From Armatimonadota bacterium (GTDB lineage: Bacteria; Armatimonadota; HRBIN16): a stretch of 64,000 nucleotides of DNA. Of this stretch, positions 1 to 64,000 are shown one piece after another (position 1 is the first letter of the stretch; the number at the start of each line of letters is the position of its first letter). The notes beneath the pieces were generated by a model. The model saw only the letters and a list, made by a program, of their open reading frames with translations. It was not told where the DNA came from and did not search any database. The position numbers and the translations under genes are program-made. The stretch spans positions 1,017,864 through 1,081,863 of the forward strand of contig OW818647.1 in NCBI GenBank assembly GCA_942492855.1, written 5' to 3'.

Positions 1-1508
1 TTCTTGACATATAGTTTATTACCATTGAGTAGATATATGTCTTTCCTTTGAAGAACACGGCTTGAAGTGGTGAATGTGTCTGGTAAGTATTCTACTTTTC
101 CAGCTAACACCACAAAGTCAGAGCCAAGCTCGACTTCGCCATTAGCTGCAACTACTCCTATACTGGGACTGTGTGTTGGAGTTTGTTGTCCATAGCGGTC
201 CCCTTTGAAGATGGTGGCACCACTGAACAAATACTTGGAGTTTGGTGAATAGGCCACTAACGCTTCATTCACATTTAGGCAGTTAATCGGCTCACCCAAA
301 GTGACAGCATATCCGTCAAGACCATCATCATTCAACGGTACTTCAGCGAATGTGGTAGGCCGTCCAGCCGCACTGACATAGATCGTATTTCCACTTGCTA
401 TGACTACCCTGTTTCCCCATATGGTAGATAGTCCAACAGGTAATGTCGTAGTGGGACGGAGTATATCGGTGATAGATTGTCCCGTATCCTCTATAACTAC
501 AGTACCACTTGATTCAGCAGTGCCTATTAGTCCATAGGTTCCAGCAGTTGCTCGATAAAGCCTGACTGTTCCACTTCCAGTGATGGTAGCAGTGATGATA
601 TTGCTGTCACCCTGTACAGTAATACTTTGTGCATCACTGATTGGACCCTCAACTGCACCAGAAGATACGGTAGCAATGTAGGTATACTCCCCACCACCAA
701 TTGCTTTGAAAGCCTTGAAAGTGGTAGGCAACAGCAGCACGAAACCATCTTCTGCATCAATCTTATTCCATACGGGGGCTCTGAACTCAGTACCTGTAAC
801 AGCAGATGGAGTCTCAAGGTTGTCTAAGCTTATCTTTATCTCAACTATCTGACCTATACTTGATACTTGACTTGTTGTAACTGGAGAGCTTGCACGATTC
901 CAAACCGTGTAGTCCGGTTCAGTCACACTCAAAATAGTCATTTGAGTATCGTTGATATATACCGTGATGTCGCTTATGTCAAGCGACTTGGTTCCATAAC
1001 CAATCCAGTTAAATCCGTAGGTTATTGTTTTAAGCTGACTGAAGTTTTGAGGGGTAGCCCATGTATGTTTTACTGAGTGGGTTGTGGTAGCTTCTGCATC
1101 ACTTAACCCCATCGACCACCATTCCGTACCAAGCCTAACTACGCTAAATTCATCATCCCCCTCTATGTTTCCATGATATGCCTTCCAGTTTAGGGATTTA
1201 GTTTCAACAGAAGCGGTGCCATAGGTCAGTGCAACCGTTGGTTTAGCAGGTAGTGTTAAAGCTGTTCCATTCTTAGTCCATCCAGTAGTACAACTATAGA
1301 CATCATCACCCCAGGCGAAGTCTCCAGCCACTACAGCCGTACCAGATAAAGTGATATTGCCACTAACATTAGCTATAGCCGTATCAGTCTGACGGCCACG
1401 AAGCATACCGTCCTCAATCGAGATATCCACTGCTTCGGCTGTATCAGATGTGTACAGGTTTCTCCCAGTAATTCCAGAAAACGTCAGTTGCTTATCAGTT
1501 ATAGGCAT
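1..1508 (-). CDS. Phage tail nozzle/DNA-stabilisation-like virion protein (partial, runs off left edge)
   Basis: ATG at 1508 overlaps the upstream stop (TAATG). My translation stays open to position 1: MPITDKQLTFSGITGRNLYTSD...WGNRVVIASGNTIYVSAAGRPTTFAE. It is beta-rich and follows the adaptor-like gene, as P22 gp10/T7 gp12-type proteins do. Missing from the ORF track because no stop lies in the window. Confidence 0.6.
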   Translation of the reverse strand, partial: MPITDKQLTFSGITGRNLYTSDTAEAVDISIEDGMLRGRQTDTAIANVSGNITLSGTAVVAGDFAWGDDVYSCTTGWTKNGTALTLPAKPTVALTYGTASVETKSLNWKAYHGNIEGDDEFSVVRLGTEWWSMGLSDAEATTTHSVKHTWATPQNFSQLKTITYGFNWIGYGTKSLDISDITVYINDTQMTILSVTEPDYTVWNRASSPVTTSQVSSIGQIVEIKISLDNLETPSAVTGTEFRAPVWNKIDAEDGFVLLLPTTFKAFKAIGGGEYTYIATVSSGAVEGPISDAQSITVQGDSNIITATITGSGTVRLYRATAGTYGLIGTAESSGTVVIEDTGQSITDILRPTTTLPVGLSTIWGNRVVIASGNTIYVSAAGRPTTFAEVPLNDDGLDGYAVTLGEPINCLNVNEALVAYSPNSKYLFSGATIFKGDRYGQQTPTHSPSIGVVAANGEVELGSDFVVLAGKVEYLPDTFTTSSRVLQRKDIYLLNGNKLYVK

Positions 1509-3667
1509 TATAGGGTACCTATGATTAGAGGAGTGAACACTGGCAGGTTAGTTTTTAGGTTCCCCTTAAGTGCATGTCCAACCAAACCTGACCGGAAGTT
1601 ACCCAGTGCGGATTTATAATCTCTGAGTAGGTTCTGAGCAGGTATGAAGTTTCGTGTTCTCATCCATTTATAGGCAACGAGTAGGGCTAATGCCTCAATC
1701 AGCTCAATGGGAATAGCACAGCCCGGGACAGGTCTTGGTACTCCAACCACTCTAACCTCTGACCCTTTGTTTATAAATTGATCACCTTCAATGCTGTATG
1801 TGTCTTCACCTACAACATTACCAAGACCATTAACTACAGATTGTATACGAAGGAAGCTTACCTTGGTTCGTGAATACTCAGTTGAAGTCGCACCACTTAC
1901 CGTGATGGTCGTGAGTGGATATCCGAGTTCAAGATAAAGGTCAGCTACTGAACTGTGGGCTAACCTGCAGATATTGTCATTGACTATACCCTCACTGTCA
2001 CCATCATATTCGATTAGCTGCCTGACTCTGTAAACTATCTCACAGGAAGATGGAACGCACAATGGATCCTGCCAGTCTTGCATACCGTAGGCCTCGCTAT
2101 CAGTTATTGTTATTTTACTTATCCATGCTTTGGTTAAGTAGGGTATATCGTAGTTTTCCATGACTGCCAATACGCCATGTGGTTCTGAAATGAAAACTGT
2201 GGCAGATGGTGGATTCTGTGTGGTAATCTTGGCTCCAAGGCTAGCGGCATCAGTAGGCAGTGCCCCATAGCTCAGCCCGTCTGAAGTGTAAGTCACAGCA
2301 GGCCAGCCACTCACATCACCTGACACTGAACCAGATGTAATCCTTCCAAGTGTCGGTACCAGTGCTGATGTCCATGAACCCTCATTGTTGTTACCAATGG
2401 TGGAGCCAATCACATCAAACGAAGCACTTCCCTTAGTCATACTTGCTGTGAAGTTACCAACTCTCATCACTCCATAGTACAGCGGTCCAGTGACAGCATA
2501 GTCTGTCCATACGGCAGCTCCAGATAGGCGGTACTTTTCAAAAGAGGTATAGCTACAACCTGAACTCATACGCTTGTTAAGGAACCAACTATGCATGACA
2601 TCTGTACTTGTAGCACTGCCAGTTATGAACTCATTGATTGGATAATAGCTATCAGACCGATAGACTGGAATCGCAGATCCAGTAAGCTGTGCAATACAGG
2701 TCCCAGTCACTCCGGCATCAGTTTTGTAATTCACATAGCCTTGGCCGTAATAACTCTCACCGCTTCTGACATATGGTATGAATCCACAATACTGACCAGA
2801 GTTGATAGCATCTTGACCATAAACTAAGTGAGTGAGTGTTTGGAAATCTTTGTCACTATAGCATGGATGTTCGGTTTCAATCGTACCACTTAGAAGATAT
2901 CCACCTCTATAACCATATGGATACTCATACACCCAGCCGGAAGTATGATGCACAGTATCAAAAACTGCTAAACTGGGAACTCTCCAAGCCACACTACCTT
3001 TTGATGTCGATGCCTCAAAGTTTGAAATCCTACGTATTCCGTGAGTTATATACCCACCATTGAATTCGGTTCCACTTACTGTGCCAGCATCAGAATCATC
3101 TGGTAAAGATGATAGGCTAAATGTGGTTCCAGTTGGACCGCTGTATGACCTTAACCAACTACATGACTTGAAGGTATCAGCTACAGGTATAAGCTCTTCA
3201 AGAATCAATCCCCAGTCATCCCATGAATGCGTAATGGGGCCGTCACCAATACTGAACAGGTAATCAAGTTGTGATGTAGCCAGCTTAACATATCCCCATG
3301 TGTCATTCCCATGGGTTGTCTTCACTCTGTAATAGCCTAATCCTATGGTCTCTCCAGATACTATATAGTACTGGGCAGCAATGTAATACTGTCCATTCTC
3401 AAGTGCATCTGGACCGTAAGCTAAGTTCCACCACAGCTCCGTACTGCTTCCGGGACCAATTAATGCTGTACTCTCTGAGTTCTCATTTAACCCAGTATAT
3501 AGGGAACCTATCGGCTCAAAGTTGTATGTGTCTGAAGGCAGACCGTCTGTCCATCCTGAGCAGTCTGGCACTCGTGGAAGGCCTATACCGGCACCGCTCA
3601 CATATGTGGCAGCACCGGAATAATCGCCTGAGAAGTCAGCCAGTGAAGGCCCAAATGCTACAGCCAT
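1508..3667 (-). CDS. Phage virion protein, 719 aa: duplicated N-terminal beta-rich domain plus C-terminal head-tail adaptor-like domain
   Basis: Internal repeat (NLAYGPDALENGQY.. vs HLVYGQDAINSGQY..); C-terminal helical segment IELIEALALLVAYKWMRTRNFIPAQNLLRDYKSAL resembles podovirus adaptor C-termini; neck-module position. Confidence 0.55.
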   Translation of the reverse strand: MAVAFGPSLADFSGDYSGAATYVSGAGIGLPRVPDCSGWTDGLPSDTYNFEPIGSLYTGLNENSESTALIGPGSSTELWWNLAYGPDALENGQYYIAAQYYIVSGETIGLGYYRVKTTHGNDTWGYVKLATSQLDYLFSIGDGPITHSWDDWGLILEELIPVADTFKSCSWLRSYSGPTGTTFSLSSLPDDSDAGTVSGTEFNGGYITHGIRRISNFEASTSKGSVAWRVPSLAVFDTVHHTSGWVYEYPYGYRGGYLLSGTIETEHPCYSDKDFQTLTHLVYGQDAINSGQYCGFIPYVRSGESYYGQGYVNYKTDAGVTGTCIAQLTGSAIPVYRSDSYYPINEFITGSATSTDVMHSWFLNKRMSSGCSYTSFEKYRLSGAAVWTDYAVTGPLYYGVMRVGNFTASMTKGSASFDVIGSTIGNNNEGSWTSALVPTLGRITSGSVSGDVSGWPAVTYTSDGLSYGALPTDAASLGAKITTQNPPSATVFISEPHGVLAVMENYDIPYLTKAWISKITITDSEAYGMQDWQDPLCVPSSCEIVYRVRQLIEYDGDSEGIVNDNICRLAHSSVADLYLELGYPLTTITVSGATSTEYSRTKVSFLRIQSVVNGLGNVVGEDTYSIEGDQFINKGSEVRVVGVPRPVPGCAIPIELIEALALLVAYKWMRTRNFIPAQNLLRDYKSALGNFRSGLVGHALKGNLKTNLPVFTPLIIGTL

Positions 3668-4096
3668 TTATTTACTCGCTGTATTGAGGATGAAGCTTAT
3701 CGTGGCTTCACCACTTGGTGCCACCAGGCGGACATAGGGAGGCTCGGACACGGCACAGCCCAAATCATACGGAATGGCCGTGACAGCACCCGTGACCGGA
3801 GTAACTGTATAGAGACCGCCAGTGACACTGTAAATAGGCTCGTAGACTCCACCGTCCCATGACCCATCAAAGCTGACTGTGCCGGAGACCCAGCCCTCAG
3901 GCGGAGTTCTCAAGCTGGAGATACGGTATCCATTCGGAATCTCAAGTACGGTCCCACTTGAGGATACGGTTGTTCCAGATACAATTTCAGTGGTGAAGAT
4001 TGGACCCCTGAGTCCACTTACACTTGGTAGTGGGTACTTCTCTGAAACCTCGGTAATCGACAGGTCGCCTACCGACTTGCTATATTCGATAATCAT
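3668..4096 (-). CDS. Phage hypothetical, probably structural beta-sandwich protein
   Basis: 142-aa ORF translationally coupled on both sides within the virion operon. Confidence 0.7.
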   Translation of the reverse strand: MIIEYSKSVGDLSITEVSEKYPLPSVSGLRGPIFTTEIVSGTTVSSSGTVLEIPNGYRISSLRTPPEGWVSGTVSFDGSWDGGVYEPIYSVTGGLYTVTPVTGAVTAIPYDLGCAVSEPPYVRLVAPSGEATISFILNTASK

Positions 4097-4387
4097 TTAC
4101 TTGTCCTTTTCACGAGCTAGTGGGCATATTGGCCTATCCACAATGTGACTGACTATGACATCGGTGTGTTGACTCAGTGCTGACAAGATCACCTGAGTGT
4201 CCACACCACGTCCATTGATGATAGTGTCCATACGCTCATACATACCTTGAAATCCATTACGCATCTCGTTGGTGATGTTGGTAACAAGACTCTCAATCAG
4301 CCTTTGGCCGACTAACAGAATGACCCAGAGAAAGGCTATTAACGCCCCTACTTCCTTGATGATCGCTATGATTGCTGCTACTTCCAA
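4097..4387 (-). CDS. Small membrane protein, holin-like
   Basis: 96 aa, one N-terminal hydrophobic helix (VGALIAFLWVILLVG) then an amphipathic region; AGGAG RBS and TTG start. Confidence 0.55.
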   Translation of the reverse strand: MEVAAIIAIIKEVGALIAFLWVILLVGQRLIESLVTNITNEMRNGFQGMYERMDTIINGRGVDTQVILSALSQHTDVIVSHIVDRPICPLAREKDK

Positions 4388-4398
4388 TTGTGTGCTCC

Positions 4399-4424
4399 TA
4401 AAAAGGGCAGCCGAAGCTGCCCTT
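4399..4424 (-). terminator. Rho-independent terminator after the major capsid gene
   Basis: AAGGGCAGC-TTCG-GCTGCCCTT followed by TTT on the minus strand; cUUCGg tetraloop. Confidence 0.9.
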
Positions 4425-4436
4425 GGTCGTGCCTGG

Positions 4437-5402
4437 TTAGGCTAGTTTGACGGTGTGAAGACGGCCATTACTCTTGCGGTCAGAGCAGGTCAACTGGCAG
4501 TGCCAGCCAAGCTTCCACTGACGTAACGGGCGTGCATCGGCAAACTCTTCCACCTTGATGGCGTCTGAACTAACCACAAGCCGGAGGGTCGAAGTGTTGA
4601 TGAAGTAGATAGTCTCAGCAACACATGAAGCGTCGCCTACGATGGTCGAACCATTGTACTCAACAGCACTCATTCCAAGCTGACCCTTGGCAGGATTAGC
4701 ACCTATCACGATGCGCTGGGCACCAACGATAGCGGAGCGAAGCTTCGAGAAGATAGCAGGGGTCGTGACGATCAGGTTAGGCTGTTCGCCATCAACTGAC
4801 TGAATAGTAGCCTGCATACTGTCAAGCATAGCCAGACTAGCTACACCAGAAGCAGCATCAGTAACGGTAGAACGCCAGAAGGCATTGCCAGACTGGGAAC
4901 TGTCAATCCCACCCAGAGTACCAGTTGTGTAGATTGCACCTTGGAGGTTACCAAGCGTAGTCTCACTGCCATAAGCATAACCGGTAGAGTGGAGGGAGGT
5001 GTTGATCATCTTGCCAAAGTCTTCAATCGATCCCTGTGTGTAGGAACTGATGTATTCAGCAAGGGCAGCATTGTCGTTCTTGAGTTTGTTGAGTTCACGG
5101 TCAGCAAGTGCGATGCCAGACCACAGTTCAGCCCAGTTGTAAGCAGCACTAGCCACTTGGTTACTGACTGCACTGTTTACGTAGGTAGAAGCATCGGCAG
5201 GGTCTGCACCAACCACTACAACGTTAGAGCCGCTGTGTCGGATTGGGCAAAGCAAAGAAGTTCCGCCAGCCTTGGTCACTAAACCACCGAACTCCTTCAT
5301 CGCTTTAAGAGTTGGAGCATAGTTGGTAATATTGTCACGGTACGAGTTGAGGAAAAGGGGGATGCCCACAGATAGGGCTTGTTCGTAGCTTCCTACAGCC
5401 AT
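4437..5402 (-). CDS. Major capsid protein (HK97-type fold expected)
   Basis: 321 aa after the scaffold and before a strong terminator; GTLGGIDSS..FWRS, PNLIVTTP..F..L and IYFINTSTL motifs typical of podoviral capsids. Confidence 0.85.
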   Translation of the reverse strand: MAVGSYEQALSVGIPLFLNSYRDNITNYAPTLKAMKEFGGLVTKAGGTSLLCPIRHSGSNVVVVGADPADASTYVNSAVSNQVASAAYNWAELWSGIALADRELNKLKNDNAALAEYISSYTQGSIEDFGKMINTSLHSTGYAYGSETTLGNLQGAIYTTGTLGGIDSSQSGNAFWRSTVTDAASGVASLAMLDSMQATIQSVDGEQPNLIVTTPAIFSKLRSAIVGAQRIVIGANPAKGQLGMSAVEYNGSTIVGDASCVAETIYFINTSTLRLVVSSDAIKVEEFADARPLRQWKLGWHCQLTCSDRKSNGRLHTVKLA

Positions 5403-5732
5403 TGTTTTATATCCTTATTGGAAAATAGTTCAGAACATCTGAAGATTGATATTTCCGTTAAGAACACCTATTGTCGTTGGTTCTTTTCAGAACACTATCG
5501 TGGTTAATTCTTTTGGTTAAGGTCAGGCATCACTACTAGTTCACTTGAACGTGGCGATGCAGATGGAAGGAGGTTGAAGCACTGCATTGCTAAGGTTGAT
5601 TCACTTGGAATACGATAGCGAAGCGGGTCTTGTCTATCAAAGCCCTCGGCGTTGAAGGCTAAACTTTAACTGGCTGAGTAGCTGAAGTATCATAATGCTT
5701 TCTGACTTCAGCCAGAATTAAATCTATGTCCA

Positions 5733-6413
5733 TTACTTCTGAAGCATCTGGATGAACTGGTCTGTGGGCGAAAGCGTGTCCGCAGGACTCTGTTCTTTTG
5801 AAGTAGTCCGGGTGGCCTTGGTGGAGTTAATCATCTTCTCACCCATGATGGCTCCAAAAGCTCTGTGAACATCCAGCTTTGCCTGAGCAGCTACCGTCAG
5901 GATATCCTGTACCTCTGCATCGGTTGGTTCAAGGCCGGTGTCTTGTGCAATCTGTCGTATCTTGTCAGCACCTGCACTTACAAACTCTTCAAACAGTCGC
6001 TTGGATTGAGCCTGCTGCTGTGCTTGCATGGCTTGTTTCATCTGTTCAACCTGCTGGTTTAAAGCATTTATCTTACTTTCGTAAGGGTCTGTCCATACAT
6101 CGGCAGTATCAGTAGGAGCATCCTGTGGAGCACTGTCTCCATTGATAATACTGTCCAAAAAGCTCATGTCCATTTCTGGCGCTGGAGCATTGGCAGACTG
6201 CATGGCCTTGGCAGACTGCATGGCCTTGGCAGACTGCATGGCCTGCGTAGTTCGTGATTGATACACTCTGCGTATCTGTTCAGCTACACCTTGGTATTCC
6301 TGTGGTAGCTGGGCAATCAGGTCTCCAATCTTAGGATCGGCTTCTGGAGTTTCAGGTACTTCTGGTGCTTCTGGAGTCATCATCGCTGCGAGTTCTTCTT
6401 CTGGAGTGGGCAT
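5733..6413 (-). CDS. Capsid scaffolding protein
   Basis: 226 aa, acidic/Pro-rich N-terminus and coiled-coil (LNQQVEQMKQAMQAQQQ), lying between portal and capsid. Confidence 0.75.
   Translation of the reverse strand: MPTPEEELAAMMTPEAPEVPETPEADPKIGDLIAQLPQEYQGVAEQIRRVYQSRTTQAMQSAKAMQSAKAMQSANAPAPEMDMSFLDSIINGDSAPQDAPTDTADVWTDPYESKINALNQQVEQMKQAMQAQQQAQSKRLFEEFVSAGADKIRQIAQDTGLEPTDAEVQDILTVAAQAKLDVHRAFGAIMGEKMINSTKATRTTSKEQSPADTLSPTDQFIQMLQK
6190..6243. repeat. Perfect 18-bp tandem repeat x3 (QSAKAM units) in scaffold gene
   Basis: TTGGCAGACTGCATGGCC repeated three times. Confidence 0.95.
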
Positions 6414-6427
6414 ATTAATTCCTTATC

Positions 6428-7777
6428 TTATTGAGCAGGCTGAGCCTGAACAGGTTGCGCCTGTGGTTGTTGCATAGGCATCTGTTGTAGTTGTTCTGTG
6501 ACAAATTCGTCAGGGTTAAGACCGTATGATCTGAGTAGTCGTTTTACAAGTAGTTGAGTATTCACACCTGGTGCGCCGTTAAGCATCTGAATCAATCCTT
6601 GGGTTTCCTGCCTTCGCTGAAGGGCCTCAGCGTATCCGACAGTCGCCAGACGAATAGTTATGCCATCAAGTACATTCTTATAAGGTGTGGCAGGTCCAAA
6701 GGTGATTGGTTCGCCATCAATAACCAGCTCAGCATATTCAATTTCGTTTGAAGGGAGACGGCATAGGTAGCTTCTATAATCCTTGATAATCAAGTCAAGC
6801 CATCTGGCTACACGATCCCCATAGTAGCTGGAACGCACACCACTCTGGCTTTGAATGGCTATACTCTCAGTGGCTAAATCAACACTTGGAGCAGCTATCC
6901 CACGCTGGTACGGATTGACTCCAGTTCTGGACGTGATCTCATTCGAGAGGATGTTGAATCCACCCACTAGGTCATTAATGGATTGACGCTCTACTGGGTT
7001 GAATGCTGACCCTTTCTCAGAGTTAACTACTTCAACCACCTCATAGCGTTCATGGATGTTAGCAGCACTCTCAGGGTCTTTCAGCATGGTTGAATCTACC
7101 ATTGCCAGTCCTGATCTCTTGCCGATCTGATCTATTGAATAGATTGTGCTGTCGTAAGCATCGGCTAATCCTGCTACTCGCTCTATAACACTAATAGGCA
7201 GTGTATTAAGCGTAGAATTCAACCTGGGCCGTTCCAGTCCAAATAGCCAGTGTGGAGTGTATCTCCAGTTCTTAAAGGTGCAAAGCTTGAAGTCACCGGT
7301 GTAATAGGTGACATCAGTACCGTCATATACTTCAGTGATGGTTACGGTGTCATTGTCATTAGGCAGTTTACGATGGAACCGCTTGGCTGCATCAACTCTT
7401 GACATTTTGAACTCACGGATACTTCCTTCAGGTTCAAAGATGGATCCGGTCCAGCTCGCTTCATCAGGACGTAAAGCTCTTGGTCCGAAAGGGGTGATGA
7501 ATATTCCTCCAGCACCGCACACAATCCAGTCACGAACGGCAGTTTCACACCGCATCGCCAGATGCCTGTCATACATGGATGTAATCAGTTCATCAGCTAT
7601 CCTGTCAGCAGGTTCAGCTATGAAATCTACTTTACCAATATACAGAGAAACTGAGATGTCGGCGATATCCATACGAATACCTGCCACAGCAGTTTGCCTT
7701 AGCTCATCACACGTGGACCGCCTGTTCTTGATGACATCGGTGATTGCCGAAGCTGGGTTACTCATTCTGTGCTCCAA
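6428..7777 (-). CDS. Portal protein
   Basis: 449 aa after terL; podoviral portal-like C-terminus (EITSRTGVNPYQRG...ATESIAIQSQSGVR...LLRSYG) with Q-rich tail; start may be the second Met (MSNP). Confidence 0.8.
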   Translation of the reverse strand: MEHRMSNPASAITDVIKNRRSTCDELRQTAVAGIRMDIADISVSLYIGKVDFIAEPADRIADELITSMYDRHLAMRCETAVRDWIVCGAGGIFITPFGPRALRPDEASWTGSIFEPEGSIREFKMSRVDAAKRFHRKLPNDNDTVTITEVYDGTDVTYYTGDFKLCTFKNWRYTPHWLFGLERPRLNSTLNTLPISVIERVAGLADAYDSTIYSIDQIGKRSGLAMVDSTMLKDPESAANIHERYEVVEVVNSEKGSAFNPVERQSINDLVGGFNILSNEITSRTGVNPYQRGIAAPSVDLATESIAIQSQSGVRSSYYGDRVARWLDLIIKDYRSYLCRLPSNEIEYAELVIDGEPITFGPATPYKNVLDGITIRLATVGYAEALQRRQETQGLIQMLNGAPGVNTQLLVKRLLRSYGLNPDEFVTEQLQQMPMQQPQAQPVQAQPAQ

Positions 7778-8024
7778 AGTGTTGGTTCATGGTCTCGGCC
7801 ACCTCACGTGCTTTATCTATACGTGCCTTGCTTGCTTTAGGTTGTCTCATCTTCCTGTCCAAAGCTTCCTGGTATACATCGGTCCCACCAATAATCTTGG
7901 CACTAAGTGGAAACTGTCTTGTCATATTTATAAAACACTTTGGGCAGCTTACGTACTGCTCCAAGGTGGCTTGAGATTCAACTCTGAGATTACAACTTGG
8001 GCACACGAAATCATAAATTGGCAT
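7758..8024 (-). CDS. FmdB-family zinc-ribbon protein
   Basis: MPIYDFVCPSC...CPKC signature. Confidence 0.85.
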   Translation of the reverse strand: MPIYDFVCPSCNLRVESQATLEQYVSCPKCFINMTRQFPLSAKIIGGTDVYQEALDRKMRQPKASKARIDKAREVAETMNQHFGAQNE

Positions 8025-8025
8025 A

Positions 8026-9282
8026 CTAAATTTTTCTCCTTACTGGTTGCTTCAATAATTTGGTCCTGCGTATCGACTCCTCCACCCATTCCTTGCTTCC
8101 AAAAGCTATATTCTTAGGTGCTGTTTGAAGGTGGAGATAGGCCAGAGCGTATCGTAATGAGTCCAAAAGGTGATCTTCACCGATTAGGTCTTCAGGATTC
8201 CTAGGGTCAACCTGGGCATTCTGGAACTCACTATGAATATTGGGTAGTTCACAAGCATAGTGAAGCTTGCCTTCACGGAGCAGCTGTCTTAACAGTGCTA
8301 TGGTGCCCTTTCTGTCTTTGGTACCGGGAATGGTGTTCAATCCTGACTGCTGCCATAGATCAGCCACTGACTCGCGTCCTGCACTTGTAAAGCAGGAACT
8401 GTCAGCTACAACCGTACAGCCTTCAGGTAATCCCATGGAAAGCACTTGGCCTGCCTGTTCTGCTGGAGTTAAGCCAGTAGCATACCGCTCAACATGAATG
8501 TAGAAATGGCCTTCAGTGTCCTTGGAGATTAGCAGGGAAGCAAAGGGAGCCGCCCAACCCCAGTCTAGTCCAGACACATATACTTGATTACCGCTTGGTG
8601 CTTTGATGTCAGGAAGGACGTTAAACGCTTTGCCTATATTAGTAACGATTAGAGCCTCAACTTCGCTCTGAAACACTACGTCGGGTAGACTTGCTCTCAT
8701 AGCTTCAATCTCTTCAGGATCAATAAAGGGATTACTGCTTGTCGGCATTCTCCATGAAGCCCAAGTTTCATCATCTAGCAGTGATGCCACCCAGTCAGCC
8801 CCTCTTGGGCTTGATATAATCATAGCCTTGCCGCGCTTGTCAGCTAGAGCTGGTCGCAAACAGTTGTTCCAGATGTCTTCAATGCCGTTGATGTGGCAAG
8901 CTTCATCAATGATAAGAAGGTCAAGTCCCGCACCACGCATACTCTTCGGGTTGTCACTGCTCTTACACTCGATAGTGCAATCACCAATGACCATTCTGTG
9001 TATAGGCATCATCGAGTACCGGTAAGGGATACTTAACTTATCTAGTGCTAATTGAAGGTAGTGCAGTATTTCCTTGGCTTGTGCATGGATAGGACTGACT
9101 ATCCATATACGGCAACCTGGTTTCTCAATAATCATTCGTAAACATTCAGCAGCAGCTAAATATGATTTGCCCCATCTTCTACCACACAAACAGAGACGGA
9201 ACCTGGCATCATTTTCGAAAACAGGTATCTGATTTAGGTGCAGGCCAAGCCCACAACTAGTCAGTAGGGTTTGTATCAGCAT
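8026..9282 (-). CDS. terL: Terminase large subunit
   Basis: Walker A-like CGRRWGKS, Walker B LLIIDEA, coupling motif IISSP, nuclease GLDWG and C-terminal DHLLDSLRY. Confidence 0.95.
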   Translation of the reverse strand: MLIQTLLTSCGLGLHLNQIPVFENDARFRLCLCGRRWGKSYLAAAECLRMIIEKPGCRIWIVSPIHAQAKEILHYLQLALDKLSIPYRYSMMPIHRMVIGDCTIECKSSDNPKSMRGAGLDLLIIDEACHINGIEDIWNNCLRPALADKRGKAMIISSPRGADWVASLLDDETWASWRMPTSSNPFIDPEEIEAMRASLPDVVFQSEVEALIVTNIGKAFNVLPDIKAPSGNQVYVSGLDWGWAAPFASLLISKDTEGHFYIHVERYATGLTPAEQAGQVLSMGLPEGCTVVADSSCFTSAGRESVADLWQQSGLNTIPGTKDRKGTIALLRQLLREGKLHYACELPNIHSEFQNAQVDPRNPEDLIGEDHLLDSLRYALAYLHLQTAPKNIAFGSKEWVEESIRRTKLLKQPVRRKI

Positions 9283-9634
9283 TCAACAGCGCACGTATTG
9301 CAGCTAGTGGATCTGAGGTACCAGATACCTTCTTGTTCTGATCAATAACATACTTACTAAGGTCGGCTTTAGTTCGTTCACTGCTTTCAGGACTATTAAT
9401 GAGTTCAATTATTGTATCAGCAGCAGTTGGTGCCATACCGCGTATTCTGGATATAGCTTCATCCGCATTAGCTTGCCTTGCCATATCTATCTCATCTTTA
9501 AAGTCGTGATAGATACTCGCGATAGAGGTGTTACATACTCCAGTATCTGCGATGATCTGCTTCCAACTACAACCTGCAATCAACATTTCCCTTACAAGGT
9601 TGATCTTGGTAACTGGAAGCTTCTGACGTCTCAA
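9257..9634 (-). CDS. Putative terminase small subunit (N-terminal HTH)
   Basis: 125 aa immediately upstream of and overlapping terL; HTH-like SWKQIIADTGVCNTSIASIY followed by helices. Confidence 0.65.
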   Translation of the reverse strand: MRRQKLPVTKINLVREMLIAGCSWKQIIADTGVCNTSIASIYHDFKDEIDMARQANADEAISRIRGMAPTAADTIIELINSPESSERTKADLSKYVIDQNKKVSGTSDPLAAIRALLNADTNPTD

Positions 9635-10003
9635 TTAGGCAGCAACTTCCGGTTCAACCGTCTGTACCATTCGTGCCAGTTCCACGCACCGGCCAGCATG
9701 TGAAATCATGGCATCCTGCTCGGTGGCTATACCGATCTGGCAAACGGCATGACGCAGGCACCACAGTGCATTCATCATGTCGGTGTTTGCTTGTTCAGGA
9801 TTGCCTTGTGCCATCCAGTATGCATAGCACTGCTGAAACAGAGTGCCTGCACTTACGAAGTCGCTGTTGCCTAGGTATGCCATTATGGCTTGTTCTGGGC
9901 TGAGTTGTATTACTTCTGAAGGGGTTACGAGATTGTCCATAAATGTTATATGTCCTTTTGGTTTCTTATAAACGAGGAGTGGAAATCTTGGGGCACCCGT
10001 CAC
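9635..10003 (-). CDS. Phage hypothetical protein
   Basis: 122-aa ORF coupled to the putative terS; start uncertain (GTG 10003 or a later ATG). Confidence 0.6.
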   Translation of the reverse strand: MTGAPRFPLLVYKKPKGHITFMDNLVTPSEVIQLSPEQAIMAYLGNSDFVSAGTLFQQCYAYWMAQGNPEQANTDMMNALWCLRHAVCQIGIATEQDAMISHAGRCVELARMVQTVEPEVAA

Positions 10004-10171
10004 GATGCCCCATAGACCAAGGAGGTTGGAAAACCCTGACCAATGGCAAGTAAATCAAGGCTTAGGGCTGAGGAGGTACAGCCCTAGTTACTCACACCCC
10101 TGGGATCAGATCCCTATGTGTGTGATAGAGGTTTTTACCCCTCTATATACTAGGATAGGTAGGAGGGGTAA

Positions 10172-11389
10172 TTACGGTTTCATAGCCTTCAGAGGTAATA
10201 CTTTGATATGCTTGAACAGGTCAGATACAGAACACCCTAATGCCTCGGCTATCTTTCCAGCCTGCTCTTTGGTTGGAATTCGTCCACAGTAGACCATGTC
10301 CTTGATCGTACTAGTAAGTAAACCTGTCTCATTAGCCAACCTAGGCATGGTTGTATGCGTGGCAATAGCATCACGCAGAGCGATATTTCCTGTCGTATCG
10401 AGCCTGCATTTCCTGTTCACTGCTTCACGGGTTGCAGTTCGTACGTTCGTATACCTAATAACTGGGAATAGTCTGTGGATGTTAGCCTTTAGGTGGCTGG
10501 CAACTGTCTTTGCTTGTTTCTCTGTGGGAAGAGCTTCACCATTCACTATTCTTCGTAACACAGATTTTGAAATGCCAGTGCATTCAACTATCTTTAGTAC
10601 GGATGTTTCGTAGTGACTATCAAGGTGTTTCCATAGTGTGGTGGTCACAGTATCGCTTTGCATCTCGTAACACAACTCATTTACGCTTGTGTGAAGCACC
10701 TTGCATATGTGCGACAGGTCATCGGGTATTGAACCACGATACATACTGTCTACCGTCAATGGCGTCACACCTAGCAAGGTAGAAAGACGCAGGCAGGTTA
10801 TACCTTGTGCTATGGCATGATTGTGTATGTTTTGACCGATCCTCTTATCTGATAACTTAGCAGGAATTGGTTCTCTTTGTATCTGAGGGAATAGTGTGTC
10901 CATATTCTTAGGATCAGCAAATAGGTTCGCTATAGAACAGTTCATAGCACCACATATTGCTTCAGCCTGCAGGCGTGTGGGCTCTGAATATCCATTAGTG
11001 ATGTTATTCACAACAGCTACACTTAATCCCGTCATCCTGCAGAGCTGATCATTGTTAATACCTGCAGTATGTACCATACGATTCAAGACCTTATCAACTG
11101 TTCGAAGCTGATGTGGTGGTGGGGATATCATCTCATGCCAAGTATTAGCTTCGAATTCTTTAGCAGTGATCCCGTCAGCCACCATCGATTCAGCACTCTG
11201 TGGTTTCATTCCGCTATAAGGCCTGATCTGATCCCATAAATCGGTTACCCTCACGCCAAGCATCTCGGCTATACCCTCAGCATCTCGCCATGAGGGTATA
11301 GTACCATTGATGAGGTCTCGTACTTCATTTGGGTATAGGTGAGCGGCAGCAGCAAAGGTCTCTACGTCAATGCCTTTCTCCTCTAGCAT
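10172..11389 (-). CDS. Transcriptional regulator with five tandem Cro/C1 (XRE) HTH domains
   Basis: Five repeats of the pattern L..TG.S...I..I.NG...P....A..IA..LG..V.DLF; probable start at ATG 11389 (ORF track extends it to 11440). Confidence 0.8.
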   Translation of the reverse strand: MLEEKGIDVETFAAAAHLYPNEVRDLINGTIPSWRDAEGIAEMLGVRVTDLWDQIRPYSGMKPQSAESMVADGITAKEFEANTWHEMISPPPHQLRTVDKVLNRMVHTAGINNDQLCRMTGLSVAVVNNITNGYSEPTRLQAEAICGAMNCSIANLFADPKNMDTLFPQIQREPIPAKLSDKRIGQNIHNHAIAQGITCLRLSTLLGVTPLTVDSMYRGSIPDDLSHICKVLHTSVNELCYEMQSDTVTTTLWKHLDSHYETSVLKIVECTGISKSVLRRIVNGEALPTEKQAKTVASHLKANIHRLFPVIRYTNVRTATREAVNRKCRLDTTGNIALRDAIATHTTMPRLANETGLLTSTIKDMVYCGRIPTKEQAGKIAEALGCSVSDLFKHIKVLPLKAMKP

Positions 11390-11399
11390 GTCTGCCAGC

Positions 11400-11969
11400 C
11401 TACCCACGAGCCAGCATCCTGTCGATGGACCAACCTGCATGGTATCGGTAGCGCATTACATTTGAATCTAGTCCAGTCAGCTCTGCTAAGTCACATAGTG
11501 GCAACATCAAACCGCCATAATCCAGCTTGATGGTTCGAGAGGTGTTACGCTGCTGACGCTTCCATGTGGTCCATCTACAGTTGGACAGCTCGTATCCTTT
11601 ATCATTGTCAATCCTGTCGATGGTTTGGCATCCTGATGGCCTTACTCCCATGTCGGCTATGAACACTGCAAAGTCATGCCACTCTGGGCACACTGTGATA
11701 CCGCGTTCGCCGTAGTAGTGATAGTCCTTGTTGTTTGGATTTTCGCATCGTTGAAGCATAGATGTCCACACACTATATTCTGGAGTATGCTTCATACCAT
11801 GGTGCGATACTGTACACCCGCAGCTCTTGGTCTTACCGTGTCGAACATCAGAATGTAGTGGTGTAGTCACGTTTCCGCAATCGCACAAGCACTCACATCT
11901 GGCTTTCGGAAGCATCTTGGTAACAACCAGTCGGCCAAACCTCTGGCCAGTAATATCGATTAGATTCAT
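11400..11969 (-). CDS. HNH homing endonuclease (free-standing)
   Basis: GQRFGRLVV, CxCDCG, KSCGC, YSVWTSMLQRC, YYGERGITVC and TIDRIDNDKGYELSNCRW motifs. Confidence 0.9.
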   Translation of the reverse strand: MNLIDITGQRFGRLVVTKMLPKARCECLCDCGNVTTPLHSDVRHGKTKSCGCTVSHHGMKHTPEYSVWTSMLQRCENPNNKDYHYYGERGITVCPEWHDFAVFIADMGVRPSGCQTIDRIDNDKGYELSNCRWTTWKRQQRNTSRTIKLDYGGLMLPLCDLAELTGLDSNVMRYRYHAGWSIDRMLARG

Positions 11970-12391
11970 TATTTATCTCTCCTGGAAACAATCACATATC
12001 TCTTTATGTTCTCAATCTCGTTTTCAACTGTCTTAATAGTCAACCCCATCATCTTGGCAATCTCACGTATCCGCCAGCCACAGATTATGTAGTAAACGAT
12101 GTCCCGTGCTTGAGTACCAATACTGGATTCCAGGTCGGTCAGAAACACGAAGTCACTGTCATCTGGCGTGTAGCCAATCTGTCCAACATCAACACCGGCC
12201 ATGCGTTTAGCGTGGTGCCGTTGGTTGCGTGCGATACTAGCTGATCGTCGCTGAGCAAATGTCTCAATGGGTTCTTGTCTGGTCGATGATGTGTAGTCGA
12301 TGAATATCTGGGTAGCATTGGTTGGGTAGTTGCGGATCAGATAGGTGCTAATCTCTTTATCGGTCATGATCGTCACGCAGAGCATTAACAA
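11969..12391 (-). CDS. Sigma-70 region-4/LuxR-type HTH protein, candidate late-gene activator
   Basis: C-terminal GWRIREIAKMMGLTIKTVENEIENIKR; located upstream of the packaging genes. Confidence 0.7.
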   Translation of the reverse strand: MLMLCVTIMTDKEISTYLIRNYPTNATQIFIDYTSSTRQEPIETFAQRRSASIARNQRHHAKRMAGVDVGQIGYTPDDSDFVFLTDLESSIGTQARDIVYYIICGWRIREIAKMMGLTIKTVENEIENIKRYVIVSRRDK

Positions 12392-12509
12392 GCTCTTTCA
12401 GTAGTAGCAAGCTATCATCGAGTACAGCATCAATCCGATCAATGATCATGTACACGGTCTCGTTGCGTACAACTTCACATAGTTCTGTGTAGGTAGCAGG
12501 TGTTTCCAT
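12357..12509 (-). CDS. Phage hypothetical protein (about 50 aa)
   Basis: AAGGAG RBS then ATG at 12509 (METPATY...). Confidence 0.5.
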   Translation of the reverse strand: METPATYTELCEVVRNETVYMIIDRIDAVLDDSLLLLKELVNALRDDHDR

Positions 12510-12519
12510 TGCAGTCTCC

Positions 12520-12774
12520 TTAGAGGTGGATGTCAGAGCCAATACACACGTCGCCATTAATCATGTATCGGTTAAATAGGTCACGGGGTTTACAGTCGAG
12601 GGCGTTAGCAATTCTCATGGCTACAGCTATTGTCGGGATCATACTTCCTGTGCTGTATCTGCTCAGGTGCTGTACTCCGATACCTGTCCTGAAAGATAGC
12701 TGCTGGCGGTTGATACCTCGGTCGATTTGGTATGCTACCATCGGTGATAGTTTTGGGGGGCGTCCTGTTCTCAT
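12520..12774 (-). CDS. Cro/C1-type HTH regulator
   Basis: RQQLSFRTGIGVQHLSRYSTGSMIPTIAVAMRIANALDCKPRDLF XRE pattern; first gene of the leftward operon. Confidence 0.85.
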   Translation of the reverse strand: MRTGRPPKLSPMVAYQIDRGINRQQLSFRTGIGVQHLSRYSTGSMIPTIAVAMRIANALDCKPRDLFNRYMINGDVCIGSDIHL

Positions 12775-13148
12775 TGATTACCTTCTTTAATGGTTTTTAT
12801 TCGGCTTCAAATATTAATTCAAAATAGACAACAATGGAAACGTGCATTATGCCCCAATATCCTAAGATAAGACAGTAAATATACCTGTTTTTAGAAATTG
12901 GTAAAAAATAAGTGAGATTGTCTGTTACTGAGTAGGATAACAGTCGAGAAAGTGTACCATTTGCGAAATGTCTGCATATGATAATAGTAGATGCCCAACT
13001 AACAGGTGGTATGTACTATTCTTTGAAATAGGCGGGAGGCAGAAAACTAAATAGAGTGTGTGTTCCCCATTAAAGCTGTCTCTGGCTCCATTGTGTGATT
13101 CTGCGCTCCCTACCTGGTTCTTGTTCGCTGGGTAGGGATTATTCTTAG

Positions 13149-13184
13149 AAAACAGGAAACCCCACTGCCGTAAGCAAAGGGGTT
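13149..13184 (-). terminator. Probable terminator of the 14232-13249 gene trio
   Basis: Minus strand AACCCC-TTTGC-TTAC-GGCAGT-GGGGTT followed by TCCTGTTTT. Confidence 0.55.
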
Positions 13185-13248
13185 ATTGGGATAGCGATTC
13201 CTGACACCACAAGGCCCATACAGAGCATTGTTTGTATTACTGGAGTAT

Positions 13249-13506
13249 TTATGAAGGGTTATTTAGTAGATAGTCTTCCGTAATCTTCTTGACTTGTGCT
13301 GCTGTTAGCCCCTTCTCTTGAACAAAGGTTTCGAAGATTCTTCTCGATACTTCAAGATGTGGGTAATCAACTTCACTTATGGGGACGTTCGATAATATGG
13401 TATGCGGTACCAATTGAAGAATAGTCTCATAGTTGGCCTTATCCACTTCGTCTTTTATCCTAGTGATGTATGCATAATCTTTTTCTACGTAGTCATAGTT
13501 CGGCAT
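13249..13506 (-). CDS. Phage hypothetical protein
   Basis: 85 aa, separated from the upstream ORF by 1 nt. Confidence 0.65.
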   Translation of the reverse strand: MPNYDYVEKDYAYITRIKDEVDKANYETILQLVPHTILSNVPISEVDYPHLEVSRRIFETFVQEKGLTAAQVKKITEDYLLNNPS

Positions 13507-13507
13507 A

Positions 13508-13870
13508 CTATTTCACTACCACCCTGTGATGACGAACCGCATCTATTAGGTCGGCAGCATCTTCGAAGGCATGACCTTCAAAAACCTCAAGTTGTGTAGC
13601 TATTACCAAATAGGTATATAGAACCATATTATCACTTGCTACTCTATCAACTAATTCCATTAGTTCTCCAGCAGTATATGTACCTTGAGTTGTAACCGCT
13701 GTATGCAGTTTCTTATGTCGGGACAATACTGCAGCTTTTGTTGCAGCTTCATCTAATATATCTAAAGCCTCCACACGAAGCTTTGCCATTTCTTCAACAG
13801 CAGTTGGGGAATCGCCATCTTTAAAACTGTTCAAAGATGCTGGAACGTCTATTGCTATACCACTAAACAC
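13508..13870 (-). CDS. Phage hypothetical protein
   Basis: 120 aa, stop/start overlap with the upstream ORF. Confidence 0.7.
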   Translation of the reverse strand: MFSGIAIDVPASLNSFKDGDSPTAVEEMAKLRVEALDILDEAATKAAVLSRHKKLHTAVTTQGTYTAGELMELVDRVASDNMVLYTYLVIATQLEVFEGHAFEDAADLIDAVRHHRVVVK

Positions 13871-14232
13871 TATTTACCTACCTTGAACCTATAGTCCTTG
13901 GGAAACACTCTGCCATTAGCTATTTTTAGTACGTCATCTGCTGTAGTGGTGATGGGATCCTGGCCCATAAACCAACTGACTTCAGTGGCAATATTTATAT
14001 AGTGCCTAATAAGCAATACGCAGCTGCTGGCTATTGATAGTTGATTCCATAGCTCCTCAGTGTTGGCACCTATAAAATCCAATCCAACATCCGCATTAGC
14101 CATATCTTCGATTAACTCAAGGGATGAAAGCTCATTCTCTAAATCTACCCAGATTCTTCCTAAAGCCTCCATACGTAGCTCGTTCATCGGAGCGTCGTTC
14201 TTTAAAGGAACGAATGTGACACCTTGCAACAT
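13870..14232 (-). CDS. Phage hypothetical protein
   Basis: 120 aa; AAGGAG RBS upstream. Confidence 0.7.
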   Translation of the reverse strand: MLQGVTFVPLKNDAPMNELRMEALGRIWVDLENELSSLELIEDMANADVGLDFIGANTEELWNQLSIASSCVLLIRHYINIATEVSWFMGQDPITTTADDVLKIANGRVFPKDYRFKVGK

Positions 14233-14577
14233 CGCTTATATCTCCTTAAGTAGTGGTAACGGTAAAAGCATACCGTACATGTGCCAGTGTTGCAAGGGCA
14301 TCCCATCTGACCGTTGTTGTTCTTTTTCAGCAGGCGAAGCGTAGCTTCGGCGGAGGTACCGGTACCATCGACCGCTGCTTGGTATCCGCTCCCCACAGCT
14401 TGCTGTGCCTGCTGAACCCTTCGCCCAACCATATGAGGATCAAGACCCCAAGGAGCGGAGCGACGTTGAAGTTATTAATTATCTCAAAACATTAATATCT
14501 TAGTTATTTACGACTGTTAGTATCCTACCGGTACATATGGAAGTAAGGTAAAAAGTGAGCGTAGCGAACGAGATATT

Positions 14578-14810
14578 ACTATAGAGAGAGACTTGTCTCT
14601 ATAGTATATATCAAGTGAGCGTGCCTAATTACAAACTGTAATACAACACATACTCTAAGGGGATTTTATTACATTACAGTGTTAGAACACTTGAAATCTC
14701 TGTAATGCAACACATACTCTAAGCCCTCTTTTTTACATTACAGTTTTAACCAAGGTGTTCAGCAACTGTAATGTAGCACACTCCCTAAGTGGCAAATATT
14801 ACATTACGAG
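14578..14810. repeat. Putative phage replication origin: palindrome plus three 44-46-bp inverted-repeat units
   Basis: ACTATAGAGA/TCTCTATAGT palindrome (14578-14605) and units CTGTAATRYAR-N22-TTACATTACRR at 14636, 14700 and 14766; gene-free AT-rich region directly upstream of the replication ATPase. Confidence 0.75.
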
Positions 14811-14942
14811 TCAATTTGTACCGAAATTGAATCTGCTGCATATAATAGAGTGTAATATCGCTCTATATGATATTTCAATTACTGAATATTTACAGTGAAT
14901 TCGAATTAATTAATGTAAGACCAATTTAACGGAGGTTACCAG

Positions 14943-16043
14943 ATGTCAGTAGTAGCAGATTTCCTTAACGAGTACCACAAGTATCTAGACGGTGATGTAG
15001 CAAAAGATGAGATGTTGGGTAAGTGGCAGAACTTGACACCAGACCATCAGAAGCTAGTAAAGCGAGCAGTAGAAACATCGAGTAAGTTCAACCTGTCCTA
15101 TTTCCTACAAGACACCCTATGCCCATCCAACTCTGAGGGACAGATAGTACTATCCAGTGCTATCTTAGCTGATGATGAAGTGATAGATGTTGAACTCCCA
15201 CTGCTGGGACGAACAGGAAGCAATCTATTGTTTGAAGGAAGAGCAGCAATTATAGTTGCCGGAGCAAAGACAGGCAAGTCAATGCTAATGCTTCACTCTT
15301 TCAAACACTGGGAAGGTAAAGAGATCAAGATCTACACCGAAGAGAAGCGACCCACTTGGAACAGACGACTACACAAACTGCAGGATGCTGGAATTGTATT
15401 GGATAACCTGAAGATTGTCTATGATCAGAACGTAGGCTTCAGTGAAGTGCTGACAGGCATCTACAATACCGAGAGAAACGGAATAGTAATACTCGACACT
15501 CTCAGACGATACGGAAACTACACAGATGAGAATGACGCAATACAGGCACAGGCGGGTGTAGTACCTCTGATCGAAGCTGCAGAAGATGCCGGTGTCACAT
15601 TGATTGCCCTGCACCACAGCAACAAGACGTCATCCGAATACGGTAACCGTAGTGCTGTTTATGCAAGTGCCGGATCAACTGCCATCACAGCTAAGTTCGA
15701 TTCGATAATCCAAATCAAGAAGTGCGGTGACAAGTTAGTTATCGATGGAGACGTAAGGGATTACAAAGCCAGTAAGCTTGAAGCCAAGTGGATTGACAAC
15801 TTGCTTACTGCTATTGATCCACATGTGAACCCAGAAACTGGTAAAGAATTTACGCTTCCTGAAAAGATACTCAACCTGTTAAGAGAGGAACCAGGACTAA
15901 CGAGAAACGAGATATATGAAAAACTACAGGCAGGTTCACAAGAATCGATCAGAGTTGAAGTAAGCAACCTCAAGGGTAAAGGGAAGCTCATAGAAACTGG
16001 TTCGAGAGCCACAGCCACATATTCATTGCCGGAGGAAAACTAG
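14943..16043 (+). CDS. AAA/RecA-like replication ATPase/helicase (RepA/AAA_25-like) with C-terminal winged HTH
   Basis: Walker A AGAKTGKS, Walker B VILDTL, LIALHH.NK and AGSTAI motifs; C-terminal GLTRNEIYEKL...VSNLKGKGKL wHTH; GGAGG RBS. Confidence 0.85.
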   Translation: MSVVADFLNEYHKYLDGDVAKDEMLGKWQNLTPDHQKLVKRAVETSSKFNLSYFLQDTLCPSNSEGQIVLSSAILADDEVIDVELPLLGRTGSNLLFEGRAAIIVAGAKTGKSMLMLHSFKHWEGKEIKIYTEEKRPTWNRRLHKLQDAGIVLDNLKIVYDQNVGFSEVLTGIYNTERNGIVILDTLRRYGNYTDENDAIQAQAGVVPLIEAAEDAGVTLIALHHSNKTSSEYGNRSAVYASAGSTAITAKFDSIIQIKKCGDKLVIDGDVRDYKASKLEAKWIDNLLTAIDPHVNPETGKEFTLPEKILNLLREEPGLTRNEIYEKLQAGSQESIRVEVSNLKGKGKLIETGSRATATYSLPEEN

Positions 16044-16343
16044 ATGTCCAGACTTATATATCCTACCGAATATCCAAAACAAGTAACTATCGAGCTATTC
16101 ATCCCGTACCATAATGAGATAGTCAATGTCCCCGCTACGATGGAGAATGGGACAGTGTATGTCAGGAAAGACGTGATGCACGCAGCCAAGATATCACAGT
16201 GTGATCCAGACTGTATAGGACCTGATAAGTGCAAGGGTTGTAGCTACTACATGCACATGGTAGATGGAGCAGACCATAAGTTAGTCGATGATGGTAAATA
16301 CTACAAACTCGTGTTCCTGCCAGACCTATTTGGTGATTACTAG
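16044..16343 (+). CDS. Phage hypothetical protein with a Cys cluster
   Basis: 99 aa coupled to the ATPase; CDPDCIGPDKCKGC. Confidence 0.65.
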   Translation: MSRLIYPTEYPKQVTIELFIPYHNEIVNVPATMENGTVYVRKDVMHAAKISQCDPDCIGPDKCKGCSYYMHMVDGADHKLVDDGKYYKLVFLPDLFGDY

Positions 16344-16447
16344 ATGAAATACACCATCCACAAGAACGGAAAGCCAGGCACACTACACGCGCCAACCGAC
16401 TGCTGCGTAGAGCGCACAGAAAATAGAAAAACTTCAGGGAGAAAGTA

Positions 16448-16651
16448 ATGCACACAATATATTCAGTTATGGACCAGAACAGCACCTTCACAGATGACGA
16501 AGGCAACATAATGATGGAGTGTTTTTTCCATTCAAAAGAGGAAGCAATAGCTTATATGTCAGAGCACAACATAGCCAGTGAGATCGAAGAGACTGAATGT
16601 ATAACCAGTGACGAGTATTGGGCAGAGCGAAGGAAAACCAGTGAGGATTGA
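16448..16651 (+). CDS. Phage hypothetical protein
   Basis: 67-aa acidic ORF with upstream GGGAG. Confidence 0.55.
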   Translation: MHTIYSVMDQNSTFTDDEGNIMMECFFHSKEEAIAYMSEHNIASEIEETECITSDEYWAERRKTSED

Positions 16652-16718
16652 TAGAGACCTGCCACAGGGCACAGTCATGATACCAGCCAGGTTTGGGAGG
16701 TGAAACATCAAGCACAAC

Positions 16719-17120
16719 ATGTGTTATACCACTGAGTACCATTCTTGGAGAGCAATGAAACAACGGTGTCTGTGTCCCACCAACGGGAACTACCCAAACT
16801 ATGGAGGACGTGGCATCGGCGTAGACGATGACTGGAAAGGCAGTTTCGAGAAGTTCATAGACGACATGGGACCTAAGCCAGCACCCGATTACTCCATCGA
16901 CCGCATTGATGTCAATGGCGACTACTGCAAAGATAACTGTAAATGGGCATCGATAAAGGAACAGTCAACTAACCGTCGTAACACGATCCGTGTAGACATC
17001 AATGGCGAAGCACTCACACTGCCAGAGATCGCAGAACGCACAGGCATTAACATCAAGACCATCCAGAAACGCTACTACAGCGGCAAACGGGACGATGATC
17101 TGATCAAGCCTGTCAAGTAG
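16719..17120 (+). CDS. HNH endonuclease lacking the N-terminal zinc module
   Basis: EYHSWRAMKQRC, NYGGRGI and SIDRIDVNGDYCKDNCKW motifs; in-frame TGA at 16701. Confidence 0.8.
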   Translation: MCYTTEYHSWRAMKQRCLCPTNGNYPNYGGRGIGVDDDWKGSFEKFIDDMGPKPAPDYSIDRIDVNGDYCKDNCKWASIKEQSTNRRNTIRVDINGEALTLPEIAERTGINIKTIQKRYYSGKRDDDLIKPVK

Positions 17121-17121
17121 G

Positions 17122-17156
17122 AAAACCCCTGTGTTTAGTATGCTCAGGGGTTTTTT
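17122..17156. terminator. Bidirectional terminator between convergent HNH and integrase genes
   Basis: AAAACCCCTG-N13-CAGGGGTTTTTT. Confidence 0.85.
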
Positions 17157-18046
17157 CATCTCTTTAAGCGGTGTGTCCAGCTCACTGTTTCGTGAACCTG
17201 CTGCAGTACCTCAGGCCGTATGCCAAGGTATTTCTGGGTGGTTGCAAGGGAAGCGTGACCCAACAGTTGACGTACCACTTCAAGGTTCGCTCCGCTTTCC
17301 ACCCATGCTGTCGCAGCTGCACGCCTTAGCATATGTGGTGAGATGTGTATGTGAGCCATCTTACACCGCCTCTGGAACATCAACCTAATAGCGTTGCTAG
17401 TCATCGGGTCATCATATCGGTCAACGAACAGAGAGTTGCTGTGATCAGGCCTAGACGCCATATAACGGATCAGCATCATCCTGGTTTTTGATGTGATGAA
17501 CACATATCTGTCACGCCTACCCTTTGTCTCATGAAGCACGATATTCCCTTCGATGGCATCACGTGTCAATCCAACCAACTCACCCATCCTGCAGCCTGTA
17601 TCAAGCAGGAACAGGATGATTGCCCGGTCACGCAAGTCAAGCAGTTCTTTCCCGCACGTGTTTAGAAGCTCAAGTATGGTTTTGTCAGTAGGGGGTGACT
17701 TCTGTTCGCTGTCCACCTTAGGGGGCCTTAGCTTTGCAAGCGGTGGCGCAGGCACAAGCTCTTGATTGTATACCCAGTTCGAAAAGGCCTTGAGTGTCCT
17801 GTATATGGCATGTACCGAGATCGGCTTGATTCCACGTTCAGTGGCTGCGATCAGCAAGCGGTTTGCCACGAGTAGCGTCATATCGCCAATGGTTGGTGCC
17901 ACCTCAGGGAGGTTTCGCAGGTTTTCCTGGTAGAACTCAAGTGTCCTTGGTCGCAGTCCCCTAGCTCGACAATCCTGTAGAAAGTAGGTTATAATATCTG
18001 AGGTCACAAGGGCTTTCTGATTCGTATGAATCAGGAGCTCGTCCAT
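17156..18046 (-). CDS. int: Tyrosine recombinase/integrase (XerC/D-like, no arm-binding domain)
   Basis: RDRAII.FLLDTGCRMGEL, ETKG, HMLRR, LLGH and TTQKY catalytic motifs; 296 aa. Confidence 0.95.
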   Translation of the reverse strand: MDELLIHTNQKALVTSDIITYFLQDCRARGLRPRTLEFYQENLRNLPEVAPTIGDMTLLVANRLLIAATERGIKPISVHAIYRTLKAFSNWVYNQELVPAPPLAKLRPPKVDSEQKSPPTDKTILELLNTCGKELLDLRDRAIILFLLDTGCRMGELVGLTRDAIEGNIVLHETKGRRDRYVFITSKTRMMLIRYMASRPDHSNSLFVDRYDDPMTSNAIRLMFQRRCKMAHIHISPHMLRRAAATAWVESGANLEVVRQLLGHASLATTQKYLGIRPEVLQQVHETVSWTHRLKR

Positions 18047-18110
18047 TTCGGATTCGTCCCTTCAAAAGCGATAAGTGGTCGTTTTTACTGCTCATTTATC
18101 CAATCATCGC

Positions 18111-18188
18111 GGCGGCTATAGCTCAGTTGGTTAGAGCGCCTGACTGTGGCTCAGGAGGTCGTGGGTTCAAATCCCATTAGCCGCCCCA
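18111..18188 (+). tRNA. tRNA-His (GUG)
   Basis: Acceptor GCGGCTA/TAGCCGC, anticodon arm CCTGA-CTGTGGC-TCAGG, GGTTCAAATCC T-arm, G-1 and C73 identity pair, encoded CCA. Confidence 0.97.
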
Positions 18189-18212
18189 AGTATATGTAGT
18201 ACGCCTCGTTCT

Positions 18213-18245
18213 CAGATACCGCTACAGGTAGCGTCTGTGTGTTTT
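18213..18245 (+). terminator. Probable tRNA terminator
   Basis: CAGAT..CGCTAC-AG-GTAGCG-TCTG hairpin followed by TGTGTTTT. Confidence 0.55.
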
Positions 18246-18371
18246 AACTCAGCGTTTAAAAATGGCGAATCAGATGGTCGTGAGTTACTGATACCAGCCC
18301 TTTGTATGCGCTAAATCCACTCACGTTATAACCCCGTCTAATACCCTTCAATGAATCAGAGGGGCATGTCT

Positions 18372-18405
18372 ACCGATTCCGCGACATAAATGTCTCGGCT
18401 ATTGA
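18372..18405 (+). repeat. 34-bp terminal-inverted-repeat-like end, left copy
   Basis: ACCGATTCCGCGACATAAATGTCTCGGCTATTGA, the exact reverse complement of 22138-22171. Confidence 0.9.
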
Positions 18406-18906
18406 TCACCAAGACCGCTAAAGCGGCCTAAGGGACATCGCGCCGTATCAAACGTTCCGGGCGTTGGGTATTATATCGTTACACCAGAATGCATGCGCCA
18501 GCTTCACAAACAGGGCGAAGCCCTGCAGCCTGCTTCAGCAGGCTTGGCCGGTCAATAGCCATGTGCTTTAGCGCGTGGCATAGCGGAACAACGTCATTCA
18601 TCGTCCATCAGCCGTTCACAACATACCATCGACACTAAGAAGCACCAAATATCTATACTCTGCCTGTCCAAGGCCAACACTACCGCATCATAGTGCCATT
18701 ACCCTGTCAGATACTCCGTCCCAAGACCATCCTGTGAGCATCGTAGCATACACCTCTAGGACACCAATAAACACGATATATCGACCGCTCAGCTTGGTAG
18801 ACTTCATGTACCAATCGGTGATAATCCGGTTTGGTTGGATGACGCTAGCCTGTCTCGCATGACGTATTGTGCCCTACAGTGCTCTATGATACCAGGAGGT
18901 GATTCT

Positions 18907-21051
18907 ATGGAACCCAAACATTCTAGTCCGAAAGGCTTGAGAACATGGTGGATCGCATCATTATTGTTACTCACATGCAGCATCCAGTCGTTTGCGGCAG
19001 GAGGCACGATCCAAAGCTGGGGATTTCGGCATACCGTCCCTGGTGAACTGAACGGGTTCCAGGCGATCGCAGCCGGAATCGGTCATACAGTCGGGCTGAA
19101 GTATGACGGCTCGGTGGCAGCGTGGGGTGACAACAGTGCGAACCAGTGCGTGGTGCCCTTGCCCAACTCGGGTTTTGTGTCGGTCACGGCAGGACGGAAC
19201 CACTCGGTAGGGCGTAAACTTGATGGCTCAGTGGTGGCATGGGGACAGAATTACAATGGGCAGCTCAACATCCCCGCACCGAACCAGAATTTCACAGCGA
19301 TCTCGGCAGGATATTACCACACCCTCGGGTTGAAGAGTGATGGCTCAGTGGTGGCATGGGGTGATGACACATATGGTCAGAGCACCGTGCCGGCTCCTAA
19401 TACCGGCTTCATCGCCGTGGCAGCCGGATACAACCACAGTGTCGGACTAAAGAATGACGGCTCGCTGGTCATCTGGGGTGACAACACCTACGGTCAAGCC
19501 AACCTTCCATCGCCCAACCTGGGTTTTACTGCCATCGCCGCCGGCAATGCCCACACCGCAGGGCTGAAGACCGATGGATCAATAGAGGCCTGGGGAGATA
19601 ACACCTACGGCCAGTGTAGTGTGCCAGCTCCCAATCTGGGCTTTCTCAGCGTTGCTGCAGGACATGAACTCACCATCGGGCGCAAGAGCGGCAACACTCT
19701 TGTGGCATGGGGTAATGGCGCCAATGGTCAGCTAGCCATTCCAGCCCCCAACTCCAACTTTAAGGCCGTGGTGGCCGGCCAGTTCTCGGTATCTGGCCTG
19801 AAATTCGACGGCTCTGTCGTCGGGTGGGGTGCCAACTACTACGGTCAGACGGGGTTGCGTAACCCAAATATCGGATTCACGGCCATCAGTGCCAGCCCAT
19901 ATCACACTCTGGGCCTCAAATCGGATGGCTCCATCACGGCCTGGGGCAACGACGGCAACGGCCAAAGCAGCGTGCCGGCACCCAACACCGGGTTCACCGG
20001 TGTGGCAGCAGGCCAGTTCCACTCCCTTGGCCTAAAAGCGGATGGCACCATAGTGGGCTGGGGTGACAACTTCAGCGGCGAGTGTGATGTGCCAGCTCCC
20101 AACCAGGACTTCATCGCTGTGGCAGCAGGTGCACGATATTCGGCCGGGCTGAAGCAGGACGGCTCCGTAGTGGTTTGGGGTGACACCATCAATAACCTTG
20201 GCAGCGTCCCTGCTCCGAACTCCGGATTTACCGCCATTGATGCAGGATATGGGCACATGCTGGGGCTCAAGTCAGATGGCTCCATCGTCGCCTGGGGTGA
20301 CAATGCCTCAGGCCAGTGCAATGTGCCGGCTCCTAACAGCGGCTTTACGGCCGTGGCCGGAGGCGTCTGGCACTCCTTTGGCTTGCAATCCGATGGTTCT
20401 CTAGTCGCCTGGGGCGACAACAGCTACGGCCAGTCCAGCATACCAGCTCCCAACAGCGGTTTTACTGCCGTGGCCGCTGGTGATATGCATTCCGCCGGCC
20501 TGAAGACAGACGGTTCGATTGTGTCCTGGGGCGTGAATAACTACGGCCAGGTGAACGTGCCGGCCCCGAACCTGGGGTTCCAGGCCATCTCTCTGGGGGC
20601 CGCTCACACCGTGGCAATACGCGGCGTGCAGCAGGTCACCGGGCAGATCGTGCTGAACGGCTTCCTGGGCAATCTAGCATCACACCCGATCAACATATCG
20701 ATCCTCGGCGGGAACCCGATGGGGCCTTTGACACAGACGAATAGCGTGTTCCCACTGAGCGACGGTACATTCACCTTCGACTCTTTCCTGCCACCACCGT
20801 TTGACGTGCGGGTAAGGAGTCAGCACTTCCTGGGGTTGTTGCTTCCGGCTGTTCAAAGCCTTACTGGTCTCAACATATCGCTGGTGAACGGCGATGCCGA
20901 TGGTGATGGTCAGATCAATCTATTCGACTTCGTGGTGCTGGATTCCCGGTTCGGCATGATGAGCCGCATGGCTGATCTTGATGGCGATGGTCAGGTCAAC
21001 CTGTTTGACTACGTGATCATCGACAAAAACTTCGGAGCACTAGGTGACTAG
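18907..21051 (+). CDS. Secreted RCC1/BLIP-II-like beta-propeller protein with C-terminal dockerin-like duplicated EF-hand domain
   Basis: Signal peptide; 13 full plus one split 39-aa repeats (FTAIAAG..HS.GLK.DGS.VAWG.N..GQ..VPAPN); C-terminal GDADGDGQINLFD...ADLDGDGQVNLFD; GGAGG RBS before ATG 18907. Confidence 0.9.
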   Translation: MEPKHSSPKGLRTWWIASLLLLTCSIQSFAAGGTIQSWGFRHTVPGELNGFQAIAAGIGHTVGLKYDGSVAAWGDNSANQCVVPLPNSGFVSVTAGRNHSVGRKLDGSVVAWGQNYNGQLNIPAPNQNFTAISAGYYHTLGLKSDGSVVAWGDDTYGQSTVPAPNTGFIAVAAGYNHSVGLKNDGSLVIWGDNTYGQANLPSPNLGFTAIAAGNAHTAGLKTDGSIEAWGDNTYGQCSVPAPNLGFLSVAAGHELTIGRKSGNTLVAWGNGANGQLAIPAPNSNFKAVVAGQFSVSGLKFDGSVVGWGANYYGQTGLRNPNIGFTAISASPYHTLGLKSDGSITAWGNDGNGQSSVPAPNTGFTGVAAGQFHSLGLKADGTIVGWGDNFSGECDVPAPNQDFIAVAAGARYSAGLKQDGSVVVWGDTINNLGSVPAPNSGFTAIDAGYGHMLGLKSDGSIVAWGDNASGQCNVPAPNSGFTAVAGGVWHSFGLQSDGSLVAWGDNSYGQSSIPAPNSGFTAVAAGDMHSAGLKTDGSIVSWGVNNYGQVNVPAPNLGFQAISLGAAHTVAIRGVQQVTGQIVLNGFLGNLASHPINISILGGNPMGPLTQTNSVFPLSDGTFTFDSFLPPPFDVRVRSQHFLGLLLPAVQSLTGLNISLVNGDADGDGQINLFDFVVLDSRFGMMSRMADLDGDGQVNLFDYVIIDKNFGALGD

Positions 21052-21248
21052 GGCCTCGTGGTCGGTCAGGCCTTTACCTTGCGGTCTGGCTTGATAACGC
21101 ACTAGAAACAACGGCAATCCGCAGGCCGCTGGGCATCGGAAAAATCGGTGATGCCCAGCGGTTGTGCATCTGCAACAAATCACACTTCATCTGAGGTATC
21201 ATACGTATAGCAAACGTAAACGACATCACCAGAACAGAGGTTGCCACC

Positions 21249-21872
21249 ATGAAGATTGCCATACAAGATAACAAAGGCCAAACCATCATTTCAGGGGATT
21301 ATGTTGATATGGCAACTGCCATAGTGGCTAACAAAGGTATCCTGTTGGACGCTAACCTCGAAGGGGTTGACCTGAGCGGCGCCAATCTATGTGACGCCAA
21401 CCTGGTGGGCACAAACTTGACCGGAGCCAGTCTGCAAAACGCCGACCTCAGCAGGGCCTATCTCATCAATGCCAACCTCCAGAAAGCCAACCTAAGTTTT
21501 ACATCCCTCGTTGGAGCCAACCTGCTTGGTTCTGATTTATGTATGGTTAACCTTGAAGGAGCTGATCTGGAGCAGGCCAACCTGGGTGGTGCAAATCTCG
21601 CTAGGGCTAATCTGACACGTGCTGACCTGCGAGGTGCCAACCTCAGCGGTGCAGATTTAGGTGGTGTGCTAGGGCAAAGTGCCGATTTCCGCAATACCAA
21701 TCTAAACGGCGCCAACCTCACCAAATCGTCTCTGGACAGAGCGGATCTCCGCGGGGCCTGCCTGAACAATGCTGACCTGAGTAATGCGGTTCTGTCCGAT
21801 GCCTACCTACAGGGAGCCGATCTGACCGATGCAGAGCTAACCGGTACCGATCTGGAAGGTGCCCGGCGTTAG
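21249..21872 (+). CDS. Pentapeptide-repeat protein
   Basis: Continuous A(N/D)L.. five-residue repeats over about 170 aa. Confidence 0.95.
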   Translation: MKIAIQDNKGQTIISGDYVDMATAIVANKGILLDANLEGVDLSGANLCDANLVGTNLTGASLQNADLSRAYLINANLQKANLSFTSLVGANLLGSDLCMVNLEGADLEQANLGGANLARANLTRADLRGANLSGADLGGVLGQSADFRNTNLNGANLTKSSLDRADLRGACLNNADLSNAVLSDAYLQGADLTDAELTGTDLEGARR

Positions 21873-21957
21873 CGCGCGAGTATCAGAGGGTCAAGCACCG
21901 AATCGGCGACAATCTGGTAACGGGCCAATTGTTCGCCATATCTATGGTGCCATAGGG

Positions 21958-22173
21958 TCACCGATTCCGCGACAAAAATGTCAGTCTATTACCCACAAAT
22001 CCAGATTGGGACTGTATCGACCATGTGCCGCGACATAAATGTCTCGGCTATTGATCAACAAGCCCGCTAAACCGGGCTGCGGAGCCCCTTGTCGACAAAG
22101 ATAACGTTAGTGAAGACTGCTTCAGCAGTCTTGGTGTTCAATAGCCGAGACATTTATGTCGCGGAATCGGTGA
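21958..22173. mobile_element. MITE-like element with about 36-bp terminal inverted repeats
   Basis: Degenerate left end at 21958, perfect 27-nt left end at 22028-22054, right end at 22138-22173; non-coding interior containing a hairpin. Confidence 0.65.
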
Positions 22174-22371
22174 TATATTGGCCCTGCATTTATCTGTGGG
22201 TATCTACTCCCGTCCATCATGACGCGAGGACGACGACCCTCAACCCCGCATAGTAACACCTCACCGATTTCCTAAACCAAGATAAAACTCCATACTCAGA
22301 CCCCTCTAATCCATGACATGCACCCCTGATCTGGGATACACTGTGGGCAATAACAACCGAAAGGGGCCGAT

Positions 22372-25300
22372 ATGAAGTTTCTATTTGCATCTCTTCTTCT
22401 TTTCGTGCTGTCCGTCTACGCGATGGCAGCGCCGCCCAATGTAAGCAAAGGCGTCAACATGCGCATGGCGGGATGGCACATGAGCATCATCGCCGTGGAT
22501 GAGCAGACGCCCAACCTCTGCCTGGCCACCTACATGAACGACAAATTCGCCTACATGGACCTCTATTCAGTGGCGATGGTGGCGCCTGCGCTGCGTATCG
22601 ATGGCAAGCTGATCGGGTTCGATAAGGCCACCGATGTGGCGGTGGAGGACTTCCCAGGCGGGGTGCGCGCCACCATGAAACTGGCTGGTGTGCGTGTGAG
22701 CCTGGAAGCCACCCCGCTGATGGTGGGCCGCTATTCGGCACAGCAGGATGGGGCTATGATGGTGAACATCAACACCTCGCCGGCAACACCGGTTGTGCTG
22801 CGCGTGGGCGGTAGTGCCCCCACCAACAACGGTGCCGCGAACTCTCAATCTGCATGGTTGCGGGCTGCCAAGTTCTGGGAAAACACCACATCAGCCAAAG
22901 TGGTCGGCGACATCGGCCGGCTGGATAGCTCCGCGGTGCCCTTCAAGATGGCAGTCACCGCCTCTGGCCCTCTCACCGCAAGCAATGAGGCTGAGCAGAA
23001 CTATCTGCAGGCGGAGATGAGCAAAGGCTCCGGCGAAATGATGGTGTCGTTCAGCACCACCGAACCTACCCTCATGAAGATCGCAGAGGGCAGCCGGGCG
23101 ACATACAAGTCTGAGCTGAAGGCGTTCTACAAACAACTGATGAGCAACAGGGTGAACACACCCGAACCGCTCATCAACAAGACTTTCGCAAGTGCTCTAT
23201 ATAACCTCGAATACAACTATATATATCCCTATGGCTGGAACGAGTGCATCCACCACTGGGAGGCCCTCTGGCATATGCAGCACACCGGTGCTGCCGACTG
23301 GATCGGCCAGAGCATCCGCACCCGTGACGTGAACGTGGTGAGTGCCAAGAACCTGTTCGGTGATGGCAATGTGCCGCAGTTTATGCCCTCCGGCAAAACC
23401 CGCAGTGACTTTGGCGGCTCCAACCAGTTCTTCGGCCAGCAGGTCAACCACTACTGGAAGCAGACCGCCGACCGTACGCAACTGCAGTTCTTTGCCGACA
23501 CCATGGAGAAGGTCACCACTGCTACTTTCAATCGGTATGACACCGACGGTACTGGCCTTCTGCGATGGGGCCAGCAGATCGGCAACCAGGAGGACTATGT
23601 CAGCACCCCGGGTGACGGCACCTCCACCACGGTGGAGGGCATCAACCTGCTGCGCACCACCGCGGAGCTGCAGGCCGCGCTGGGTAACACCAAGCGCGCG
23701 GAGGAGCTCACCAACCGCGCTGACCAGATCGCCATGAAGCTGAGGAAAACCCTCTGGCAGCCGGAGTTCGGCCGCTACGCCTTCTACACCGATGCCTCAG
23801 GTGTGGTTCGCCCCGATGGGCAGTATCACACACTGATCTATCCGGTGATCTACGGCCTGCTCGATCCGCTGGACAGCTACACCTCGATCCGACAGATGAA
23901 CGATCGGATGACTGATTCCCGCGGGGCCATCACCTGCAGCAACAACATGCCCAACCATATGACGGGCACCTGGGGTATGCAGATTGGGGCCGCGCAGCAG
24001 CCATGGGCCGCCATGGGACTGGCCGCAGTGGGCGACCGCAACCGCACCTGGCAGCCGCTGCGTGCAACCGGTGACTGGGTTTGGGACGTGAACCATCGCG
24101 GCAGTTGGCCCGAGATATCCATTGAAGGCTGGCCGTCCTACTTCTCGCCGCCCGCCGGATTGTATGTGCAATCGACCATCGAGGCGCTGTTCGGTCTGAA
24201 GATGAACATGCCGGCGATGAGTATCCACGTATCACCCAGCTTCCCCGATAAGTGGAACTATTCCGATATCAACCTGACTGACGCCAGTGCGTCATACAAA
24301 CGCGACGGCAATAAGATGAGTTACACCGTCACCACCCCCAAATCGCTGAAGCGTGTGATCCGCTGGAGCCTGCCGCCAGTGAACGCAGTCAAGCTGCTAG
24401 TGAACGGTAAGCCCTGCGCGTTCAAGCTGGAGGCTGTTCCCGAGGGCGTGATGCTGACCGCCACCACCGCCGCCATGACCAGCAGCCGCATTGAGCTAGC
24501 GATTGAACCCGCCAACATCGTGCTGAAAGCACCGAAGAGCATCGCCGAGGGCGAGGTTCTGAACGTCAGCATGAGCGGCGCAAAGATGGTGTCGGTAGAG
24601 GACAGGCAGAAGCTGCTTTCACGCTTTGAGCTGAACCCAGCGAGTCTGCAAGCTCGTTTAGATACCGATTTGATGAAGCGTGCCCAGAGCTACGGCCGTC
24701 TGGGCGTGATGAACTTCAGTCAGCGCACGCTGTTTGTGAAGGCCATCACTACCGGCGGTATTGCCTTCTGGCAGCCGATCAACATCACCGTGCTGCCCCG
24801 TGTAGAGGCGGCTCCTGTGAAGGCCATCCAACTAACCGAAGCGGGCGGAGAGCTTCGGTTGCTGGTGCGCAACAACACCCAGAGCAGCATCAGCGGGCAG
24901 TGGCAACTGAGTATTGCTCAGTGCGTCTACCCCTTCAATCTGAAACTGGCGGCCCGTTCTGAATCTGAGGTGGTGGTCAAAATCCCGAAGGGCCGTCTAG
25001 CGCTGTTCAGCGCAGGCGACAACACGGGAGAACTGTTCACGCCGGACCATCAGCGGATTTCTGTGGTGTGCAGTGCAGATGAGCTTTACAAGCAGCCCGC
25101 ACTGGCCTCGTATATGGCCCCGAAGATCAAACAACTGCCGCTGCCTCAGGCCAAGATGGCCGACGATGCCAAGTGGCGCGAATGGCGCCAATACACCGCG
25201 TTTGGACACTGGCCATGGGCGAACAGCCGTCCACCCATGGAGGCACTGGGCGAAAAGACCAGCGTGACCGTGCCAGGCCTCGAAGGCGTGAGCTTTACCA

Positions 25301-26337
25301 CGACCGCTCGAAAGCTGATCCCGCTGTCGCAGAGGTCGGGTCAGCCCTCACTCCAACTGCCGGTCGCCCAGGAAGGAGTTCGGAAGATATACCTGCTGGT
25401 TCTTCCGCTGCTTGATAACCATGACACCTACGTGTCAGCCGCACGCGTGGATGTGCAGTTGAACAACGATGAGATCATCTCGCGCACCTTCACATCGCCT
25501 GGCGACCTGGACTGGTGGGTACCGCAAGAGGTGGTGGGTGAGTTCTGCACCAGCCGTGTCCCGCGAGAGAACCGGTTCGGTCTGCTGCCGATGCTCAAAT
25601 CCACACAGGGTGACTGGGCGATCGCCCACCCCATCGCAAATGGTGATGTGGACAGCTTCAAGGGCATCCCGCAGCCGGAGTTCTGGGCCAGCAGCCGCAA
25701 CTTCAACACAGCTTCAGCCACGTTCAATGTGCTGGAGATTGACCTCGGCGCCCCTCGGCGTGTGGAGTCTCTCAGTCTGTGTGCGCTGGGTTTGGAACCC
25801 GCCATCGGACTGGTGGCGGTGAGCTACGAGCAGGGCGATGGCGGCGATCTGCAGGGCACGGAGTATCAGTTGGCGGGCGAGTACCGCATGCCGACCACGC
25901 TGTTCCAGGCCGATGCGCCAAACGCAACAGATGGTTGGCAGTTGGAGGGTGACGCCTTCAGTGTCTGTGCCATCCCCAGCCTGTTCACGGAGCGGACCTT
26001 CAACAGCATGGGCAAGTCGGGTGAGAAGGCCACAGGCACCGCCACCTCACCGGCATACACCGTGCCGATGGATGCCAAGATGCTGGAATTCTACCTGCAG
26101 GGCGGCACCAGCACAGGGCTGAGCGGAGAGGGTTCACTGCGGATTGAGGTTCGAGACGCTTCTACTAACGAGCTCTGCCACGCCATCAGCATCGAGGGCA
26201 GCCATCAGTTGCGCCGGCAGTTTGTGGATGCCGCGAAACTGCGCGGCAAGCAGATCAAGCTGGTGATGGTGGATAACAACCGCAACGTCAGCTACGCCTG
26301 GCTGGGTCTGATGTCCCTGAAGGTCGCCTATCGGTAG
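22372..26337 (+). CDS. Large secreted six-hairpin (alpha/alpha)6 glycosidase-like protein with C-terminal CBM-like domain
   Basis: Signal peptide; central helical repeats (INLLRTTAELQAALG...LRKTLWQPEFGRY); C-terminal GTATSPAYTV...LEFYLQGG...LRGKQIKLVMVD resembles beta-sandwich modules appended to glycosidases. Confidence 0.65.
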   Translation: MKFLFASLLLFVLSVYAMAAPPNVSKGVNMRMAGWHMSIIAVDEQTPNLCLATYMNDKFAYMDLYSVAMVAPALRIDGKLIGFDKATDVAVEDFPGGVRATMKLAGVRVSLEATPLMVGRYSAQQDGAMMVNINTSPATPVVLRVGGSAPTNNGAANSQSAWLRAAKFWENTTSAKVVGDIGRLDSSAVPFKMAVTASGPLTASNEAEQNYLQAEMSKGSGEMMVSFSTTEPTLMKIAEGSRATYKSELKAFYKQLMSNRVNTPEPLINKTFASALYNLEYNYIYPYGWNECIHHWEALWHMQHTGAADWIGQSIRTRDVNVVSAKNLFGDGNVPQFMPSGKTRSDFGGSNQFFGQQVNHYWKQTADRTQLQFFADTMEKVTTATFNRYDTDGTGLLRWGQQIGNQEDYVSTPGDGTSTTVEGINLLRTTAELQAALGNTKRAEELTNRADQIAMKLRKTLWQPEFGRYAFYTDASGVVRPDGQYHTLIYPVIYGLLDPLDSYTSIRQMNDRMTDSRGAITCSNNMPNHMTGTWGMQIGAAQQPWAAMGLAAVGDRNRTWQPLRATGDWVWDVNHRGSWPEISIEGWPSYFSPPAGLYVQSTIEALFGLKMNMPAMSIHVSPSFPDKWNYSDINLTDASASYKRDGNKMSYTVTTPKSLKRVIRWSLPPVNAVKLLVNGKPCAFKLEAVPEGVMLTATTAAMTSSRIELAIEPANIVLKAPKSIAEGEVLNVSMSGAKMVSVEDRQKLLSRFELNPASLQARLDTDLMKRAQSYGRLGVMNFSQRTLFVKAITTGGIAFWQPINITVLPRVEAAPVKAIQLTEAGGELRLLVRNNTQSSISGQWQLSIAQCVYPFNLKLAARSESEVVVKIPKGRLALFSAGDNTGELFTPDHQRISVVCSADELYKQPALASYMAPKIKQLPLPQAKMADDAKWREWRQYTAFGHWPWANSRPPMEALGEKTSVTVPGLEGVSFTTTARKLIPLSQRSGQPSLQLPVAQEGVRKIYLLVLPLLDNHDTYVSAARVDVQLNNDEIISRTFTSPGDLDWWVPQEVVGEFCTSRVPRENRFGLLPMLKSTQGDWAIAHPIANGDVDSFKGIPQPEFWASSRNFNTASATFNVLEIDLGAPRRVESLSLCALGLEPAIGLVAVSYEQGDGGDLQGTEYQLAGEYRMPTTLFQADAPNATDGWQLEGDAFSVCAIPSLFTERTFNSMGKSGEKATGTATSPAYTVPMDAKMLEFYLQGGTSTGLSGEGSLRIEVRDASTNELCHAISIEGSHQLRRQFVDAAKLRGKQIKLVMVDNNRNVSYAWLGLMSLKVAYR

Positions 26338-26366
26338 GATTCCCGGCCAATAGCAATATGGCGCGT

Positions 26367-26516
26367 AAGGGCGGTTCGCGAACCGCCCTTCTTGCGTTGC
26401 TGACCAGCCAACGTCTCCGACGGAAACATTCGTCATGCCATTCCCGATCTAGGCAGGCCGCGATGAATGACACCGGATGGCGCACCTGGGAAGGGCGGTT
26501 CGCGAACCGCCCCTAC
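26367..26516. repeat. GTAG-family REP palindromes (two copies)
   Basis: AAGGGCGGTTCGCGAACCGCCC(TT/CTAC) at 26367 and 26491; same motif at 28735 and 52411, variants at 52213, about 31508 and about 43074. Confidence 0.85.
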
Positions 26517-26630
26517 ACATTTCCCCTTATCCGCCATCGCCCTCACACCAACGAATACCCCCTCTCCCATTGTGAAAACCAGCCGAACAGGTTATGGTAG
26601 ATATGTCGCACACTTTATTGGAGTTCGAAG

Positions 26631-28559
26631 ATGCAAAAAGCGGTCACTTGGCGCTCTCTTCTTGTTGGCAGCCTGTTAACGCCCCTGAACGCCTGGTGGG
26701 TGATTCAAATGGAGCTTGTGCGGTATTCCGCGCACCCCACCACCATCTCCATCCTGTTCAACGTGATCTTCATCGTGCTGGTGCTGAGCGTGATCAACAC
26801 GCTGGTGGCGCGTAAACGGCCGGGTTGGGCCATGAACCAGGGCGAGCTGCTGGTGATCTACATGATGATGGCGCTCAGTTCGGTGATGGCCTCCCACGAT
26901 CTGATGCAGATTTTGATTCAAGTGCTGACCTACCCCTTCTACATGCCCTCCTCGCACCCCGACTGGGCCCGCTGGCTGCCGTTCCTGCCCAAACAGGTCA
27001 TGATGTCCGACCCGGTCGCGGTGGCCAACTTCTACCAGGGCAACACCGCGTTCCCCACCGTAGCCCTTTGGAAGCTGTGGGCACCGGTGATCCTGTTTTG
27101 GACCCTGTTTTTGGGGCTGATTCTGTGGGTGATGCAGTGCCTGAACGCGCTGCTGCGCCGACAGTGGATGGACAACGAGAAGCTGAGCTTCCCGGTGGTC
27201 ATGCTGCCTATGGCACTCACCGACGGTGCGGGCAGCGGACAGTTCCCCGGCATGTTCCGAAAGCCGGCGTTCTGGCTGGCGTTCGGCGCGGCGGCGATCA
27301 TGGACATCATGAACAGCCTGAACCTCTACTACCCCAGCATCCCCGGTCTGCTGACGCCCGGCTTTGGGCTCAGCTACATGGATATACTGCCCTACTTCCC
27401 CAACAAGCCCTGGAACGCCATCGGCTGGACGCCCATCAGTTGGTACCCCTTCATGATCGGGTTCGGCATGCTGCTTCCTTTGGACTTCCTGTTCTCCTGC
27501 TGGTTTTTCTATATCTATTGGAAGCTGATGCAGGTGGGCGTGGTAGCCTACGGCTACGACAAAGACCCGCGGTTCCCCTACGCCAACTACCAGGCCATGG
27601 GGGCCTACCTCTCATTCTTCCTATACAGCATCTGGCTGAGCCGGCACTACCTGAAACAGGTGGGGAAGGCCATCATCGGCCGCAAGAATGATCTTGATGA
27701 AAGCATAGAGCCACTGAAATACCGATGGGCGCTGGTCGGTGCGCTGCTGGGGGCCGCGGGGTTGATGCTGCTATGCCTCTACATGGGCATGAGCTGGTGG
27801 ATTCCTCCCGTGTTCTTTGGCCTCTACTTCCTGCTCGCGGTAGCCATCACCCGAATGCGGGCAGAGATGGGCACGCCGATCCATGACATCCACTTTACAG
27901 GGCCGGACTATATCATGACCGACTTGGCGGGCAGCTCAGGATACAAGGGCAGTGACCTGGCCGCGATGAGTATTATGTACAGCTTCAACAGGGCCTACCG
28001 CGCGCACCCCATGCCGCACCAGATGGAAGCGATGAAGATGGCGCAGCGCACCAACAGCAAGCAGAGTGCCTGGTTCTGGGCCATGATCTACGCCGGGGTT
28101 CTGGCGGTGTTTTGTGCCTTCATCGCCATCCTGCAACTGGGGTATCACTACGGCATGAACGCCAAGGTGTTTGCTAAGTTTTTCGGCCTCGAGGCCTGGA
28201 ACCGCATGAACGGCTGGGTTCAGGCACCCACCGCCGACAACCCGAAGGCCGCCATCGCGCTGGGAGTGGGTCTACTGATCGCGGTGGTACTGCAAAGCAT
28301 GCGCATGAGCTTCCCTTGGTGGCCCTTCCACCCGCTGGGGTTTGCCATCAGCGGGAACTGGGAGATCAACCTGGTGTGGATGCCGCTGTTCATCGCCTGG
28401 ATGATCAAGAGCGTGGTGTTCCGGTATGGCGGTCTGCAGGGTTTTCAACGTCTGCTTCCGCTCTGCTTTGGTCTGATGCTGGGGCAGTTCACCGTGGGCA
28501 GCATAGTGAACATCATTGGGATCATCCACGAGATTCCCACCTACATGTTCTGGCAGTAG
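26631..28559 (+). CDS. Polytopic membrane protein, putative transporter (DUF6785/DUF6784-like)
   Basis: 642 aa with many hydrophobic helices; EKLSFPVVMLP, TRMRAEMG and WWPFHPLGF motifs recalled from this uncharacterised family; needs HMM confirmation. Confidence 0.7.
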   Translation: MQKAVTWRSLLVGSLLTPLNAWWVIQMELVRYSAHPTTISILFNVIFIVLVLSVINTLVARKRPGWAMNQGELLVIYMMMALSSVMASHDLMQILIQVLTYPFYMPSSHPDWARWLPFLPKQVMMSDPVAVANFYQGNTAFPTVALWKLWAPVILFWTLFLGLILWVMQCLNALLRRQWMDNEKLSFPVVMLPMALTDGAGSGQFPGMFRKPAFWLAFGAAAIMDIMNSLNLYYPSIPGLLTPGFGLSYMDILPYFPNKPWNAIGWTPISWYPFMIGFGMLLPLDFLFSCWFFYIYWKLMQVGVVAYGYDKDPRFPYANYQAMGAYLSFFLYSIWLSRHYLKQVGKAIIGRKNDLDESIEPLKYRWALVGALLGAAGLMLLCLYMGMSWWIPPVFFGLYFLLAVAITRMRAEMGTPIHDIHFTGPDYIMTDLAGSSGYKGSDLAAMSIMYSFNRAYRAHPMPHQMEAMKMAQRTNSKQSAWFWAMIYAGVLAVFCAFIAILQLGYHYGMNAKVFAKFFGLEAWNRMNGWVQAPTADNPKAAIALGVGLLIAVVLQSMRMSFPWWPFHPLGFAISGNWEINLVWMPLFIAWMIKSVVFRYGGLQGFQRLLPLCFGLMLGQFTVGSIVNIIGIIHEIPTYMFWQ

Positions 28560-28569
28560 TGGCGTATCC

Positions 28570-28900
28570 CTATCCACAGATGACGCAGATTACGCAGATT
28601 AGGTAATTGACCGGCCCGGTTTTCCCTTTCCGGGCCGGTCTTTCGGGAAGCTCCGATCCAAAGTACGAGGCCACCGAAATACGGGCTATCCGCCAGCCTT
28701 TTGTCTGAACCACGGATTACGCGGATGGCGCAAGAAGGGCGGTTCGCGAACCGCCCCTACGGACCAGACCGCGCCGGAGATGGGCTGCATGGCGGTCGTG
28801 AGTGTACCGAGAAACCGGCGCGGTCCATTCCCTGATCTGCGTCATCAGTGTAATCTGTGGATATACATCATCTCCTCCGCGCCTTACGCGTCTCCGTGAG
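28570..28900. repeat. REP mosaic (reverse-orientation copy of modules of the 359-bp unit)
   Basis: GACCGCGCCGG...CCGGCGCGGTC hairpin, 9-mer repeats and a GTAG REP. Confidence 0.8.
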
Positions 28901-28968
28901 GCTGACCGTTCCGCATTACCGTCTATGACCGTGTATAATGACGCTAGTTTATCACCGGAGGTGCCTCT

Positions 28969-31461
28969 GTGAAATCCCTTAGTTTGAACGGCGAATGGCA
29001 GATTCGTGGAATAGATGGTCAGCACGGCTACACAGGTCAGTATGTGGGGATCGAGTGTGACACGCGCTACCATTTCCCAGCCACCGTGCCCGGCGAGGTT
29101 CACATGGACCTGATGCGCGCGGGACTCATCCAGGACCCCAACCACGGGCTCAACTCTCTCAGTGCGCGCTGGGTGGAGGAGCATGTATGGGTCTACCGCA
29201 AGAGCTTCACCGCTCCGAAAGAGGCACTCTCTGGACGCAGTTTTCTGGAGTTCGAGCGGCTTGATCTGATAGCTGACGTCTACTTGAATGGGCACAAGCT
29301 AGGACAGCACACCAACAGCTTTTACCCTTGCCGCGTAGAGGTGACGGGGATTTTGCTAGAGGGTGAGAACCTGCTGGCGGTGTCACTGGATGCCGGGCTT
29401 TACCACACCAGTGAGAAGCCGGGAGCCGCCTACACAGGCTGGTTTGACCATCAGTTGCACAAACGTGCCTGGCTGCGCAAGCCTCAAAACCAGTTCAGTT
29501 GGGACTGGCATCCACGCCTGATCAATGTGGGCATCACCAAGGGCGTCTCGCTGGAGTATGGTGCCGATGCGCGAATCGACAGCATCAGCCTGACCCCCAA
29601 GCTTTCTGGAGACCACACTTCAGCGTCCCTGCTGGCGGACGTGCGTGTGGAGAATCTGAACGCCACCCCCACCCAGGTGGAGCTGAGTGTGGCGTGCGGG
29701 GAGCATCGCATCGCGCTGACGCAGGAGTGTCAGCCCGGCATGAACACGCTAAAGCTGGAGCTGGAGGTCGGCCAACCGAAACTCTGGTGGCCCAAGGGCT
29801 ATGGCGAGCAGCCGTTATATGATGTGGGGTTCGAGCTGAAGGGCACCGACGGGCAACTAGTCGAAACACAAAGCCGCCGAACGGCGATCCGCAGCGTGGA
29901 GCTTGAGCAGACCGTTCATCCCGTGGAAGGTAACTACTTCGTGGTCCTAATCAACGGAGTGCGAGTGTTCCTGAAGGGCGGCAACTGGGTTCCGCCAGAT
30001 ATGATCTTTGCGAACATTGATGCGGGCCGGTATCGCCGACTGGTAGAGCTGGCCGTGGAGTCAAACTGCAACGCGCTGCGCGTTTGGGGCGGCGGTCTGT
30101 ATACCGAGAACGAGTTCCTGGACGCCTGCGATGAGCTGGGCGTGGTGATCTGGCACGACTTCATCTTCGCATGCTGCCAGTATCCGGCCGATGACCAGAC
30201 CTGGCTGCAGGATGTGCAGCGCGAGGTGGATTTCGTGACGCGGCATATCTCGCACCACCCGTCGCTGTGCGTCTGGTGCGGCAACAACGAGCTGGAGTGG
30301 GGGTTCTGGGACTGGGGTTTCCCCGGCATGAAGGTGCATCCCGACCACAGCCTGTATCACATCCATATTCCGCGGATTGTGAAGCAGAACGACCCCTCAC
30401 GCCCCTATTGGCCCAGCTCGCCGTATAGCACAGACTGCCGGCATCCGCAGGACCCGCATACGGGCGACCAGCACCCGTGGGGTGTGAGCCTGCAGGTGGA
30501 TGAGACGAACTTCTATGCCTACCGCACCTACACCGACCGCTTCCCTAACGAAGGCGGTGTGTTGGGCTGTAGCAATTTGGCCACGCTGAAGCAGTTCCTA
30601 CCGGAGGGTCAACAGCACGTGGGCTCCCCCAGTTGGGAGCATCACGACAACGCGACCAACTACTGGCGAAATCCTCTCTCTGAGGCGATGCTGAAGGACT
30701 GGTTGGGTAAAAGCGGAAGCCAGTTTGAGCTGGAGGAGTATGTCTACGCCAGTGCTATGCTGCAGGCTGAAGGTCTGAGCGAGTACGCCGCGAACTACCG
30801 CCGGCGGAAGTGGGACAGCAGTTGCGCCATCTTTTGGATGTACAACGACAGTTGGCCCACCACCCACGGATGGACCATCGTGGACTATTATGAGCGCCGC
30901 AAGCCCAGTTTCTACGCCATGAAGCGCGCGTTCGCGGATATCACGGTCATCTGCGTCTCCGAGGAGCGCAGCATCAAAATCTACGGCGTGAATGACACTC
31001 AGCAACCGTTCGATGGTCAGTTGTGGTGCGGACTGTTTGGTCTGGACGGCTCCATGCCGGGTGACAACAAGCTGGATGTCCACATCCCCGCCAACAGCAG
31101 CGTGGAACTGGCTGAAATGCCCAGCCTGCTGCTTCGCGAGCAGGGCATTGAAAAAACCGGCGTGTTCGCACAGTTGTGGGATGGTGCCCACATGGTGGGG
31201 CAGCACCGGCTGTTCCTGGGACGGTTCAAGGAGATGAGCTTCACAGTTCCTAAGGTCAAGATCGACTGGCTGGATGACCACGCCATATTCCTGGCCGATG
31301 GCTTCGTGTGGGGCGTGTGCATCGATGAGCTGGGCGAGGAGAGCCTGCCGGACAACTACTTCGATCTGCTTCCCCATGTGGAATACCGCATACCCTGGCC
31401 GGAGTCGCATCCGCTGCCGAAGGTGCTGCGCATCGGCAACCGGCTGTGTGAGCAGGGGTAG
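28969..31461 (+). CDS. GH2 beta-mannosidase-like glycoside hydrolase
   Basis: WDWHPRL, LWWPKGYGEQPLY, GGNWVP, RVWGGG, WHDFIFAC, WCGNNE, GDQHPW and FWMYND motifs; GGAGG RBS with GTG start. Confidence 0.92.
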   Translation: MKSLSLNGEWQIRGIDGQHGYTGQYVGIECDTRYHFPATVPGEVHMDLMRAGLIQDPNHGLNSLSARWVEEHVWVYRKSFTAPKEALSGRSFLEFERLDLIADVYLNGHKLGQHTNSFYPCRVEVTGILLEGENLLAVSLDAGLYHTSEKPGAAYTGWFDHQLHKRAWLRKPQNQFSWDWHPRLINVGITKGVSLEYGADARIDSISLTPKLSGDHTSASLLADVRVENLNATPTQVELSVACGEHRIALTQECQPGMNTLKLELEVGQPKLWWPKGYGEQPLYDVGFELKGTDGQLVETQSRRTAIRSVELEQTVHPVEGNYFVVLINGVRVFLKGGNWVPPDMIFANIDAGRYRRLVELAVESNCNALRVWGGGLYTENEFLDACDELGVVIWHDFIFACCQYPADDQTWLQDVQREVDFVTRHISHHPSLCVWCGNNELEWGFWDWGFPGMKVHPDHSLYHIHIPRIVKQNDPSRPYWPSSPYSTDCRHPQDPHTGDQHPWGVSLQVDETNFYAYRTYTDRFPNEGGVLGCSNLATLKQFLPEGQQHVGSPSWEHHDNATNYWRNPLSEAMLKDWLGKSGSQFELEEYVYASAMLQAEGLSEYAANYRRRKWDSSCAIFWMYNDSWPTTHGWTIVDYYERRKPSFYAMKRAFADITVICVSEERSIKIYGVNDTQQPFDGQLWCGLFGLDGSMPGDNKLDVHIPANSSVELAEMPSLLLREQGIEKTGVFAQLWDGAHMVGQHRLFLGRFKEMSFTVPKVKIDWLDDHAIFLADGFVWGVCIDELGEESLPDNYFDLLPHVEYRIPWPESHPLPKVLRIGNRLCEQG

Positions 31462-31559
31462 GGTTTAGTGGATTAATCGGTCGGATCGGTCCGATCCGGC
31501 CGATCCCGTGGGGCGACCGCCGGTCGCCCCATCCGCGTAATATGAACTGGCTAGCATGC

Positions 31560-32849
31560 TTACTCGAGCTTCGCGCCTTCCACGATCCGGCTGTAACCGC
31601 CCAGGAAGGGGCGCAGCGGCTCGGGGATCAGGATGCTGCCGTCGGCCTGCTGGTAGTTCTCCATGATGGCGATCATCACACGGGGCAGAGCCAGACCTGA
31701 GCCGTTCAGCGTATGCAGATACTCGGGTTTGGCACCCGCTTCCGCACGGTAACGGATGTTCGCACGCCGGGCCTGGAACTCCATGAAGTTGCTGCAACTG
31801 CTGACTTCCAGCCACTCCGCGCAGCCAGCCGCCCACAGCTCCACATCGTATTTCATTGCCGCGGTGAAGCTCAGGTCACCAGTACACATCTGCAGCAGTC
31901 GGTAGGGCAGGCCAAGCACTTTTGCGACATCAATCGCGTCGTTCACCAGCTTGTCAAGCTCCTCCACACTCGTTTCGGGTGTGACCAGTTTCACCATCTC
32001 CACCTTGTCAAACTGGTGGCCGCGCTTGATGCCGCGCACATCGCGCCCCGCCGACATCTTTTCGCGGCGGAAGCAGGCGGTGTAAGCCACATACTTCACC
32101 GGCAGCTCAGAGGCGTCAAGGATCTCGTCGCGGTGGAAGTTCGTCACCGGCACCTCAGCGGTCGGCACCCACCAGAGGTCTTCCTCGGCGTCGTGGTATA
32201 GGTTATCGCCGAACTTCGGCAGATTGCCCGTGCCCACCAGCGCCTCCTGCTTGACCATGTAAGGTGGGTAAAGCTCCGTGTAGCCGTGCTGAGTGGTGTG
32301 CAGGGTGAGCATGAAGTTGATGACCGCGCGCTGGAGGGCCGCCCCAGCGCCGCGCAGCACGTAGAACCGCGATCCGCTGATCTTCACACCGCGCTCGAAG
32401 TCGATGATGCCCAGCTTCTCCGCCAGTTCCCAGTGGGGTATCGGCGTGAAGTCGAACTGTGGCAGCTCTTGCTGCTGGAAGGTCACCACATTCTCGGTGT
32501 CGTCCTTGCCGATCGGCACAGAGGGGTGCGGAAGGTTCGGCACGCGCAGCATCTGCTCGTCAAAACTCTGAGCGATACTCATCAGCTCCGCCTCGAGGGC
32601 CGACACCTTGTCACCCACCTCGCGCATGGCGGCGATTTTAGCCTTCTTTTCCTCTGGCTCCTTGATGCGGGGAATCTCTTTGCTGACCGTGTTGCGTTCC
32701 GCGCGCAGCACGTCGATCTCGGTCATCAGCTCTCGGCGTTTGACATCGATGCTGATGAGGTTGTCCACCATCGCGGGGTCTTCGCCCAGCGCACTCAGCC
32801 CCTGCTTTACAAGGTTTGGATTTTCACGGATCAAGCGGATATCAAGCAT
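31560..32849 (-). CDS. serS: Serine-tRNA ligase
   Basis: MLDIRLIREN start with GGGAG RBS; PTAEVP, CFRREKMSAGRDVRGIKRGHQFDKVE, EVSSCSN and HTLNGSGLA class-II motifs. Confidence 0.98.
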   Translation of the reverse strand: MLDIRLIRENPNLVKQGLSALGEDPAMVDNLISIDVKRRELMTEIDVLRAERNTVSKEIPRIKEPEEKKAKIAAMREVGDKVSALEAELMSIAQSFDEQMLRVPNLPHPSVPIGKDDTENVVTFQQQELPQFDFTPIPHWELAEKLGIIDFERGVKISGSRFYVLRGAGAALQRAVINFMLTLHTTQHGYTELYPPYMVKQEALVGTGNLPKFGDNLYHDAEEDLWWVPTAEVPVTNFHRDEILDASELPVKYVAYTACFRREKMSAGRDVRGIKRGHQFDKVEMVKLVTPETSVEELDKLVNDAIDVAKVLGLPYRLLQMCTGDLSFTAAMKYDVELWAAGCAEWLEVSSCSNFMEFQARRANIRYRAEAGAKPEYLHTLNGSGLALPRVMIAIMENYQQADGSILIPEPLRPFLGGYSRIVEGAKLE

Positions 32850-32924
32850 GGCGACACTCCCAGTGTGGTGTTTTGTTCTATGATAGTAGTATATCATTCT
32901 GCGGGAAGCTGGGCGTGAGAACCC

Positions 32925-34204
32925 GTCTCACGCGAAGACGCGAAGGTATGGCCGCGCCGGTCTTTTCCCTGGGCAGGCAGCTATTGGCACGAAGGGGAGA
33001 ATCATCCACAGATTACTCAGATTACTCAGATTACACAGATTACACAGATTAGTTAGTGGACCGCGCCGGTTTCTCGGTATGCTTCCGACCGCTATGCAGC
33101 CCGCCTCCGGCGCGGTCTGGCGGATAGCCCTCCCTCTCCATCCGAGCCCATCCGTGTAATCCGCGTAATCCGTGGTTCAGACGAATGTCCGGCGCGGTCT
33201 GGCAAGTAGGGGCGATCGGCGATCGCCCTCCCCGCCCCGGGTTTAGTCACCCCACGGGACTGGCGTCCCTAAGGGGTTCCTGCACCGCACGGCTGATCAT
33301 TAGCGGCCGGTGTCGCTTCGCTCCGACCGGCGCAGGAGAAGCGCCGCATTCCGATTGCCTATGTCCCGGTTGGAGAATTCATCCACAGAAGGTACCAAAA
33401 GCGCCGATTAGGTAATAGACCGCGCCGGTTTCTCGGTACGCTTCCGACTGTTTTGCAGCCCGTCTCCGGCGCGGTCTGGCGGATAGCCCTCCCTCTCCAT
33501 CCGAACCTATCCGTGTAATCCGCGTAATCCGTGGTTCAGACGAATGTCCGGCGCGGTCTGGCAAGTAGGGGCGATCGGCGATCGCCCTCCCCGCCCCGGG
33601 TTTGGTCACCCCACGGGACTGGCGTCCCTAAGGGGTTCCTGCACCGCACGGCTGATCATTAGCGGCCGGTGTCGCTTCGCTCCGACCGGCGCAGGAGAAG
33701 CGCCGCATTCCGATTACCTATGTCCCGGTTGGAGAATTCATCCACAGAAGGTACCAAAAGCGCCGATTAGGTAATAGACCGCGCCGGTTTCTCGGTACGC
33801 TTCCGACCGCTATGCAGCCCGTCTCCGGCGCGGTCTGGCGGATAGCCCTCCCTCTCCATCCGATCTCATCCGTGTAATCCGCGTAATCCGTGGTTCAGAC
33901 GAATGTCCGGCGCGGGTTGGCCCATATCGAAGCCGGTCAGCCACGCTGCCGCGGGTTTAGTCACCCCACGGGACTGGCGTCCCTAAGGGGTTCCTGAACC
34001 GCACGGCTGATCATTAGCGGCCGGTGTCGCTTCGCTCCGACCGGCGCAGGGGAGGTGCCGCATCCCGATTTGCCGATGTCCGGCGTAGCAGAATTCATCC
34101 ACAGATGGCCCAGATGACACCGATTAGGTAATAGACCGCGCCGGTTTCTCGGTACGCTTCCGACTGTTTTGCAGCCCGTCTCCGGCGCGGTCTGGCGGAT
34201 AGCC
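32925..34204. repeat. Tandem array of about 359-bp REP-mosaic units (3 full + 1 partial) with a head module
   Basis: Unit start GACCGCGCCGGTTTCTCGGTA at 33059, 33418, 33777 and 34134; head TCTCACGCGAAGACGCGAAGG at about 32925; GATTAC(T/A)CA 9-mers at 33011-33051. Confidence 0.95.
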
Positions 34205-34222
34205 AAACTGTTTTCGAACCTC

Positions 34223-34723
34223 TTACGTAAGCTTATCAAGCCGACGACGGAACTCCGCGATCAATGGATCAGCCTTGAATCGTGATCTGTCGCATATACT
34301 CTGAGCTGCGGCCAAAGCATCGGCGGATGTAAGCTGACCCACCTCAACCAACTCGATCAGAATCTCTAGCCCCCATCTAGCATCAATACCATCAGAAATG
34401 GCCGCGTTAAGCAGTGCTCGATCATTAGTGTATAGTGTTCCTTTACAGTCTCGAGCATAAATCAGGCAAATCCTGTCACGAAATGACAATCCCCCACGCC
34501 GGGTGACGGCCTCTACCACAACCTGAATATCGGGCTCAACAACGCTTAACGCAAATCGTTCAATGGACATATCGTCAAGCTGATTGACTTCTTGTAAGAT
34601 CGGCGATAGTATGACGATCTTTCCGAGCGATGATGCGGCAAGACCGAGAAGACAAGGGTCTTCCAGACATATGTCGATCAGAACGCATGCATCGAGTATG
34701 AGCAAACGATCAGCCGCGACCAA
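34223..34723 (-). CDS. PIN-domain-like protein (putative ribonuclease toxin)
   Basis: N-terminal LLILDACVLID, then LSFRD..CL and LYTNDRAL acidic motifs; 1 nt downstream of the peptidase gene. Confidence 0.75.
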   Translation of the reverse strand: MVAADRLLILDACVLIDICLEDPCLLGLAASSLGKIVILSPILQEVNQLDDMSIERFALSVVEPDIQVVVEAVTRRGGLSFRDRICLIYARDCKGTLYTNDRALLNAAISDGIDARWGLEILIELVEVGQLTSADALAAAQSICDRSRFKADPLIAEFRRRLDKLT

Positions 34724-34724
34724 G

Positions 34725-35843
34725 TTAGGCTACCCAGTCCTGCATTCGTTCAATCATCTCTTCAGGTGTAATCCGCAGTATCTCGGCTGCCCTATCGCGC
34801 GTGATCAGTTCCGAATCAATGGCTTGCCTCACTAGCCTGCTAAGTCGATCTTCTACGAAATCCACACTGTCCAGCCGTTTCGGCTCTTGAGATGCCCTGT
34901 TTTCGACCACCTTGAACGCCTCTGGAGTGAGTGGGATCGGCTCATCTTTGCGACTCAAGGAGTGCCCATATCGTCGCTGGTATTGAGAATGGAAGGACTC
35001 CCAGACACGGGGGTACCCCTTCTGCTGAAGCCGATAGAGCACGGTCGCATAGCTCACCCGAAGCATCCTTTTGATTTTGAACACTCGGTCTAGTAAGGGC
35101 TGACCTCGGGTTTCTTCCCATTCCTTATCGAAAATCAGCTCTGGCATCAGGAAATGAGCTGCGAACCTGTTTGCTTCGTCTTCCTCGTTTTGTTCTTCAT
35201 CCTGTCGGTTGGGATCGAAAGAATCAATATGCATCAGTATGTGCCCGAGTTCGTGCGCCGCGCTGAATATCCATCGTTCCACCGGGATTCGATCCCAGGT
35301 ATTGACCACAATGGCCGGTCCGCCGTCAGATGCACCGATAGACAGCCCAAAGAAATACTCGGAATTCACCGCTCGGGGGAAGACCTTCGTGCCGGATTTC
35401 TCGAGCAATCCACATATATCGCGGATTGGCTCAGAGGAAATCCCCAACTCCTGACGAACATCAACAGCTAGTAGCTCAGGACTATCTGCCGTAAGATGAC
35501 AGAGTTTCCAGCCCTCACTACTGCCTGTAAGCTCTTCAAGACCGATATAGTCGTCCAGCCAACCTGCCGCGTCGATCAGGATTTGCTCTCGTGTGTTGAG
35601 CTTGTTGCTCGCCCTGAACCTGACCGCAGTCAAACTTCTAGGAATGGTTGCGAGGTCGGCTATGCCCACTCCTAGCTGGCTGGCGATGGACATGAGCGTA
35701 TTGATCTTTGGCATCGCCTTACCTGACTCGTAGTTACGGAGACTTGCTACGCTGATTTTAGCCAGGTCTGCCACATGCTCTTGTGTAAAGCCTCTGGTGA
35801 GGCGCAGCCTTCTGATGTTGTTACCAATGGTATTGTGTTCCAT
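34725..35843 (-). CDS. XRE-HTH fused to ImmA/IrrE (M78, COG2856) zinc metallopeptidase
   Basis: IGNNIRRLR...TQEHVADLAKISVASLRNYESGK HTH; RWIFSAAHELGHILMH HExxH motif; EDEANRFAAHFLMP. Confidence 0.92.
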   Translation of the reverse strand: MEHNTIGNNIRRLRLTRGFTQEHVADLAKISVASLRNYESGKAMPKINTLMSIASQLGVGIADLATIPRSLTAVRFRASNKLNTREQILIDAAGWLDDYIGLEELTGSSEGWKLCHLTADSPELLAVDVRQELGISSEPIRDICGLLEKSGTKVFPRAVNSEYFFGLSIGASDGGPAIVVNTWDRIPVERWIFSAAHELGHILMHIDSFDPNRQDEEQNEEDEANRFAAHFLMPELIFDKEWEETRGQPLLDRVFKIKRMLRVSYATVLYRLQQKGYPRVWESFHSQYQRRYGHSLSRKDEPIPLTPEAFKVVENRASQEPKRLDSVDFVEDRLSRLVRQAIDSELITRDRAAEILRITPEEMIERMQDWVA

Positions 35844-35865
35844 TTCGACCCTCCACTACATCCCT

Positions 35866-35893
35866 ATTATGGCATAATCATCAGAATTTGCAA
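35866..35893 (-). promoter_or_regulatory. Sigma70-like promoter of the HTH-peptidase/PIN operon
   Basis: Minus strand TTGCAA-N16-CATAAT with TG extension; adjacent AATAC-N5-GTATT palindrome is a possible operator. Confidence 0.5.
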
Positions 35894-35972
35894 ATACTAA
35901 TGGTATTAACATAATTTGATAATACAGCTATTATAAAGCGGGTAATGTCGAGGCACAGCCACTGTGGGCTCT

Positions 35973-36551
35973 GTCTCACGCGAAGACGCGAAGGTATGGC
36001 CGCAGCGGTCTTTCTCCCTTGCAGACAGTTATTGGCCCAAGGGGAGAATCATCCACAGATTACACAGATGGCGCAGATTAGGTAGTGGGCCGCGCCGGTT
36101 TCTCGGTACGCTTCCGACCGCTATGCAGCCCGTCTCCGGCGCGGTCTGGCGGATAGCCCTCCCTTCCCATCCGAACCCATCCGTACCATCCGCGTAATCC
36201 ATGGTTCAGACGAATGTCCGGCGCGGTCTGGCATGTAGGGGCGATCGGCGATCGCCCTCTCCGCCGCGGGTTTAGTCACCCACACGGCTGATCAATAGCG
36301 GCCGGTGTCGCTTCGCTCCGACCGGCACAGGGGAAGCGCCGCATTCCGATTACCTATGTCCCGGTTGGAGAATTCATCCACAGAAGGTACCAAAAGCGCC
36401 GATTAGGTAATAGACCGCGCCGGTTTCTCGGTACACCTCCGACCGCAATGCAGCCCGTCTCCGGCGCGGTCTGGCGGATAGCCCTCCCTCTCCATCCGAG
36501 CCCATCCGTGCCATCCGCGTAATCCGTGGTTCAGACGAATGTCCGGCGCGG
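35973..36551. repeat. Second REP-mosaic array (head + 1 full shortened unit + 1 partial)
   Basis: Same head as at 32925; unit starts at 36088 and 36413 (period 325, lacking the GGGACTGGCGTCCC hairpin). Confidence 0.92.
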
Positions 36552-36569
36552 ATCGATACGCCTTCCGCC

Positions 36570-36598
36570 TTGACATCGCTAGTTGTAAAGGGTATTGT
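36570..36598 (+). promoter_or_regulatory. Sigma70 promoter
   Basis: TTGACA-N17-TATTGT, 77 nt before the ATG at 36676. Confidence 0.7.
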
Positions 36599-36675
36599 AA
36601 CTCAGAGAAGAACACGATATTTGTGTTCGCTGACCTATTTACTGGAAAGACACACCCAATTGTGAGGTCACACGC

Positions 36676-37296
36676 ATGATCACTGCCGGAATACGCCGCA
36701 ACCAGGACCGCTGGCATACGCTGAAACTGAGCTGCATCGCCAGAATCGCCAAAACGGACGGCGCGTTAGGCAACACCATCCTGGCCTGCCTGCTGATCAT
36801 GCTAGCGGACATCATCTGTATGATCGTGACCGAGTCATACCTGCTCTGTGTGGCCGTCAACACGCTGATGGTGGTGGTATGGGGATCAGCCCGGCGCGCT
36901 CATTACCAAGTCGTGCTGCCTACAGCGCTCGTAGCCGCCAGTTTGGCCTTGGTTACGCGTTTGTTTATCGACGGCTTTTTCATGTGCTTCGTCATTTGGA
37001 CAGCAAACTTGATGATTGCACTGCGGCCTGAGCTGTTTCGGCGTTGGCGATATAATAAAGCATTATTAGCTGTTCTATCGGTGATCTCATGTGTGATTAT
37101 CATCGTGCTTCTACCAATTCTGCCGAAGGACATGATATTTAATAACAAACACAACATCATTCCTGACTGGGTGTCGTTTACCATCTTTGGGTATTTCACT
37201 ATGGTTACTGGTAAGCAAATACATGACAGGGTACATGGTCATGATGATGAGGAGGCAGAGGAAGCCGATAGCAGGAGCCTCCCCAACAACGCCTAG
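36676..37296 (+). CDS. Hypothetical membrane protein
   Basis: Five to six hydrophobic segments and an acidic tail; true start may be downstream. Confidence 0.7.
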   Translation: MITAGIRRNQDRWHTLKLSCIARIAKTDGALGNTILACLLIMLADIICMIVTESYLLCVAVNTLMVVVWGSARRAHYQVVLPTALVAASLALVTRLFIDGFFMCFVIWTANLMIALRPELFRRWRYNKALLAVLSVISCVIIIVLLPILPKDMIFNNKHNIIPDWVSFTIFGYFTMVTGKQIHDRVHGHDDEEAEEADSRSLPNNA

Positions 37297-37321
37297 CCAT
37301 GGCTTAACGAACATGCCAAAT

Positions 37322-37350
37322 CCCCTCCCTTCGCAGCGCGAAGGGAGGGG
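37322..37350. terminator. Hairpin between convergent genes
   Basis: CCCCTCCCTTCGC-AGC-GCGAAGGGAGGGG, 13-bp perfect stem. Confidence 0.7.
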
Positions 37351-37356
37351 GTTTCG

Positions 37357-38415
<1,059 letters not shown>

Positions 38416-38490
38416 CGAATCATGACCTCCAAAATCGGCACATCTGGGGCACGGCACGCTGGGGCACGGCACGCCATGCCCCTACTATCG

Positions 38491-39549
38491 TTATCTAACC
38501 CAGATCATCTCTTTGCTGGGCAGAACAGGGAACACGCCATGTGGCTCCGACTGGTACCACAGTGCCAGCGAGCTGATGTCGTCGCGCAGGGGCTGGAAGT
38601 GCCCCTCCTGCCACCAGCCAAGCGCCTGCATGGTCACCTTGAGGTCTTGCTTGAACCGGATGGGGTCCATGATGTGCCAGCGATAAAGGTCAAACGCGGC
38701 CGGCTTGGTCTCCACTCTGCGCGCCATGGGCATGCCCAGGAAAGGGGTGTTATACGGTTCTTCCTTGCCCTTGCTGTCATAGAAGCACCAGGCTCCGCCG
38801 AAGTAGTCCTCAGTGCCTGTTCCGCAGATGGTGGGGTATTTCCCGTCGCCGTCCATGAAGAACTTGATCTCGCCCTCGCCCCACCAACCGCAACTGAAGC
38901 TCATCCAGCTCAGGAAGGTGCCCACGTAGTGGCCCTGTCCCTTCACGCCGTCAAGTATCACGTGCTCTGGGCAGTCCATGGGGGTCACGCTGCGTCGCCA
39001 CTGTGCGTGAAGGTAGGCCGCCTCAGCGGGTACCTCCTGCAGTGCGTAGCTGATCTGGTAGAAGAAACCGCCGATGTCCTTGCCCCATGTGTTTTCGATG
39101 GTCATACGGCAATTTTTGCGAAATGGCATGGGCCAGTAGCTGTTAAATCCGCCGCTTGGGTTGACCGCGATGGGCATGGAGACCACGTTGTGGCGGTCAC
39201 CCTGTCCGTGGCAGAAGAAGTCACCCAGAGGGCACTCAACAGAAGGGGTCTCTTCCCCGTCCCAATACATGCGCAGGATGCACGTTCGGTAGGCAATGGG
39301 GTCTACCGTGATCCAGATGTGCTGGATCAGGCCTGGGCCATCAATCTCAGCCAGCGTCACGGTTTCGCCAGAAGCGACCGTAATACAGGGGCGGACTTTC
39401 CAGCCCTCGCCTAAAAATTCGCTGCACTCACCCGGTTTGGGTGCGACTCTAGCTCCGCCCCCTTTTGCTCCATTGGGGTTCTCGGCGTTGATACTACGGG
39501 TCTCCGCGCTGCTGAGTAGTGCAATGTTGGATAGACTGCTGATAAACAC
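38491..39549 (-). CDS. DUF2961 / GH172-family glycoside hydrolase, copy 1
   Basis: Same motifs, 352 aa, AGGAGG RBS and GTG start. Confidence 0.9.
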   Translation of the reverse strand: MFISSLSNIALLSSAETRSINAENPNGAKGGGARVAPKPGECSEFLGEGWKVRPCITVASGETVTLAEIDGPGLIQHIWITVDPIAYRTCILRMYWDGEETPSVECPLGDFFCHGQGDRHNVVSMPIAVNPSGGFNSYWPMPFRKNCRMTIENTWGKDIGGFFYQISYALQEVPAEAAYLHAQWRRSVTPMDCPEHVILDGVKGQGHYVGTFLSWMSFSCGWWGEGEIKFFMDGDGKYPTICGTGTEDYFGGAWCFYDSKGKEEPYNTPFLGMPMARRVETKPAAFDLYRWHIMDPIRFKQDLKVTMQALGWWQEGHFQPLRDDISSLALWYQSEPHGVFPVLPSKEMIWVR

Positions 39550-39829
39550 AGTGTGTTTAGCCTCCTATGAGGAATTTAGTGGGAGTCTTTTCAATTATGA
39601 CATATTTTCAGACGGGTTCATAACCAGCCAAACAACGCTCTGCATTTGCCATCGTGCCGGGCAGCTTGGGCCACTGACAACCATCAACCATCATGTGCAG
39701 CCGATGGTTGGTAATTCCTTGCACGTTGGTAAAAGGCTTAAGCAATCCTGCGGGTAACAACTCAGCCGTCAGATGAGACTGCCAAGTTAAATCTCAGCAT
39801 TGGCACCGCCTGCAGCAGGCATCCCTACG

Positions 39830-40058
39830 GGCACCCACGAAGTGGGTATGATTCTTATAGCCAGGGGTGAGCGAAGCGATACCCCTGGACAGCGGCGCAT
39901 CATCCCTACCCCGAAGTGGGTCGCACCTATGCGCGGTAGCCGTCTTATCAAGTCACCGAAGACGACCCACTTCGGGGTAGTCGGTTTTTCGTTGCCTACC
40001 ACGGGTTGCGCTGGCGCTTACCCGTGGCTATAGGAATCTTACCCACTTTGTGGGTGCC
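39830..40058 (+). mobile_element. 229-bp MITE/REP-derived element, copy 1
   Basis: Ends GGCACCCACGAAGTGGGTA.GATTCTTATAGCCA / TGGCTATA.GAATCTTACCCACTT.GTGGGTGCC; internal ACCCCGAAGTGGGTCG / CGACCCACTTCGGGGT. Confidence 0.85.
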
Positions 40059-40154
40059 GGACGCTATAACAGCCATATAGATAGTGGTCTGATGCACTAT
40101 CATCCCTAAGGTTGAGTGTTTACTCCTGCGGTGAATTGCTGGATGATTATCCCC

Positions 40155-42806
40155 TTATCTGAGCATAGATGACATCTCTTTCATCATCTTCAGCACCGAT
40201 TTGTAGTCGCGTGCACGGTACGTGGTCAGCGCAGCGGTGAACCTGCGCTGCACCTTGGCAAGTTGCTCACTGGCGGGTGTTTTAAGTGCGGCCAGTTGTA
40301 AACGCGCATACATGCAGGCAAGCTGGTTGCCGGCTTCCCGTTGTTGTAGTCTAGCAGTACGTGCAGCCACCGGTTCGCTGCGCGTTAAGGTCAGCCTTTT
40401 ATGTGTTTGGGGTGCCAGAGTGACCGCGATGCCGGCAGTAAGCTGCTTGTTGGTGTGTTCCGCAGACAGCACCTTGCCAGCCAAATCCTGGACGTCAAGT
40501 TTATACTTACCGGCTGATAGATTCTTGAACATGATTCTACATTTCAGTGGCTTGGAATCCGGGTTATATACCACAAAATGCCTGCTTGCGCCGGATACCG
40601 CATCATCATACCCATCTAGAGCATCCAGATTCAGCACCATGATGTTGCGGTCATCAGCTTCCGCGAGTGCCTCATACAGCCAGTAATTCCACATCGACAT
40701 GCCGGACATATACGCAGCGGTTTGGCCTCGATGCCCCCCGTTGCCCTCCAGGCAGTAGAAAGGTTCGATCGGGAAATACTGTCCGACTCCTGGCTGCCTG
40801 ATGCCAAGCACTGTGTCACTGCATGCCGCAGGGTAGAAGTAGAACGAGTTGATGCGATTTAGGTTGGTAAGCTTAAGCAACAGGGGATAGATGGGATTCA
40901 ATGTGTCGTGCTTCAGCAGGGAGGTTATGCAGAGGTTAGCCTCTGTAGTCTCCCATGGCGTGGCTACGTGTGCTCCGCCATGCGGATAAAACAGCCCGGC
41001 ATTACGCAATTCGCGGCTGATGGCGTCTGTCTCGTCTTCATACCAGAATGTCAGCCGTAGAAGTATATTCGCAAAATCCCTCGAGTAGCGCAGGTATTTG
41101 ATGTCGCCTGTGGCTTTGTATACATCGTATGCGGCGACCGCTCCATATGCGGGACCGAATAACTCTGTGATAGGGAACTCAATTGGGTCGGAGTATGTGC
41201 GTGTATATATATCATTCTTTACAGTGTATCGCATGGTTGTCATGAGCTTATTGATACTGGCGGCAGCCTCATTTCGGAATAAGATGTCGCCGGACATCCG
41301 ATAAGCCCGCATCATAACATACGCATATGATCCGACTTGCCATGGCTCGCGTACCGTGCCCAGCTTTGGCACGTCGTTCTGCACCAGGGGTATGAATTTG
41401 TATGGATCAAACCACTGCGGGAACACATAATCCACTTTGTGAGCATACTCGATAAGCTTGCGGGCGGACATCAGAAATCGTCCAGCCACTGCTGGGGTCA
41501 CATGGTCCGCCGATGAGGCGTCGAAGGCACGGATTGTTTCTATGTTGAAGAACAGATTCTGCCAGCTCATCTCCATATCACCGACATGCTCAGGCTGACG
41601 CGTGCCCCACCGAATCATCCCTGCCTTGGGATCAAAGAACCGCGCAAGCGCATTCACCTTTATCTGTATGAGATCGCGTTGTTTTGGGTCCGGATTGATC
41701 CGTGAATACAGAGACCATGCGGACAGGTGGTTGTTTACCGTGGAGAAGTCCCATTCATTTTGTATCCTCGAGGCAGACGAGACGTGCCCGGGATGAACGG
41801 CCATCTCAGACGATGGTTCCACCAAGCTCAACGGCCCATCGGTCCACGGTGCCTTGAGATGAGAGAAGGTGATACCATCCACCATTAGGTCTTCTGTGGT
41901 TTTACGTGCGAACTGCGTCCAGGAAACTGGCCCGCTATCCGTGTAATTCTTCGGGAAGACGGATGTTGCAGGATGGAGTGGAGCGCACAAACGGACCATC
42001 GTATCCAGGGCCTGTAGGGATGTTGGTTTGGTGGGTCGGGCACCTGAGTAGAGGTAGAACTGCGTTACCATATCGCCAGACCGTATTCGGTTGCCTGTCA
42101 GCTTATCGCAATGCATACCCAACCCTGTTCTGCCATCCATGGATCGTGCGCCCACGCGCACATCAAGAAATCGCTGAATGCCGTCGGCAGCCATCCAGGT
42201 GGCTGGGGTCATGTCAAAATAGACCATGGCTTCAGTGCCCTTGTGCCAGAGATATGCTGCAGGAAACCCTAAGCAGTGAGGTATTCCCAAAGAGCCGTAG
42301 ATGCTTTCCGGACCCTGGTCGACGACTACCAGAGGCTTTGTATCCGCCATCCATAAAGCGACCGACGGCTGGGGGTTCGGCAGGATCAGATCGGCAGGCA
42401 GGTGACAGGTGATACGAAAGCTGATCAAGGGCGAACCTGCCCTGGCCTCAACCAGCAAATCCCAGCTATAGTCGGGATTTGTGTGAACCCCGCTCAGCAT
42501 GACTGCTTTGGAGGCTTGAGTGTCCCGCACCACTTTGGCATCGCTGGGTTTGAGGTTGAACACGTAGCCGGTCATTATAGATTCGGACGGGCCAAACAAC
42601 GGTTCCCATCGGTGGCCGTGGAATACAGTTGTTGAGATCAGATAGTGGTTGCTGGCGTCACGGGTAAAGGTCACACGCTGGGACTGGTTTCCGATAGTGA
42701 TCACGTCTGGAGTTGATTTCAGGTACAAATCGGGTTGTGCGGCGCTGAGCGTTTTAGGAAACATACTGGCCACCATGCAGACCATGAGCACTGCACACAA
42801 GAGCAT
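40155..42806 (-). CDS. Large hypothetical protein, probably exported; possible helical-barrel glycan-active enzyme
   Basis: 883 aa, hydrophobic N-terminus ending in SAA, aromatic-rich helical core; no family recognised with certainty. Confidence 0.75.
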   Translation of the reverse strand: MLLCAVLMVCMVASMFPKTLSAAQPDLYLKSTPDVITIGNQSQRVTFTRDASNHYLISTTVFHGHRWEPLFGPSESIMTGYVFNLKPSDAKVVRDTQASKAVMLSGVHTNPDYSWDLLVEARAGSPLISFRITCHLPADLILPNPQPSVALWMADTKPLVVVDQGPESIYGSLGIPHCLGFPAAYLWHKGTEAMVYFDMTPATWMAADGIQRFLDVRVGARSMDGRTGLGMHCDKLTGNRIRSGDMVTQFYLYSGARPTKPTSLQALDTMVRLCAPLHPATSVFPKNYTDSGPVSWTQFARKTTEDLMVDGITFSHLKAPWTDGPLSLVEPSSEMAVHPGHVSSASRIQNEWDFSTVNNHLSAWSLYSRINPDPKQRDLIQIKVNALARFFDPKAGMIRWGTRQPEHVGDMEMSWQNLFFNIETIRAFDASSADHVTPAVAGRFLMSARKLIEYAHKVDYVFPQWFDPYKFIPLVQNDVPKLGTVREPWQVGSYAYVMMRAYRMSGDILFRNEAAASINKLMTTMRYTVKNDIYTRTYSDPIEFPITELFGPAYGAVAAYDVYKATGDIKYLRYSRDFANILLRLTFWYEDETDAISRELRNAGLFYPHGGAHVATPWETTEANLCITSLLKHDTLNPIYPLLLKLTNLNRINSFYFYPAACSDTVLGIRQPGVGQYFPIEPFYCLEGNGGHRGQTAAYMSGMSMWNYWLYEALAEADDRNIMVLNLDALDGYDDAVSGASRHFVVYNPDSKPLKCRIMFKNLSAGKYKLDVQDLAGKVLSAEHTNKQLTAGIAVTLAPQTHKRLTLTRSEPVAARTARLQQREAGNQLACMYARLQLAALKTPASEQLAKVQRRFTAALTTYRARDYKSVLKMMKEMSSMLR

Positions 42807-42982
42807 ATCGATGGGATGACATGCGCTCCGCGCTGTTGGATCGACTGTCGATTAACAAAGTGAACGTGGCCTCCTATGAGGAAACTAGTCGGATTCTTTT
42901 CATTTATTACACAAATCCAAGCGGATGGGTGAAGAGGCGATGTGGGTTAATTGTTGGGGTAGAGGTGAAGATTCGTCTGAAC

Positions 42983-43140
42983 CACGGATTACACGGATTA
43001 CACGGATTACACGGATGGAGAGGGAGGCCAATCAGGCGATTGGCGTTCCCAGGTGGGCGGTTCTCGAACCGCCCAGGGCGACCGCCGGTCGCCCCTACCG
43101 GCGCGGTCATTACCCAATCTGTGAAATCTGTGCCATCTGT
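42983..43140. repeat. REP mosaic with 9-mer tandem CACGGATTA x3.8
   Basis: CACGGATTA at 42983, 42992, 43001 and partial at 43010; GGGCGACCGCCGGTCGCCCCTAC REP. Confidence 0.85.
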
Positions 43141-43159
43141 GGATTGGTTCCCATCAACG

Positions 43160-44422
43160 TCACTCGACTGGCACTGCCCGTTTGAGCTCTTTGTTGGGGT
43201 TGAACGCAACCAGTGTGATAATCCAGGCGACTGTCAACAAAATGCAGCACCCGATGAAGGGTGTGATATGGGCGATGCGCGGGATGGGAGATGCATGGAT
43301 ATACAGATAGCTGCCCAATGGCGCACCGATCATCGCACCCACACCCTGCGCGGTAAAGACGGCGCCCATGATGGCACCCCTGCGCTCGCTGTTTATATTG
43401 CTCACGATGGCCATCCAGGCCGGGATTGCCAGTATATAGCCGATCCCCACCACAGTGCAGCCGATCATCAGCCAGATATGATGGCTGGTAAACGGCACCA
43501 TCCACATCCCGAAGCAGCACAGCGTCATGCCGATGCACATCACCCGTCGCTTGCCCCAGCGGTCGGCGGCTCTGCCGGCCGGCACGCTGGCCAGCGCAAA
43601 CACGATGGCCGGCGGCAGCAGCAGCGCGCCATAGCCAGTTTCGGAGAGGTGCAGTTCGTCCATGGCATAAAGTTTCACCAGAAGCATCACTAGCCCAATG
43701 GCCAGGTAGACTACAAACCCCAGCAGCATGGTGTCCGGCACCATCTTGGCGGCAATCCAGAGGTCCTTGATTTTGGGCACATGGCTCTCATTTTGTGACT
43801 CGGAATGGTGCAACGGCATTTTGTTGGGAACGCCCACGTAACAAATCAGTGCAGTACACAGGAAAAGAACCCCCGCCAGGTAAAAACTGGCGTGCATGGA
43901 TTCCGGCATCAAATGGTGGGTTTTGCTGTAGTCATTCACCAAACCGCCCAGCAGCGGTCCTAGTGCGATGCCGATCATGTAGGTGACGTTGAACAGGCTC
44001 ATGGCGGTGGCCCGCTGCTTGGGATCGGCGGCGTCGGCTACTGTGGCAAAGGCGGTGGGCCAGAGCGCAGCGGCGCCGATGCCATCTAGCGCACGGATGG
44101 CCATCAGCCCCAAAGGGTGACCGATAACCACGGTCAGCGGGGCGGTGATCATGCTGATCAGCGGTCCCAGCATCAGCATCGGCTTGCGACCGAAGCGGTC
44201 GCTCAACAGCCCCATGGGCGACTTCAGCAGCGTCTCCACTAGCAGAAACGCAGCACCTATCGCCCCGATCCATACCCCCCAGTGCATTTTCATGAGGTAC
44301 GGAGGCATGGCGGAGAAGTTTACTATTGCGTAAGACAACTCCGCCACACCAGACATGATTACCAGCGAGATAAGCGCCCGCTGCCGAGTTTTAACCTGAG
44401 TGGCAGATAACTCTGCTGCCAC
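43160..44422 (-). CDS. MFS transporter (TetA/DHA1-like)
   Basis: GLLSDRFGRKP and GRAADRWGKRR motif A in both halves; 12 TM pattern. Confidence 0.92.
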   Translation of the reverse strand: MAAELSATQVKTRQRALISLVIMSGVAELSYAIVNFSAMPPYLMKMHWGVWIGAIGAAFLLVETLLKSPMGLLSDRFGRKPMLMLGPLISMITAPLTVVIGHPLGLMAIRALDGIGAAALWPTAFATVADAADPKQRATAMSLFNVTYMIGIALGPLLGGLVNDYSKTHHLMPESMHASFYLAGVLFLCTALICYVGVPNKMPLHHSESQNESHVPKIKDLWIAAKMVPDTMLLGFVVYLAIGLVMLLVKLYAMDELHLSETGYGALLLPPAIVFALASVPAGRAADRWGKRRVMCIGMTLCCFGMWMVPFTSHHIWLMIGCTVVGIGYILAIPAWMAIVSNINSERRGAIMGAVFTAQGVGAMIGAPLGSYLYIHASPIPRIAHITPFIGCCILLTVAWIITLVAFNPNKELKRAVPVE

Positions 44423-44423
44423 T

Positions 44424-45470
44424 CTACAGGAGTACCTCGTGGCCGGTTTCTGTTGATCGGTACACCGCGTCGATAATCTGAGTGGCCATCAGCCCCTGCT
44501 CGCCAGTCACATACACCTCTGTGTCGTTAATGATGGCCTCCAGGAAGGCCTTCACTTCGCGAGTGTGCGAGGATGGTCCGCGCTGCATCCAGGTCGGCAC
44601 GATTTCGGTGAGAGCGCCGTTCTGCTCCTTGTAGATTTTGCATGGGGAGTTGCACGCGCCGGCTTCGGTGCCAAGCACCGTGCTGCACATCATGTCATGG
44701 TCGATATTGGCGCAGAAGCTGCTTTCGATGCTCATCACCGCGCCGTTCTCAAACCGTACCAGACCGCAGGCGAAGTCCTCTACCGTGAAGGTGGCTGGAT
44801 CCCACGGGCCCCACTCGTTCACGTGACCAGAGCGGTTGCCGAATTCCTTAAATGTCATCCCCGTCACACTCACCGGCTTGGGATGGCCCATAAACCATAG
44901 CGTGGTGTCGATGATATGGACACCGATGTCAATCATGGGGCCGCCGCCCTGCTTGGCTTTGTCCGTAAACACGCCCCAGGTGGGAACACCACGACGACGC
45001 AATGCCTGCGCTCGTGCGTAGTAGATTTTCCCGAGCTGGCCTTCGTCAATGGCCTGTTTGATCATCTGCTGTTCCGGTTCAAAGCGCATATTCAAGCCAA
45101 TCTGCAGCTTGCGGCCATACTTATGGCTTGCGGCCACCATCTCGGCACCCTCTGCAGGGTTCATGGCGATGGGTTTCTCACACAGCACATGTTTGCCAGC
45201 CTTCAACGCATCTACAGTAGGCCGGATATGGGCGATGTTGGGGGTACACACACTGACAGCATCTACGGATTTAAGCTTTAGTAGATCGTGATAATTCTCA
45301 TAAACATGGGGGATATTATATTCCTTAGCGAAGGCTTCAGCCCGTTCTGGAATAATATCACATACAGCTTGCACTTTACAGAGCTCCGGGTAGGTGAGGT
45401 AAGCAGGAATATGCGCTCCGCGAGCGATTCCGCCGGCACCGATGATTCCGATTCCAAGTGGTTGTTTCAT
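44424..45470 (-). CDS. Gfo/Idh/MocA oxidoreductase
   Basis: GIIGAGGIA, KHVLCEKPIA and GGGPMIDIGVH motifs. Confidence 0.93.
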   Translation of the reverse strand: MKQPLGIGIIGAGGIARGAHIPAYLTYPELCKVQAVCDIIPERAEAFAKEYNIPHVYENYHDLLKLKSVDAVSVCTPNIAHIRPTVDALKAGKHVLCEKPIAMNPAEGAEMVAASHKYGRKLQIGLNMRFEPEQQMIKQAIDEGQLGKIYYARAQALRRRGVPTWGVFTDKAKQGGGPMIDIGVHIIDTTLWFMGHPKPVSVTGMTFKEFGNRSGHVNEWGPWDPATFTVEDFACGLVRFENGAVMSIESSFCANIDHDMMCSTVLGTEAGACNSPCKIYKEQNGALTEIVPTWMQRGPSSHTREVKAFLEAIINDTEVYVTGEQGLMATQIIDAVYRSTETGHEVLL

Positions 45471-45486
45471 GGTATGTTGTTCCCTC

Positions 45487-46320
45487 CTATATTGACTTTG
45501 GCCACAGCCGATAACGGCTGTCCCATAAGCCTTCGATGCTGTCGATGACTAGATGCGGACGATGCTGAGGCTCTGCCTGCAGTGCGTCTTCCAGGTTGTT
45601 GACACCTGTGGTGACCAAAGCCGTCTGTAATCCCAGTTCCCGCCCCAGAATGACATCTGTATCCATTCTATCGCCAATAAGCAGGCTGCGCTCTGGTGTG
45701 GTGCCCACTTCGGCTATCAGTAGATTAATCCCAAGCGGGTTTGGTTTCCCCGCTGTAAATGCGGTGACCCCACTCGCCCGCTCTATCGCCGCGACCAAGG
45801 AACCAGCTCCTGGCCGGATAGACCCGTTGGCCCCCGGAAAAGTGGCGTCTTGATTGGTGGCGATGAACTGCGCACCATTTTGGATCGACACTAATGCTTT
45901 ACGCAGCGTCTCATATGTGAAGTTCCAGTCGATACCCACCACCACATAGTCGGGATGATCCTCTTCAGGGTCATCTACCAGCTCAATTCCCACGGCCAGC
46001 AGTTCCGCGCGCAGCCCATCCATGCCCACCACATAGGCACTCTTCCCTTTGGCTCCCTGTTCAACCAGGTAATAGGCGGCACAGAAGGACGAAGACATGA
46101 ACTCAGCGGGTTGGCAATCAATGCCCATGTTCTGCAGCCTTTGGGCAAAGGTGTGGCGCGAGACCGATGAGTTATTACTCAGAAACCGCACCACCACACC
46201 CTCATCACGCAGCCGCTTGACGCCTGCCGCAGCGTAGGGCATCGGCTCCTTGTCGCGGTAGATCACACCGTCCAGGTCAAAAATGACCATATCCACATCA
46301 AACATCGCGGGCCACCACAA
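45487..46320 (-). CDS. HAD-IIA hydrolase (NagD-like)
   Basis: FDLDGVIY, LSNNS, FIATNQD, GKPN and IGDRMDTD motifs. Confidence 0.93.
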   Translation of the reverse strand: MWWPAMFDVDMVIFDLDGVIYRDKEPMPYAAAGVKRLRDEGVVVRFLSNNSSVSRHTFAQRLQNMGIDCQPAEFMSSSFCAAYYLVEQGAKGKSAYVVGMDGLRAELLAVGIELVDDPEEDHPDYVVVGIDWNFTYETLRKALVSIQNGAQFIATNQDATFPGANGSIRPGAGSLVAAIERASGVTAFTAGKPNPLGINLLIAEVGTTPERSLLIGDRMDTDVILGRELGLQTALVTTGVNNLEDALQAEPQHRPHLVIDSIEGLWDSRYRLWPKSI

Positions 46321-47308
46321 ACCTGGCTAGGTCCACCAAGGCACGTTTGCCTTTATTGTTACGAAGCTCATCCAGGCTTTGCACCGCCTGCCTGGTGTAG
46401 TCCAGGGCACGCTGCTTAGTAAACTCAAAGCCGCCCAGCTCCGTGATCAGTGCAGACATCTGCTGAAGTACCAGCGGAGAGGAGGTATCCTCTGCCAGTA
46501 TCACCATCTGTTCACGCTGAGCAGATGTGGCTTGATCCAGCGCGTAGATTAACGGCAGGGTGAACTTACCCTCCGCGAGGTCATTGCCGCATGGCTTGCC
46601 TATACGTTGAGGGTCGCCCGTGTAGTCCAACAGGTCATCCACCATCTGGAAAGCCATCCCCAGATTAAAGCCATAACTCTGCAGTGCCGCCTGCTCCTGC
46701 TCACTGGCATCGGCTGCGATAGCACCGCACCGGCAGCAGACCTCTATCAGCATCGCGGTTTTTTTACCGATCACTTCCAGATACTGCTCTTCGGTGACGC
46801 TGGTGTCGCCCACAAGCAGAGCCTGCATCACTTCCCCCTCAGCCAGCGAGCTGCTGACATCGGCGATGGCTCGAATCAGCCGGATATCACCGACATTAGC
46901 CAACAACTGCACAGAGCGCGCGAGCAGGAAGTCGCCTGTTAGCACCGATACGCCGTTACCGTAGAGGGCATTGGCCGTTTTCCGTCCCCGGCGCATATTG
47001 GTGTTGTCCACCACGTCATCATGCACCAGCGAGGCCATATGCAGCAGTTCTAGCGAGGCCGCGACCGGAAGCAGCGTGTCGACTTTTACCGATGCATCCA
47101 CACAGCGGGCACTCAGACAGACCAATGCGGGGCGAAGCCGTTTACCGCCAGCGTTCAAAACATGGCTGTTCAGCTCTGCGATGATCGAGACTGATGAGAT
47201 CACTTCGCGTTTTAAGTAGTGCTCCACCGCATCGATGTCTGGTGCAGCAGTCTCCAGCCATAACGCTTGTGACGAGGGTGATTCTTCAGGGCGTTGGTTC
47301 AGTGTCAT
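46298..47308 (-). CDS. Polyprenyl (hepta/octaprenyl) diphosphate synthase
   Basis: GGKRLRP, HMASLVHDDVVD...RRG, KTA and FQMVDDLLD motifs. Confidence 0.95.
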   Translation of the reverse strand: MTLNQRPEESPSSQALWLETAAPDIDAVEHYLKREVISSVSIIAELNSHVLNAGGKRLRPALVCLSARCVDASVKVDTLLPVAASLELLHMASLVHDDVVDNTNMRRGRKTANALYGNGVSVLTGDFLLARSVQLLANVGDIRLIRAIADVSSSLAEGEVMQALLVGDTSVTEEQYLEVIGKKTAMLIEVCCRCGAIAADASEQEQAALQSYGFNLGMAFQMVDDLLDYTGDPQRIGKPCGNDLAEGKFTLPLIYALDQATSAQREQMVILAEDTSSPLVLQQMSALITELGGFEFTKQRALDYTRQAVQSLDELRNNKGKRALVDLARFVVARDV

Positions 47309-48084
47309 AGCTTCTTAGTCTTACTTCCGTGGTGTATGACGACATACCCGAGTGTGAGGTCTTTCCACCGATTATTTCGCAAACCCGCATCGTGCATCAG
47401 TTGGGCTAACGCACGCCTGCCAGGAAATAGCCGTATGGAGGCGGGCAGGTAGGCGTAACCATCGCTTCCGCTGATGATCTTGCCGATCAGGGGTAACAGC
47501 TTTTCGCAATAGAGCACATGCATAATTCTGGCCAGGCGTTTGCGCGGATGGTTAAACTCCAGCACCACCAGCTTACCTTCCGGCTTCAACACCCGCACAA
47601 ATTCCTCTAGCGCTTTTTCCAGCATCACGACATTGCGCAGTCCGAAGCCGATGGTGATCACATCAAAACTGGCATCGGCAAACGGCAGATGCATCGCATC
47701 ACCAACTATCAGCTCATACGCAGGTTTGTTCGAGATTTTGCTTAATTTGCGCTGGGCTATTTCCAGCATTTTAGGCACGAAATCAAGGCCAATCACCAGA
47801 CCGCTGCCGTCCATCCGCTTCATCGCCTCAATCATCAGGTCGCCAGTTCCAGTGGCCACATCCAGTATGGTTTGGCCAGGGCGGATATCGGCAATCGAGA
47901 TAGTCTGCTGCCGCCACTTATGGTGCATGCGAAGGCTAAGTATGGAATTCAGGGTGTCATACTGCCCAGCTATGGTGCTGAACATCTTGCGCACGTAATG
48001 ACCCTTCTCATCACCGACCAGGTGATAAGTAGGTTTTCTGCGTTTGGGTTGACCTCGGTTTGGGCCGTGACTGTATGTACTCAT
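47305..48084 (-). CDS. menG: Demethylmenaquinone/ubiquinone methyltransferase
   Basis: MFSTIAGQYDTLNSILS, LDVATGTGD, FGLRNV and RVLKPEG UbiE/MenG motifs; adjacent to the prenyl synthase. Confidence 0.9.
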   Translation of the reverse strand: MSTYSHGPNRGQPKRRKPTYHLVGDEKGHYVRKMFSTIAGQYDTLNSILSLRMHHKWRQQTISIADIRPGQTILDVATGTGDLMIEAMKRMDGSGLVIGLDFVPKMLEIAQRKLSKISNKPAYELIVGDAMHLPFADASFDVITIGFGLRNVVMLEKALEEFVRVLKPEGKLVVLEFNHPRKRLARIMHVLYCEKLLPLIGKIISGSDGYAYLPASIRLFPGRRALAQLMHDAGLRNNRWKDLTLGYVVIHHGSKTKKL

Positions 48085-48131
48085 GACCGAAATAAGTATA
48101 CCATTCTATAAAGTGAGTGTGTTGGCATAAG

Positions 48132-49004
48132 TTAGGCGACCACCTGCAGGCTGGTGGCAGATGGCAACAGCCTTCTGAAGACAGGGCGTTCGTCTGGTGT
48201 TTGGTTGGGCTTATGCAGCGCGAGGTACCATTGTCCATCATATGCTTGAAACACCATTCCGTGGCCGGCATCGTCATTTGCCAAAGCCGCTGGCTGCTGA
48301 ACCCATGGTCCAAGCACACCCGTTGCTGAAGTAGCGATCCCCTGAGCATACCGTCCGGCCTGGAAGCTGCTCCACAACATTCCCAGCAAACCGCCAGGCA
48401 GAGTAAACAGGAACGGACCATCGGTCACGTAGACATCGCCATGTGTTCCCATTTGGAGCGAATTAACCCAAGGGGCATCCGAAGCTTTGAACAGCGTGAC
48501 AGGATCGCCTGTGGCACGGCTGAGGTCATCGCTGAGCGGAATTGCACAGATTTCGCCGTCAGTCACCTGCACCCATTCATGGCAGAACACCATGTACGGC
48601 TGGCCATTCTCCACCCACAAGGTGCCATCCAAACACTCCCAGTCGGCTGGGGTGACAGGGCCATCGCTGATGGGTTCATATGGGCCTGCTGGATGGCTGC
48701 TGCGCAGTATCTGTGTGCCGCGCCGCATGGTGGGGCTGTGCAGCGTAATAAACATATAGTAAGCGCCTTGGTACGCGTGGACTTCAGGTGCCCAGTATTC
48801 TTGCTGGCTCCAGAACGATGCGTCTGGTGTGAAAGCCGCAATGGGCTCACTCCAGCTATGTAAATCTGTGCTGCGGTAACAACAAACGGCCTCCGGCCGT
48901 TTATCCCAGCAGGTGCTGCCCAGGGTACCAAACAGGTAGTATGCATTTTCCTCTGGCACAGGCAGTACAAACGGATCACGGTAGTTAATATCGCTCAGCT
49001 TCAT
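48132..49004 (-). CDS. GH43 glycoside hydrolase
   Basis: RDPFV, WAPEV, CLDG, HEWVQ and VTDGP motifs; GGAGGA RBS before ATG 49004 (the ORF-track extension to 49502 is spurious). Confidence 0.9.
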   Translation of the reverse strand: MKLSDINYRDPFVLPVPEENAYYLFGTLGSTCWDKRPEAVCCYRSTDLHSWSEPIAAFTPDASFWSQQEYWAPEVHAYQGAYYMFITLHSPTMRRGTQILRSSHPAGPYEPISDGPVTPADWECLDGTLWVENGQPYMVFCHEWVQVTDGEICAIPLSDDLSRATGDPVTLFKASDAPWVNSLQMGTHGDVYVTDGPFLFTLPGGLLGMLWSSFQAGRYAQGIATSATGVLGPWVQQPAALANDDAGHGMVFQAYDGQWYLALHKPNQTPDERPVFRRLLPSATSLQVVA

Positions 49005-49152
49005 GGGAGTCCTCCGCGCATCGTGCATCATAAATATGGTATCAGTTTCCGGCGATGATGGTTGGAATAGATATCGTGCTAAAATGTGATTTGGGTACAA
49101 CTGGCCCACCAGGCACCATACGGGCATGACAAGCAGGCTACAGGAGAGATAG

Positions 49153-50133
49153 ATGATCAACATCATATTACGGATGAAAAACACACTTATTATATTATGT
49201 GCGGTGGTGCTTGGTGTAGGTATTGGGGCTGCGGTCACAAACCGTATGATCCGTCCCATGCAGATCAACGGGATGCCGATTGGCCGTTTCGAAAGGCAGT
49301 ATCCTGGCTTTTTCCGGGGGTCGATGGTCAATGCACGGCCAGGTGAGCTTCCTAGCGGGACGCTGGTGAAGACTAGCGAATACACGGTCAGTATGGCGGA
49401 TATTGAGAATGTGATGCGATACGAGGCCCCGAAAGTGGCCATGTGGATCAAGAACAACATGCCGTCCGTTGTAGAGCAGTTGGCCAGTGCATTACTCATC
49501 AAGCAAGAGTTATTGAATTTCGCTCAAAAACAAGATATCCCCAAGAATACCCCCGAAGCGACGATCTACGAAGCCTATCAGGCCGACCTCGTGCGCACGA
49601 CAGATGTCACCGACGCGGACGTAGAGGCGTTCTACAACCAGCAGACCAAACAGTACGGTGATTCGTTGCCTCCACTGGATGTCCTGCGTGACCAGATCAA
49701 ACAGAAGCTGGTCGAGAACGCCATGGCAAAGATAGTCAACTTGCGTATTAACCAGCACGCCCAACGGTGCGTAGTCAACCGTAAATGGGTGGAAGACCAG
49801 TATAAAATACTGCTGTCTAGACCGGAAGTTCAGGCGGTGGAAAAGCTGCGGTATGGTGGGAAGCCGTCAGTTTTGATATTTGTCATGGATGAGCCAAAGA
49901 TGTTATCAGCAGGGGATCAACAGATAAATGAGTTGAAGCCGCTGATCAATGGGAAAGCCCATGCAGGTGTGGTGCCCACGACGCCCTCGACATTCCTGAC
50001 AGCGCGGTACCGTGTCGGCGGTCTTGGCTATGTGACGATTGTGTTCAACGCGGACGGCAGTGAGGTGTTCCGTACCATAGGCCAGGTACCTACCGAGGAT
50101 TTGGTGGCGATACTGAAACAAGCCGGGATGTAG
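49153..50133 (+). CDS. Exported protein: SurA/PrsA-like helical region plus C-terminal thioredoxin-like fold without CxxC
   Basis: N-terminal TM; VTDADVEAFYNQ...PPLDVLRDQIKQKL; C-terminal KPSVLIFV...TIVFNADGSEVFRTIGQVPTEDL; start may be MKNT. Confidence 0.55.
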   Translation: MINIILRMKNTLIILCAVVLGVGIGAAVTNRMIRPMQINGMPIGRFERQYPGFFRGSMVNARPGELPSGTLVKTSEYTVSMADIENVMRYEAPKVAMWIKNNMPSVVEQLASALLIKQELLNFAQKQDIPKNTPEATIYEAYQADLVRTTDVTDADVEAFYNQQTKQYGDSLPPLDVLRDQIKQKLVENAMAKIVNLRINQHAQRCVVNRKWVEDQYKILLSRPEVQAVEKLRYGGKPSVLIFVMDEPKMLSAGDQQINELKPLINGKAHAGVVPTTPSTFLTARYRVGGLGYVTIVFNADGSEVFRTIGQVPTEDLVAILKQAGM

Positions 50134-50520
50134 GGCTGCAGCTTCGTCTGGCGTTGTCCGGGGTGGTTTGCCCATGTCCGGGGCGGTTTTCTCCTAACCG
50201 CGCCGGTCTTGATCCCGACTACAATCTTCATGGCTAACCGCCAGAGCGGCGAAATAACCAACGTCCGGGGCGGTTTCTTCCCAACCGCGCCGGTGTGGCA
50301 TTGAATTCGTAGGGATGACCCTTGTGGTCATCCGCAAACCCAAGTGGTTACCGGCCTGTTACCCCGTCCTGCGGCCATTTTCTAACGGCGATTGATCACG
50401 GCGGATGGGCACATGGCCCATCCCTACGAATACCCCCCAATAGATAACCGCGCCGGTCATGACACCCAATCCCCTCCGCGTCCTCCGCGTCTCCGCGTGA
50501 CACATCCCGGCGTTCCCAAA
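50130..50520. repeat. REP mosaic cluster
   Basis: TGTCCGGGGCGGTTT.C...AACCGCGCCGGT repeated at about 50165 and 50262; also matches 60568-60600 in reverse. Confidence 0.75.
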
Positions 50521-50530
50521 GGCCATCCGC

Positions 50531-50565
50531 AAAAAAAGCAGGGTGGAGTTTGTCCACCCGGCTTC
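50531..50565 (-). terminator. Rho-independent terminator of the 3D-domain gene
   Basis: Minus strand GGGTGGA-CAAAC-TCCACCC-TGC-TTTTTTT. Confidence 0.8.
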
Positions 50566-50592
50566 GCGTATGCCGCAAATGCGTATCATACT

Positions 50593-51354
50593 CTATCTAA
50601 GAACGTGTACCTTCACCGTTCGTCGTCCGGTACGCATGGCTTGACTGTAGGTGTCATGCCCAAGGTCGATCCGGTTGCCCTTGATGGCTCCTCCGGTATC
50701 GGCCGCTATTGCATATCCGTAGCCCTCGATATAGAGCTTTGTTCCTAAAGGTATCACTCTGGGATCAACGGCAACTACGCCGACACCGGCGTGAATTCCC
50801 GTGGCTGTGCGTCCAGATCGGCTGCCTCCACAATGGTATGGGGCATACCCGGTGGCTTTCATGTTCAGTACCTTGCGGGCACCGTATCCACTGCGCGACA
50901 GAGGTGTATTGCTCTGCCTTAGTGCTTTTACTCGAACGAAGTTCGCTCGAACAGAAGCTTTACCGCTCTTTTGGCTTGAGGCCTTAAGAGCAGGTTTCGG
51001 CACAGGAGCTTTCGATACTTGAAGCTGCGCGGGCTTCGGTTGCTCTGTGCTGTGTACTGTATCCGTATTCTGCTGACTATCAGTCAGAGTATCGGTCTGA
51101 GTTGTCACCTTTACCTCGGTATTATAAACGAGGGGTGTGTTTAGGTCAGGTATGATAAGCGTATGCTCATCAAACTTAACTTGTGCCTCTCGCAGAAAAT
51201 CTGCGACTGTTGAGGCCTGTGTTGTCAACGTACGCACCGTGCCACCCTCAACCAACCGTATTTCACGGGTGGCATCGGCGGTCACATACGCGCAGACAGT
51301 GAATGTAATCGCCACTGCGGCTAACGCCACTGCGACTGCTTTCGCTTTTTGCAC
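50593..51354 (-). CDS. 3D-domain cell-wall lytic protein with DUF348 ubiquitin-like domain (YabE/Sps-like)
   Basis: TVADFLREAQV DUF348 pattern; C-terminal ATGY...TATG...VAVDPRVIPLGTKLYIEGYG.AIAADTGGAIKGNRIDL; AAGGAGG RBS and GTG at 51354. Confidence 0.92.
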   Translation of the reverse strand: MQKAKAVAVALAAVAITFTVCAYVTADATREIRLVEGGTVRTLTTQASTVADFLREAQVKFDEHTLIIPDLNTPLVYNTEVKVTTQTDTLTDSQQNTDTVHSTEQPKPAQLQVSKAPVPKPALKASSQKSGKASVRANFVRVKALRQSNTPLSRSGYGARKVLNMKATGYAPYHCGGSRSGRTATGIHAGVGVVAVDPRVIPLGTKLYIEGYGYAIAADTGGAIKGNRIDLGHDTYSQAMRTGRRTVKVHVLR

Positions 51355-51435
51355 GCTGTCCTCCTTTTCGGCACCTTGGTGGCTCTGTAAACCAACCAAG
51401 GATTTGTCGGTGCCGATTCGAACGCAAGCGAGATG

Positions 51436-51465
51436 ATGCTACCATATGATTTTCGGGTGAGTCAA
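51436..51465 (-). promoter_or_regulatory. Sigma70-like promoter of the 3D gene
   Basis: TTGACT-N18-TAGCAT with TG extension. Confidence 0.6.
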
Positions 51466-52089
51466 TACTGGTAATTGAAGTTGTGCTGAGGCAAAAAAAT
51501 ATTATGTGTCAATTTACATATTATTAGAGATCTTTTGTCATATATTATTATTCACTGTGTAATTATATATAAATATTGTTATGAATGACTTCTTCTTGCA
51601 TGTCGCGTGTTCAGCACAAAACAGCCCTTTATAGCAAAAATACCTTAGATTTGATGAGATACCTTACCTCCACCATGGCAATTCGCATTACAGCTCTGCG
51701 GTATACACTAAACCCTGAGTATGGTGCCCGCTAGTAATACTAGTGCCAGCGGGCACCATAATAAGTGGCAGTTTTTACTGGTTCAGCACTGCCATATAGA
51801 CAACTAAATAAGCAGATCACCAGACCGTACACGGAATCTGTATGATGAAACGCACCTAGATGGCCGATGATATAAAAATAAGAGCCATATATGCCGAAAT
51901 CGCCTGTAAACAGTAGATTTTACTGTTCAGCACAGATCATAATAAAGACAGATCGAATGAAATAGGAGGTAACTGCCCTATGGACTGTTCTCGAGGTACT
52001 CTTTCGGCCTAGGGTTTTAACCCATGTGGTCATAAACGGCGCATTCGCCGTTTAGAGCAAGTGAGCCATGAACTTTAGGCCCACTTTAC

Positions 52090-52600
52090 GGATACCATCG
52101 ATAAGGGCTTGCTGTAGTTTGGCAAGCCCTCTTTTTATGCATGGTTGCGGGGCGGGCATCGGACGGATGGGACGGATAGGACCGATCACGATTGGTCTGG
52201 GCTTCCGCCATGAGGGCGATTCGCGAATCGCCCCTACACACGGAACCTCCGCGCCGGTTTTCCAGAAGCAACGCGGTGTGGTTCCGTCCCCCTGGGAACG
52301 CCAATCGCCTGATTGGCATCTCCCTTCCCATCCGTTCCTATCCGCGTCATCCGTGTAATCCGTGGTTCAGACAATCCGGGCAAACACGGGAGCTGTGTGG
52401 CGTTCGCTAGAAGGGCGGTTCGCGAACCGCCCCTACACGGCCCGCGTTCCGGCGCCGGCCGGAGCGAAGCGACGCCGGCCGCTATTGATCAGCCGTGCGG
52501 TGCAGGAACCCGCACTGGACGCAGTTCCCGGAGCGTACGCTCCCGGAATGTAGTCGTGTGGGTGACTAAATCCGCGGCACAGCGGCTGATCACCAGCGAT
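52090..52600. repeat. REP mosaic cluster
   Basis: REP palindromes at 52213 and 52411, ATCCGTGTAATCCGTGGTTCAGAC module, GCCGGC..CGAAGCGAC..GCCGGC module. Confidence 0.8.
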
Positions 52601-52863
52601 CTGCACCTTGGCGTTGGGTGCCTACAATCAGTGGCTGTTGCCGAATCGGCTTCACATGAACCTGTTTGTGCCGATCATGTTGTTCGCGTGAACATCACAC
52701 CCTCATTTTATGTCTATAATATAGGTATACTCCCGCATCATGTTAAGATGAATGCGGTGTCTTTTTTCCTAAATAGGAAAGAAGGATTCTGTATTAGGTG
52801 CGTGGAAACTGAAAGCTGTGCCATAATATAGTAGTTATCCGATTTGCTGGAGATCTCGAAACT

Positions 52864-53577
52864 ATGCGAATCCTAAGTGTTTCAAAAAGGCTGGCCGCTG
52901 CGGTGGTCGTGCCTCTTATCGCAACCGCTGTGTATGCAGCCAACATCGTACCCGAAGCTCAGTTGCTCGGAACGAAGTTGATGACCCCCATTCGTAACGT
53001 GATCCTGCGACTCGGTCCGCCGAATTTCATTGGGTCCGCACCGTGTGCATCCGATGATATATATGGCGTATTAAAACAAGTGCTGGAGCAACAGGGTGCT
53101 TCTGGAACAGGCGCTGCAGGCGCATCTACCATGGGCGGTGCTACCACCATGCCCATGATGATGGGTTCTATGCCGATGTCGCCTACCACCAGTCCGTCTG
53201 CCGCAATGGCTACCGGCATGTTGGGTTCTCAGGTTGGGCCATCTCTGGGTGGAGCAATGGGTGGAGCCATGGGAGCTTCTTCAAGCTCTACGAAGGTCGA
53301 CAACATGGTTGAGTACAATCAGGCGACCTTCTATTTCAATGCCGACGACATCGTTGTGCGTATCGCCTCTGTAAGGAACACTGGGAAATACCCGGCGGCC
53401 AAGACCGTACGGGGTGTAAAGCAAGGCGACATGTTCTCTAAAGTCATCAAAACATACGGTTGGCCTAAGCGCTTTGCAGCGGAAGGCCAGTATTTCCTTT
53501 TGGATTATCCGGATTATGGTGTACGGTTCGGCTTCAAGGTGAATAAAGTCATCTATATCGAGTCGGTTATACTGTAG
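52864..53577 (+). CDS. Secreted protein with Met/Gly-rich insert and duplicated small alpha/beta domain
   Basis: Signal peptide; LLGTKL...LRLGPP and GVKQGD...KTYGWP repeats; MPMMMGSMPM region. Confidence 0.75.
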   Translation: MRILSVSKRLAAAVVVPLIATAVYAANIVPEAQLLGTKLMTPIRNVILRLGPPNFIGSAPCASDDIYGVLKQVLEQQGASGTGAAGASTMGGATTMPMMMGSMPMSPTTSPSAAMATGMLGSQVGPSLGGAMGGAMGASSSSTKVDNMVEYNQATFYFNADDIVVRIASVRNTGKYPAAKTVRGVKQGDMFSKVIKTYGWPKRFAAEGQYFLLDYPDYGVRFGFKVNKVIYIESVIL

Positions 53578-53604
53578 CATCATTCCCAAGGAGAGTAGTC
53601 GCAC

Positions 53605-54654
53605 ATGAGTAAGTATCTTATGACCACGATGGCCGTAATGGCACTGGCAGCAGTACAAATGGCTGCCATGGCAGTAGAAACCGGTCTGGCCGGAGTCAAG
53701 CTGGGTATCACTACTTCGCAGCAACTGGTATCAAGGTTGGGTAACCCCACCATGGTACAGGTAAATGACGGTCGGACAGGAACGGGCACCGCTGGCGCGG
53801 CTGCTGGAATGCCCAGTATGCCCGGTATGGGTGGGTCGTCCACGGCTCTACTCGGTGGCATGCAAAGCGCAGTTCAAGGGTACGCTGGCGCGTTGAACTC
53901 CGCTATGGGTGGTGGTGCACCTACCATGCCTGGTATGACAATGGGTGGCATGACAGGTATGCCCGGTATGGGCGGAATGCCCGGTATGGGCGGCTCATCA
54001 ATGCCCGGAATGGGTGGAACACAGCAGCGGGGCATGGCCGATATGCAGCAGCCAGGGGCCGAATTGCTGATGATCTACGAAACCAGCGGTCATAAAATGC
54101 GCTACGAATTCCTATTCAACCGGCTAGGCAAGCTGAAACAGATTAGTGTATACGGCTACAAAGACCTGCGAGGGTTGAAGAACAAAGCCGCCAGTAAGAC
54201 CAGCTTGGGCATCGGTCTTGGTGATCAGCTTAAGAAAGTCATCACGAAATACGGCATGCCGAACTTCGGCGAATACCGCAAGAACGCTAATCAAGTACAG
54301 AAGACCATCACATTCGTATACTTGGACAAACACCTGGCCCTGCAGTTTGTGAAGAACTCTGTAGCTGCGATCGTAGTATGTCTTGATAAACCTACGAAAT
54401 ACTCATTTGAATCTCCTGGGTATACCACTGGCCAAACCGCAGTGGCTCAAGGTGGCATGAATTCCACCATGCCTGGAATGGGTACGATGGGCGGTATGCC
54501 AGGAATGGGTGGAATGACCGGCGGGTCCTCAATGCCTGGTATGATGATGCCAATGTCGCCAAGCGGCAGCGGTGGTTCTTCATCTCCTATGATGCCGCCT
54601 GGCATGGGTATGGGTGGTATGTCAATGCCTCCAATGCCAAACATGGGCCGCTAA
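53605..54654 (+). CDS. Secreted protein with two Met/Gly/Pro-rich tracts, paralogue-like to 52864
   Basis: Signal peptide; LAGVKLG...RLGNP and GIGLGD...TKYGMP repeats; GMPGMGGM repeats. Confidence 0.8.
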   Translation: MSKYLMTTMAVMALAAVQMAAMAVETGLAGVKLGITTSQQLVSRLGNPTMVQVNDGRTGTGTAGAAAGMPSMPGMGGSSTALLGGMQSAVQGYAGALNSAMGGGAPTMPGMTMGGMTGMPGMGGMPGMGGSSMPGMGGTQQRGMADMQQPGAELLMIYETSGHKMRYEFLFNRLGKLKQISVYGYKDLRGLKNKAASKTSLGIGLGDQLKKVITKYGMPNFGEYRKNANQVQKTITFVYLDKHLALQFVKNSVAAIVVCLDKPTKYSFESPGYTTGQTAVAQGGMNSTMPGMGTMGGMPGMGGMTGGSSMPGMMMPMSPSGSGGSSSPMMPPGMGMGGMSMPPMPNMGR

Positions 54655-54674
54655 CTGGAGCATGAAGGTGATGC

Positions 54675-56486
54675 TTGGCAAGCCGAGTAACTAGTGACAT
54701 TGAAGACATCCGAGCCGCCAACGACATTGTCAGGGTGGTATCTGGATATCTAACCCTTAAGAAATCGGGCAGAACCCTTAGCGGGCTCTGCCCCTTCCAT
54801 CATGAGAAGACCCCCTCCTTTTACGTCTACCCCGATACTCAACGCTTCTCATGCTATGGATGCGGGTTGTACGGTGATGTTTTTGCGTTTATCATGCGCG
54901 CTGAGAACCTCAACTTTCCCGAAGCGGTGAACCTTCTGGCAGAGCGTGAGGGTATGGAATACCGCACCGCAGGTTACAACAGCAACGCCCCCAGTAGAGA
55001 CCATCGGGAAACCCTGCTCGTGGCCAATGAAATGGCCCTTCAATACTATCAAGAGATGCTGCCTCAGCATCAAGTGGCCCAGGAGCTTATCCAACAACGC
55101 GGACTGACCCAGGAGACCGTCACAAAGTTTTGCATCGGGTACGCCCCTGAGGGCTACCGTGGGTTGATGAACCGGCTGGAACAGCGGAATGTGACCAAAG
55201 AGGCGGCTCTTGAAGCCGGTTTACTGACCCAAAATGAAAAGGGTGATATCTACGACCGCTTCCGCAACAGGCTGATGTTCCCCATTTGGGACGCTCAGGG
55301 GCGTGTGGTCGGATTCGGTGGACGGGCCATGGAGGCCGATGCGAAACCAAAATACCTGAACACTTCCGAGACACCTGTCTTCCGGAAAAGCCGCATCATC
55401 TATGCGCTTCACCTCGCCAAGACCAGGATACAGTCCGAAAAGACGGTTCTGCTGCTGGAGGGCTACATGGATGTCGCGGCGGCGCACCAGGCGGGGTTCA
55501 CCAATGCCATCGCCACAATGGGCACCGCCATCACGCCAGAGCATGTGGGTATTCTGAAGCGGTTCACTCAACATGTCACAGTTGTCTACGATGGCGATAC
55601 CCCAGGCCAAAACGCCTCCAGCAAAGCCGCCGCAGAGCTGCTGTCGCAAGGCCTCCAGGCATCCATCGTCTGCCTGCCAGATAACCATGATCCTGACAGT
55701 TATGTGAAGCAGTACGGTGCGAAGGCCTTTTCCGAGCAGTTGCAATCAGCCGTCCAGGTGATTGAGTTTGAGTTGAACCGCATCGCAACGCAACACGACA
55801 TGTCGCGGCCGGAGGAACGGGTGCAGGGTCTGCATAAAATGATCGAAGTGCTGGCCAACATCCCCGATTCGCTGCAGCGCGAACAGTATATCATGCAGGT
55901 TCTGCGTTATCATCCGGCGGGGTTCACAGACGCCAGCGGAGCGGCGGCCCAACTGCGGCGGGAAATCGCTCTGGCCCAGCGCCAGCGTCACGATCAGGCG
56001 AAACGACGGGATCTATACCATCCTGAGCCCGAGCAAGGTGAACAGCCGCAGCGTCCGGCTCCTATCGTCGAACCACTGCCTAGGTCGGGAATCCTCGCGG
56101 AGGCGGTATTATTAAAGGGTATATGCAGTATCGAGTGGTGCCGTTACACCATAGATGCACTCGGCAGCACCTCACTGGCAACAGAAGGCGCACAGGTGTT
56201 TTTTGCTCTGGCCGTATTGCAGATATCGCAGGGTGAAGACGCCAACCCTGTGCAGATACTGGCACAAATGACCAATGAGTGCGACCGAGAGCTTGTATCG
56301 CGGCGGTTGGGCGAAAATGAGCCTGTCAACAAGGGTTCTATTGACGGAGCGGTCAACTGGCTGAAAAAGCAGATGGTGGAACAGCGGAAACGGCAGTTAC
56401 AGGAGTTGCTTCAGAAAGGTGCTGAGGGCGACACCGATGCGCTGGCCGAGTATCAACAGTTGATGCAGCAAAAACATCACAACTGA
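54675..56486 (+). CDS. dnaG: DNA primase
   Basis: CPFHHEKTPSF...CYGC zinc finger, FRNRLMFPI, KYLNTSET, EGYMD and YDGD.PG TOPRIM motifs. Confidence 0.98.
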   Translation: MASRVTSDIEDIRAANDIVRVVSGYLTLKKSGRTLSGLCPFHHEKTPSFYVYPDTQRFSCYGCGLYGDVFAFIMRAENLNFPEAVNLLAEREGMEYRTAGYNSNAPSRDHRETLLVANEMALQYYQEMLPQHQVAQELIQQRGLTQETVTKFCIGYAPEGYRGLMNRLEQRNVTKEAALEAGLLTQNEKGDIYDRFRNRLMFPIWDAQGRVVGFGGRAMEADAKPKYLNTSETPVFRKSRIIYALHLAKTRIQSEKTVLLLEGYMDVAAAHQAGFTNAIATMGTAITPEHVGILKRFTQHVTVVYDGDTPGQNASSKAAAELLSQGLQASIVCLPDNHDPDSYVKQYGAKAFSEQLQSAVQVIEFELNRIATQHDMSRPEERVQGLHKMIEVLANIPDSLQREQYIMQVLRYHPAGFTDASGAAAQLRREIALAQRQRHDQAKRRDLYHPEPEQGEQPQRPAPIVEPLPRSGILAEAVLLKGICSIEWCRYTIDALGSTSLATEGAQVFFALAVLQISQGEDANPVQILAQMTNECDRELVSRRLGENEPVNKGSIDGAVNWLKKQMVEQRKRQLQELLQKGAEGDTDALAEYQQLMQQKHHN

Positions 56487-56503
56487 GCCGATTGGAGTAG
56501 CAG

Positions 56504-57394
56504 ATGCACGACGATAGCGTTGCTGAAGAGATTAAAACTGAGCACTTTACATCGGAGCAGGCCGAAGCTGAGCTATGTGCATTAGGCAGCCTGCCTGTTT
56601 CAGATGCGGTCTCACTTTGGCTGCAGCGCATCCGAAGATACCCGCTCCTCAGTGCCGAACAGGAGCTGCAGCTTAGTCTGCTGGCCAAACAAGGTGATCA
56701 AGAGGCGCGGTGCCTGCTTGTGAACAGCAACTTGCGCCTGGTGGTCAGTATCGCCCGAAGATACCTCTCCAAGGGGCTCAGCTTCAGCGACTTGATGCAG
56801 GAGGGCAATGTAGGCCTTCTCTACGCCATCACCAAATTCGAGCCATCACGGGGTTTCCGGTTTTGCACATATGCCGGCCACTGGATACGCCATGCTGTCA
56901 CACGTGCCATCGCCCAGCAAGCCCGCAGCATACGCCTTCCGGTCTATCTTGTGGAAGAGATCAACAGTGTGCAGAAATGCTCCTCCATCCTCAGTGCCCA
57001 ACTGGGGCGCCAAGCCACTAGTGAAGAGCTGGCCAACGAGATGCACATGGGCGTGACCGAGTTGAATGAGATGTTATGCTTGAGCGAGGAACCCCTTAGC
57101 CTGGAAAGACCATTCGGAAATGAACGCCCCTTATCTGAGACATTGATAGATAACAACCTGGCACTGCCCGCCAGCGTGTTTGAACAAAGTGAACTGCTTG
57201 AAGAACTGGCCCACGCCATCGATAGTCTGTCTGACCGCGACCGGCTAATTGTGGTCAAGCGTTACGGACTTGATGGCTACAGGCCGCATACCCTGGCTGA
57301 GGTAGCCTCCGAACTGGGTATCAGCCGGCAGCGGGTGAAGCAGCTTGAGCAAGCTGCTCTGGACAAGATTCGACTCGCTACCGAAGGCGAGTAG
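56504..57394 (+). CDS. RpoD/RpoS-family sigma-70 factor (no region 1.1, divergent)
   Basis: NLRLVVSIARRY, DLMQEGNVGL..AITKFEPSRGFRFCTYA, region 3 and region 4.2 HTH. Confidence 0.9.
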   Translation: MHDDSVAEEIKTEHFTSEQAEAELCALGSLPVSDAVSLWLQRIRRYPLLSAEQELQLSLLAKQGDQEARCLLVNSNLRLVVSIARRYLSKGLSFSDLMQEGNVGLLYAITKFEPSRGFRFCTYAGHWIRHAVTRAIAQQARSIRLPVYLVEEINSVQKCSSILSAQLGRQATSEELANEMHMGVTELNEMLCLSEEPLSLERPFGNERPLSETLIDNNLALPASVFEQSELLEELAHAIDSLSDRDRLIVVKRYGLDGYRPHTLAEVASELGISRQRVKQLEQAALDKIRLATEGE

Positions 57395-57647
57395 TCGGCG
57401 TGTGGTCAGCCAACCACTGGCAAGTGAGTAGTTCCAGGCTTACGACCATACTGACAGCCATTATGGTCATGCCGTTACCCATCATTCCCCGTGACCTTCG
57501 GGAGCATATCGCCACAAGCAACGCCTAAGCAGCATACCCATCAGCAGGAATCGGGCTGAGCTACGGCCAACATTAAGTCGATGTAACTACTCAGCCATAA
57601 GTAGTGATCGTGGATCAGTCCGCGACCGGTGATGCTGCATAGCTTCC

Positions 57648-57876
57648 GGTACCCACGAAGTGGGTGTGATTCTTATAGCCACGGGTAAGCGTTAGCGCAA
57701 CCCGTGGTAGGCAACGTAAAACCGACTACCCCGAAGTGGGTCATCTTCGGTGACTTGATTTAACGGCGACCGCGAATAGGTGCAACCCACTTCGGGGTAG
57801 GAATGGTGCGCCGCTTTCAAGGGGTATCGCGTTGCTCACCCCTGGTTATAAGAATCTTACCCACTTCGTGGGTGCC
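57648..57876 (-). mobile_element. 229-bp MITE/REP-derived element, copy 2
   Basis: Reverse-orientation near-identical copy of 39830-40058. Confidence 0.85.
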
Positions 57877-57996
57877 CGCAGGGATACATGCAGGCTTTAC
57901 GCATATGCTGAATAGATACTTGGCAGTACAATCTGATGGCTGAGTCATTACGAGTAGATATCATCTTCATCGACTCATCATTTTCAGGAGTTATAT

Positions 57997-60444
57997 ATGA
58001 AACAGTCCCTAAATGGTGCCTGGCAGCTTGCAGGCGACCGGTTATCGGCACCGGTGAATGCAGTGGTTCCGGGCGGTGTCCATGTCGACCTGATGGCGGC
58101 GGGTATCATACCCGACAGCTTCGTGGGCGACAATGAGTACCGCGTAGCGTGGGTGCATGAAACCGACTGGTGCTACAGCCGCAGATTTAGTCTATTGCCT
58201 AATGCCGGTTTGAGTGATCAGGCCTGGCTGGTATTCGACGGGCTAGACACTTTCGCTGCGATCAGTTTGAACGGTGAACTGCTGGCCGAAACCAACAATA
58301 TGCACGTGCAGTATCGGGTGCCCGTGACGGGTAAACTGAAAGCCACGGACAATCTCCTAGAGGTTGTCTTTACGTCGCCTGTGAAGGCGGTGGCTGAGGA
58401 CATGGCTCGCGACCCGCTAGACGCACCCGGCCCCGATATGTGCATACAGGGCATGATCTACGCTCGTAAGGCGATGTGCCACTGGGGCTGGGACTGGGGC
58501 CCAAAGAATCCGACAAGCGGCATTTGGCGCGATGTCTACCTTGAGAGCACACCGGTGGCGCGTATCGCGGAGATGACTCTCGACCAAAAACACAGCGATG
58601 GCAAGGTGTCGTTGAGCTGCCGCGCGTCCGTCGAGCGTTTATCTCAGGAGCCTGTGAAACTGCTTCTGGTCTGCACTCACCCCGATGGTTCGGAGCAGAC
58701 ATACGAGACCAGCGTGACGGGTACCGAGTGGCTGGCTGAGTTTGAAGTGAACGAACCTCAGCTATGGTGGCCCAACGGGTATGGCGAACAGCCGTTATAT
58801 CAAATATCTGTGGTGCTGATGCATGATGGTCATGTGATTGACGGTGTGAATAAGCAGATCGGGCTGCGTACCCTGGAGCTGGACCGCACGCCAGACGAGT
58901 GGGGCGCGCGCTTCATGGTGCTGGTGAACGGCCGGCCGATTTGGGGTAAAGGCGGCGACTGGATACCTAGCGACCAATACCCCACGCGCGTCACACGCAA
59001 GCACCTCGACAACCTTCTGTGGAGTGCCAAAGAGGCGAACTTCAACATGCTGCGCTGCTGGGGCGGTGCCTACTATGAGGATGAGGCGTTCTACGACCTG
59101 TGCGACGAATACGGTCTGCTGGTTTGGCAGGACTTTATGTTCGCATGTGGGCAATATCCCACCGATGCGGCTTTCCTGGCTAATGTGAAGAACGAGGCGG
59201 AGCAAGTTGTCAACCGCCTGCGCCATCGCGCTTGTCTGGCGTTATGGTGTGGGAACAACGAGCAGGAGTGGATGCTGTGGCAAGGCTTCGGCGGCAAACG
59301 CTGTGCTGAGTTCAAGCTGGAGTATCCGAAAATCTACCACGACGTGCTGCCCGAGGTTTGCGAGCGTCTCGACCCCGAGCGACCCTACTGGCCCGCCTCT
59401 CCGCACAGCGACGGTGAGCTTTATGAAGACCCCAACGGCGAGGCATCTGGTGATGCCCACTACTGGGAGGTGTGGCACGGTAAGAAGCCGTTCTCGGATT
59501 ACCGCAACCACTACTTCCGGTTCATGAGCGAGTTCGGATTTGAGTCCTTCCCGGATATCGAGACCGTGCGCAGCTTCGCCAAGCCAGAAGAAGAGAACCC
59601 GCTGAGCTATGTGATGGAATGCCATCAGAAGAATTCGGCCGGCAACGGTCTGATCCTGCACTATCTGGCGCAGACCTTTCAGTATCCCTACCGGTTCGAT
59701 GACCTTTGTTATGTGAGCCAGTTACTGCAGGCCGAAGCGATGCGTTACGGCGTGGAGCACTGGCGGCGCAACCGTAACGGCTATAGATGTATGGGGGCGA
59801 CTTATTGGCAGTTCAATGACATCTGGCCCGTGGCAAGTTGGGCCAGCGTGGACTACTACGGTCGGTGGAAGGCACTTCAATATATCGCCAAGAGGTTCTT
59901 CCAGCCGGTGGCCTTAAGCATCTGCGAACAGGGCACCACTGCAAGCATCCACGTGACCAATGACACCAGCAGTGAAATCATCGGCAAGCTGCGCTGGTGG
60001 CTGGAAAACACAGATGGCCAGCCTGTCGCTTGTGGCGCGCAGGATGTCATCGCGGCGCCTGAGTGCAACACCGAGTTGGTGGGGCGTGACTTCGCCGCTG
60101 AGTTGAAGGGTGACGCGCGCCGCAGCGTGATGCTGTTCGCGGAGCTGCTGGTAGATGAGCAGTTGGTCAGTCGTGCTGCGGTGGCGTTCGTGCCCTGCAA
60201 GCATCTGGAGTTGCGCGACCCTGGCTTGAGTGTGCGCATCGAGGGTGAGCAGCTAGTGGTCACCGCTCAACGAACAGCACGGTTCGTTTGGCTTCGGATA
60301 CCCGGTATAAACATGGTGTTCGATGACAACTACTTCGACATCTCGGCTGGCGAGCAGCGGGTGATCAGTGTTCTACGCGCCGATGGGGAGTATGATCTGG
60401 GGCAGGTTGAGGTTCGATCCCTGTGGGCCAGCTACCAGCCGTAA
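57997..60444 (+). CDS. GH2 beta-mannosidase-like glycoside hydrolase
   Basis: WGWDWGP, LWWPNGYGEQPLY, KGGDWIP, RCWGG, WQDFMFAC, WCGNNE, GDAHYW, FMSEFGF and YWQFND motifs. Confidence 0.93.
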   Translation: MKQSLNGAWQLAGDRLSAPVNAVVPGGVHVDLMAAGIIPDSFVGDNEYRVAWVHETDWCYSRRFSLLPNAGLSDQAWLVFDGLDTFAAISLNGELLAETNNMHVQYRVPVTGKLKATDNLLEVVFTSPVKAVAEDMARDPLDAPGPDMCIQGMIYARKAMCHWGWDWGPKNPTSGIWRDVYLESTPVARIAEMTLDQKHSDGKVSLSCRASVERLSQEPVKLLLVCTHPDGSEQTYETSVTGTEWLAEFEVNEPQLWWPNGYGEQPLYQISVVLMHDGHVIDGVNKQIGLRTLELDRTPDEWGARFMVLVNGRPIWGKGGDWIPSDQYPTRVTRKHLDNLLWSAKEANFNMLRCWGGAYYEDEAFYDLCDEYGLLVWQDFMFACGQYPTDAAFLANVKNEAEQVVNRLRHRACLALWCGNNEQEWMLWQGFGGKRCAEFKLEYPKIYHDVLPEVCERLDPERPYWPASPHSDGELYEDPNGEASGDAHYWEVWHGKKPFSDYRNHYFRFMSEFGFESFPDIETVRSFAKPEEENPLSYVMECHQKNSAGNGLILHYLAQTFQYPYRFDDLCYVSQLLQAEAMRYGVEHWRRNRNGYRCMGATYWQFNDIWPVASWASVDYYGRWKALQYIAKRFFQPVALSICEQGTTASIHVTNDTSSEIIGKLRWWLENTDGQPVACGAQDVIAAPECNTELVGRDFAAELKGDARRSVMLFAELLVDEQLVSRAAVAFVPCKHLELRDPGLSVRIEGEQLVVTAQRTARFVWLRIPGINMVFDDNYFDISAGEQRVISVLRADGEYDLGQVEVRSLWASYQP

Positions 60445-60695
60445 GCGGCTGGTAGCTGGGCGGTCTGTTACGCTTTGACCGGGGCGGTCTGGCTGTAGTC
60501 TAGCTGCTATAGATATCTCAAGACCGCGCCGGTCTGGCGGATAGCCCTCCGGGTTATGAGGGTACTAAGACCGGCGCGGTTAGGGAAAACCGCCCCGGAC
60601 ATAGGCGAATCAAGACCGGCCCGGAAAGGGAAAACCGGACCGGTCATAGCAAACCACCCCGGCCGTGCGCAACGCTGGTGGATAATCGGCCCGCC

Positions 60696-61358
60696 TTACA
60701 GCACCAGATGGCCGTCGTGCATGTGATACATGGTGTCGCAATCCTTCAGCATCGCTGGGTCATGCGATACCACCATCACCGCGCCACGTGACCGATAACC
60801 TGCGATCAACTTCATCACCGCCTCGCCGTTGGTGCGGTCCAGGGAGGCGGTGGGCTCATCAGCAAATAGGATGTCAGGCTGATGAGCCATGGCTCTGGCG
60901 ACGCAGACCCTCTGCTTTTCCCCACCGGACAGCTTATAAGGCCGCCTGTTCTCCAGATGCTGGAGGCCCAACTGCTGCATCACCTCATGCGCCTGCACCA
61001 CCGACTGCGCCCCGCCACCTGGTGCGGCCAGAAGCACATTTTCCAGCGCGCTCAGGTAGGTCATCAGGTATGGCTGCTGGAATACAAACCCGAAGTCACG
61101 CAGACGCAGCCCCATTAACTTGGGCTCTGGCAGCTTATGCATGTCCGTCTGCTGGTAAATGACCGATCCCTCAGTGGGCCGCTTCAGGCCAGACAGCAGA
61201 TAGAGCAGGCTGCTTTTCCCGCTGCCAGACGGGCCCATCACACCTACGAACTCGCCCTTGTGGATTTTGATGTCCACATGGTCTACGGCGTAGGTCTTTT
61301 CCGTACCCTCCTGGTAGATCAGGCTGAGCTGCTGCCCCTGCAGGATTACTTCCGACAT
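60696..61358 (-). CDS. ABC transporter ATP-binding subunit (LolD/MacB-like)
   Basis: GPSGSGKS, LSGGEKQRV, FADEPT and VSHD motifs. Confidence 0.95.
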   Translation of the reverse strand: MSEVILQGQQLSLIYQEGTEKTYAVDHVDIKIHKGEFVGVMGPSGSGKSSLLYLLSGLKRPTEGSVIYQQTDMHKLPEPKLMGLRLRDFGFVFQQPYLMTYLSALENVLLAAPGGGAQSVVQAHEVMQQLGLQHLENRRPYKLSGGEKQRVCVARAMAHQPDILFADEPTASLDRTNGEAVMKLIAGYRSRGAVMVVSHDPAMLKDCDTMYHMHDGHLVL

Positions 61359-61361
61359 CGC

Positions 61362-62501
61362 CTACAGCTTCCTTTCGATGATCGCCACAGGGTCGAAGCT
61401 GAGCAGACGGCTGCCCGCGGTGATGGAAGCGAAGGCCAGTACCGTCAGCGGTAGGGGAAGGGTGTAGGCGTAGCTGCCGATGTCATACGGGTTAAGCAGT
61501 AGCCCCCGCGGTGCAAACACCAGTTGGTTGAGTAGGTTCAGCAACGCGATGGTCAGAACCGCCCCCAGCGCCCATCCCCCAATTACCATCAGGCTGGTTT
61601 CGCGCACAATCCTGGCCAGCAGACGCTTGCGCGTGTATCCCATGGCGGTCAGCAGAGCAAATTCGGGCAGCCTTTGGGTGAAATAGATGTTACTCAATAG
61701 CCCCATCATAATGGCCAGCACGAAAACCACCACGGTGACGACCACCCTCATGATGAGGTAGAGGTTCTCCAGCGATTCGCGCAGCTCCTTGACCAGCATC
61801 CCGAAGGTGAACATGCGCGCCTGCGTGGGGTCGATGGCCTTCTTGATCTTGGCATCCAGCGCAGCCTGAGTTTCTATGCTACCGGAGGATAGCAGATAGT
61901 TTTCCATGGCCGGGAAATAGTGTTCCGCCACATACTCGTAGCTCATCACGGCGAACCAGTTGTCGCCATCTAGCAGACCAACCAGTTTCACAGGTTTTGG
62001 CGCGTATGAGTCCGACTGATCTGGGCTAAGCACGGTGTCGCCGATCTTTACTCGTTTGTTTTTCGCCAAAGCCACAGACAGCACACATTCCGGGGAGTTC
62101 TTTTTGGGCATCCGGCCCTCTACAAGCCGCATTCCGGTCAGTTTCAGCACCCTGGGCATATCCTGCTGCCTCAGGCCGAACAGCACGAACGGGAACTTGC
62201 CGAAGATGCTGCGGATGGTGGTGAAGGCGGCTCGGAACTCCACTTGCTGTTTGACGTCCGACAGCATGTAGATTTGGCCCTGTACCTCCTGGGATAACTC
62301 TACGCCGTTGCGTGGGATGACCACAGCAAAGTGACGGTTGTAGCCATACACTGTGAGTACGGTCAGGTCGATGCTGCGGATGACAGTGATCACGGCACCG
62401 ATCAACACCACCGCCAGTGCGATCACCGTGGTCACGGGTGCCGTGCGGCCGAGGTTGCGTCCAATGAACAGTCGTGCAGAGAGAGGATTGAATGCCTTCA
62501 T
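61362..62501 (-). CDS. ABC transporter permease (FtsX/MacB-like)
   Basis: N-terminal TM, periplasmic domain, then QRLPEFALLTAMGYTRKRL...RET and three TMs. Confidence 0.9.
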   Translation of the reverse strand: MKAFNPLSARLFIGRNLGRTAPVTTVIALAVVLIGAVITVIRSIDLTVLTVYGYNRHFAVVIPRNGVELSQEVQGQIYMLSDVKQQVEFRAAFTTIRSIFGKFPFVLFGLRQQDMPRVLKLTGMRLVEGRMPKKNSPECVLSVALAKNKRVKIGDTVLSPDQSDSYAPKPVKLVGLLDGDNWFAVMSYEYVAEHYFPAMENYLLSSGSIETQAALDAKIKKAIDPTQARMFTFGMLVKELRESLENLYLIMRVVVTVVVFVLAIMMGLLSNIYFTQRLPEFALLTAMGYTRKRLLARIVRETSLMVIGGWALGAVLTIALLNLLNQLVFAPRGLLLNPYDIGSYAYTLPLPLTVLAFASITAGSRLLSFDPVAIIERKL

Positions 62502-62653
62502 GAATACAGTTTACCTGATGGTGATGTGATGGGATAGCAGTACCTAGCAGATGGCATACCATTGCCCACTAGATTAAGGCGGGCTCGCATTTTGTGGCAA
62601 TTGGTAATCACAGCAATCCCGATTAATGACCGAAAAGTGACTATATTAGACAA

Positions 62654-62728
62654 AAGTGTATGTTACAGAAGTGTGTTTAGTATAAGTATGTTTATACAAA
62701 GTATGATTTGTATAAGTATGTTTATATA
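62654..62728. repeat. Degenerate 15-bp tandem repeat x5 in a divergent promoter region
   Basis: AAGT at 62654, 62669, 62684, 62699 and 62714; consensus about AAGTATGTTTAKAYA. Confidence 0.8.
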
Positions 62729-62861
62729 TTATATTCTATGTATATTGGCGGCAGTAATGTGGGTTATCAGTCCGCGGTAGAATGTAATAGGAATGGTATC
62801 TACTCAGTTATCGACGGCCACGGTGCCTTAACCAGCAACCGGCAATGATTCTGTTGCTTCC

Positions 62862-63090
62862 GGCACCCACGAAGTGGGTAAGATTCTTATAGCCACGGGT
62901 AAGCACAAGCGCAACCCGTGGGAGGCAACGAAAAACCGACTACCCCGAAGTGGGTCGTCTTCAGTGACTTAATATAACGGCTACCGTGTATAGGTGCGAC
63001 CCACTTCGGGGTAGGAATGATACACCGCTTTCCAGGGGTATCGCTTCGCTCACCCCTGGCTATAAGAATCTTACCCACTTCGTGGGTGCC
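62862..63090 (-). mobile_element. 229-bp MITE/REP-derived element, copy 3
   Basis: Reverse-orientation near-identical copy of 39830-40058. Confidence 0.85.
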
Positions 63091-63194
63091 CGTAGGGATG
63101 CATGAAGGCGTTGCGTATATGCTCAACTGACACGTGGCAATACAATTTGATGTCTGAGTAGTTTCCAAGAATGAAATATAGTAGGAGAATGCTG

Positions 63195-64000
63195 ATGTTC
63201 AATAAGCCCGGTTCCGAACTGTTCGTGCCCGATGGGCTGCCTGCAGAGCAAGCCTTGAAGCGGTGCGATCATTTAGCCATTGCTGCCCACCAGGATGACA
63301 TAGAGATCATGGCGATTCACGGAATCCTGCAGTGCTTCGGTCGTGACGACCACTGGTTCTGCGGATGTGTCGTGACTGACGGGGCTGGCAGCCCGCGCGA
63401 TGATCTTTATGCCAGCACCAGCGATGAGCAGATGAAGTTGATACGTCTGCAGGAGCAGCGTAAGGCGGCGGTCGTTGGTGAGTATGGTGCACAAGCAGCG
63501 TTGTGTTACTCCAGCGCTGAGACGAAGCACTCTGGTGACACCCCCGTTGTTGACGACCTCCACAAGCTGTTCATGGCCTCTAGTGCCCACACCGTCTACC
63601 TGCACAATCTAGCCGATAAGCACCCCACGCATGTGGCCACAGCATTCCGGGCCATCAATGCGCTGCGTCGCCTGCCGATAGAGCGTCGCCCGAAGCACCT
63701 ATACGGATGCGAAGTGTGGCGCGACCTCGACTGGCTGGTAGATGAGCAGAAAGTGGCTCTGGATGTGAGCGGCCATGAGAGCCTCCAAGCAGCCCTCCTG
63801 GGGGTATTTGACAGCCAGATATGCGGAGGTAAGCGGTACGATTTGGCGGCCATGGGACGCCGTCGTGCCCACGCCACCTACCACGCCAGCCACGGTGTGG
63901 ACGCCAGCAACCTGCTGACTTTCGCGATGGACCTCAGTCCGTTGATGGCCGATGATACCCTCTCTCCGCTGACTTTGGTTGAGCAATACATGACCGCGTT
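63195..64000 (+). CDS. PIG-L/LmbE-family deacetylase (partial, runs off right edge)
   Basis: AGGAG RBS, ATG 63195; my translation gives LAIAAHQDDIE, VTDGAGS, R..EQ..AA and HNLADKHPTH; open to the window end. Confidence 0.85.
   Translation, partial: MFNKPGSELFVPDGLPAEQALKRCDHLAIAAHQDDIEIMAIHGILQCFGRDDHWFCGCVVTDGAGSPRDDLYASTSDEQMKLIRLQEQRKAAVVGEYGAQAALCYSSAETKHSGDTPVVDDLHKLFMASSAHTVYLHNLADKHPTHVATAFRAINALRRLPIERRPKHLYGCEVWRDLDWLVDEQKVALDVSGHESLQAALLGVFDSQICGGKRYDLAAMGRRRAHATYHASHGVDASNLLTFAMDLSPLMADDTLSPLTLVEQYMTA

Follow-up and report, generated by a model that had tools for sequence, protein, structure and literature searches.

A prophage gene for five tandem XRE-type helix-turn-helix domains that overlaps a CapR/AP2-type gene and shows cassette-like divergence between two phages

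The 5xHTH gene and its operon

The gene studied here, 5xHTH, encodes a chain of five helix-turn-helix (HTH) units and lies within a prophage at tRNA-His in the window, that is, the whole 64,000-nt stretch of DNA that was analyzed (table 1). It is a minus-strand ORF with a GTG start and a stop codon at 10172-10174, and its 411-aa product was also picked by the gene caller (P0001). The initial annotation had placed the start at ATG 11389. The GTG at 11407, 18 nt further upstream, is likely the true start: with it unit 1 regains its first helix, AGGA precedes it, and it maintains an 8-nt gene overlap that is kept in a sister phage, L001.

The gene is the last cistron of an operon whose members overlap or abut, in the order Cro-like gene, 66-aa ORF, sigma-like gene, CapR/AP2-type gene, and 5xHTH. 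It is located about 1.4 kb from the promoter region of the Cro-like gene and not at a divergent immunity locus. Like the array units, the single HTH of the Cro-like protein is of the HTH_26 subtype. The protein is 33-37% identical to these units and 93% identical in L001. The 140-aa sigma-70 region-4-like protein reaches 23 bits with Sigma70_r4_2, below the cut-off of 25.7, and is a candidate late-gene activator. As the initial annotation had noted, the late operon comes next, with a 122-aa ORF followed by TerS-like, TerL, portal, and major capsid genes. The TerS-like candidate, about 0.5 kb downstream of 5xHTH, is named from its position just upstream of TerL (itself about 0.9 kb downstream of 5xHTH) and matched no terminase family. 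Adjacency to this gene would also agree with a role in packaging or late-gene control, and was counted against the reading that we prefer below.

Table 1. Positions of the features discussed, numbered from the first letter of the window
Feature	Position	Strand	Description
TerS-like candidate	9257-9634		125-aa ORF
Palindrome ATAGAG-N10-CTCTAT	10125-10146	.	Within the 168 bp separating 5xHTH from the late operon
5xHTH gene	10172-11407	-	From ORF list, gene caller, and HTH_26; alternative in-frame starts ATG 11389 and ATG 11440
HTH unit 5	10205-10393	-	aa 339-401; HTH_26 23.8 bits alone; custom profile i-E 6e-13
HTH unit 4	10457-10645	-	aa 255-317; HTH_3 19.1 bits, E 0.0014 alone
HTH unit 3	10661-10849	-	aa 187-249; HTH_26 14.9 bits, E 0.033 alone
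HTH unit 2	10910-11098	-	aa 104-166; HTH_26 36.8 bits alone
DNA similarity island	10951-10993	-	43 bp, 86% identity to L001 (blastn); encodes GYSEPTRLQAEAIC
Linker 1	11099-11224	-	aa 62-103, ~42 aa; no Pfam match
HTH unit 1	11225-11407	-	aa 1-61 of 411; HTH_26 27.5 bits alone
CapR/AP2-type gene	11400-11969	-	189 aa; 8-nt overlap with the 5xHTH gene
Sigma-70 region-4-like protein	11969-12391	-	140 aa; abuts the CapR/AP2-type gene; phrog_1740 sigma factor, E 1.9e-5
Cro-like single-HTH protein	12520-12774	-	84 aa; first gene of the operon; HTH_26 E 8.9e-10
Gap at the CI position	12775-13248
Palindrome, second copy	14581-14602
Iteron array	14636-14814		Upstream of the AAA_25 replication gene
Palindrome, third copy	14845-14866

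The 189-aa neighbor combines a Cys-rich CapR-like N-terminus, an AP2-type middle part, and a C-terminal three-helix HTH-like end. Its gene and 5xHTH share an 8-nt GTG...TAG overlap that is present in the sister phage as well and couples the two genes translationally. A single fused product made by frameshifting was considered and dropped, as no slippery heptamer was seen on reading the overlap; in both phages each protein has an ORF of its own, and the frames differ. Five cysteines of the neighbor are conserved in a set of 93 homologues: C27, C29, C31, C50, and C52. Its family is large, with at least 1742 proteins, and 1203 phage records carry a match. Pfam returned no match, including to AP2, DUF723, and DUF4397. 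No nuclease domain was detected in it, and PHROG families named HNH endonuclease match only its non-nuclease part. The AF2 model of this protein is confident (pLDDT 93.6). In BFVD, its structural relatives bear the names AP2/ERF, HNH, or homing endonuclease, and one phage record is named AP2/ERF. A Foldseek search of the same model against the PDB returned only Tudor and IF1 noise, so that the putative AP2 fold draws no support from a solved structure.

Five HTH units in one chain

Over the whole protein, Pfam HTH_26 matches in five stretches (E 3e-27, 95.1 bits for a cut-off of 22) and HTH_3 also scores well above its cut-off of 23 (E 7.6e-20, 71.1 bits). A domain count, one of the checks proposed in the initial annotation, returned exactly five domains (i-E 9e-5, 1e-13, 1e-4, 2e-6, and 6e-13) with a custom profile trained solely on 32 units from unrelated tandem-HTH proteins. 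The annotated five XRE/Cro-C1-type units in one chain are thus confirmed. The motifs said to end them, GVRVTDLW, NCSIANLF, HTSVNELC, KANIHRLF, and GCSVSDLF, are found at residues 62, 167, 250, 318, and 402 of the 422-aa ORF. Searches of Pfam, PHROGs, NCBIfam, and PADLOC also agree with the annotation in that they revealed neither a peptidase nor any other effector domain. Linkers of 20-40 aa had been announced. This is correct for the second and the fourth (about 20 and 21 aa), but the first is about 42 aa long, and only about five residues separate units 3 and 4.

No significant pairwise BLAST similarity was found among the units. They are related at the profile level only, and all five keep the HTH_26 hydrophobic pattern. 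Scanned singly, units 1, 2, and 5 score above the HTH_26 cut-off, and units 3 and 4 below the Pfam cut-offs. Unit 4 is covered by the regulator family phrog_3557 (E 6e-11, residues 284-325 of the 422-aa ORF). Unit 3 is the weakest; it is covered by phrog_4779 (E 2.4e-5), by the NCBIfam Wmk model (E 6e-5), and by the custom profile (i-E 1e-4). Unit 1 is acidic (pI 4.3), unit 4 is basic (pI 9.7), a short basic tail, KVLPLKAMKP, follows unit 5, and the protein taken as a whole has a pI of 8.0, close to neutral. The acidity of unit 1, the near-neutral charge of the whole, and the sub-cut-off scores of units 3 and 4 taken alone were counted against the reading of the array as a DNA-binding regulator.

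The match of unit 3 recalls a prophage protein that, like 5xHTH, is made of tandem XRE HTHs: Wmk, the WO male-killing protein of Wolbachia prophage WO, is a presumed transcriptional regulator with two such domains (PMC6736233). Two domains compare with five here, and host and biology are unrelated. The score of 5xHTH with the Wmk model (NF047948) is 22.6 bits for a cut-off of 300, so it is not a member of that family.

The AF2 model of 5xHTH has low confidence (pLDDT 49.8) and displays five groups of four to five helices, with two short helices in linker 1. As the underlying alignment had only two rows, the model gives no reliable fold or interdomain geometry. When it was compared with the PDB by Foldseek, the best 50 matches were all XRE-family HTH proteins, mostly with about 60 aligned residues. 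Examples are 434 Cro, P22 c2, C.AhdI, and SinR, with a target TM of 0.7-0.85. The E values, however, were at least 0.12, which is not significant. Sequence searches of the PDB gave no significant match. The low confidence of the model and the nonsignificant Foldseek E values were likewise counted against the preferred reading. Each unit resembles Cro/CI repressors (434 Cro, P22 c2, the N-terminal domain of lambda cI) in domain family and predicted fold. 5xHTH differs from these repressors in having five domains per chain, no dimerization or S24 peptidase domain, and an end-of-operon position instead of a place in a divergent immunity region.

Divergence between two phages and the surrounding DNA elements

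Among about 15 billion proteins a single orthologue of 5xHTH was identified, P0002, which occupies the same slot in L001 and has four units. Unit 1 is orthologous to its unit 1 (Smith-Waterman score 107) and unit 4 to its unit 3 (score 70), and the motif DGITAKEFE of linker 1 is common to both proteins. Unit 2 is the most conserved (score 134), with GYSEPTRLQAEAIC unchanged, and the stretch encoding this segment is the sole island of DNA-level similarity inside the gene. Unit 3 has no counterpart. In the orthologous units, helices 2-3 have diverged further than helices 4-5: the former are identical at 5/23 and 8/18 positions, and the latter at 13/24, or 14/14 in GYSEPTRLQAEAIC.

The contrast with the surrounding genes is strong. 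Flanking proteins are 64-96% identical between the two phages, whereas 5xHTH and its orthologue share 32% identity across 184 aa, a figure that falls to about 22% when a longer alignment is taken. DNA homology to L001 ends at 11405 and returns at 10186, i.e., at the start and the stop of the gene. The GC content of the sister allele is 56.7%, compared with about 47-50% in its flanks. The reading frame is nevertheless intact in both phages. In this comparison of two phages only, 5xHTH is the most divergent, precisely gene-delimited cassette between otherwise similar genomes. The two phages differ strongly in one further part, the early/replication module with its iterons and palindromes.

Searches for further relatives covered several collections. 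By tblastn and megablast, neither the gene nor the 8-kb region was matched in 50,697 phage records, and a generic tandem-HTH query gave no match either. A word-indexed search of 5.8 billion proteins matched the 5xHTH protein to itself only, and scans of genome contigs and viral contigs with patterns from the two-sequence alignment returned nothing. With TerL as bait, IMG/VR gave no match and JGI metagenomes one distant match, and a protein search gave none above 36% identity outside its own cluster. As this bait yielded no further sister phages, the comparison is confined to one relative.

The position of the gene beside the terminase genes might suggest a packaging accessory that recognizes the cos/pac region and passes DNA to TerS and TerL. 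Both lie within 1 kb, and the gap downstream of 5xHTH contains conserved inverted repeats. The folding energy of this gap is not exceptional (z -1.7), and an Rfam scan of the prophage found nothing besides the tRNA. We consider this role most unlikely. 5xHTH has no similarity to terminase or packaging families in Pfam, PHROGs, or NCBIfam. Moreover, conservation between the phages reaches 83-94% for TerS, TerL, and the gap but does not extend to 5xHTH, whereas a cos/pac reader should covary with its site.

The same gap harbors the palindrome ATAGAG-N10-CTCTAT, of which the three matches found compare with 0.01 expected. The homologous site in L001 shows symmetric changes in both arms. The array may be a phage-internal switch regulator binding control DNA of the phage itself, for example the three palindromes or the iteron region, and timing late genes or replication, or maintaining lysogeny. 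Several features are in favor of such a role, which we regard as possible but doubtful. 5xHTH directly precedes the late operon, with a palindrome just downstream; the CI position contains no gene in the window but is occupied in L001 by a 262-aa CapR/AP2 paralogue; and the early/replication module, with its iterons and palindromes, diverges strongly as well. Conversely, the symmetry of the palindromes points to a dimer, for example the 84-aa Cro-like protein, and the sigma-region-4-like protein of the same operon is the better candidate for late activation. The gap before the late operon is largely conserved, inside an 83%-identical block, whereas the recognition helices are not. The initial annotation had proposed an origin half-site array as a possible target. 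Both phages have iterons upstream of the AAA_25 gene, with different sequences. They were considered as a target of 5xHTH, but nothing ties the protein to them, and they are more simply explained as the origin/Rep sites of the adjoining AAA_25 gene.

A protein that does not bind DNA would be very unlikely in our opinion. It could be a decoy or anti-repressor capturing XRE-type repressors, or a decaying, functionless passenger of exchange driven by homing endonucleases. The acidic unit 1 and the degenerate units 3 and 4 would be compatible with this, as would the location beside a gene of the homing-endonuclease DNA-binding type at a recombination boundary, a pattern similar to that reported in PMC10448857. 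However, the intact frame in both phages despite deep divergence, the hydrophobic pattern retained in every unit, and the conserved translational coupling argue against it. The anti-repressor decoy, an idea of the initial annotation, received no support from anything that we found.

The array as a putative multivalent DNA reader

Bacterial HTH regulators are almost always described with one domain per chain and gain specificity through oligomerization. Single-chain readers with several HTHs do exist, such as AraC/MarA with two, Myb R1R2R3, the paired and POU domains, and engineered single-chain 434 repressors; their covalently linked modules contact adjoining or spaced major-groove sites and need no oligomerization to do so. 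These belong to other HTH families or are engineered, and we know of none with five XRE domains, nor of any stand-alone five-XRE chain that has been characterized. Such a chain would represent a different solution, in which covalent repetition provides avidity and long asymmetric recognition.

Our preferred reading, held with moderate confidence, is that 5xHTH is a monomeric, multivalent, sequence-specific DNA-binding regulator in an exchangeable specificity slot, with the CapR/AP2-type protein as its probable partner. The multivalent reader role already suggested in the initial annotation follows naturally from the architecture, DNA binding itself being predicted; we likewise infer that the protein is multivalent as a monomer, that it represses, and to which class its targets belong. 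Five Cro/XRE-type domains on flexible linkers would substitute covalent repetition for the dimerization of one-HTH repressors, and the chain might contact one long composite site that lacks symmetry, or else connect several sites. Its gene closes the regulatory operon and is translationally coupled to that of a CapR/AP2-type DNA binder without a nuclease domain; together with this protein, or beside it, 5xHTH would probably act as a repressor or roadblock. Because the slot behaves like an exchangeable specificity cassette, the conserved late promoter is a less likely target than the variable early/replication module or DNA outside the phage, belonging to the host or to competing elements.

There is precedent for linking CapR/AP2 proteins to strings of HTHs. 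CasPRIB2 (AcrIB12), a member of the CasPR family in Listeria seeligeri prophages, contains two CapR, an AP2, and four HTH domains (bioRxiv 10.64898/2026.02.23.707548), and DNA binders of the homing-endonuclease type have been called "beads on a string" (PMC10448857). CasPRIB2 and the pair described here are both prophage encoded and combine a CapR zinc finger and an AP2-type binder, each of them putative in the pair, with an HTH string. They differ in that the string is fused within the CasPRIB2 chain, whereas it forms a separate polypeptide of five units here, from a gene overlapping by 8 nt, and in that no acr locus surrounds the window genes. The preprint does not state which type of HTH CasPRIB2 carries. 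The four HTHs of CasPRIB2 are dispensable for its anti-CRISPR activity (bioRxiv 10.64898/2026.02.23.707548), an observation that was also counted against our preferred reading.

5xHTH could be one half of a split CasPR-like module for counter-defense or competition, in which the CapR/AP2-type protein and the array bind within genes of host defense or of rival elements and block their transcription, or in which the array autoregulates the pair in an Aca-like manner. The conserved cysteines of the neighbor form a CxCxC...CxC arrangement, spaced exactly like C33/35/37/56/58 of CasPRIB1. The AP2/ERF names of its BFVD relatives, the union of these domains with four HTHs in CasPRIB2, and the overlap of the two genes in both phages all agree with this proposal, and fast turnover of the array would fit an arms race. 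We nevertheless judge it unlikely. The neighbor matches neither Pfam AP2 or DUF723 nor a PDB fold, its family is huge and mostly akin to homing endonucleases, and no known acr genes lie nearby. In addition, the host is not evidently a member of Bacillota, its DnaG being no more than 41% identical to any GTDB representative found, and CasPRIB2, with its dispensable HTHs, is likened by described domains, not by sequence.

A more far-reaching version, which we find decidedly improbable, would regard tandem XRE arrays as a modular DNA-reading code, present here as an exchangeable cassette. Units, each reading a few base pairs, would be gained or lost (five versus four) and their recognition helices swapped; with the coupled CapR/AP2-type protein, this would retarget a roadblock to host defense genes or rival phages, making the pair a split, programmable CasPR relative outside Bacillota. 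Independently of this version, the swappable slot, recognition helices that change faster than their scaffold, and a CapR/AP2 coupling that mirrors CasPRIB2 make this locus a tractable case for two questions: how phages retarget DNA-binding specificity, and whether CapR/AP2 repressors cooperate with HTH strings. If autoregulation of its operon is all that 5xHTH does, the protein is a curiosity.

Tandem arrays of 2-11 XRE units also occur in unrelated metagenomic proteins: P0003 has 11, P0006 and P0009 have five, P0004 and P0010 four, and P0008 two. Together with CasPRIB2, these arrays lower the novelty of the architecture. 5xHTH is unusual but does not represent a new kind of protein. It shares with the metagenomic proteins a beads-on-a-string organization of HTH_3/HTH_26 repeats with short linkers. 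They are not its orthologues, the matches (E 4e-19 to 7e-4) being driven by the repeats, and their units are far more regular. Their contigs show another context than this type of phage or are too short to judge. Two of them extend beyond the repeats: P0006 has an extra C-terminal region, and P0009 adds N-terminal CxxC motifs resembling a zinc ribbon.

The five HTH units of the prophage protein

As proposed in the initial annotation, the minus-strand prophage gene (5xHTH) encodes five XRE/Cro-type HTH units (U1 to U5) in one chain. Pfam HTH_26 matches five stretches of the protein (E 3e-27, 95.1 bits, cut-off 22) and HTH_3 also matches (E 7.6e-20); nearly all other Pfam matches are weaker HTH or winged-helix models on the same residues. 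The five motifs quoted in that annotation lie at residues 62, 167, 250, 318, and 402 of the 422-aa ORF. Scanned singly, U1, U2, and U5 score above the HTH_26 cut-off (27.5, 36.8, and 23.8 bits, respectively), and U3 (E 0.033) and U4 (HTH_3, E 0.0014) fall below cut-off. Other models match both: phrog_3557 hits U4 (E 6e-11), and U3 is hit by phrog_4779 at E 2.4e-5 and by Wmk at E 6e-5. Though so diverged that pairwise BLAST fails, the units share the pattern G-I/L...L...TG-I/L......I..G..P.....A..I...L......LF. The HMMER domain count suggested earlier, run with an independent HMM of 32 units drawn only from unrelated tandem-array proteins, gave exactly five domains (i-E 9e-5, 1e-13, 1e-4, 2e-6, and 6e-13); in the orthologue P0002 it gave four. 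PHROGs returned only transcription-regulator families, and NCBIfam and PADLOC only generic HTH matches; neither these nor Pfam revealed a peptidase or other effector domain, as previously noted. The linkers measure about 42, 20, 5, and 21 aa, so the range of 20-40 aa first given does not hold for all of them.

The ORF has in-frame starts at ATG 11440, GTG 11407, and ATG 11389. GTG 11407, also chosen by the gene caller (411-aa product), is a better start than the ATG 11389 adopted initially, because it gives unit 1 its helix 1 back, is preceded by AGGA, and retains an 8-nt GTG...TAG overlap with the upstream CapR/AP2 gene that is also present in a sister phage.

The tandem-XRE architecture is not new. 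Our search for homologues of the same architecture (1.84 billion cluster representatives) recovered unrelated proteins with 2 to 11 units, but only one orthologue. P0008 has two HTH units, P0004 and P0010 four, and P0006 and P0009 five; P0003 (883 aa, 11 HTH_3 stretches) is an extreme example. The gene contexts of these arrays are uninformative or on short contigs. P0003, at 3667-6318 of contig L002 with its 11 HTH_3 in tandem, adjoins an RmuC gene and the gene of a 931-aa protein, in a non-phage-looking context. Wmk of prophage WO carries two XRE domains (PMC6736233). In the literature, we found no characterised protein with at least four XRE domains and nothing else. The 5xHTH protein is an orphan: five XRE units standing alone in one chain, encoded in a slot open to exchange and coupled to a CapR/AP2 gene.

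Prophage setting and the putative CapR/AP2 neighbour

The prophage spans bases 1 to about 18150 of the window, with a GC content of 45.9% versus 56% in the host region. Given the gene order, the position "just before the late operon" assigned earlier is correct. Encoded near the TerS-like and TerL genes, the protein might serve as a packaging accessory, the least probable of the roles considered; its gene is the final cistron in a run of DNA-binding genes.

Features of the window prophage, its host region, and the sister-phage contig L001 (prophage genes read leftward; identity, window versus L001)
Feature	Position	Strand	aa identity
tRNA-His, integration site	18112-18188
Integrase	17156-18046		96%
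CapR/AP2-type gene, second copy	16719-17120	+
AAA_25 gene	14943-16043
49-nt repeats	14636-14814
ATAGAG-N10-CTCTAT	10125-10146; 14581-14602; 14845-14866
Three ORFs of unassigned product, then 474-bp gap	right of Cro-like gene; gap 12775-13248
Cro-like HTH protein, 84 aa	12520-12774		93%
66-aa ORF	between Cro-like and sigma-like genes
Sigma-70 region-4-like protein	11969-12391		66%
CapR/AP2, 189 aa (PHROGs "HNH endonuclease")	11400-11969	-	64%
5xHTH gene	10172-11407 (stop codon 10172-10174)	-	32% over 184 aa; about 22% over longer alignment
168-bp gap	10004-10171
122-aa ORF	left of gap
TerS-like ORF	next leftward		89%
TerL	next leftward		94%
Zn-ribbon ORF	next leftward
Portal	next leftward		94%
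Major capsid protein	next leftward		90%
XRE-HExxH ORF, host region	34725-35843	-
RCC1-repeat, pentapeptide-repeat, and DnaG genes, host region	18835-21872; 54675-56486
L001: CapR/AP2-type genes	1035-1631; 7410-8198; 9306-9878	-; -; +
L001: iterons	5499-5792
L001: 4xHTH allele	9871-10905
L001: ATGGAG-N11-CTCCAT	10939-10961

The 168-bp gap contains three successive inverted repeats, largely conserved in L001, one stem showing a compensatory change; it has no T-run and no Rfam match, and its folding z-score is just -1.7. The palindrome ATAGAG-N10-CTCTAT occurs three times (0.01 expected), always in non-coding prophage DNA: once in this gap and twice flanking the iteron array. At the homologous L001 site both arms are changed symmetrically. 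It looks like a putative operator or hairpin. Three 49-nt units, spaced 64-66 bp and each bounded by CTGTAAT...ATTACAG, lie upstream of the AAA_25 gene and are probably origin iterons; those of L001 differ in sequence, have a 78-bp spacing, and precede its own AAA_25 gene.

The 189-aa neighbour has no match in Pfam or NCBIfam. Its family is very large (at least 1742 proteins, 1203 phage records), its records being labelled variously as AP2 protein, HNH or homing endonuclease, or DNA-binding domain protein; some members reside in inteins. Cysteines C27, C29, C31, C50, and C52, conserved among 93 homologues, have a spacing identical to that of C33/35/37/56/58 in CasPRIB1, of the CasPR family of CapR+AP2 anti-CRISPRs. 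The AF2 model is confident (pLDDT 93.6); Foldseek found no counterpart in the PDB, and it matches numerous viral models whose names refer to AP2/ERF, HNH, or HTH homing endonuclease. From the cysteine spacing, these matches, and the failure to detect a nuclease domain, we read the protein as a putative DNA binder of CapR-like/AP2 type that lacks a nuclease and ends in a small HTH, its AP2 and CapR labels resting on motif spacing, others' annotations, and the HHpred result of the CasPR preprint. The 5xHTH protein and this neighbour could be the two parts of a split, CasPR-like module for counter-defence or competition, which we consider unlikely. CasPRIB2 of Listeria seeligeri prophages combines two CapR, one AP2, and four HTH domains; these HTHs are dispensable for anti-CRISPR activity, and an autoregulatory role has been proposed for them (bioRxiv 10.64898/2026.02.23.707548). 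CapR/AP2-type genes are multi-copy: the window carries two and L001 three. The CI position of L001, divergent from the Cro-like gene, holds a 262-aa CapR/AP2 paralogue; in the window it is only the 474-bp gap.

Exchange at the multi-HTH slot

P0002 (344 aa, E 1.8e-26) is the single true orthologue from the exhaustive HMMER scan and lies on a 32-kb contig, L001, ordered as the window prophage: integrase, AAA_25 genes, Cro-like, small ORF, sigma-like, CapR/AP2, multi-HTH, and late genes. Smith-Waterman scores pair its four units (V1 to V4) as U1=V1, U2=V2, U4=V3, and U5 roughly V4; U3 has no counterpart. Outside these two phages the next-nearest TerL is at most 36% identical, and no relatives were found in IMG/VR. 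The lineage is, by these searches, isolated, and every comparative statement therefore concerns two genomes, the window prophage and L001.

DNA homology ends at 11405, in the 5xHTH start codon, and restarts at 10186, at the stop; a single 43-bp island lies in between. The L001 4xHTH allele has a GC content of 56.7% (GC3 58.6%), compared with about 47-50% in the flanking genes, which suggests recent acquisition from a higher-GC source; the window allele (45.5%) matches its own phage. Because the L001 allele departs from its flanks, the slot is, on compositional evidence, an exchange point and not merely a fast clock. Homing-endonuclease-type DNA binders have been described as "beads on a string" at genetic-exchange boundaries between phages (PMC10448857). 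Divergence is cassette-like and concentrated in the HTH helices. Between orthologous units, helices 4-5 (13/24 residues identical in unit 1; 14/14 in the unit 2 stretch GYSEPTRLQAEAIC) are better conserved than helices 2-3 (5/23 in unit 1 and 8/18 in unit 2), to which the recognition helix belongs.

A candidate DNA-binding regulator

We lean slightly towards the 5xHTH protein being a multivalent sequence-specific DNA-binding regulator, a reading that overlaps with the four rival roles and does not exclude them. Of the initial interpretation, the single-chain multi-HTH architecture and the late-operon position stand; multivalent DNA reading is what that architecture suggests. The protein would bind DNA as a monomer, tandem domains replacing dimerisation and supplying avidity, and would read a long asymmetric site or bridge several sites. 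It might act as a phage-internal switch, which is possible but doubtful. Since the late-operon leader and Cro region are conserved between the two phages while the arrays differ, predicted targets more likely lie outside the phage or in its early/replication module, which is variable. Against a multivalent regulator stand the acidic unit 1, units 3 and 4, degenerate as judged from sequence, and a poor structure model (pLDDT 49.8), although its top Foldseek matches are all XRE-family HTH proteins. A non-binding decoy or remnant seems very improbable, if marginally less so than the packaging role. The array is of high interest only if it is truly a modular, retargetable DNA reader.

Among the host-region genes are those for DnaG and for two repeat proteins, one of RCC1 and one of pentapeptide type. 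DnaG is only 29-41% identical to its best 80 matches in a scan of 185,579 species-representative genomes, a set in which the host lineage seems to be poorly covered. In another host-region ORF an XRE HTH is joined to an ImmA/IrrE-like domain bearing HExxH; the product matches RmrA of PADLOC (E 1e-33) as well as capP/capH models. GC content dips locally at 34-36 kb, where this ORF lies, so control of an adjacent defence or mobile module is a possible role for it.

Follow-up and report, generated by a model that had tools for sequence, protein, structure and literature searches.

What is a set of short repeats, laid out in alternating orientation directly ahead of a helicase-type ATPase gene, doing in a prophage? 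The window (that is, the whole 64-kb stretch of DNA analysed) carries phage genes (tail fibre, capsid, portal and large terminase) from position 1 to about 18100, at 43-48% GC. The integrase gene adjoins tRNA-His, and the DNA beyond that tRNA (51-61% GC) is read as host DNA. The array thus sits within a prophage integrated at tRNA-His, in the non-coding region between two divergent operons:

6428-7777: portal
8026-9282: large terminase (TerL)
13870-14232, minus strand: 120-aa protein whose gene opens the leftward operon; the second 120-aa gene is its paralogue (27% identity)
14233-14942: divergent non-coding region, 710 bp, between the leftward 120-aa/120-aa/85-aa operon and the rightward ATPase operon
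14943-16043, plus strand: 366-aa RepA/DnaB-like ATPase (AAA_25) with a probable C-terminal winged helix; candidate binder of the array
17156-18046: tyrosine integrase, adjoining tRNA-His
18112-18188: tRNA-His

Six half-sites with the consensus CTGTAATGYAA (n=6) begin at 14636, 14669, 14700, 14733, 14766 and 14799, on alternating strands and with start-to-start spacings of 33, 31, 33, 33 and 33 bp. The forward ones read CTGTAATACAA (14636), CTGTAATGCAA (14700) and CTGTAATGTAG (14766); the reverse ones read TTACATTACAG (both 14669 and 14733) and TTACATTACGA(G) (14799), the last being degenerate, with one base extra or changed. Recomputation returned the coordinates, orientations and spacings of the original prediction, and a six-site matrix run over both strands of the 64-kb window gave these positions its top six scores. 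Because that test is partly circular, counts of heptamers, pentamers and inverted repeats were added. CTGTAAT and its complement occur eight times in 64 kb, five of them within the array; TGTAA/TTACA reaches 11 copies in 300 bp at the array versus 1.2-2.1 per kb elsewhere; and inverted-repeat pairs of 9-mers (gap 15-40) total 24, where 300 composition-matched shuffles give 2.7 and at most 14. The array is a real, non-random and cassette-specific repeat set.

It is described most economically as three tandem direct copies, with periods of 64 and 66 bp, each containing one inverted repeat. A unit runs from CTGTAATRYAR through CACAYWCYCTAAG and nine poorly conserved bases to TTACATTACAG, so that its 44 bp hold two inverted 11-bp arms, each arm amounting to roughly two TGTAA pentamers:

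14636-14679, plus strand: unit 1, CTGTAATACAA, 22-bp interior, TTACATTACAG
14647-14659, plus strand: conserved interior block CACATACTCTAAG, identical at 14711-14723 and present as CACACTCCCTAAG at 14777-14789
14700-14743, plus strand: unit 2, CTGTAATGCAA, 22-bp interior, TTACATTACAG
14766-14810, plus strand: unit 3, CTGTAATGTAG, 22-bp interior, TTACATTACGAG (degenerate right arm), with a TTGTAC hexamer 6 bp on

In every unit exactly 22 bp separate the two arms, even though 7-8 of the interior nucleotides are unrelated. The interior block always adjoins the forward arm, which makes each unit asymmetric, and the degenerate pattern CACAYWCYCTAAG has exact matches at 14647, 14711 and 14777 only in the 64 kb searched, bearing out the earlier description of a shared interior that then diverges. 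The spacers between units measure 20 and 22 bp and are unrelated in sequence. From unit to unit, conservation of the arms and of the CACA..CTAAG block is 77-100%, whereas the remaining interior and the spacers are unrelated yet keep their length, which argues for selection on defined blocks. Two further claims fared less well. A degenerate fourth unit at 14850-14895 was not recovered: a covariance model of the unit finds just these three copies in the window and in the two related loci described below, with no further copy at E<=10, and the candidate matrix matches at 14850 (plus), 14874 (minus) and 14908 (plus) are three against 0.9 in composition-matched shuffles (p about 0.06). The array had also been called helically phased, and its spacing is indeed about three turns, but only approximately so, 31-33 bp corresponding to about 3.0-3.1 turns.

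The control region around the array contains several other elements:

14290-14468: GC-rich patch (55-65% GC), which ends AGGATCAAGACC..AAGGAGCGGAGCGACGTT
14469-14520: AT-rich tract (22-28% GC), candidate unwinding region
14553-14622, plus strand: AAGTGAGCGT direct repeats at 14553 and 14613 flanking the palindrome TACTATAGAGA..TCTCTATAGTA (14577-14606)
14811-14846, plus strand: palindrome TCAATTT-GTACCG-AAATTGA and promoter-like TTGTAC-N19-TATAAT
14845-14866, plus strand: small hairpin ATAGAGTG..CGCTCTAT in the presumed 5' leader

The last array arm ends at 14810, 133 bp from the ATPase start codon and 6 bp before the TTGTAC hexamer (14816-14821) of the promoter-like element, which is the putative promoter of the ATPase gene. 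Besides the tract at 14469-14520 there is a second AT-rich tract at 14840-14920, and neither lies between array arms. The palindrome at 14577-14606 is predicted to fold at -18.4 to -19.5 kcal/mol as RNA and at -7.4 kcal/mol as DNA (z -3.3). Tandem sigma-70 promoters inside the units were considered and rejected, inspection by eye and a promoter scan giving only weak, inconsistent hexamers. A motif GGAGCG(G/A)AGCGAC, considered as common to host DNA, was likewise rejected, since its roughly four independent occurrences do not differ significantly from the 1.5 expected. Against Rfam 15, the tRNA-His at 18112 is the sole match at the gathering threshold in the whole window, and between 12700 and 15000 nothing scores better than E 1.3, those matches being implausible eukaryotic families.

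What kind of protein does the adjoining gene encode? Its ATPase domain belongs to AAA_25 (E 1e-10), and its best solved-structure match is the hexameric helicase RepA of RSF1010 (1g8y, E 1.7e-7), followed more weakly by T7 gp4 and RadA; the best matches are the RecA-fold helicases RepA, DnaB and gp4, not AAA+ superfamily-3. An exhaustive HMMER search returned 508 relatives, only two of which (P0003 and P0004) fall below E 1e-30. Many of the 508 are proteins of 500-900 residues, and the homologues are mostly primase-helicase fusions; the two long relatives that were aligned carry a primase-type N-terminal extension before the ATPase and share its C-terminal domain. Built from 14 family members, a profile of this domain matches winged-helix structures (ADAR1 Z-alpha, MarR/AdcR-type and Lrs14-type regulators) at E 5e-5 to 5e-4. 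Taken as a single sequence, the C-terminal approximately 70 residues match HTH_24 at E 0.003, below the Pfam cut-off, and related families too. The structure model of the ATPase has a pLDDT of 51, and of less than 50 across the C-terminal domain, so it is of no help for the winged helix; that of the 120-aa protein has a pLDDT of 44 and is unusable. By these matches the ATPase is a near-orphan homologue of RepA/DnaB-type helicases and probably carries a C-terminal winged helix. Its operon continues rightward with a 99-aa gene and then an HNH-like gene, and no separate initiator was found among the phage genes scanned in the window.

Comparison with related phages was possible at few loci, the phage group being almost unsampled. 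The only routes that led to relatives were the exhaustive HMMER search and the 99-aa protein's cluster. P0003 and P0004 lie together on one 32-kb assembled contig, L001, and a second locus (L005-L007) is a phage remnant disrupted by IS21 elements in another genome, of 5.2 Mb. A word-index search with the ATPase found itself plus one weak match, and an exact look-up of the ATPase gave no record. Scans of viral contigs with the ATPase, the 24-nt unit pattern, TerL and a remote homologue (P0011) gave no matches. Across genomes and metagenomes, an ATPase alignment likewise had no match, and TerL brought up only unrelated loci (L002-L004), 23-29% identical. Between the window and L001, protein identities are:

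TerL: 94%
Integrase: 96%
XRE-84: 93%
99-aa protein: 91%
HNH-133: 86%
ATPase: 30-34% to the two L001 paralogues, ATPase1 and ATPase2
Five-HTH (multi-HTH) protein: 32%
120-aa, 120-aa and 85-aa proteins: without counterpart

Nucleotide homology between the two ends at 12796 and restarts at 16077, so a cassette comprising the small leftward genes, the control region and the ATPase gene has been exchanged as a block. No open reading frame of 14233-14942 is conserved with L001, the tblastx matches all containing stop codons, and hidden reading frames (14755-14898 and those of the GC-rich patch) were rejected on this ground. The CTGTAAT array itself is absent from L001 and L005. Since XRE-84, the integrase and the terminase are near-identical in the array-less phage of L001, they are not the specific binders of the array; readings of it as an operator for the XRE protein, an attachment arm-site for the integrase or a pac/cos packaging site were rejected for this reason, the proteins in question being 93-96% identical there.

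What, then, occupies the place of the array in these relatives? L001 ATPase2 and the L005 ATPase share 72% identity, and the control region of the window has a scaffold in common with the regions upstream of both. Its parts are a GC-rich block that ends GGAGCGGAGCGACGTT in the window and L001 and has GGTTACCGGAGTGG there in L005, an AT-rich stretch, a hairpin with purine- and pyrimidine-rich arms flanked by 8-10-bp direct repeats (14553-14622 in the window; GACYGA(A)GC, a purine-rich hairpin and GACYGA(A)GC again in L001 and L005), the 9-mer ATTTGTACC about 130 bp before the ATG (129-135 bp across the three loci) with TATAAT or TATGAT 19 bp on in the window and L001, and a ribosome-binding site GGAGGTTACC. 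The GC-rich patch at 14290-14468 also has sequence blocks in common with several copies in the L001 gap upstream of ATPase2. The slot between the hairpin and ATTTGTACC measures 191 bp in the window, where it holds the three 44-bp units, versus 83-90 bp in L001 and L005, where it holds GTTGTC GTTGTC GTTGTT and, about 20 bp on, an inverted AACAAC; this set is the longest block identical between the L001 ATPase2 and L005 loci, both of which are without adjacent leftward genes. Upstream of L001 ATPase1 lies AAAACAACAAT-N20-ATTGTTGTTTT, placed around the -35 of TTGAAT-N18-TATAGT. By sequence, these 11-bp arms 20 bp apart have the same geometry as the window array. Further upstream there are at least six clustered direct repeats, TTCAWARAACGGRGA (of the TTCAWARAACGG type), with 9 matches in the locus against 1.7 expected and none of 200 shuffles reaching 9. 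Co-varying stems in hairpins around these L001 gap-1 repeats were rejected, only one of the seven being significantly stable.

The same array was thus not found beside homologous ATPases, as had been proposed as a check, but every homologous ATPase found has an upstream repeat set of its own: three ATPase types have three different sets and the 72%-identical pair shares one, in a comparison of three loci only. With two or three loci, the co-variation of the array with the ATPase is inseparable from that with the leftward 120/120/85-aa genes or the multi-HTH protein. The GTTGTY-type loci, however, are without adjacent leftward genes, so position (again in three loci) points to the ATPase rather than the 120-aa proteins as the partner.

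The analysis shows the repeats with their exact geometry and location, the kind of ATPase beside them and the swapping of the cassette among relatives, and from these features I read the array as most likely a binding-site array of the prophage replication module. More specifically, I give roughly even odds (about 0.5) to its being the cognate double-stranded DNA sites for the winged helix of the helicase, acting as origin iterons, as an autoregulatory operator, or as both. Each 11-bp arm would be a duplex recognition site for one winged helix, and the fixed 22-bp gap would come from a protein assembly contacting both arms; spacing held constant across a diverged interior is what a duplex-contacting protein on both arms would impose. 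The ATPase would then be a self-loading initiator-helicase, with the array as its origin iterons and/or the operator of its own promoter. Since the array abuts a promoter-like element, occupancy should also affect transcription of the ATPase gene; I infer the identity of the binder, and binding may fire replication, repress transcription or do both. Part of the original prediction of an origin or binding site for this protein is thereby retained, in that the array appears to be a cis element of a replication module whose ATPase is of RepA/DnaB type with a winged-helix profile; its novelty is not. For the five-HTH protein, the other binder proposed there, the evidence speaks neither for nor against. 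Three features stay unexplained by this model, namely the asymmetric CACAYWCYCTAAG block, for which simple dimer binding to the arms does not account, the 33-bp distance between arm centres, which is far wider than in the usual dimer operator, and the lack of an AT-rich core between the arms.

The nearest functional model is offered by the Rep helicases of SaPIs, which bind penta- or hexanucleotide iterons of opposite orientation through a C-terminal winged helix, at origins with six to twelve repeats whose specificity differs between related elements (PMC9371898). The window shows about 12 TGTAA-type pentamers, six in each orientation, and it resembles these systems in having short repeats in both orientations beside the helicase gene, to which the probable C-terminal winged helix of the ATPase would add a further likeness. 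On this model, origin function would mean that a hexameric helicase binds the opposite-orientation iterons and loads itself. The resemblance would be functional, because SaPI Reps belong to AAA+ superfamily-3 and the window ATPase to the RecA-fold AAA_25. Moreover, SaPI origins lie downstream of rep with two iteron sets flanking one AT-rich region, whereas the sites of the window lie upstream, alternate at about 33 bp and enclose a 22-bp interior that, unlike the centre of SaPI origins, is not AT-rich.

Phage lambda O-protein iterons each contain a dyad. The iterons of RepA_N plasmids and PLEs are tandem repeats with inverted sub-repeats in each, recognised by their own initiator (PMC7145576). 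The window array shares this arrangement of tandem repeats with inverted sub-repeats per unit, but in both RepA_N and lambda O the units are about 19-25 bp with adjacent half-sites, against 44 bp, a 22-bp gap and a 64-66-bp period here, and the initiator families are unrelated to the window ATPase. The argument that ordinary iterons have one orientation only, which would have made the array novel, fails against the RepA_N tandem dyad repeats (PMC7145576) and the opposite iterons of SaPIs (PMC9371898): dyad-containing iterons are already known and novelty from orientation does not hold.

Other systems share single features with the array. It abuts a promoter-like element of the ATPase gene, a likeness to the F RepE and pSC101 RepA systems. 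Those initiators bind an inverted-repeat operator in their own promoter, and because this operator has the iteron core in common, control of replication is tied to autorepression; they differ in being winged-helix initiators without helicase activity, with single compact dyad operators. SV40 large T antigen site II and the papillomavirus E1 site consist of inverted penta- or hexanucleotide pairs, the SV40 core origin being 64 bp, and there too an initiator-helicase recognises such pairs. These are eukaryotic viral SF3 helicases, however, with another origin-binding domain and a compact 27-bp palindrome in single copy. In RSF1010 the iterons of oriV are 20-bp direct repeats bound by a separate RepC, and RepA is without a winged helix. 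RSF1010 RepA is the closest solved homologue of the ATPase core and oriV combines repeats, GC-rich and AT-rich DNA and hairpins, as in the window, but its initiator is the separate RepC whereas the candidate binder here is the ATPase itself (for RSF1010 RepB'/ssi, see PMC8567376).

Could the array instead be an early-switch operator for another regulator of the cassette, be it the 120-aa paralogues, the 85-aa protein or the five-HTH protein, with its three dyad sites governing the divergent early promoters much as a lambdoid tripartite operator, in stretched form, or the CI site cluster of phage 186 would? I consider this unlikely, though it has real points in its favour. Lambdoid operators are 17-bp dyads 23-24 bp apart that overlap promoters, and lambdoid phages typically exchange whole immunity-type cassettes as units; the window likewise has three dyad sites between divergent early operons within an exchanged cassette, the array ends 6 bp from a promoter-like -35, and in L001 the leftward genes and the multi-HTH gene have likewise been replaced or have diverged strongly. 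Nonetheless, no repressor gene is identifiable beside the array. Searches with the 120-aa and 85-aa proteins gave no family or DNA-binding domain match, and the structure model is unusable; the L001 ATPase2 and L005 loci have analogous repeat sets in the absence of leftward genes; the multi-HTH gene is 3.2 kb away and the prophage holds no other half-site, as a wider regulator might have; and XRE-84 is excluded by its 93% identity in the phage without the array. An RNA element is improbable. It would be a transcribed array, most plausibly a long leftward leader or small RNA, forming three hairpins with a partly conserved loop and acting in cis on the leftward operon or in trans. Folds of units 1-3 come to -10.9, -11.6 and -15.1 kcal/mol on the minus strand and to -8.5, -6.0 and -12.8 kcal/mol on the plus strand, modest overall (z about -1.9 to -2.6) with the minus strand slightly more stable; that strand also has a promoter-like site at 14878-14849, and the conserved loop-side block could contact protein or RNA. 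The right arms are invariant at every position where the left arms vary, and the four left-arm deviations are all transitions, of which three would be G-U pairs in minus-strand RNA and one in plus-strand RNA, a split that is not significant; compensatory changes are absent. Pairing between arms of adjacent units equals or exceeds that within a unit (12 of 12 between 14734-14745 and 14764-14775), so the sequence defines no hairpin unit and no unique fold. The stems are AT-rich and enclose loops of 22-28 nt, no Rfam family matches, and an equally plausible leftward promoter found by eye (TTGCAA-N17-TATGCT, 14296-14267) would leave the array untranscribed. The exact 22-bp spacing with a diverged interior fits duplex recognition better. 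As for extrusion of each unit as a DNA hairpin, part of the original prediction, the sequence allows it in principle, but the predicted folds of units 1 and 2 are weak (-1.5 and -2.9 kcal/mol; z -0.8 and -1.5), and neighbouring arms again pair at least as well.

Highly improbable, finally, is a recent tandem triplication with no specific function, or the decaying remnant of a mobile palindrome. Tandem direct repeats with a 64/66-bp period could be the product of slipped duplication and unit 3 is degenerate, but the conservation of blocks within unrelated, length-kept sequence points to selection, no other copy occurs in the window or related loci, and there is no target-site duplication. Several known classes of repeat were rejected as well. 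A LexA box has CTGT and ACAG 8 bp apart, and here they are 36 bp apart; for IHF or DnaA boxes there was no acceptable match by eye; and REP, BIME or MITE elements are contradicted by the lack of another copy in the 46 kb of host DNA of this window or in related loci. CRISPR arrays have near-identical repeats of 28-37 nt, unique spacers, and cas genes or a leader. In the present units a variable core separates conserved parts of 24 and 13 nt, which are 65-84% identical, and there was no Rfam CRISPR family and no cas family among the neighbouring ORFs scanned. ToxI-like repeats of type III toxin-antitoxin systems are near-identical tandem direct repeats with a terminator and then an endoribonuclease toxin gene downstream; the array repeats are diverged and the downstream gene is that of a helicase-type ATPase.

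Returning to the preferred reading, that the sites are those of the winged helix of the helicase, a bolder version of it would also give the unexplained CACAYWCYCTAAG block a role. The six evenly spaced, alternately oriented sites would together template one helicase oligomer carrying six winged helices, such as a trimer of dimers or a head-to-head pair, around which about 170 bp of promoter-proximal DNA would wrap, and the block would serve as a further, distinct contact or as a loading or priming signal of this RecA-fold self-loading initiator-helicase. I regard this version as a long shot; if true, the origin architecture would be new to description for an initiator-helicase of RepA/DnaB type. 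As it stands, the array is most likely an ordinary kind of element, variant in its geometry and in the family of its putative partner, and should the winged helix not bind it, it would be a commonplace regulatory or origin repeat in a little-known prophage. If the winged helix does bind these sites, the ATPase would be a RecA-fold counterpart of the self-loading initiator-helicases of SaPIs and eukaryotic DNA viruses, with a site geometry (pentamer pairs, 22-bp gap, 65-bp period) that is well defined and easily mutated, and the swap of the cassette between phages with structural and integration genes 94-96% identical would be a natural specificity-swap experiment.

A hairpin flanked by short direct repeats was found in all four of the control regions that precede genes for the ATPase, a RepA/DnaB-like helicase homologue: one in the window, two in L001 (a 32-kb assembled contig of a related phage) and one in L005 (a related prophage locus in another genome).

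Window 14553-14622, repeat-flanked hairpin
L001 9860-9895, repeat-flanked hairpin
L001 11826-11882, repeat-flanked hairpin
L005 8537-8595, repeat-flanked hairpin

The sequence of the stem varies; its 5' arm is purine-rich and its 3' arm pyrimidine-rich, and the direct repeats on either side are 8-10 bp long (AAGTGAGCGT, GACCGAGC, GACTGAAGC). Because it lacks a T-run, this hairpin is not an obvious terminator. The control regions of the window (14290-14468) and of L001 (11320-11780) also share a GC-rich non-coding element in which the blocks GGAGCGGAGCGAC and AGGATCAAGACC recur, with one copy in the window versus approximately five in the L001 gap upstream of the second ATPase gene, ATPase2. 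Comparison of the window with L001 ruled out a conserved ORF in this element, and its fold stability was not significant (z -0.9 and -1.25).

The two ATPase genes of L001 are tandem paralogues (10001-13272) that encode proteins of 370 and 391 aa with 33% identity. Both have a control region of ~0.8-1.0 kb in front of them, and they could represent two replication modules in one genome. Upstream of the first, ATPase1, an 835-bp gap is occupied by TTCAWARAACGGRGA..CTAAY repeats, six of them clustered as direct repeats at 9257-9830 with a spacing of 78 or ~140 bp; only around the first repeat was a significantly stable hairpin detected. The L005 prophage is a remnant, cut and rearranged by two copies of IS21 (transposase plus IstB). 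The control region of its ATPase gene is truncated by one of these copies, which lies ~500 bp upstream of the gene.

L005 6004-8324, IS21 copy
L005 14889-17209, IS21 copy, inverted relative to the other

At the prophage end, nucleotide homology between the window and L001 extends to window position 18151, where the L001 contig ends, within the adjoining tRNA-His gene (18112-18188). This limit fits a putative attachment site inside that gene. In the host DNA, a non-coding 359-bp tandem repeat (33047-34204; 3.2 copies, 92% identity) lies between ORFs at 31560-32897(-) and 34223-34723(-), and no Rfam match was found for it. All copies include GTCGCTTCGCTCC, which differs at a single position from the motif GGAGCGGAGCGAC of the phage. 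A short 9-bp repeat, CACAGATTA, occurs five times at 33007, with a related one at 42983.

Two further kinds of gene were noted in the window and L001.

Window 10172-11440 (-), 422-aa protein with ~5 tandem XRE-type HTH domains
Window 11400-11969 (-), HNH-endonuclease-like gene (PHROG 374/3377)
Window 16719-17120 (+), HNH-endonuclease-like gene (PHROG 374/3377)
L001 5451-6023, 7131-7919 and 13698-14294, HNH-endonuclease-like genes (PHROG 374/3377)

The L001 counterpart of the multi-HTH protein has 344 aa and is only 32% identical, whereas the flanking genes are 64-94% identical; the protein is a fast-evolving regulator. Upstream of the gene for XRE-84, an XRE-type protein, the window has 470 bp without an ORF (12775-13248), including a strong terminator-like hairpin on the plus strand (13107-13138), and the matching L001 interval holds an HNH-like gene instead. 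Paralogous HNH-like genes, of which the window has two and L001 three, bracket the cassette of small leftward genes, control region and ATPase that has been exchanged between the two phages. One possibility is that they encode free-standing nucleases of the homing type, promoting this exchange of modules.

Follow-up and report, generated by a model that had tools for sequence, protein, structure and literature searches.

A probable locally expanded, BIME-like repeat nest around a putative Rosmer-type toxin-antitoxin module beside serS in an Armatimonadota bacterium

Why should two genes that resemble a toxin-antitoxin (TA) or defence module lie between two arrays of the same tandem repeat? The question is raised by a locus next to serS in a 64,000-nucleotide stretch of DNA (the window) from an Armatimonadota bacterium. 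A sequence-only reading of this window had suggested a cassette-like platform in which REP mosaics capture, amplify or delete cargo by the action of a HUH transposase or by homologous recombination, and it named two independent insertions as the simpler alternative. The analysis discussed here favours a different answer. The locus is probably a BIME-like nest of REP and MITE-like repeats that has expanded locally around a long-resident, vertically inherited Rosmer-type TA module.

The features of the locus are collected in Table 1. Repeat finding and alignment confirmed that direct arrays flank the gene pair with their heads 3048 bp apart (the head cores start at 32924 and 35972). Array 1 (32926-34204) is composed of a head and about 3.2-3.3 units of 359 bp; the array had been recognized before, but with 3.4 units. 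Tandem Repeats Finder (TRF) describes 33047-34204 as a period-359 tandem array of 3.2 copies with 92% matches and no indels. Array 2 (35955-36551) has the same head followed by a 325-bp unit and a 151-nt partial unit, and a repeat search of the window locates its units at 36076-36551, where successive starts are 325 apart. Each array can be written as (element+spacer)n+element and is closed by a partial unit. On the left, conservation of the serS promoter region extends to about 32907. On the right, array 2 ends 18 nt from the -35 box of the 206-aa membrane-protein gene, homologues of this protein have been found, and its promoter is conserved in the relatives L001 and L175.

Table 1. Features of the serS locus, in window coordinates.
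Feature	Position	Strand	Description	Basis
serS	31560-32849	-	seryl-tRNA synthetase, 429 aa from MLDIRL start; conserved anchor gene	Pfam tRNA-synt_2b, Seryl_tRNA_N
Head 1	32924-33046	+	core CGTCTCACGCGAAGACGCGAAGG (32924-32946), ~65-nt body, GAGAATCATCCACAGATTA	
Microsatellite	33007-33051	+	CACAGATTA x5, head/unit junction of array 1	TRF
U1a	33047-33405	+	359 bp; modules A, B, C, D, E, F	
U1b	33406-33764	+	359 bp	
U1c	33765-34121	+	357 bp; REP swapped for variant C', tail variant F'	
CATCCC	34061-34066	+	left breakpoint of segment absent in L175; right-flank counterpart in L001	
U1d	34122-34204	+	partial: tail + hairpin A only, ends GGCGGATAGCC where unique DNA begins	
PIN-fold toxin candidate	34223-34723	-	166 aa, TTG start	AF2, Foldseek
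RmrA-like antitoxin/regulator	34725-35843	-	372 aa; N-terminal Xre HTH + M78/ImmA-IrrE zinc peptidase	Pfam, PADLOC
Palindrome	35866-35915	.	AT-rich, over minus-strand promoter-like site TTTGCA-17-CATAAT	
Head 2	35955-36075	+	core 35972-35994; 90% identity to head 1 across 101 nt	
U2a	36076-36400	+	325 bp; exactly 34 nt (hairpin D, CCCCACGGGACTGGCGTCCCTAAGGGG) absent	
U2b	36401-36551	+	partial, 151 nt: modules A and B + 12 nt	
Right-hand anchor	36570-37296	+	promoter TTGACA-17-TATTGT (36570-36598) + 206-aa membrane-protein gene (36676-37296)	

In the unit, module A is a long hairpin with an 11-bp stem (-29 kcal/mol, z -3.4 to -3.8), module B consists of ATCCG-type 9-mers, module C is a GTAG REP palindrome, module D is the 34-nt hairpin CCCCACGGGACTGGCGTCCCTAAGGGG, module E is a hairpin and module F is a tail ending in ATCCACAGA. 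The whole unit folded as ssDNA gives a z of -2.4, and the array hairpins are strong on both strands. The palindromes and the folding agree with the earlier description of the units as REP-containing multi-hairpin mosaics. The units had also been called near-identical, which is correct for U1a and U1b (96.7%) but not for all of them, as identities range from 90 to 97%. U1c is about 90% identical to U1a and U1b, U1d matches U1b at 100% along its 83 nt, and U2a, apart from its missing hairpin, is 94.5% identical to U1a. The unit without a 34-nt hairpin and the unit with a variant tail, both noticed previously, are U2a and U1c, respectively. U1b is read as a young duplicate and U1c as the old resident unit of the locus; the C'-D-E modules of U1c are orthologous to those of L175, a relative in which the site is empty, and the F' tail has its orthologue in L005. 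U1a, U1b and U2a are 94-97% alike, whereas orthologous DNA between genomes is 86-93% identical, which argues that the expansion and the copying between the flanks are recent. Since the young units have C and F where C' and F' are found in the resident one, duplicating the resident unit alone would be insufficient and conversion or replacement steps would be needed.

Tandem repeats are error-prone in assembly, and it could be asked whether the tandem copies or array 2 have been misassembled. This is extremely improbable. The units diverge from one another by 3-10% and in entire modules, whereas a faulty assembly usually merges repeats or reproduces them without differences. The source contig has a length of 5.3 Mb, and the junction between array and PIN gene (F'-A-GGCGGATAGCC|AAACTG) is reproduced by the independent L005 assembly.

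The enclosed 1767 bp (34205-35971) has a GC content of 50.3%, against 62% in the arrays and 59-61% in the neighbouring genes, so the enclosed 1.77 kb is AT-richer than its surroundings, as had been stated. The GC3 values of the enclosed genes are 0.46 and 0.57, compared with 0.73-0.80 for the neighbours, and the pair is compositionally foreign. The RmrA-like protein matches Pfam HTH_3 (5.7e-12), Peptidase_M78 (1.1e-15) and PADLOC RmrA (1e-33), and its HExxH motif is HELGH; it also matches the NCBIfam spr1629 antitoxin family at 1.7e-26, which is below the curated cut-off of that model. One nucleotide separates the RmrA stop codon from the TTG start of the co-oriented PIN gene. The AF2 model of the PIN toxin candidate has a pLDDT of 91.9 and the alpha/beta/alpha fold of PIN domains, and its best Foldseek matches are PIN domains (3ix7, 2mdt, 1o4w, 1v8o), VapC and HARP, with a probability of 1.00 and TM of 0.43-0.56. 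D17, E45, D83 and D101 do not vary among 17 homologues and D11 hardly varies; these are the conserved acidic residues expected of a PIN metal site. PF01850 is matched weakly by 12 of the 17 (best 7.8e-6); for the protein of the window there is no Pfam match, a weak PDB profile match (3ix7 at 0.011) and no match to the PADLOC RmrT models. With its predicted PIN fold but neither an RmrT nor a Pfam PIN match, the window toxin would represent a divergent PIN family paired with an RmrA-type antitoxin. The earlier designation of a TA/defence pair is upheld by the RmrA match, the HExxH motif and the PIN fold of the toxin.

Known systems resemble this pair. Like RosmerTA (RmrT/RmrA; bioRxiv 10.1101/2022.05.11.491447, PMC10440598), it has a fused Xre-HTH and HExxH M78 gene directly followed by a small toxin gene, an antitoxin that matches the PADLOC model and a patchy distribution. 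Unlike that of RosmerTA, its toxin matches no RmrT model, and it does not reach a Pfam PIN threshold. HTH-COG2856 (DUF955/M78) fusions in operons with PIN toxins have been described, and the PIN-like nuclease partner is already catalogued among the 'three-component' TA systems (Makarova 2009, PMC2701414; Matelska 2017, PMC5499597). The pair would constitute a Rosmer-type TA/defence operon with a predicted function. The palindrome in front of it, which has a TATTATGGCATAATCATCAGA core that L001 and L005 retain, is probably the RmrA operator and promoter. L001, L003, L004, L005, L171, L173 and L174 all have the two genes as a unit, in differing contexts, and in one relative the pair directly adjoins BREX pglY/pglZ; on deeper timescales it is mobile.

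The modules of the arrays are also found outside them. The sequence GTAGGGGCGATCGGCGATCGCCC, which has a 9-bp stem and fits the definition of a REP (an imperfect palindrome of 20-40 nt with a conserved 5' GTAG), is present in U1a, U1b and U2a, and related GTAG palindromes lie at 26508, 28752, 43090, 52229 and 52428. The sequence GTAGGGGCG occurs 9 times in the 64-kb window (0.4 expected) and 8 of the 9 occurrences are intergenic. Modules A, B, C and E appear as single copies, in either orientation, in four further gaps between genes of the window; module D has no second locus there. MITE-like pieces at 28572-28866 and 42971-43145 are partly bounded by inverted 9-mer ends (ATCCACAGATTA... / ...TAATCCGTGG) with hairpins between them. 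The CACAGATTA microsatellite is an expanded version of the ATCCACAGATTA terminal motif, and CACGGATTA x3.8 at 42983-43016 is a relative of it. The head core 20-mer is generic across phyla, single copies of the module B motif are present on 46 metagenome contigs, and the composite of head and ATCCACAGATTA is cross-phylum, with tandem arrays of this composite also in Oligosphaera.

It has been shown that REP clusters can be tandemly reiterated together with flanking DNA and that BIMEs vary by strain (PMC3733652, PMC2817692). The arrays share with the BIME-2 and atypical BIMEs of E. coli, Stenotrophomonas, Pseudomonas and Xanthomonas (PMC2817692, PMC3733652) an extragenic mosaic of GTAG palindromes and other motifs, basic modules repeated head-to-tail with flanking DNA taken into the unit, extreme length polymorphism in close relatives and modules that also occur singly or in different combinations. 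However, the unit here is far longer (359 bp, 5-6 modules), it contains one canonical REP, always in the same orientation, in place of regularly spaced alternating Y/Z pairs, and several of its modules come from other, 9-mer-ended repeat families. In its behaviour the array resembles a BIME cluster, but its architecture is not the canonical one. Like REPINs and MITEs (PMC3116915, PMC3184786), the pieces are short, non-coding and dispersed between genes in both orientations, with inverted ends around hairpins; unlike them, they are concatenated one-way as a tandem array and their ends are imperfect, and neither target-site duplications nor a transposase could be made out.

The comparison with relatives bears on the age of the arrays. 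RmrA-PIN adjoins serS in four relatives (L001/L002, L004 and L005), with nucleotide identities to the window of 89.6% in L001/L002, 85.3% in L005 and 80.8% in L004, and these follow the divergence of serS (93% and 84%). The serS gene of the window is 93-94% identical at the nucleotide level to those of L001 and L175 and 84% identical to that of L004. L001 has only non-tandem repeats of ~140 bp and ~230 bp in its flanks and L004 has a non-tandem mosaic of 417 bp. The relatives are short-read MAGs or contigs in which repeats could in principle be mis-resolved, but the L001 and L004 flanks differ structurally from those of the window and are not collapsed versions of them. These two relatives keep the module without arrays. 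L005 shares the array/PIN junction and its assembly ends exactly at the start of the repeat. The head core also adjoins serS in L004 and L175; that of head 2 is at the matching position in L001 and L005, whereas the body of head 2 is specific to the window. Since RmrA-PIN is stable at this site in four relatives and the flanks are short and non-tandem in two, the arrays are younger than the residence of the cargo and unnecessary for it.

In a fifth relative, L175, RmrA-PIN is absent from the serS site. The order is serS, head, ..., C'-D-E and promoter, and L175 8591-8736 corresponds to window 33918-34066 at 93%. The flanking genes of L175 are 92-93% identical to those of L001 and 86-87% identical to those of the window, which indicates that L175 is a sister of L001, a module carrier; parsimony over these few genes would make the empty site a loss rather than a gain. 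At the joint the left side of the window up to CATCCC is joined to the right side of L001 starting with CATCCC. Both breakpoints lie within repeat mosaics, and a repeat-associated deletion of RmrA-PIN is at least plausible. The deletion of cargo had been anticipated, and the empty site in L175 agrees with it, but the joint is a 6-nt repeat outside the array homology and the 359-bp homology was not used.

The two insertions proposed earlier would be those of a composite mobile element (head, MITE and spacer) followed by local tandem duplication, with the flanking of the TA genes a coincidence. The dispersal of the modules, partly with MITE-like inverted ends, speaks for this, as do further head-body copies in L175 (2802-2882, 3015-3094, 14473-14564) and the complete turnover of intergenic repeat content between close relatives. 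It fits poorly with the D-E spacer modules that already reside at the locus in L175 and with the confinement of module D to this locus in the window, which together make array 2 look copied from array 1. Array 2 also has the same E-F spacer and a unit close to U1a, for which copying from a neighbour is a better fit, and no further composite of head and unit exists in the 64-kb window. Two insertions are therefore unlikely.

An active cassette platform appears quite improbable. In such a platform a HUH (RAYT-like) transposase or recombination between the arrays would take up cargo, multiply it and release it as a ~3-kb circle, with empty units left as scars. Direct repeats of ~480-600 bp with 90-95% identity do surround foreign-looking cargo, each unit includes a GTAG REP, which is a known type of RAYT substrate (PMC2817692), and both the loss in L175 and the mobility of RmrA-PIN on deeper timescales could be read in its favour. 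However, the same cargo occupies the same site in the four relatives, at 81-90% nucleotide identity, with arrays present or not; no other cargo was found there in any relative, and neither were 'empty unit' footprints of past events. Neither the locus in the window nor the precomputed Pfam tables of the relatives showed a HUH/RAYT or integrase gene there, and an unsystematic look through the window ORFs noticed none for RAYT/HUH; the sole integrase of the window is that of a prophage (17156-18046). The four other repeat loci of the window have neither arrays nor cargo, tandem-unit scans beyond the serS locus found nothing, and the L175 joint does not use the array homology. Integron and gene-cassette platforms also hold foreign cargo between direct hairpin-forming repeats. 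They differ in having an integrase, and here the repeats are generic, probably genome-wide elements and the single stable cargo has its own probable promoter and operator. An integron-like identity was rejected, as there is no recombinase beside the array and one cargo in all carrier relatives.

It is possible to imagine that the arrays have a function, either as a structured-RNA array that is processed by the PIN RNase or antagonises it, as in type III TA systems, or as a 3'UTR or insulator that shields serS from read-through. Array 1 does lie in the 3' region of the RmrA-PIN operon and upstream of the co-oriented serS, its hairpins are strong, and the window and L005 agree at about 95% over the shared ~200 nt of the array end but at about 85% over the coding module; REPs are reported to act as 3'UTR elements in E. 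coli (bioRxiv 10.64898/2026.03.23.713779). Such a function is nevertheless very unlikely. The RmrA-PIN genes are intact without arrays in L001 and L004, five other genomic contexts of the pair have no such repeats, the arrays have no Rfam match and no terminator-like T-runs, and their modules are generic dispersed repeats. ToxIN, a type III system, likewise has tandem structured repeats beside an RNase-type toxin gene, but its units are about 36 nt rather than 359 bp, and here one array is downstream of the toxin, the antitoxin is a protein and relatives keep the toxin without any array. A type III identity was rejected, as L001, L003, L004, L171, L173 and L174 have the toxin gene without such arrays.

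A locally expanded, BIME-like nest around a resident module may have arisen as follows. The gap between serS and the membrane-protein gene would be an old nest of GTAG REP palindromes, further GC-rich hairpins and MITE-like pieces with terminal CACAGATTA/CACGGATTA 9-mers. A two-gene TA/defence operon, whose PIN toxin would act as an RNase, would have been acquired horizontally and have stayed in this nest since before the divergence of the known relatives. In the lineage of the window the left flank would then have grown from a seed of two direct ~120-190-nt elements (tail and hairpin A, with or without B) ~359 bp apart, at which unequal recombination or replication slippage would give (element+spacer)n+element, that is, array 1. 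Ectopic recombination or gene conversion would have carried a copy of a head-and-unit block over to the right flank, forming array 2, and whole modules would later have been swapped or lost (the REP for C', the dropped D). A REP transposase might have played some role. On this reading the arrays are by-products of repeat dynamics that the TA module does not need in order to work, and their main effect is structural instability, seen as growth of the repeats in the window, their shrinkage in one relative and, in another, removal of the entire module by deletion between short repeats within the mosaics.

A bolder idea is that the mosaic arrays are products of an active, enzyme-driven process, for example RAYT-type rolling-circle amplification or an unknown transposase that recognises CACAGATTA/CATCC-type 9-mers, and that this process makes the TA/defence module excisable and re-insertable. 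This is improbable. If it were true, the CATCCC pair would be a target duplication or an excision site, the composite of head and ATCCACAGATTA would mark a widespread, undescribed mobile repeat system, and a population would have a novel means of switching a costly defence gene pair on and off, by excision at defined short repeats.

The serS locus offers a natural series among close relatives in which expansion, contraction, copying between flanks and the loss of a TA module are all seen in one orthologous nest. It shows that REP/MITE mosaics can destabilise accessory genes without dedicated cassette machinery. Armatimonadota are absent from the list of phyla with GTAG repeats in PMC3733652, and the locus extends GTAG-REP and BIME-like clusters to this phylum. 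It also adds what is predicted to be a divergent PIN family to the toxins partnered by RmrA-type antitoxins.

The tandem repeats of about 359 bp that the sequence-only reading described on either side of a toxin-antitoxin/defence pair are real. At 33047-34204, Tandem Repeats Finder detected 3.2 copies of a 359-bp period (92% matches, 0 indels) with a CACAGATTA x5 microsatellite just before them, and a repeat search of the window gave a second occurrence of the unit at 36076-36551. The repeat search also showed that a head of about 120 nt, common to both arrays, precedes each of them. Identity between the two heads is 90%, and 3048 bp separate the starts of their core motifs. At 50.3% GC, the enclosed 1767 bp are poorer in GC than the arrays (62%) and the neighbouring genes (59-61%), and the GC3 of the enclosed genes is 0.46/0.57 compared with 0.73-0.80 in the neighbours. 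An assembly artefact is unlikely because entire modules distinguish the units, the contig that carries the arrays is 5.3 Mb long and one array junction is found again in an independent assembly. The 76-aa open reading frames repeated within the units were rejected as genuine genes; they are by-products of the repeat.

Features of the window, the array units and their modules
Feature	Position (strand)	Description
Prophage-like block	1-18188	AT-rich (45.9% GC), abuts tRNA-His (18112-18188)
Major head protein	4437-5402 (-)	prophage-like block
Large terminase	8026-9282 (-)	prophage-like block
Multi-HTH regulator	10172-11440 (-)	prophage-like block
Integrase	17156-18046 (-)	prophage-like block
GH2 gene	28969-31461	830 aa, downstream of serS
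U1a	33047-33405	96.7% identity to U1b
U1b	33406-33764	96.7% identity to U1a
U1c	33765-34121	about 90% to U1a and U1b; tail and one hairpin substituted
U1d	34122-34204	partial
PIN-fold candidate gene	34223-34723	166 aa; starts 1 nt downstream of RmrA gene
RmrA gene	34725-35843 (-)	Xre-HTH and M78/ImmA-IrrE peptidase, HELGH motif
U2a	36076-36400	94.5% to U1a; precise absence of hairpin D (34 nt)
U2b	36401-36551	partial
GH172/DUF2961 genes	37357-39549	tandem paralogues, 371 and 352 aa, about 80% nt identity; pair kept in relatives
Gaps with dispersed modules	about 28570-28870; 42970-43150; 52200-52600; 60400-60700	
Module A		59-nt hairpin; 11-bp perfect stem; -29 kcal/mol; z about -3.4 to -3.8
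Module B		ATCCG-type 9-mers ending GTAATCCGTGGTTCAGAC, which is reverse-complementary to CACGGATTA repeats
Module C		GTAG then GGGCGATCG/CGATCGCCC; classical GTAG-tagged REP
Module D		34-nt hairpin
Module E		hairpin, weaker
Module F		tail ending GAATTCATCCACAGA..GATTAGGTAAT

Six modules, strung together as A-B-C-D-E-F, make up a unit. The description of the units as REP mosaics was right. Modules A, B, C and E are also found elsewhere in the window, single or in different combinations and in both orientations, in four further intergenic gaps, and GTAGGGGCG was observed 9 times in the window against 0.4 expected. Some of the dispersed copies look like MITEs, with inverted ATCCACAGATTA-type ends on either side. 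In metagenomes, 46 contigs contain the B motif as a single copy; the matches to this generic motif are dispersed singles only, with no close relatives among them. Nothing relevant to the repeats was found in Rfam at the gathering threshold or at E<=1. A scan of 185k species genomes gave no match to two hairpin-A anchors about 359 bp apart, and a metagenome scan gave none to the array-type A module. The arrays are best read as a BIME-like tandem REP/MITE cluster, which is a known kind; the long multi-module unit and the Armatimonadota host are unusual.

The head core, CTCACGCGAAGRCGCGAAGG, is present as an exact 20-mer in at least 119 genome stretches from many phyla, archaea included, with carriers such as Oligosphaera ethanolica (L063), Methanoculleus (L052) and a member of the Armatimonadota (L030). 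The body of the head has additional copies in L175, a relative with an empty site. A cassette-specific att-like site was rejected on both grounds. In O. ethanolica (L063 2372-2700) some 17 nt separate the core from a downstream TTATCCACAGATTACGCAGATTAGCGCAGATT, and the unit of about 127 bp itself occurs in tandem. The window's head+ATCCACAGATTA composite recurs here in a different phylum, and it is present in only 6 of the 140 head matches. We take TTATCCACA to be the DnaA-box consensus.

Several relatives carry the RmrA-PIN pair at the same site. In L001 and L002 (MAG GCA_054606775.1 and a Logan contig) it occupies the equivalent place beside serS, with 89.6% identity to the window for the module and 93% for serS. 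The PIN-serS gap is only about 140 bp and the flank upstream of RmrA only about 230 bp, and both hold short non-tandem repeat pieces of the window's families in a structure unlike that of the window flanks. In L004 (module 80.8%, serS 84%) the pair adjoins serS, and a 417-bp non-tandem mosaic starts with the window's head next to serS. L005 (module 85.3%) shares the exact end of the window array, in which the variant tail F' is followed by hairpin A and by GGCGGATAGCC directly abutting AAACTG; its contig ends at the start of the repeat. Repeats in one orientation on either side apparently recur at this locus, because the array-less module of L001 is also bracketed by a direct repeat, a 39-nt B-type module at 8676-8714 and 10533-10571 (90% identity, 1857 bp apart). 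It had been proposed that the arrays capture and amplify cargo and that empty units are scars of such events. This is not supported, given the single stable cargo, the carriers without arrays (L001 and L004), the lack of a recombinase at the locus and the absence of further tandem arrays elsewhere in the window and in two collection scans. An integron-like platform was rejected for the first and third of these reasons, and a type III antitoxin array because L001 and L004 keep the toxin without arrays.

L175, an Armatimonadota chromosome of about 5.2 Mb, has no RmrA-PIN module. Its flanking genes are 92-93% identical to those of L001 versus 86-87% to those of the window, the synteny downstream of serS is common to L175 and L001, and L175 is placed as the sister of L001. 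The order in L175 is serS, head, some hairpins, C'-D-E of U1c (C' being the variant of C in that unit) and the conserved promoter of the next gene. The joint, ...gctgCATCCC followed by actaacgt..., consists of the window left flank through CATCCC (34061-34066) and the L001 right flank from its CATCCC. By parsimony, L175 would have undergone a secondary loss of about 2.2-2.5 kb between 6-nt direct repeats within the mosaics, covering the tail, hairpin A, PIN, RmrA, head 2 and the adjoining repeats. Alternatively, CATCCC could be the duplicated target of an old insertion, but this would require that the tree misplaces L175 or that L175 has been converted. Secondary loss provides one natural example of the suggested deletion of cargo, although the joint is a 6-nt repeat and not the arrays. 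Campbell-type integration at the head was rejected: in L175 the ancestral C'-D-E is found between serS and the module position, so that a plain head-module-head arrangement does not describe the module. A 2.5-kb CATCCC-bounded segment as a DDE transposon was also rejected, as there are no inverted repeats at its ends. That the module is an enzyme-driven excisable unit is a minority reading of low probability.

Other differences are seen around the site. Genes of 209, 140 and 306 aa around a 206-aa membrane-protein gene are present in L001 (5563-8456) and L175 (8797-11638) and not in the window (36552-37356), where a direct fusion joins the conserved promoter to the 206-aa gene; they count as further lineage-specific deletions at an unstable locus. 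A non-orthologous 1162-aa GH2+malectin gene takes the place of the window's GH2 gene in L001 (12173-15661) and L175 (3266-6754), and this synteny break falls right at the repeat cluster at 28565-28900.

The module has most likely been resident at the serS site since before these genomes diverged. It co-diverges with serS. The repeat content of the flanks has turned over completely. U1c and U1d, whose sequence is common to L175 and L005, would represent the old resident unit. U1a, U1b and, apart from its head core, the whole of array 2 are specific to the window; these units are judged to be younger than the genome split because they are 94-97% alike, against 7-14% divergence between genomes. 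The layout (element+spacer)n+element, seen in both arrays, is what unequal crossing-over or slippage would be expected to give when seeded by two direct copies of a dispersed element about 359 bp apart. Array 2 is most likely a copy of array 1, made by ectopic recombination or conversion, because its spacer modules are native to the left flank. Two independent insertions, the simpler alternative in the sequence-only reading, fit poorly since the unit contains locus-native modules. The module-level differences between units (REP substituting for C', D lost precisely, and alternating loop alleles in hairpin A) point to ongoing conversion and replacement. A REP transposase may contribute, a role that has been proposed for BIMEs (PMC2817692).

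The assignment of the enclosed genes to a toxin-antitoxin/defence module holds: the RmrA product matches PADLOC RmrA models down to 1e-33, and the AlphaFold model of the 166-aa protein (pLDDT 91.9) resembles PIN domains, VapC toxins and HARP RNase P. The 166-aa protein itself has no Pfam match, and weak PF01850 matches were found in 12 of its 17 relatives. All of its homologues come from Armatimonadota-like sources, with D11, D17, E45, D83 and D101 invariant or nearly so. A database look-up gave no exact-sequence record of the window RmrA or serS protein. Operons joining HTH-COG2856 fusions with PIN toxins have long been predicted (PMC2701414, PMC5499597), and the HTH-COG2856 plus toxin architecture is now named RosmerTA (bioRxiv 10.1101/2022.05.11.491447; PMC10440598). 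The pair is a predicted Rosmer-type HTH-M78 and PIN toxin-antitoxin system of known architecture; its unusual feature is that the putative PIN toxin family is outside current models. The HTH would repress a palindromic promoter at 35866-35915. Presumably, from what is known of other HTH-M78/toxin systems, the RmrA-like antitoxin would restrain the PIN RNase until a trigger occurs.

The pair is also found in unrelated contexts, beside gidAB, beside groESL, in an 8.2-Mb genome and directly adjoining BREX pglY/pglZ, and no flanking repeat arrays were found around it there. P0027 lies on a short contig that is differently arranged. In L003 (OW818698.1) the 3' end of the RmrA gene recurs 1.65 kb downstream as a 160-nt copy (93%); the two stretches, at 9831-9990 and 11479-11638, bracket the PIN gene and a 210-aa gene on the opposite strand. 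This looks like the footprint of a toxin-cassette exchange by recombination within the 3' end of the antitoxin gene. In L174 (4881-12501) a distant RmrA-PIN pair, with 40% PIN identity, is immediately upstream of BREX brxC/pglY and pglZ, and this defence-island setting supports a putative anti-phage role for the RmrA-PIN family.
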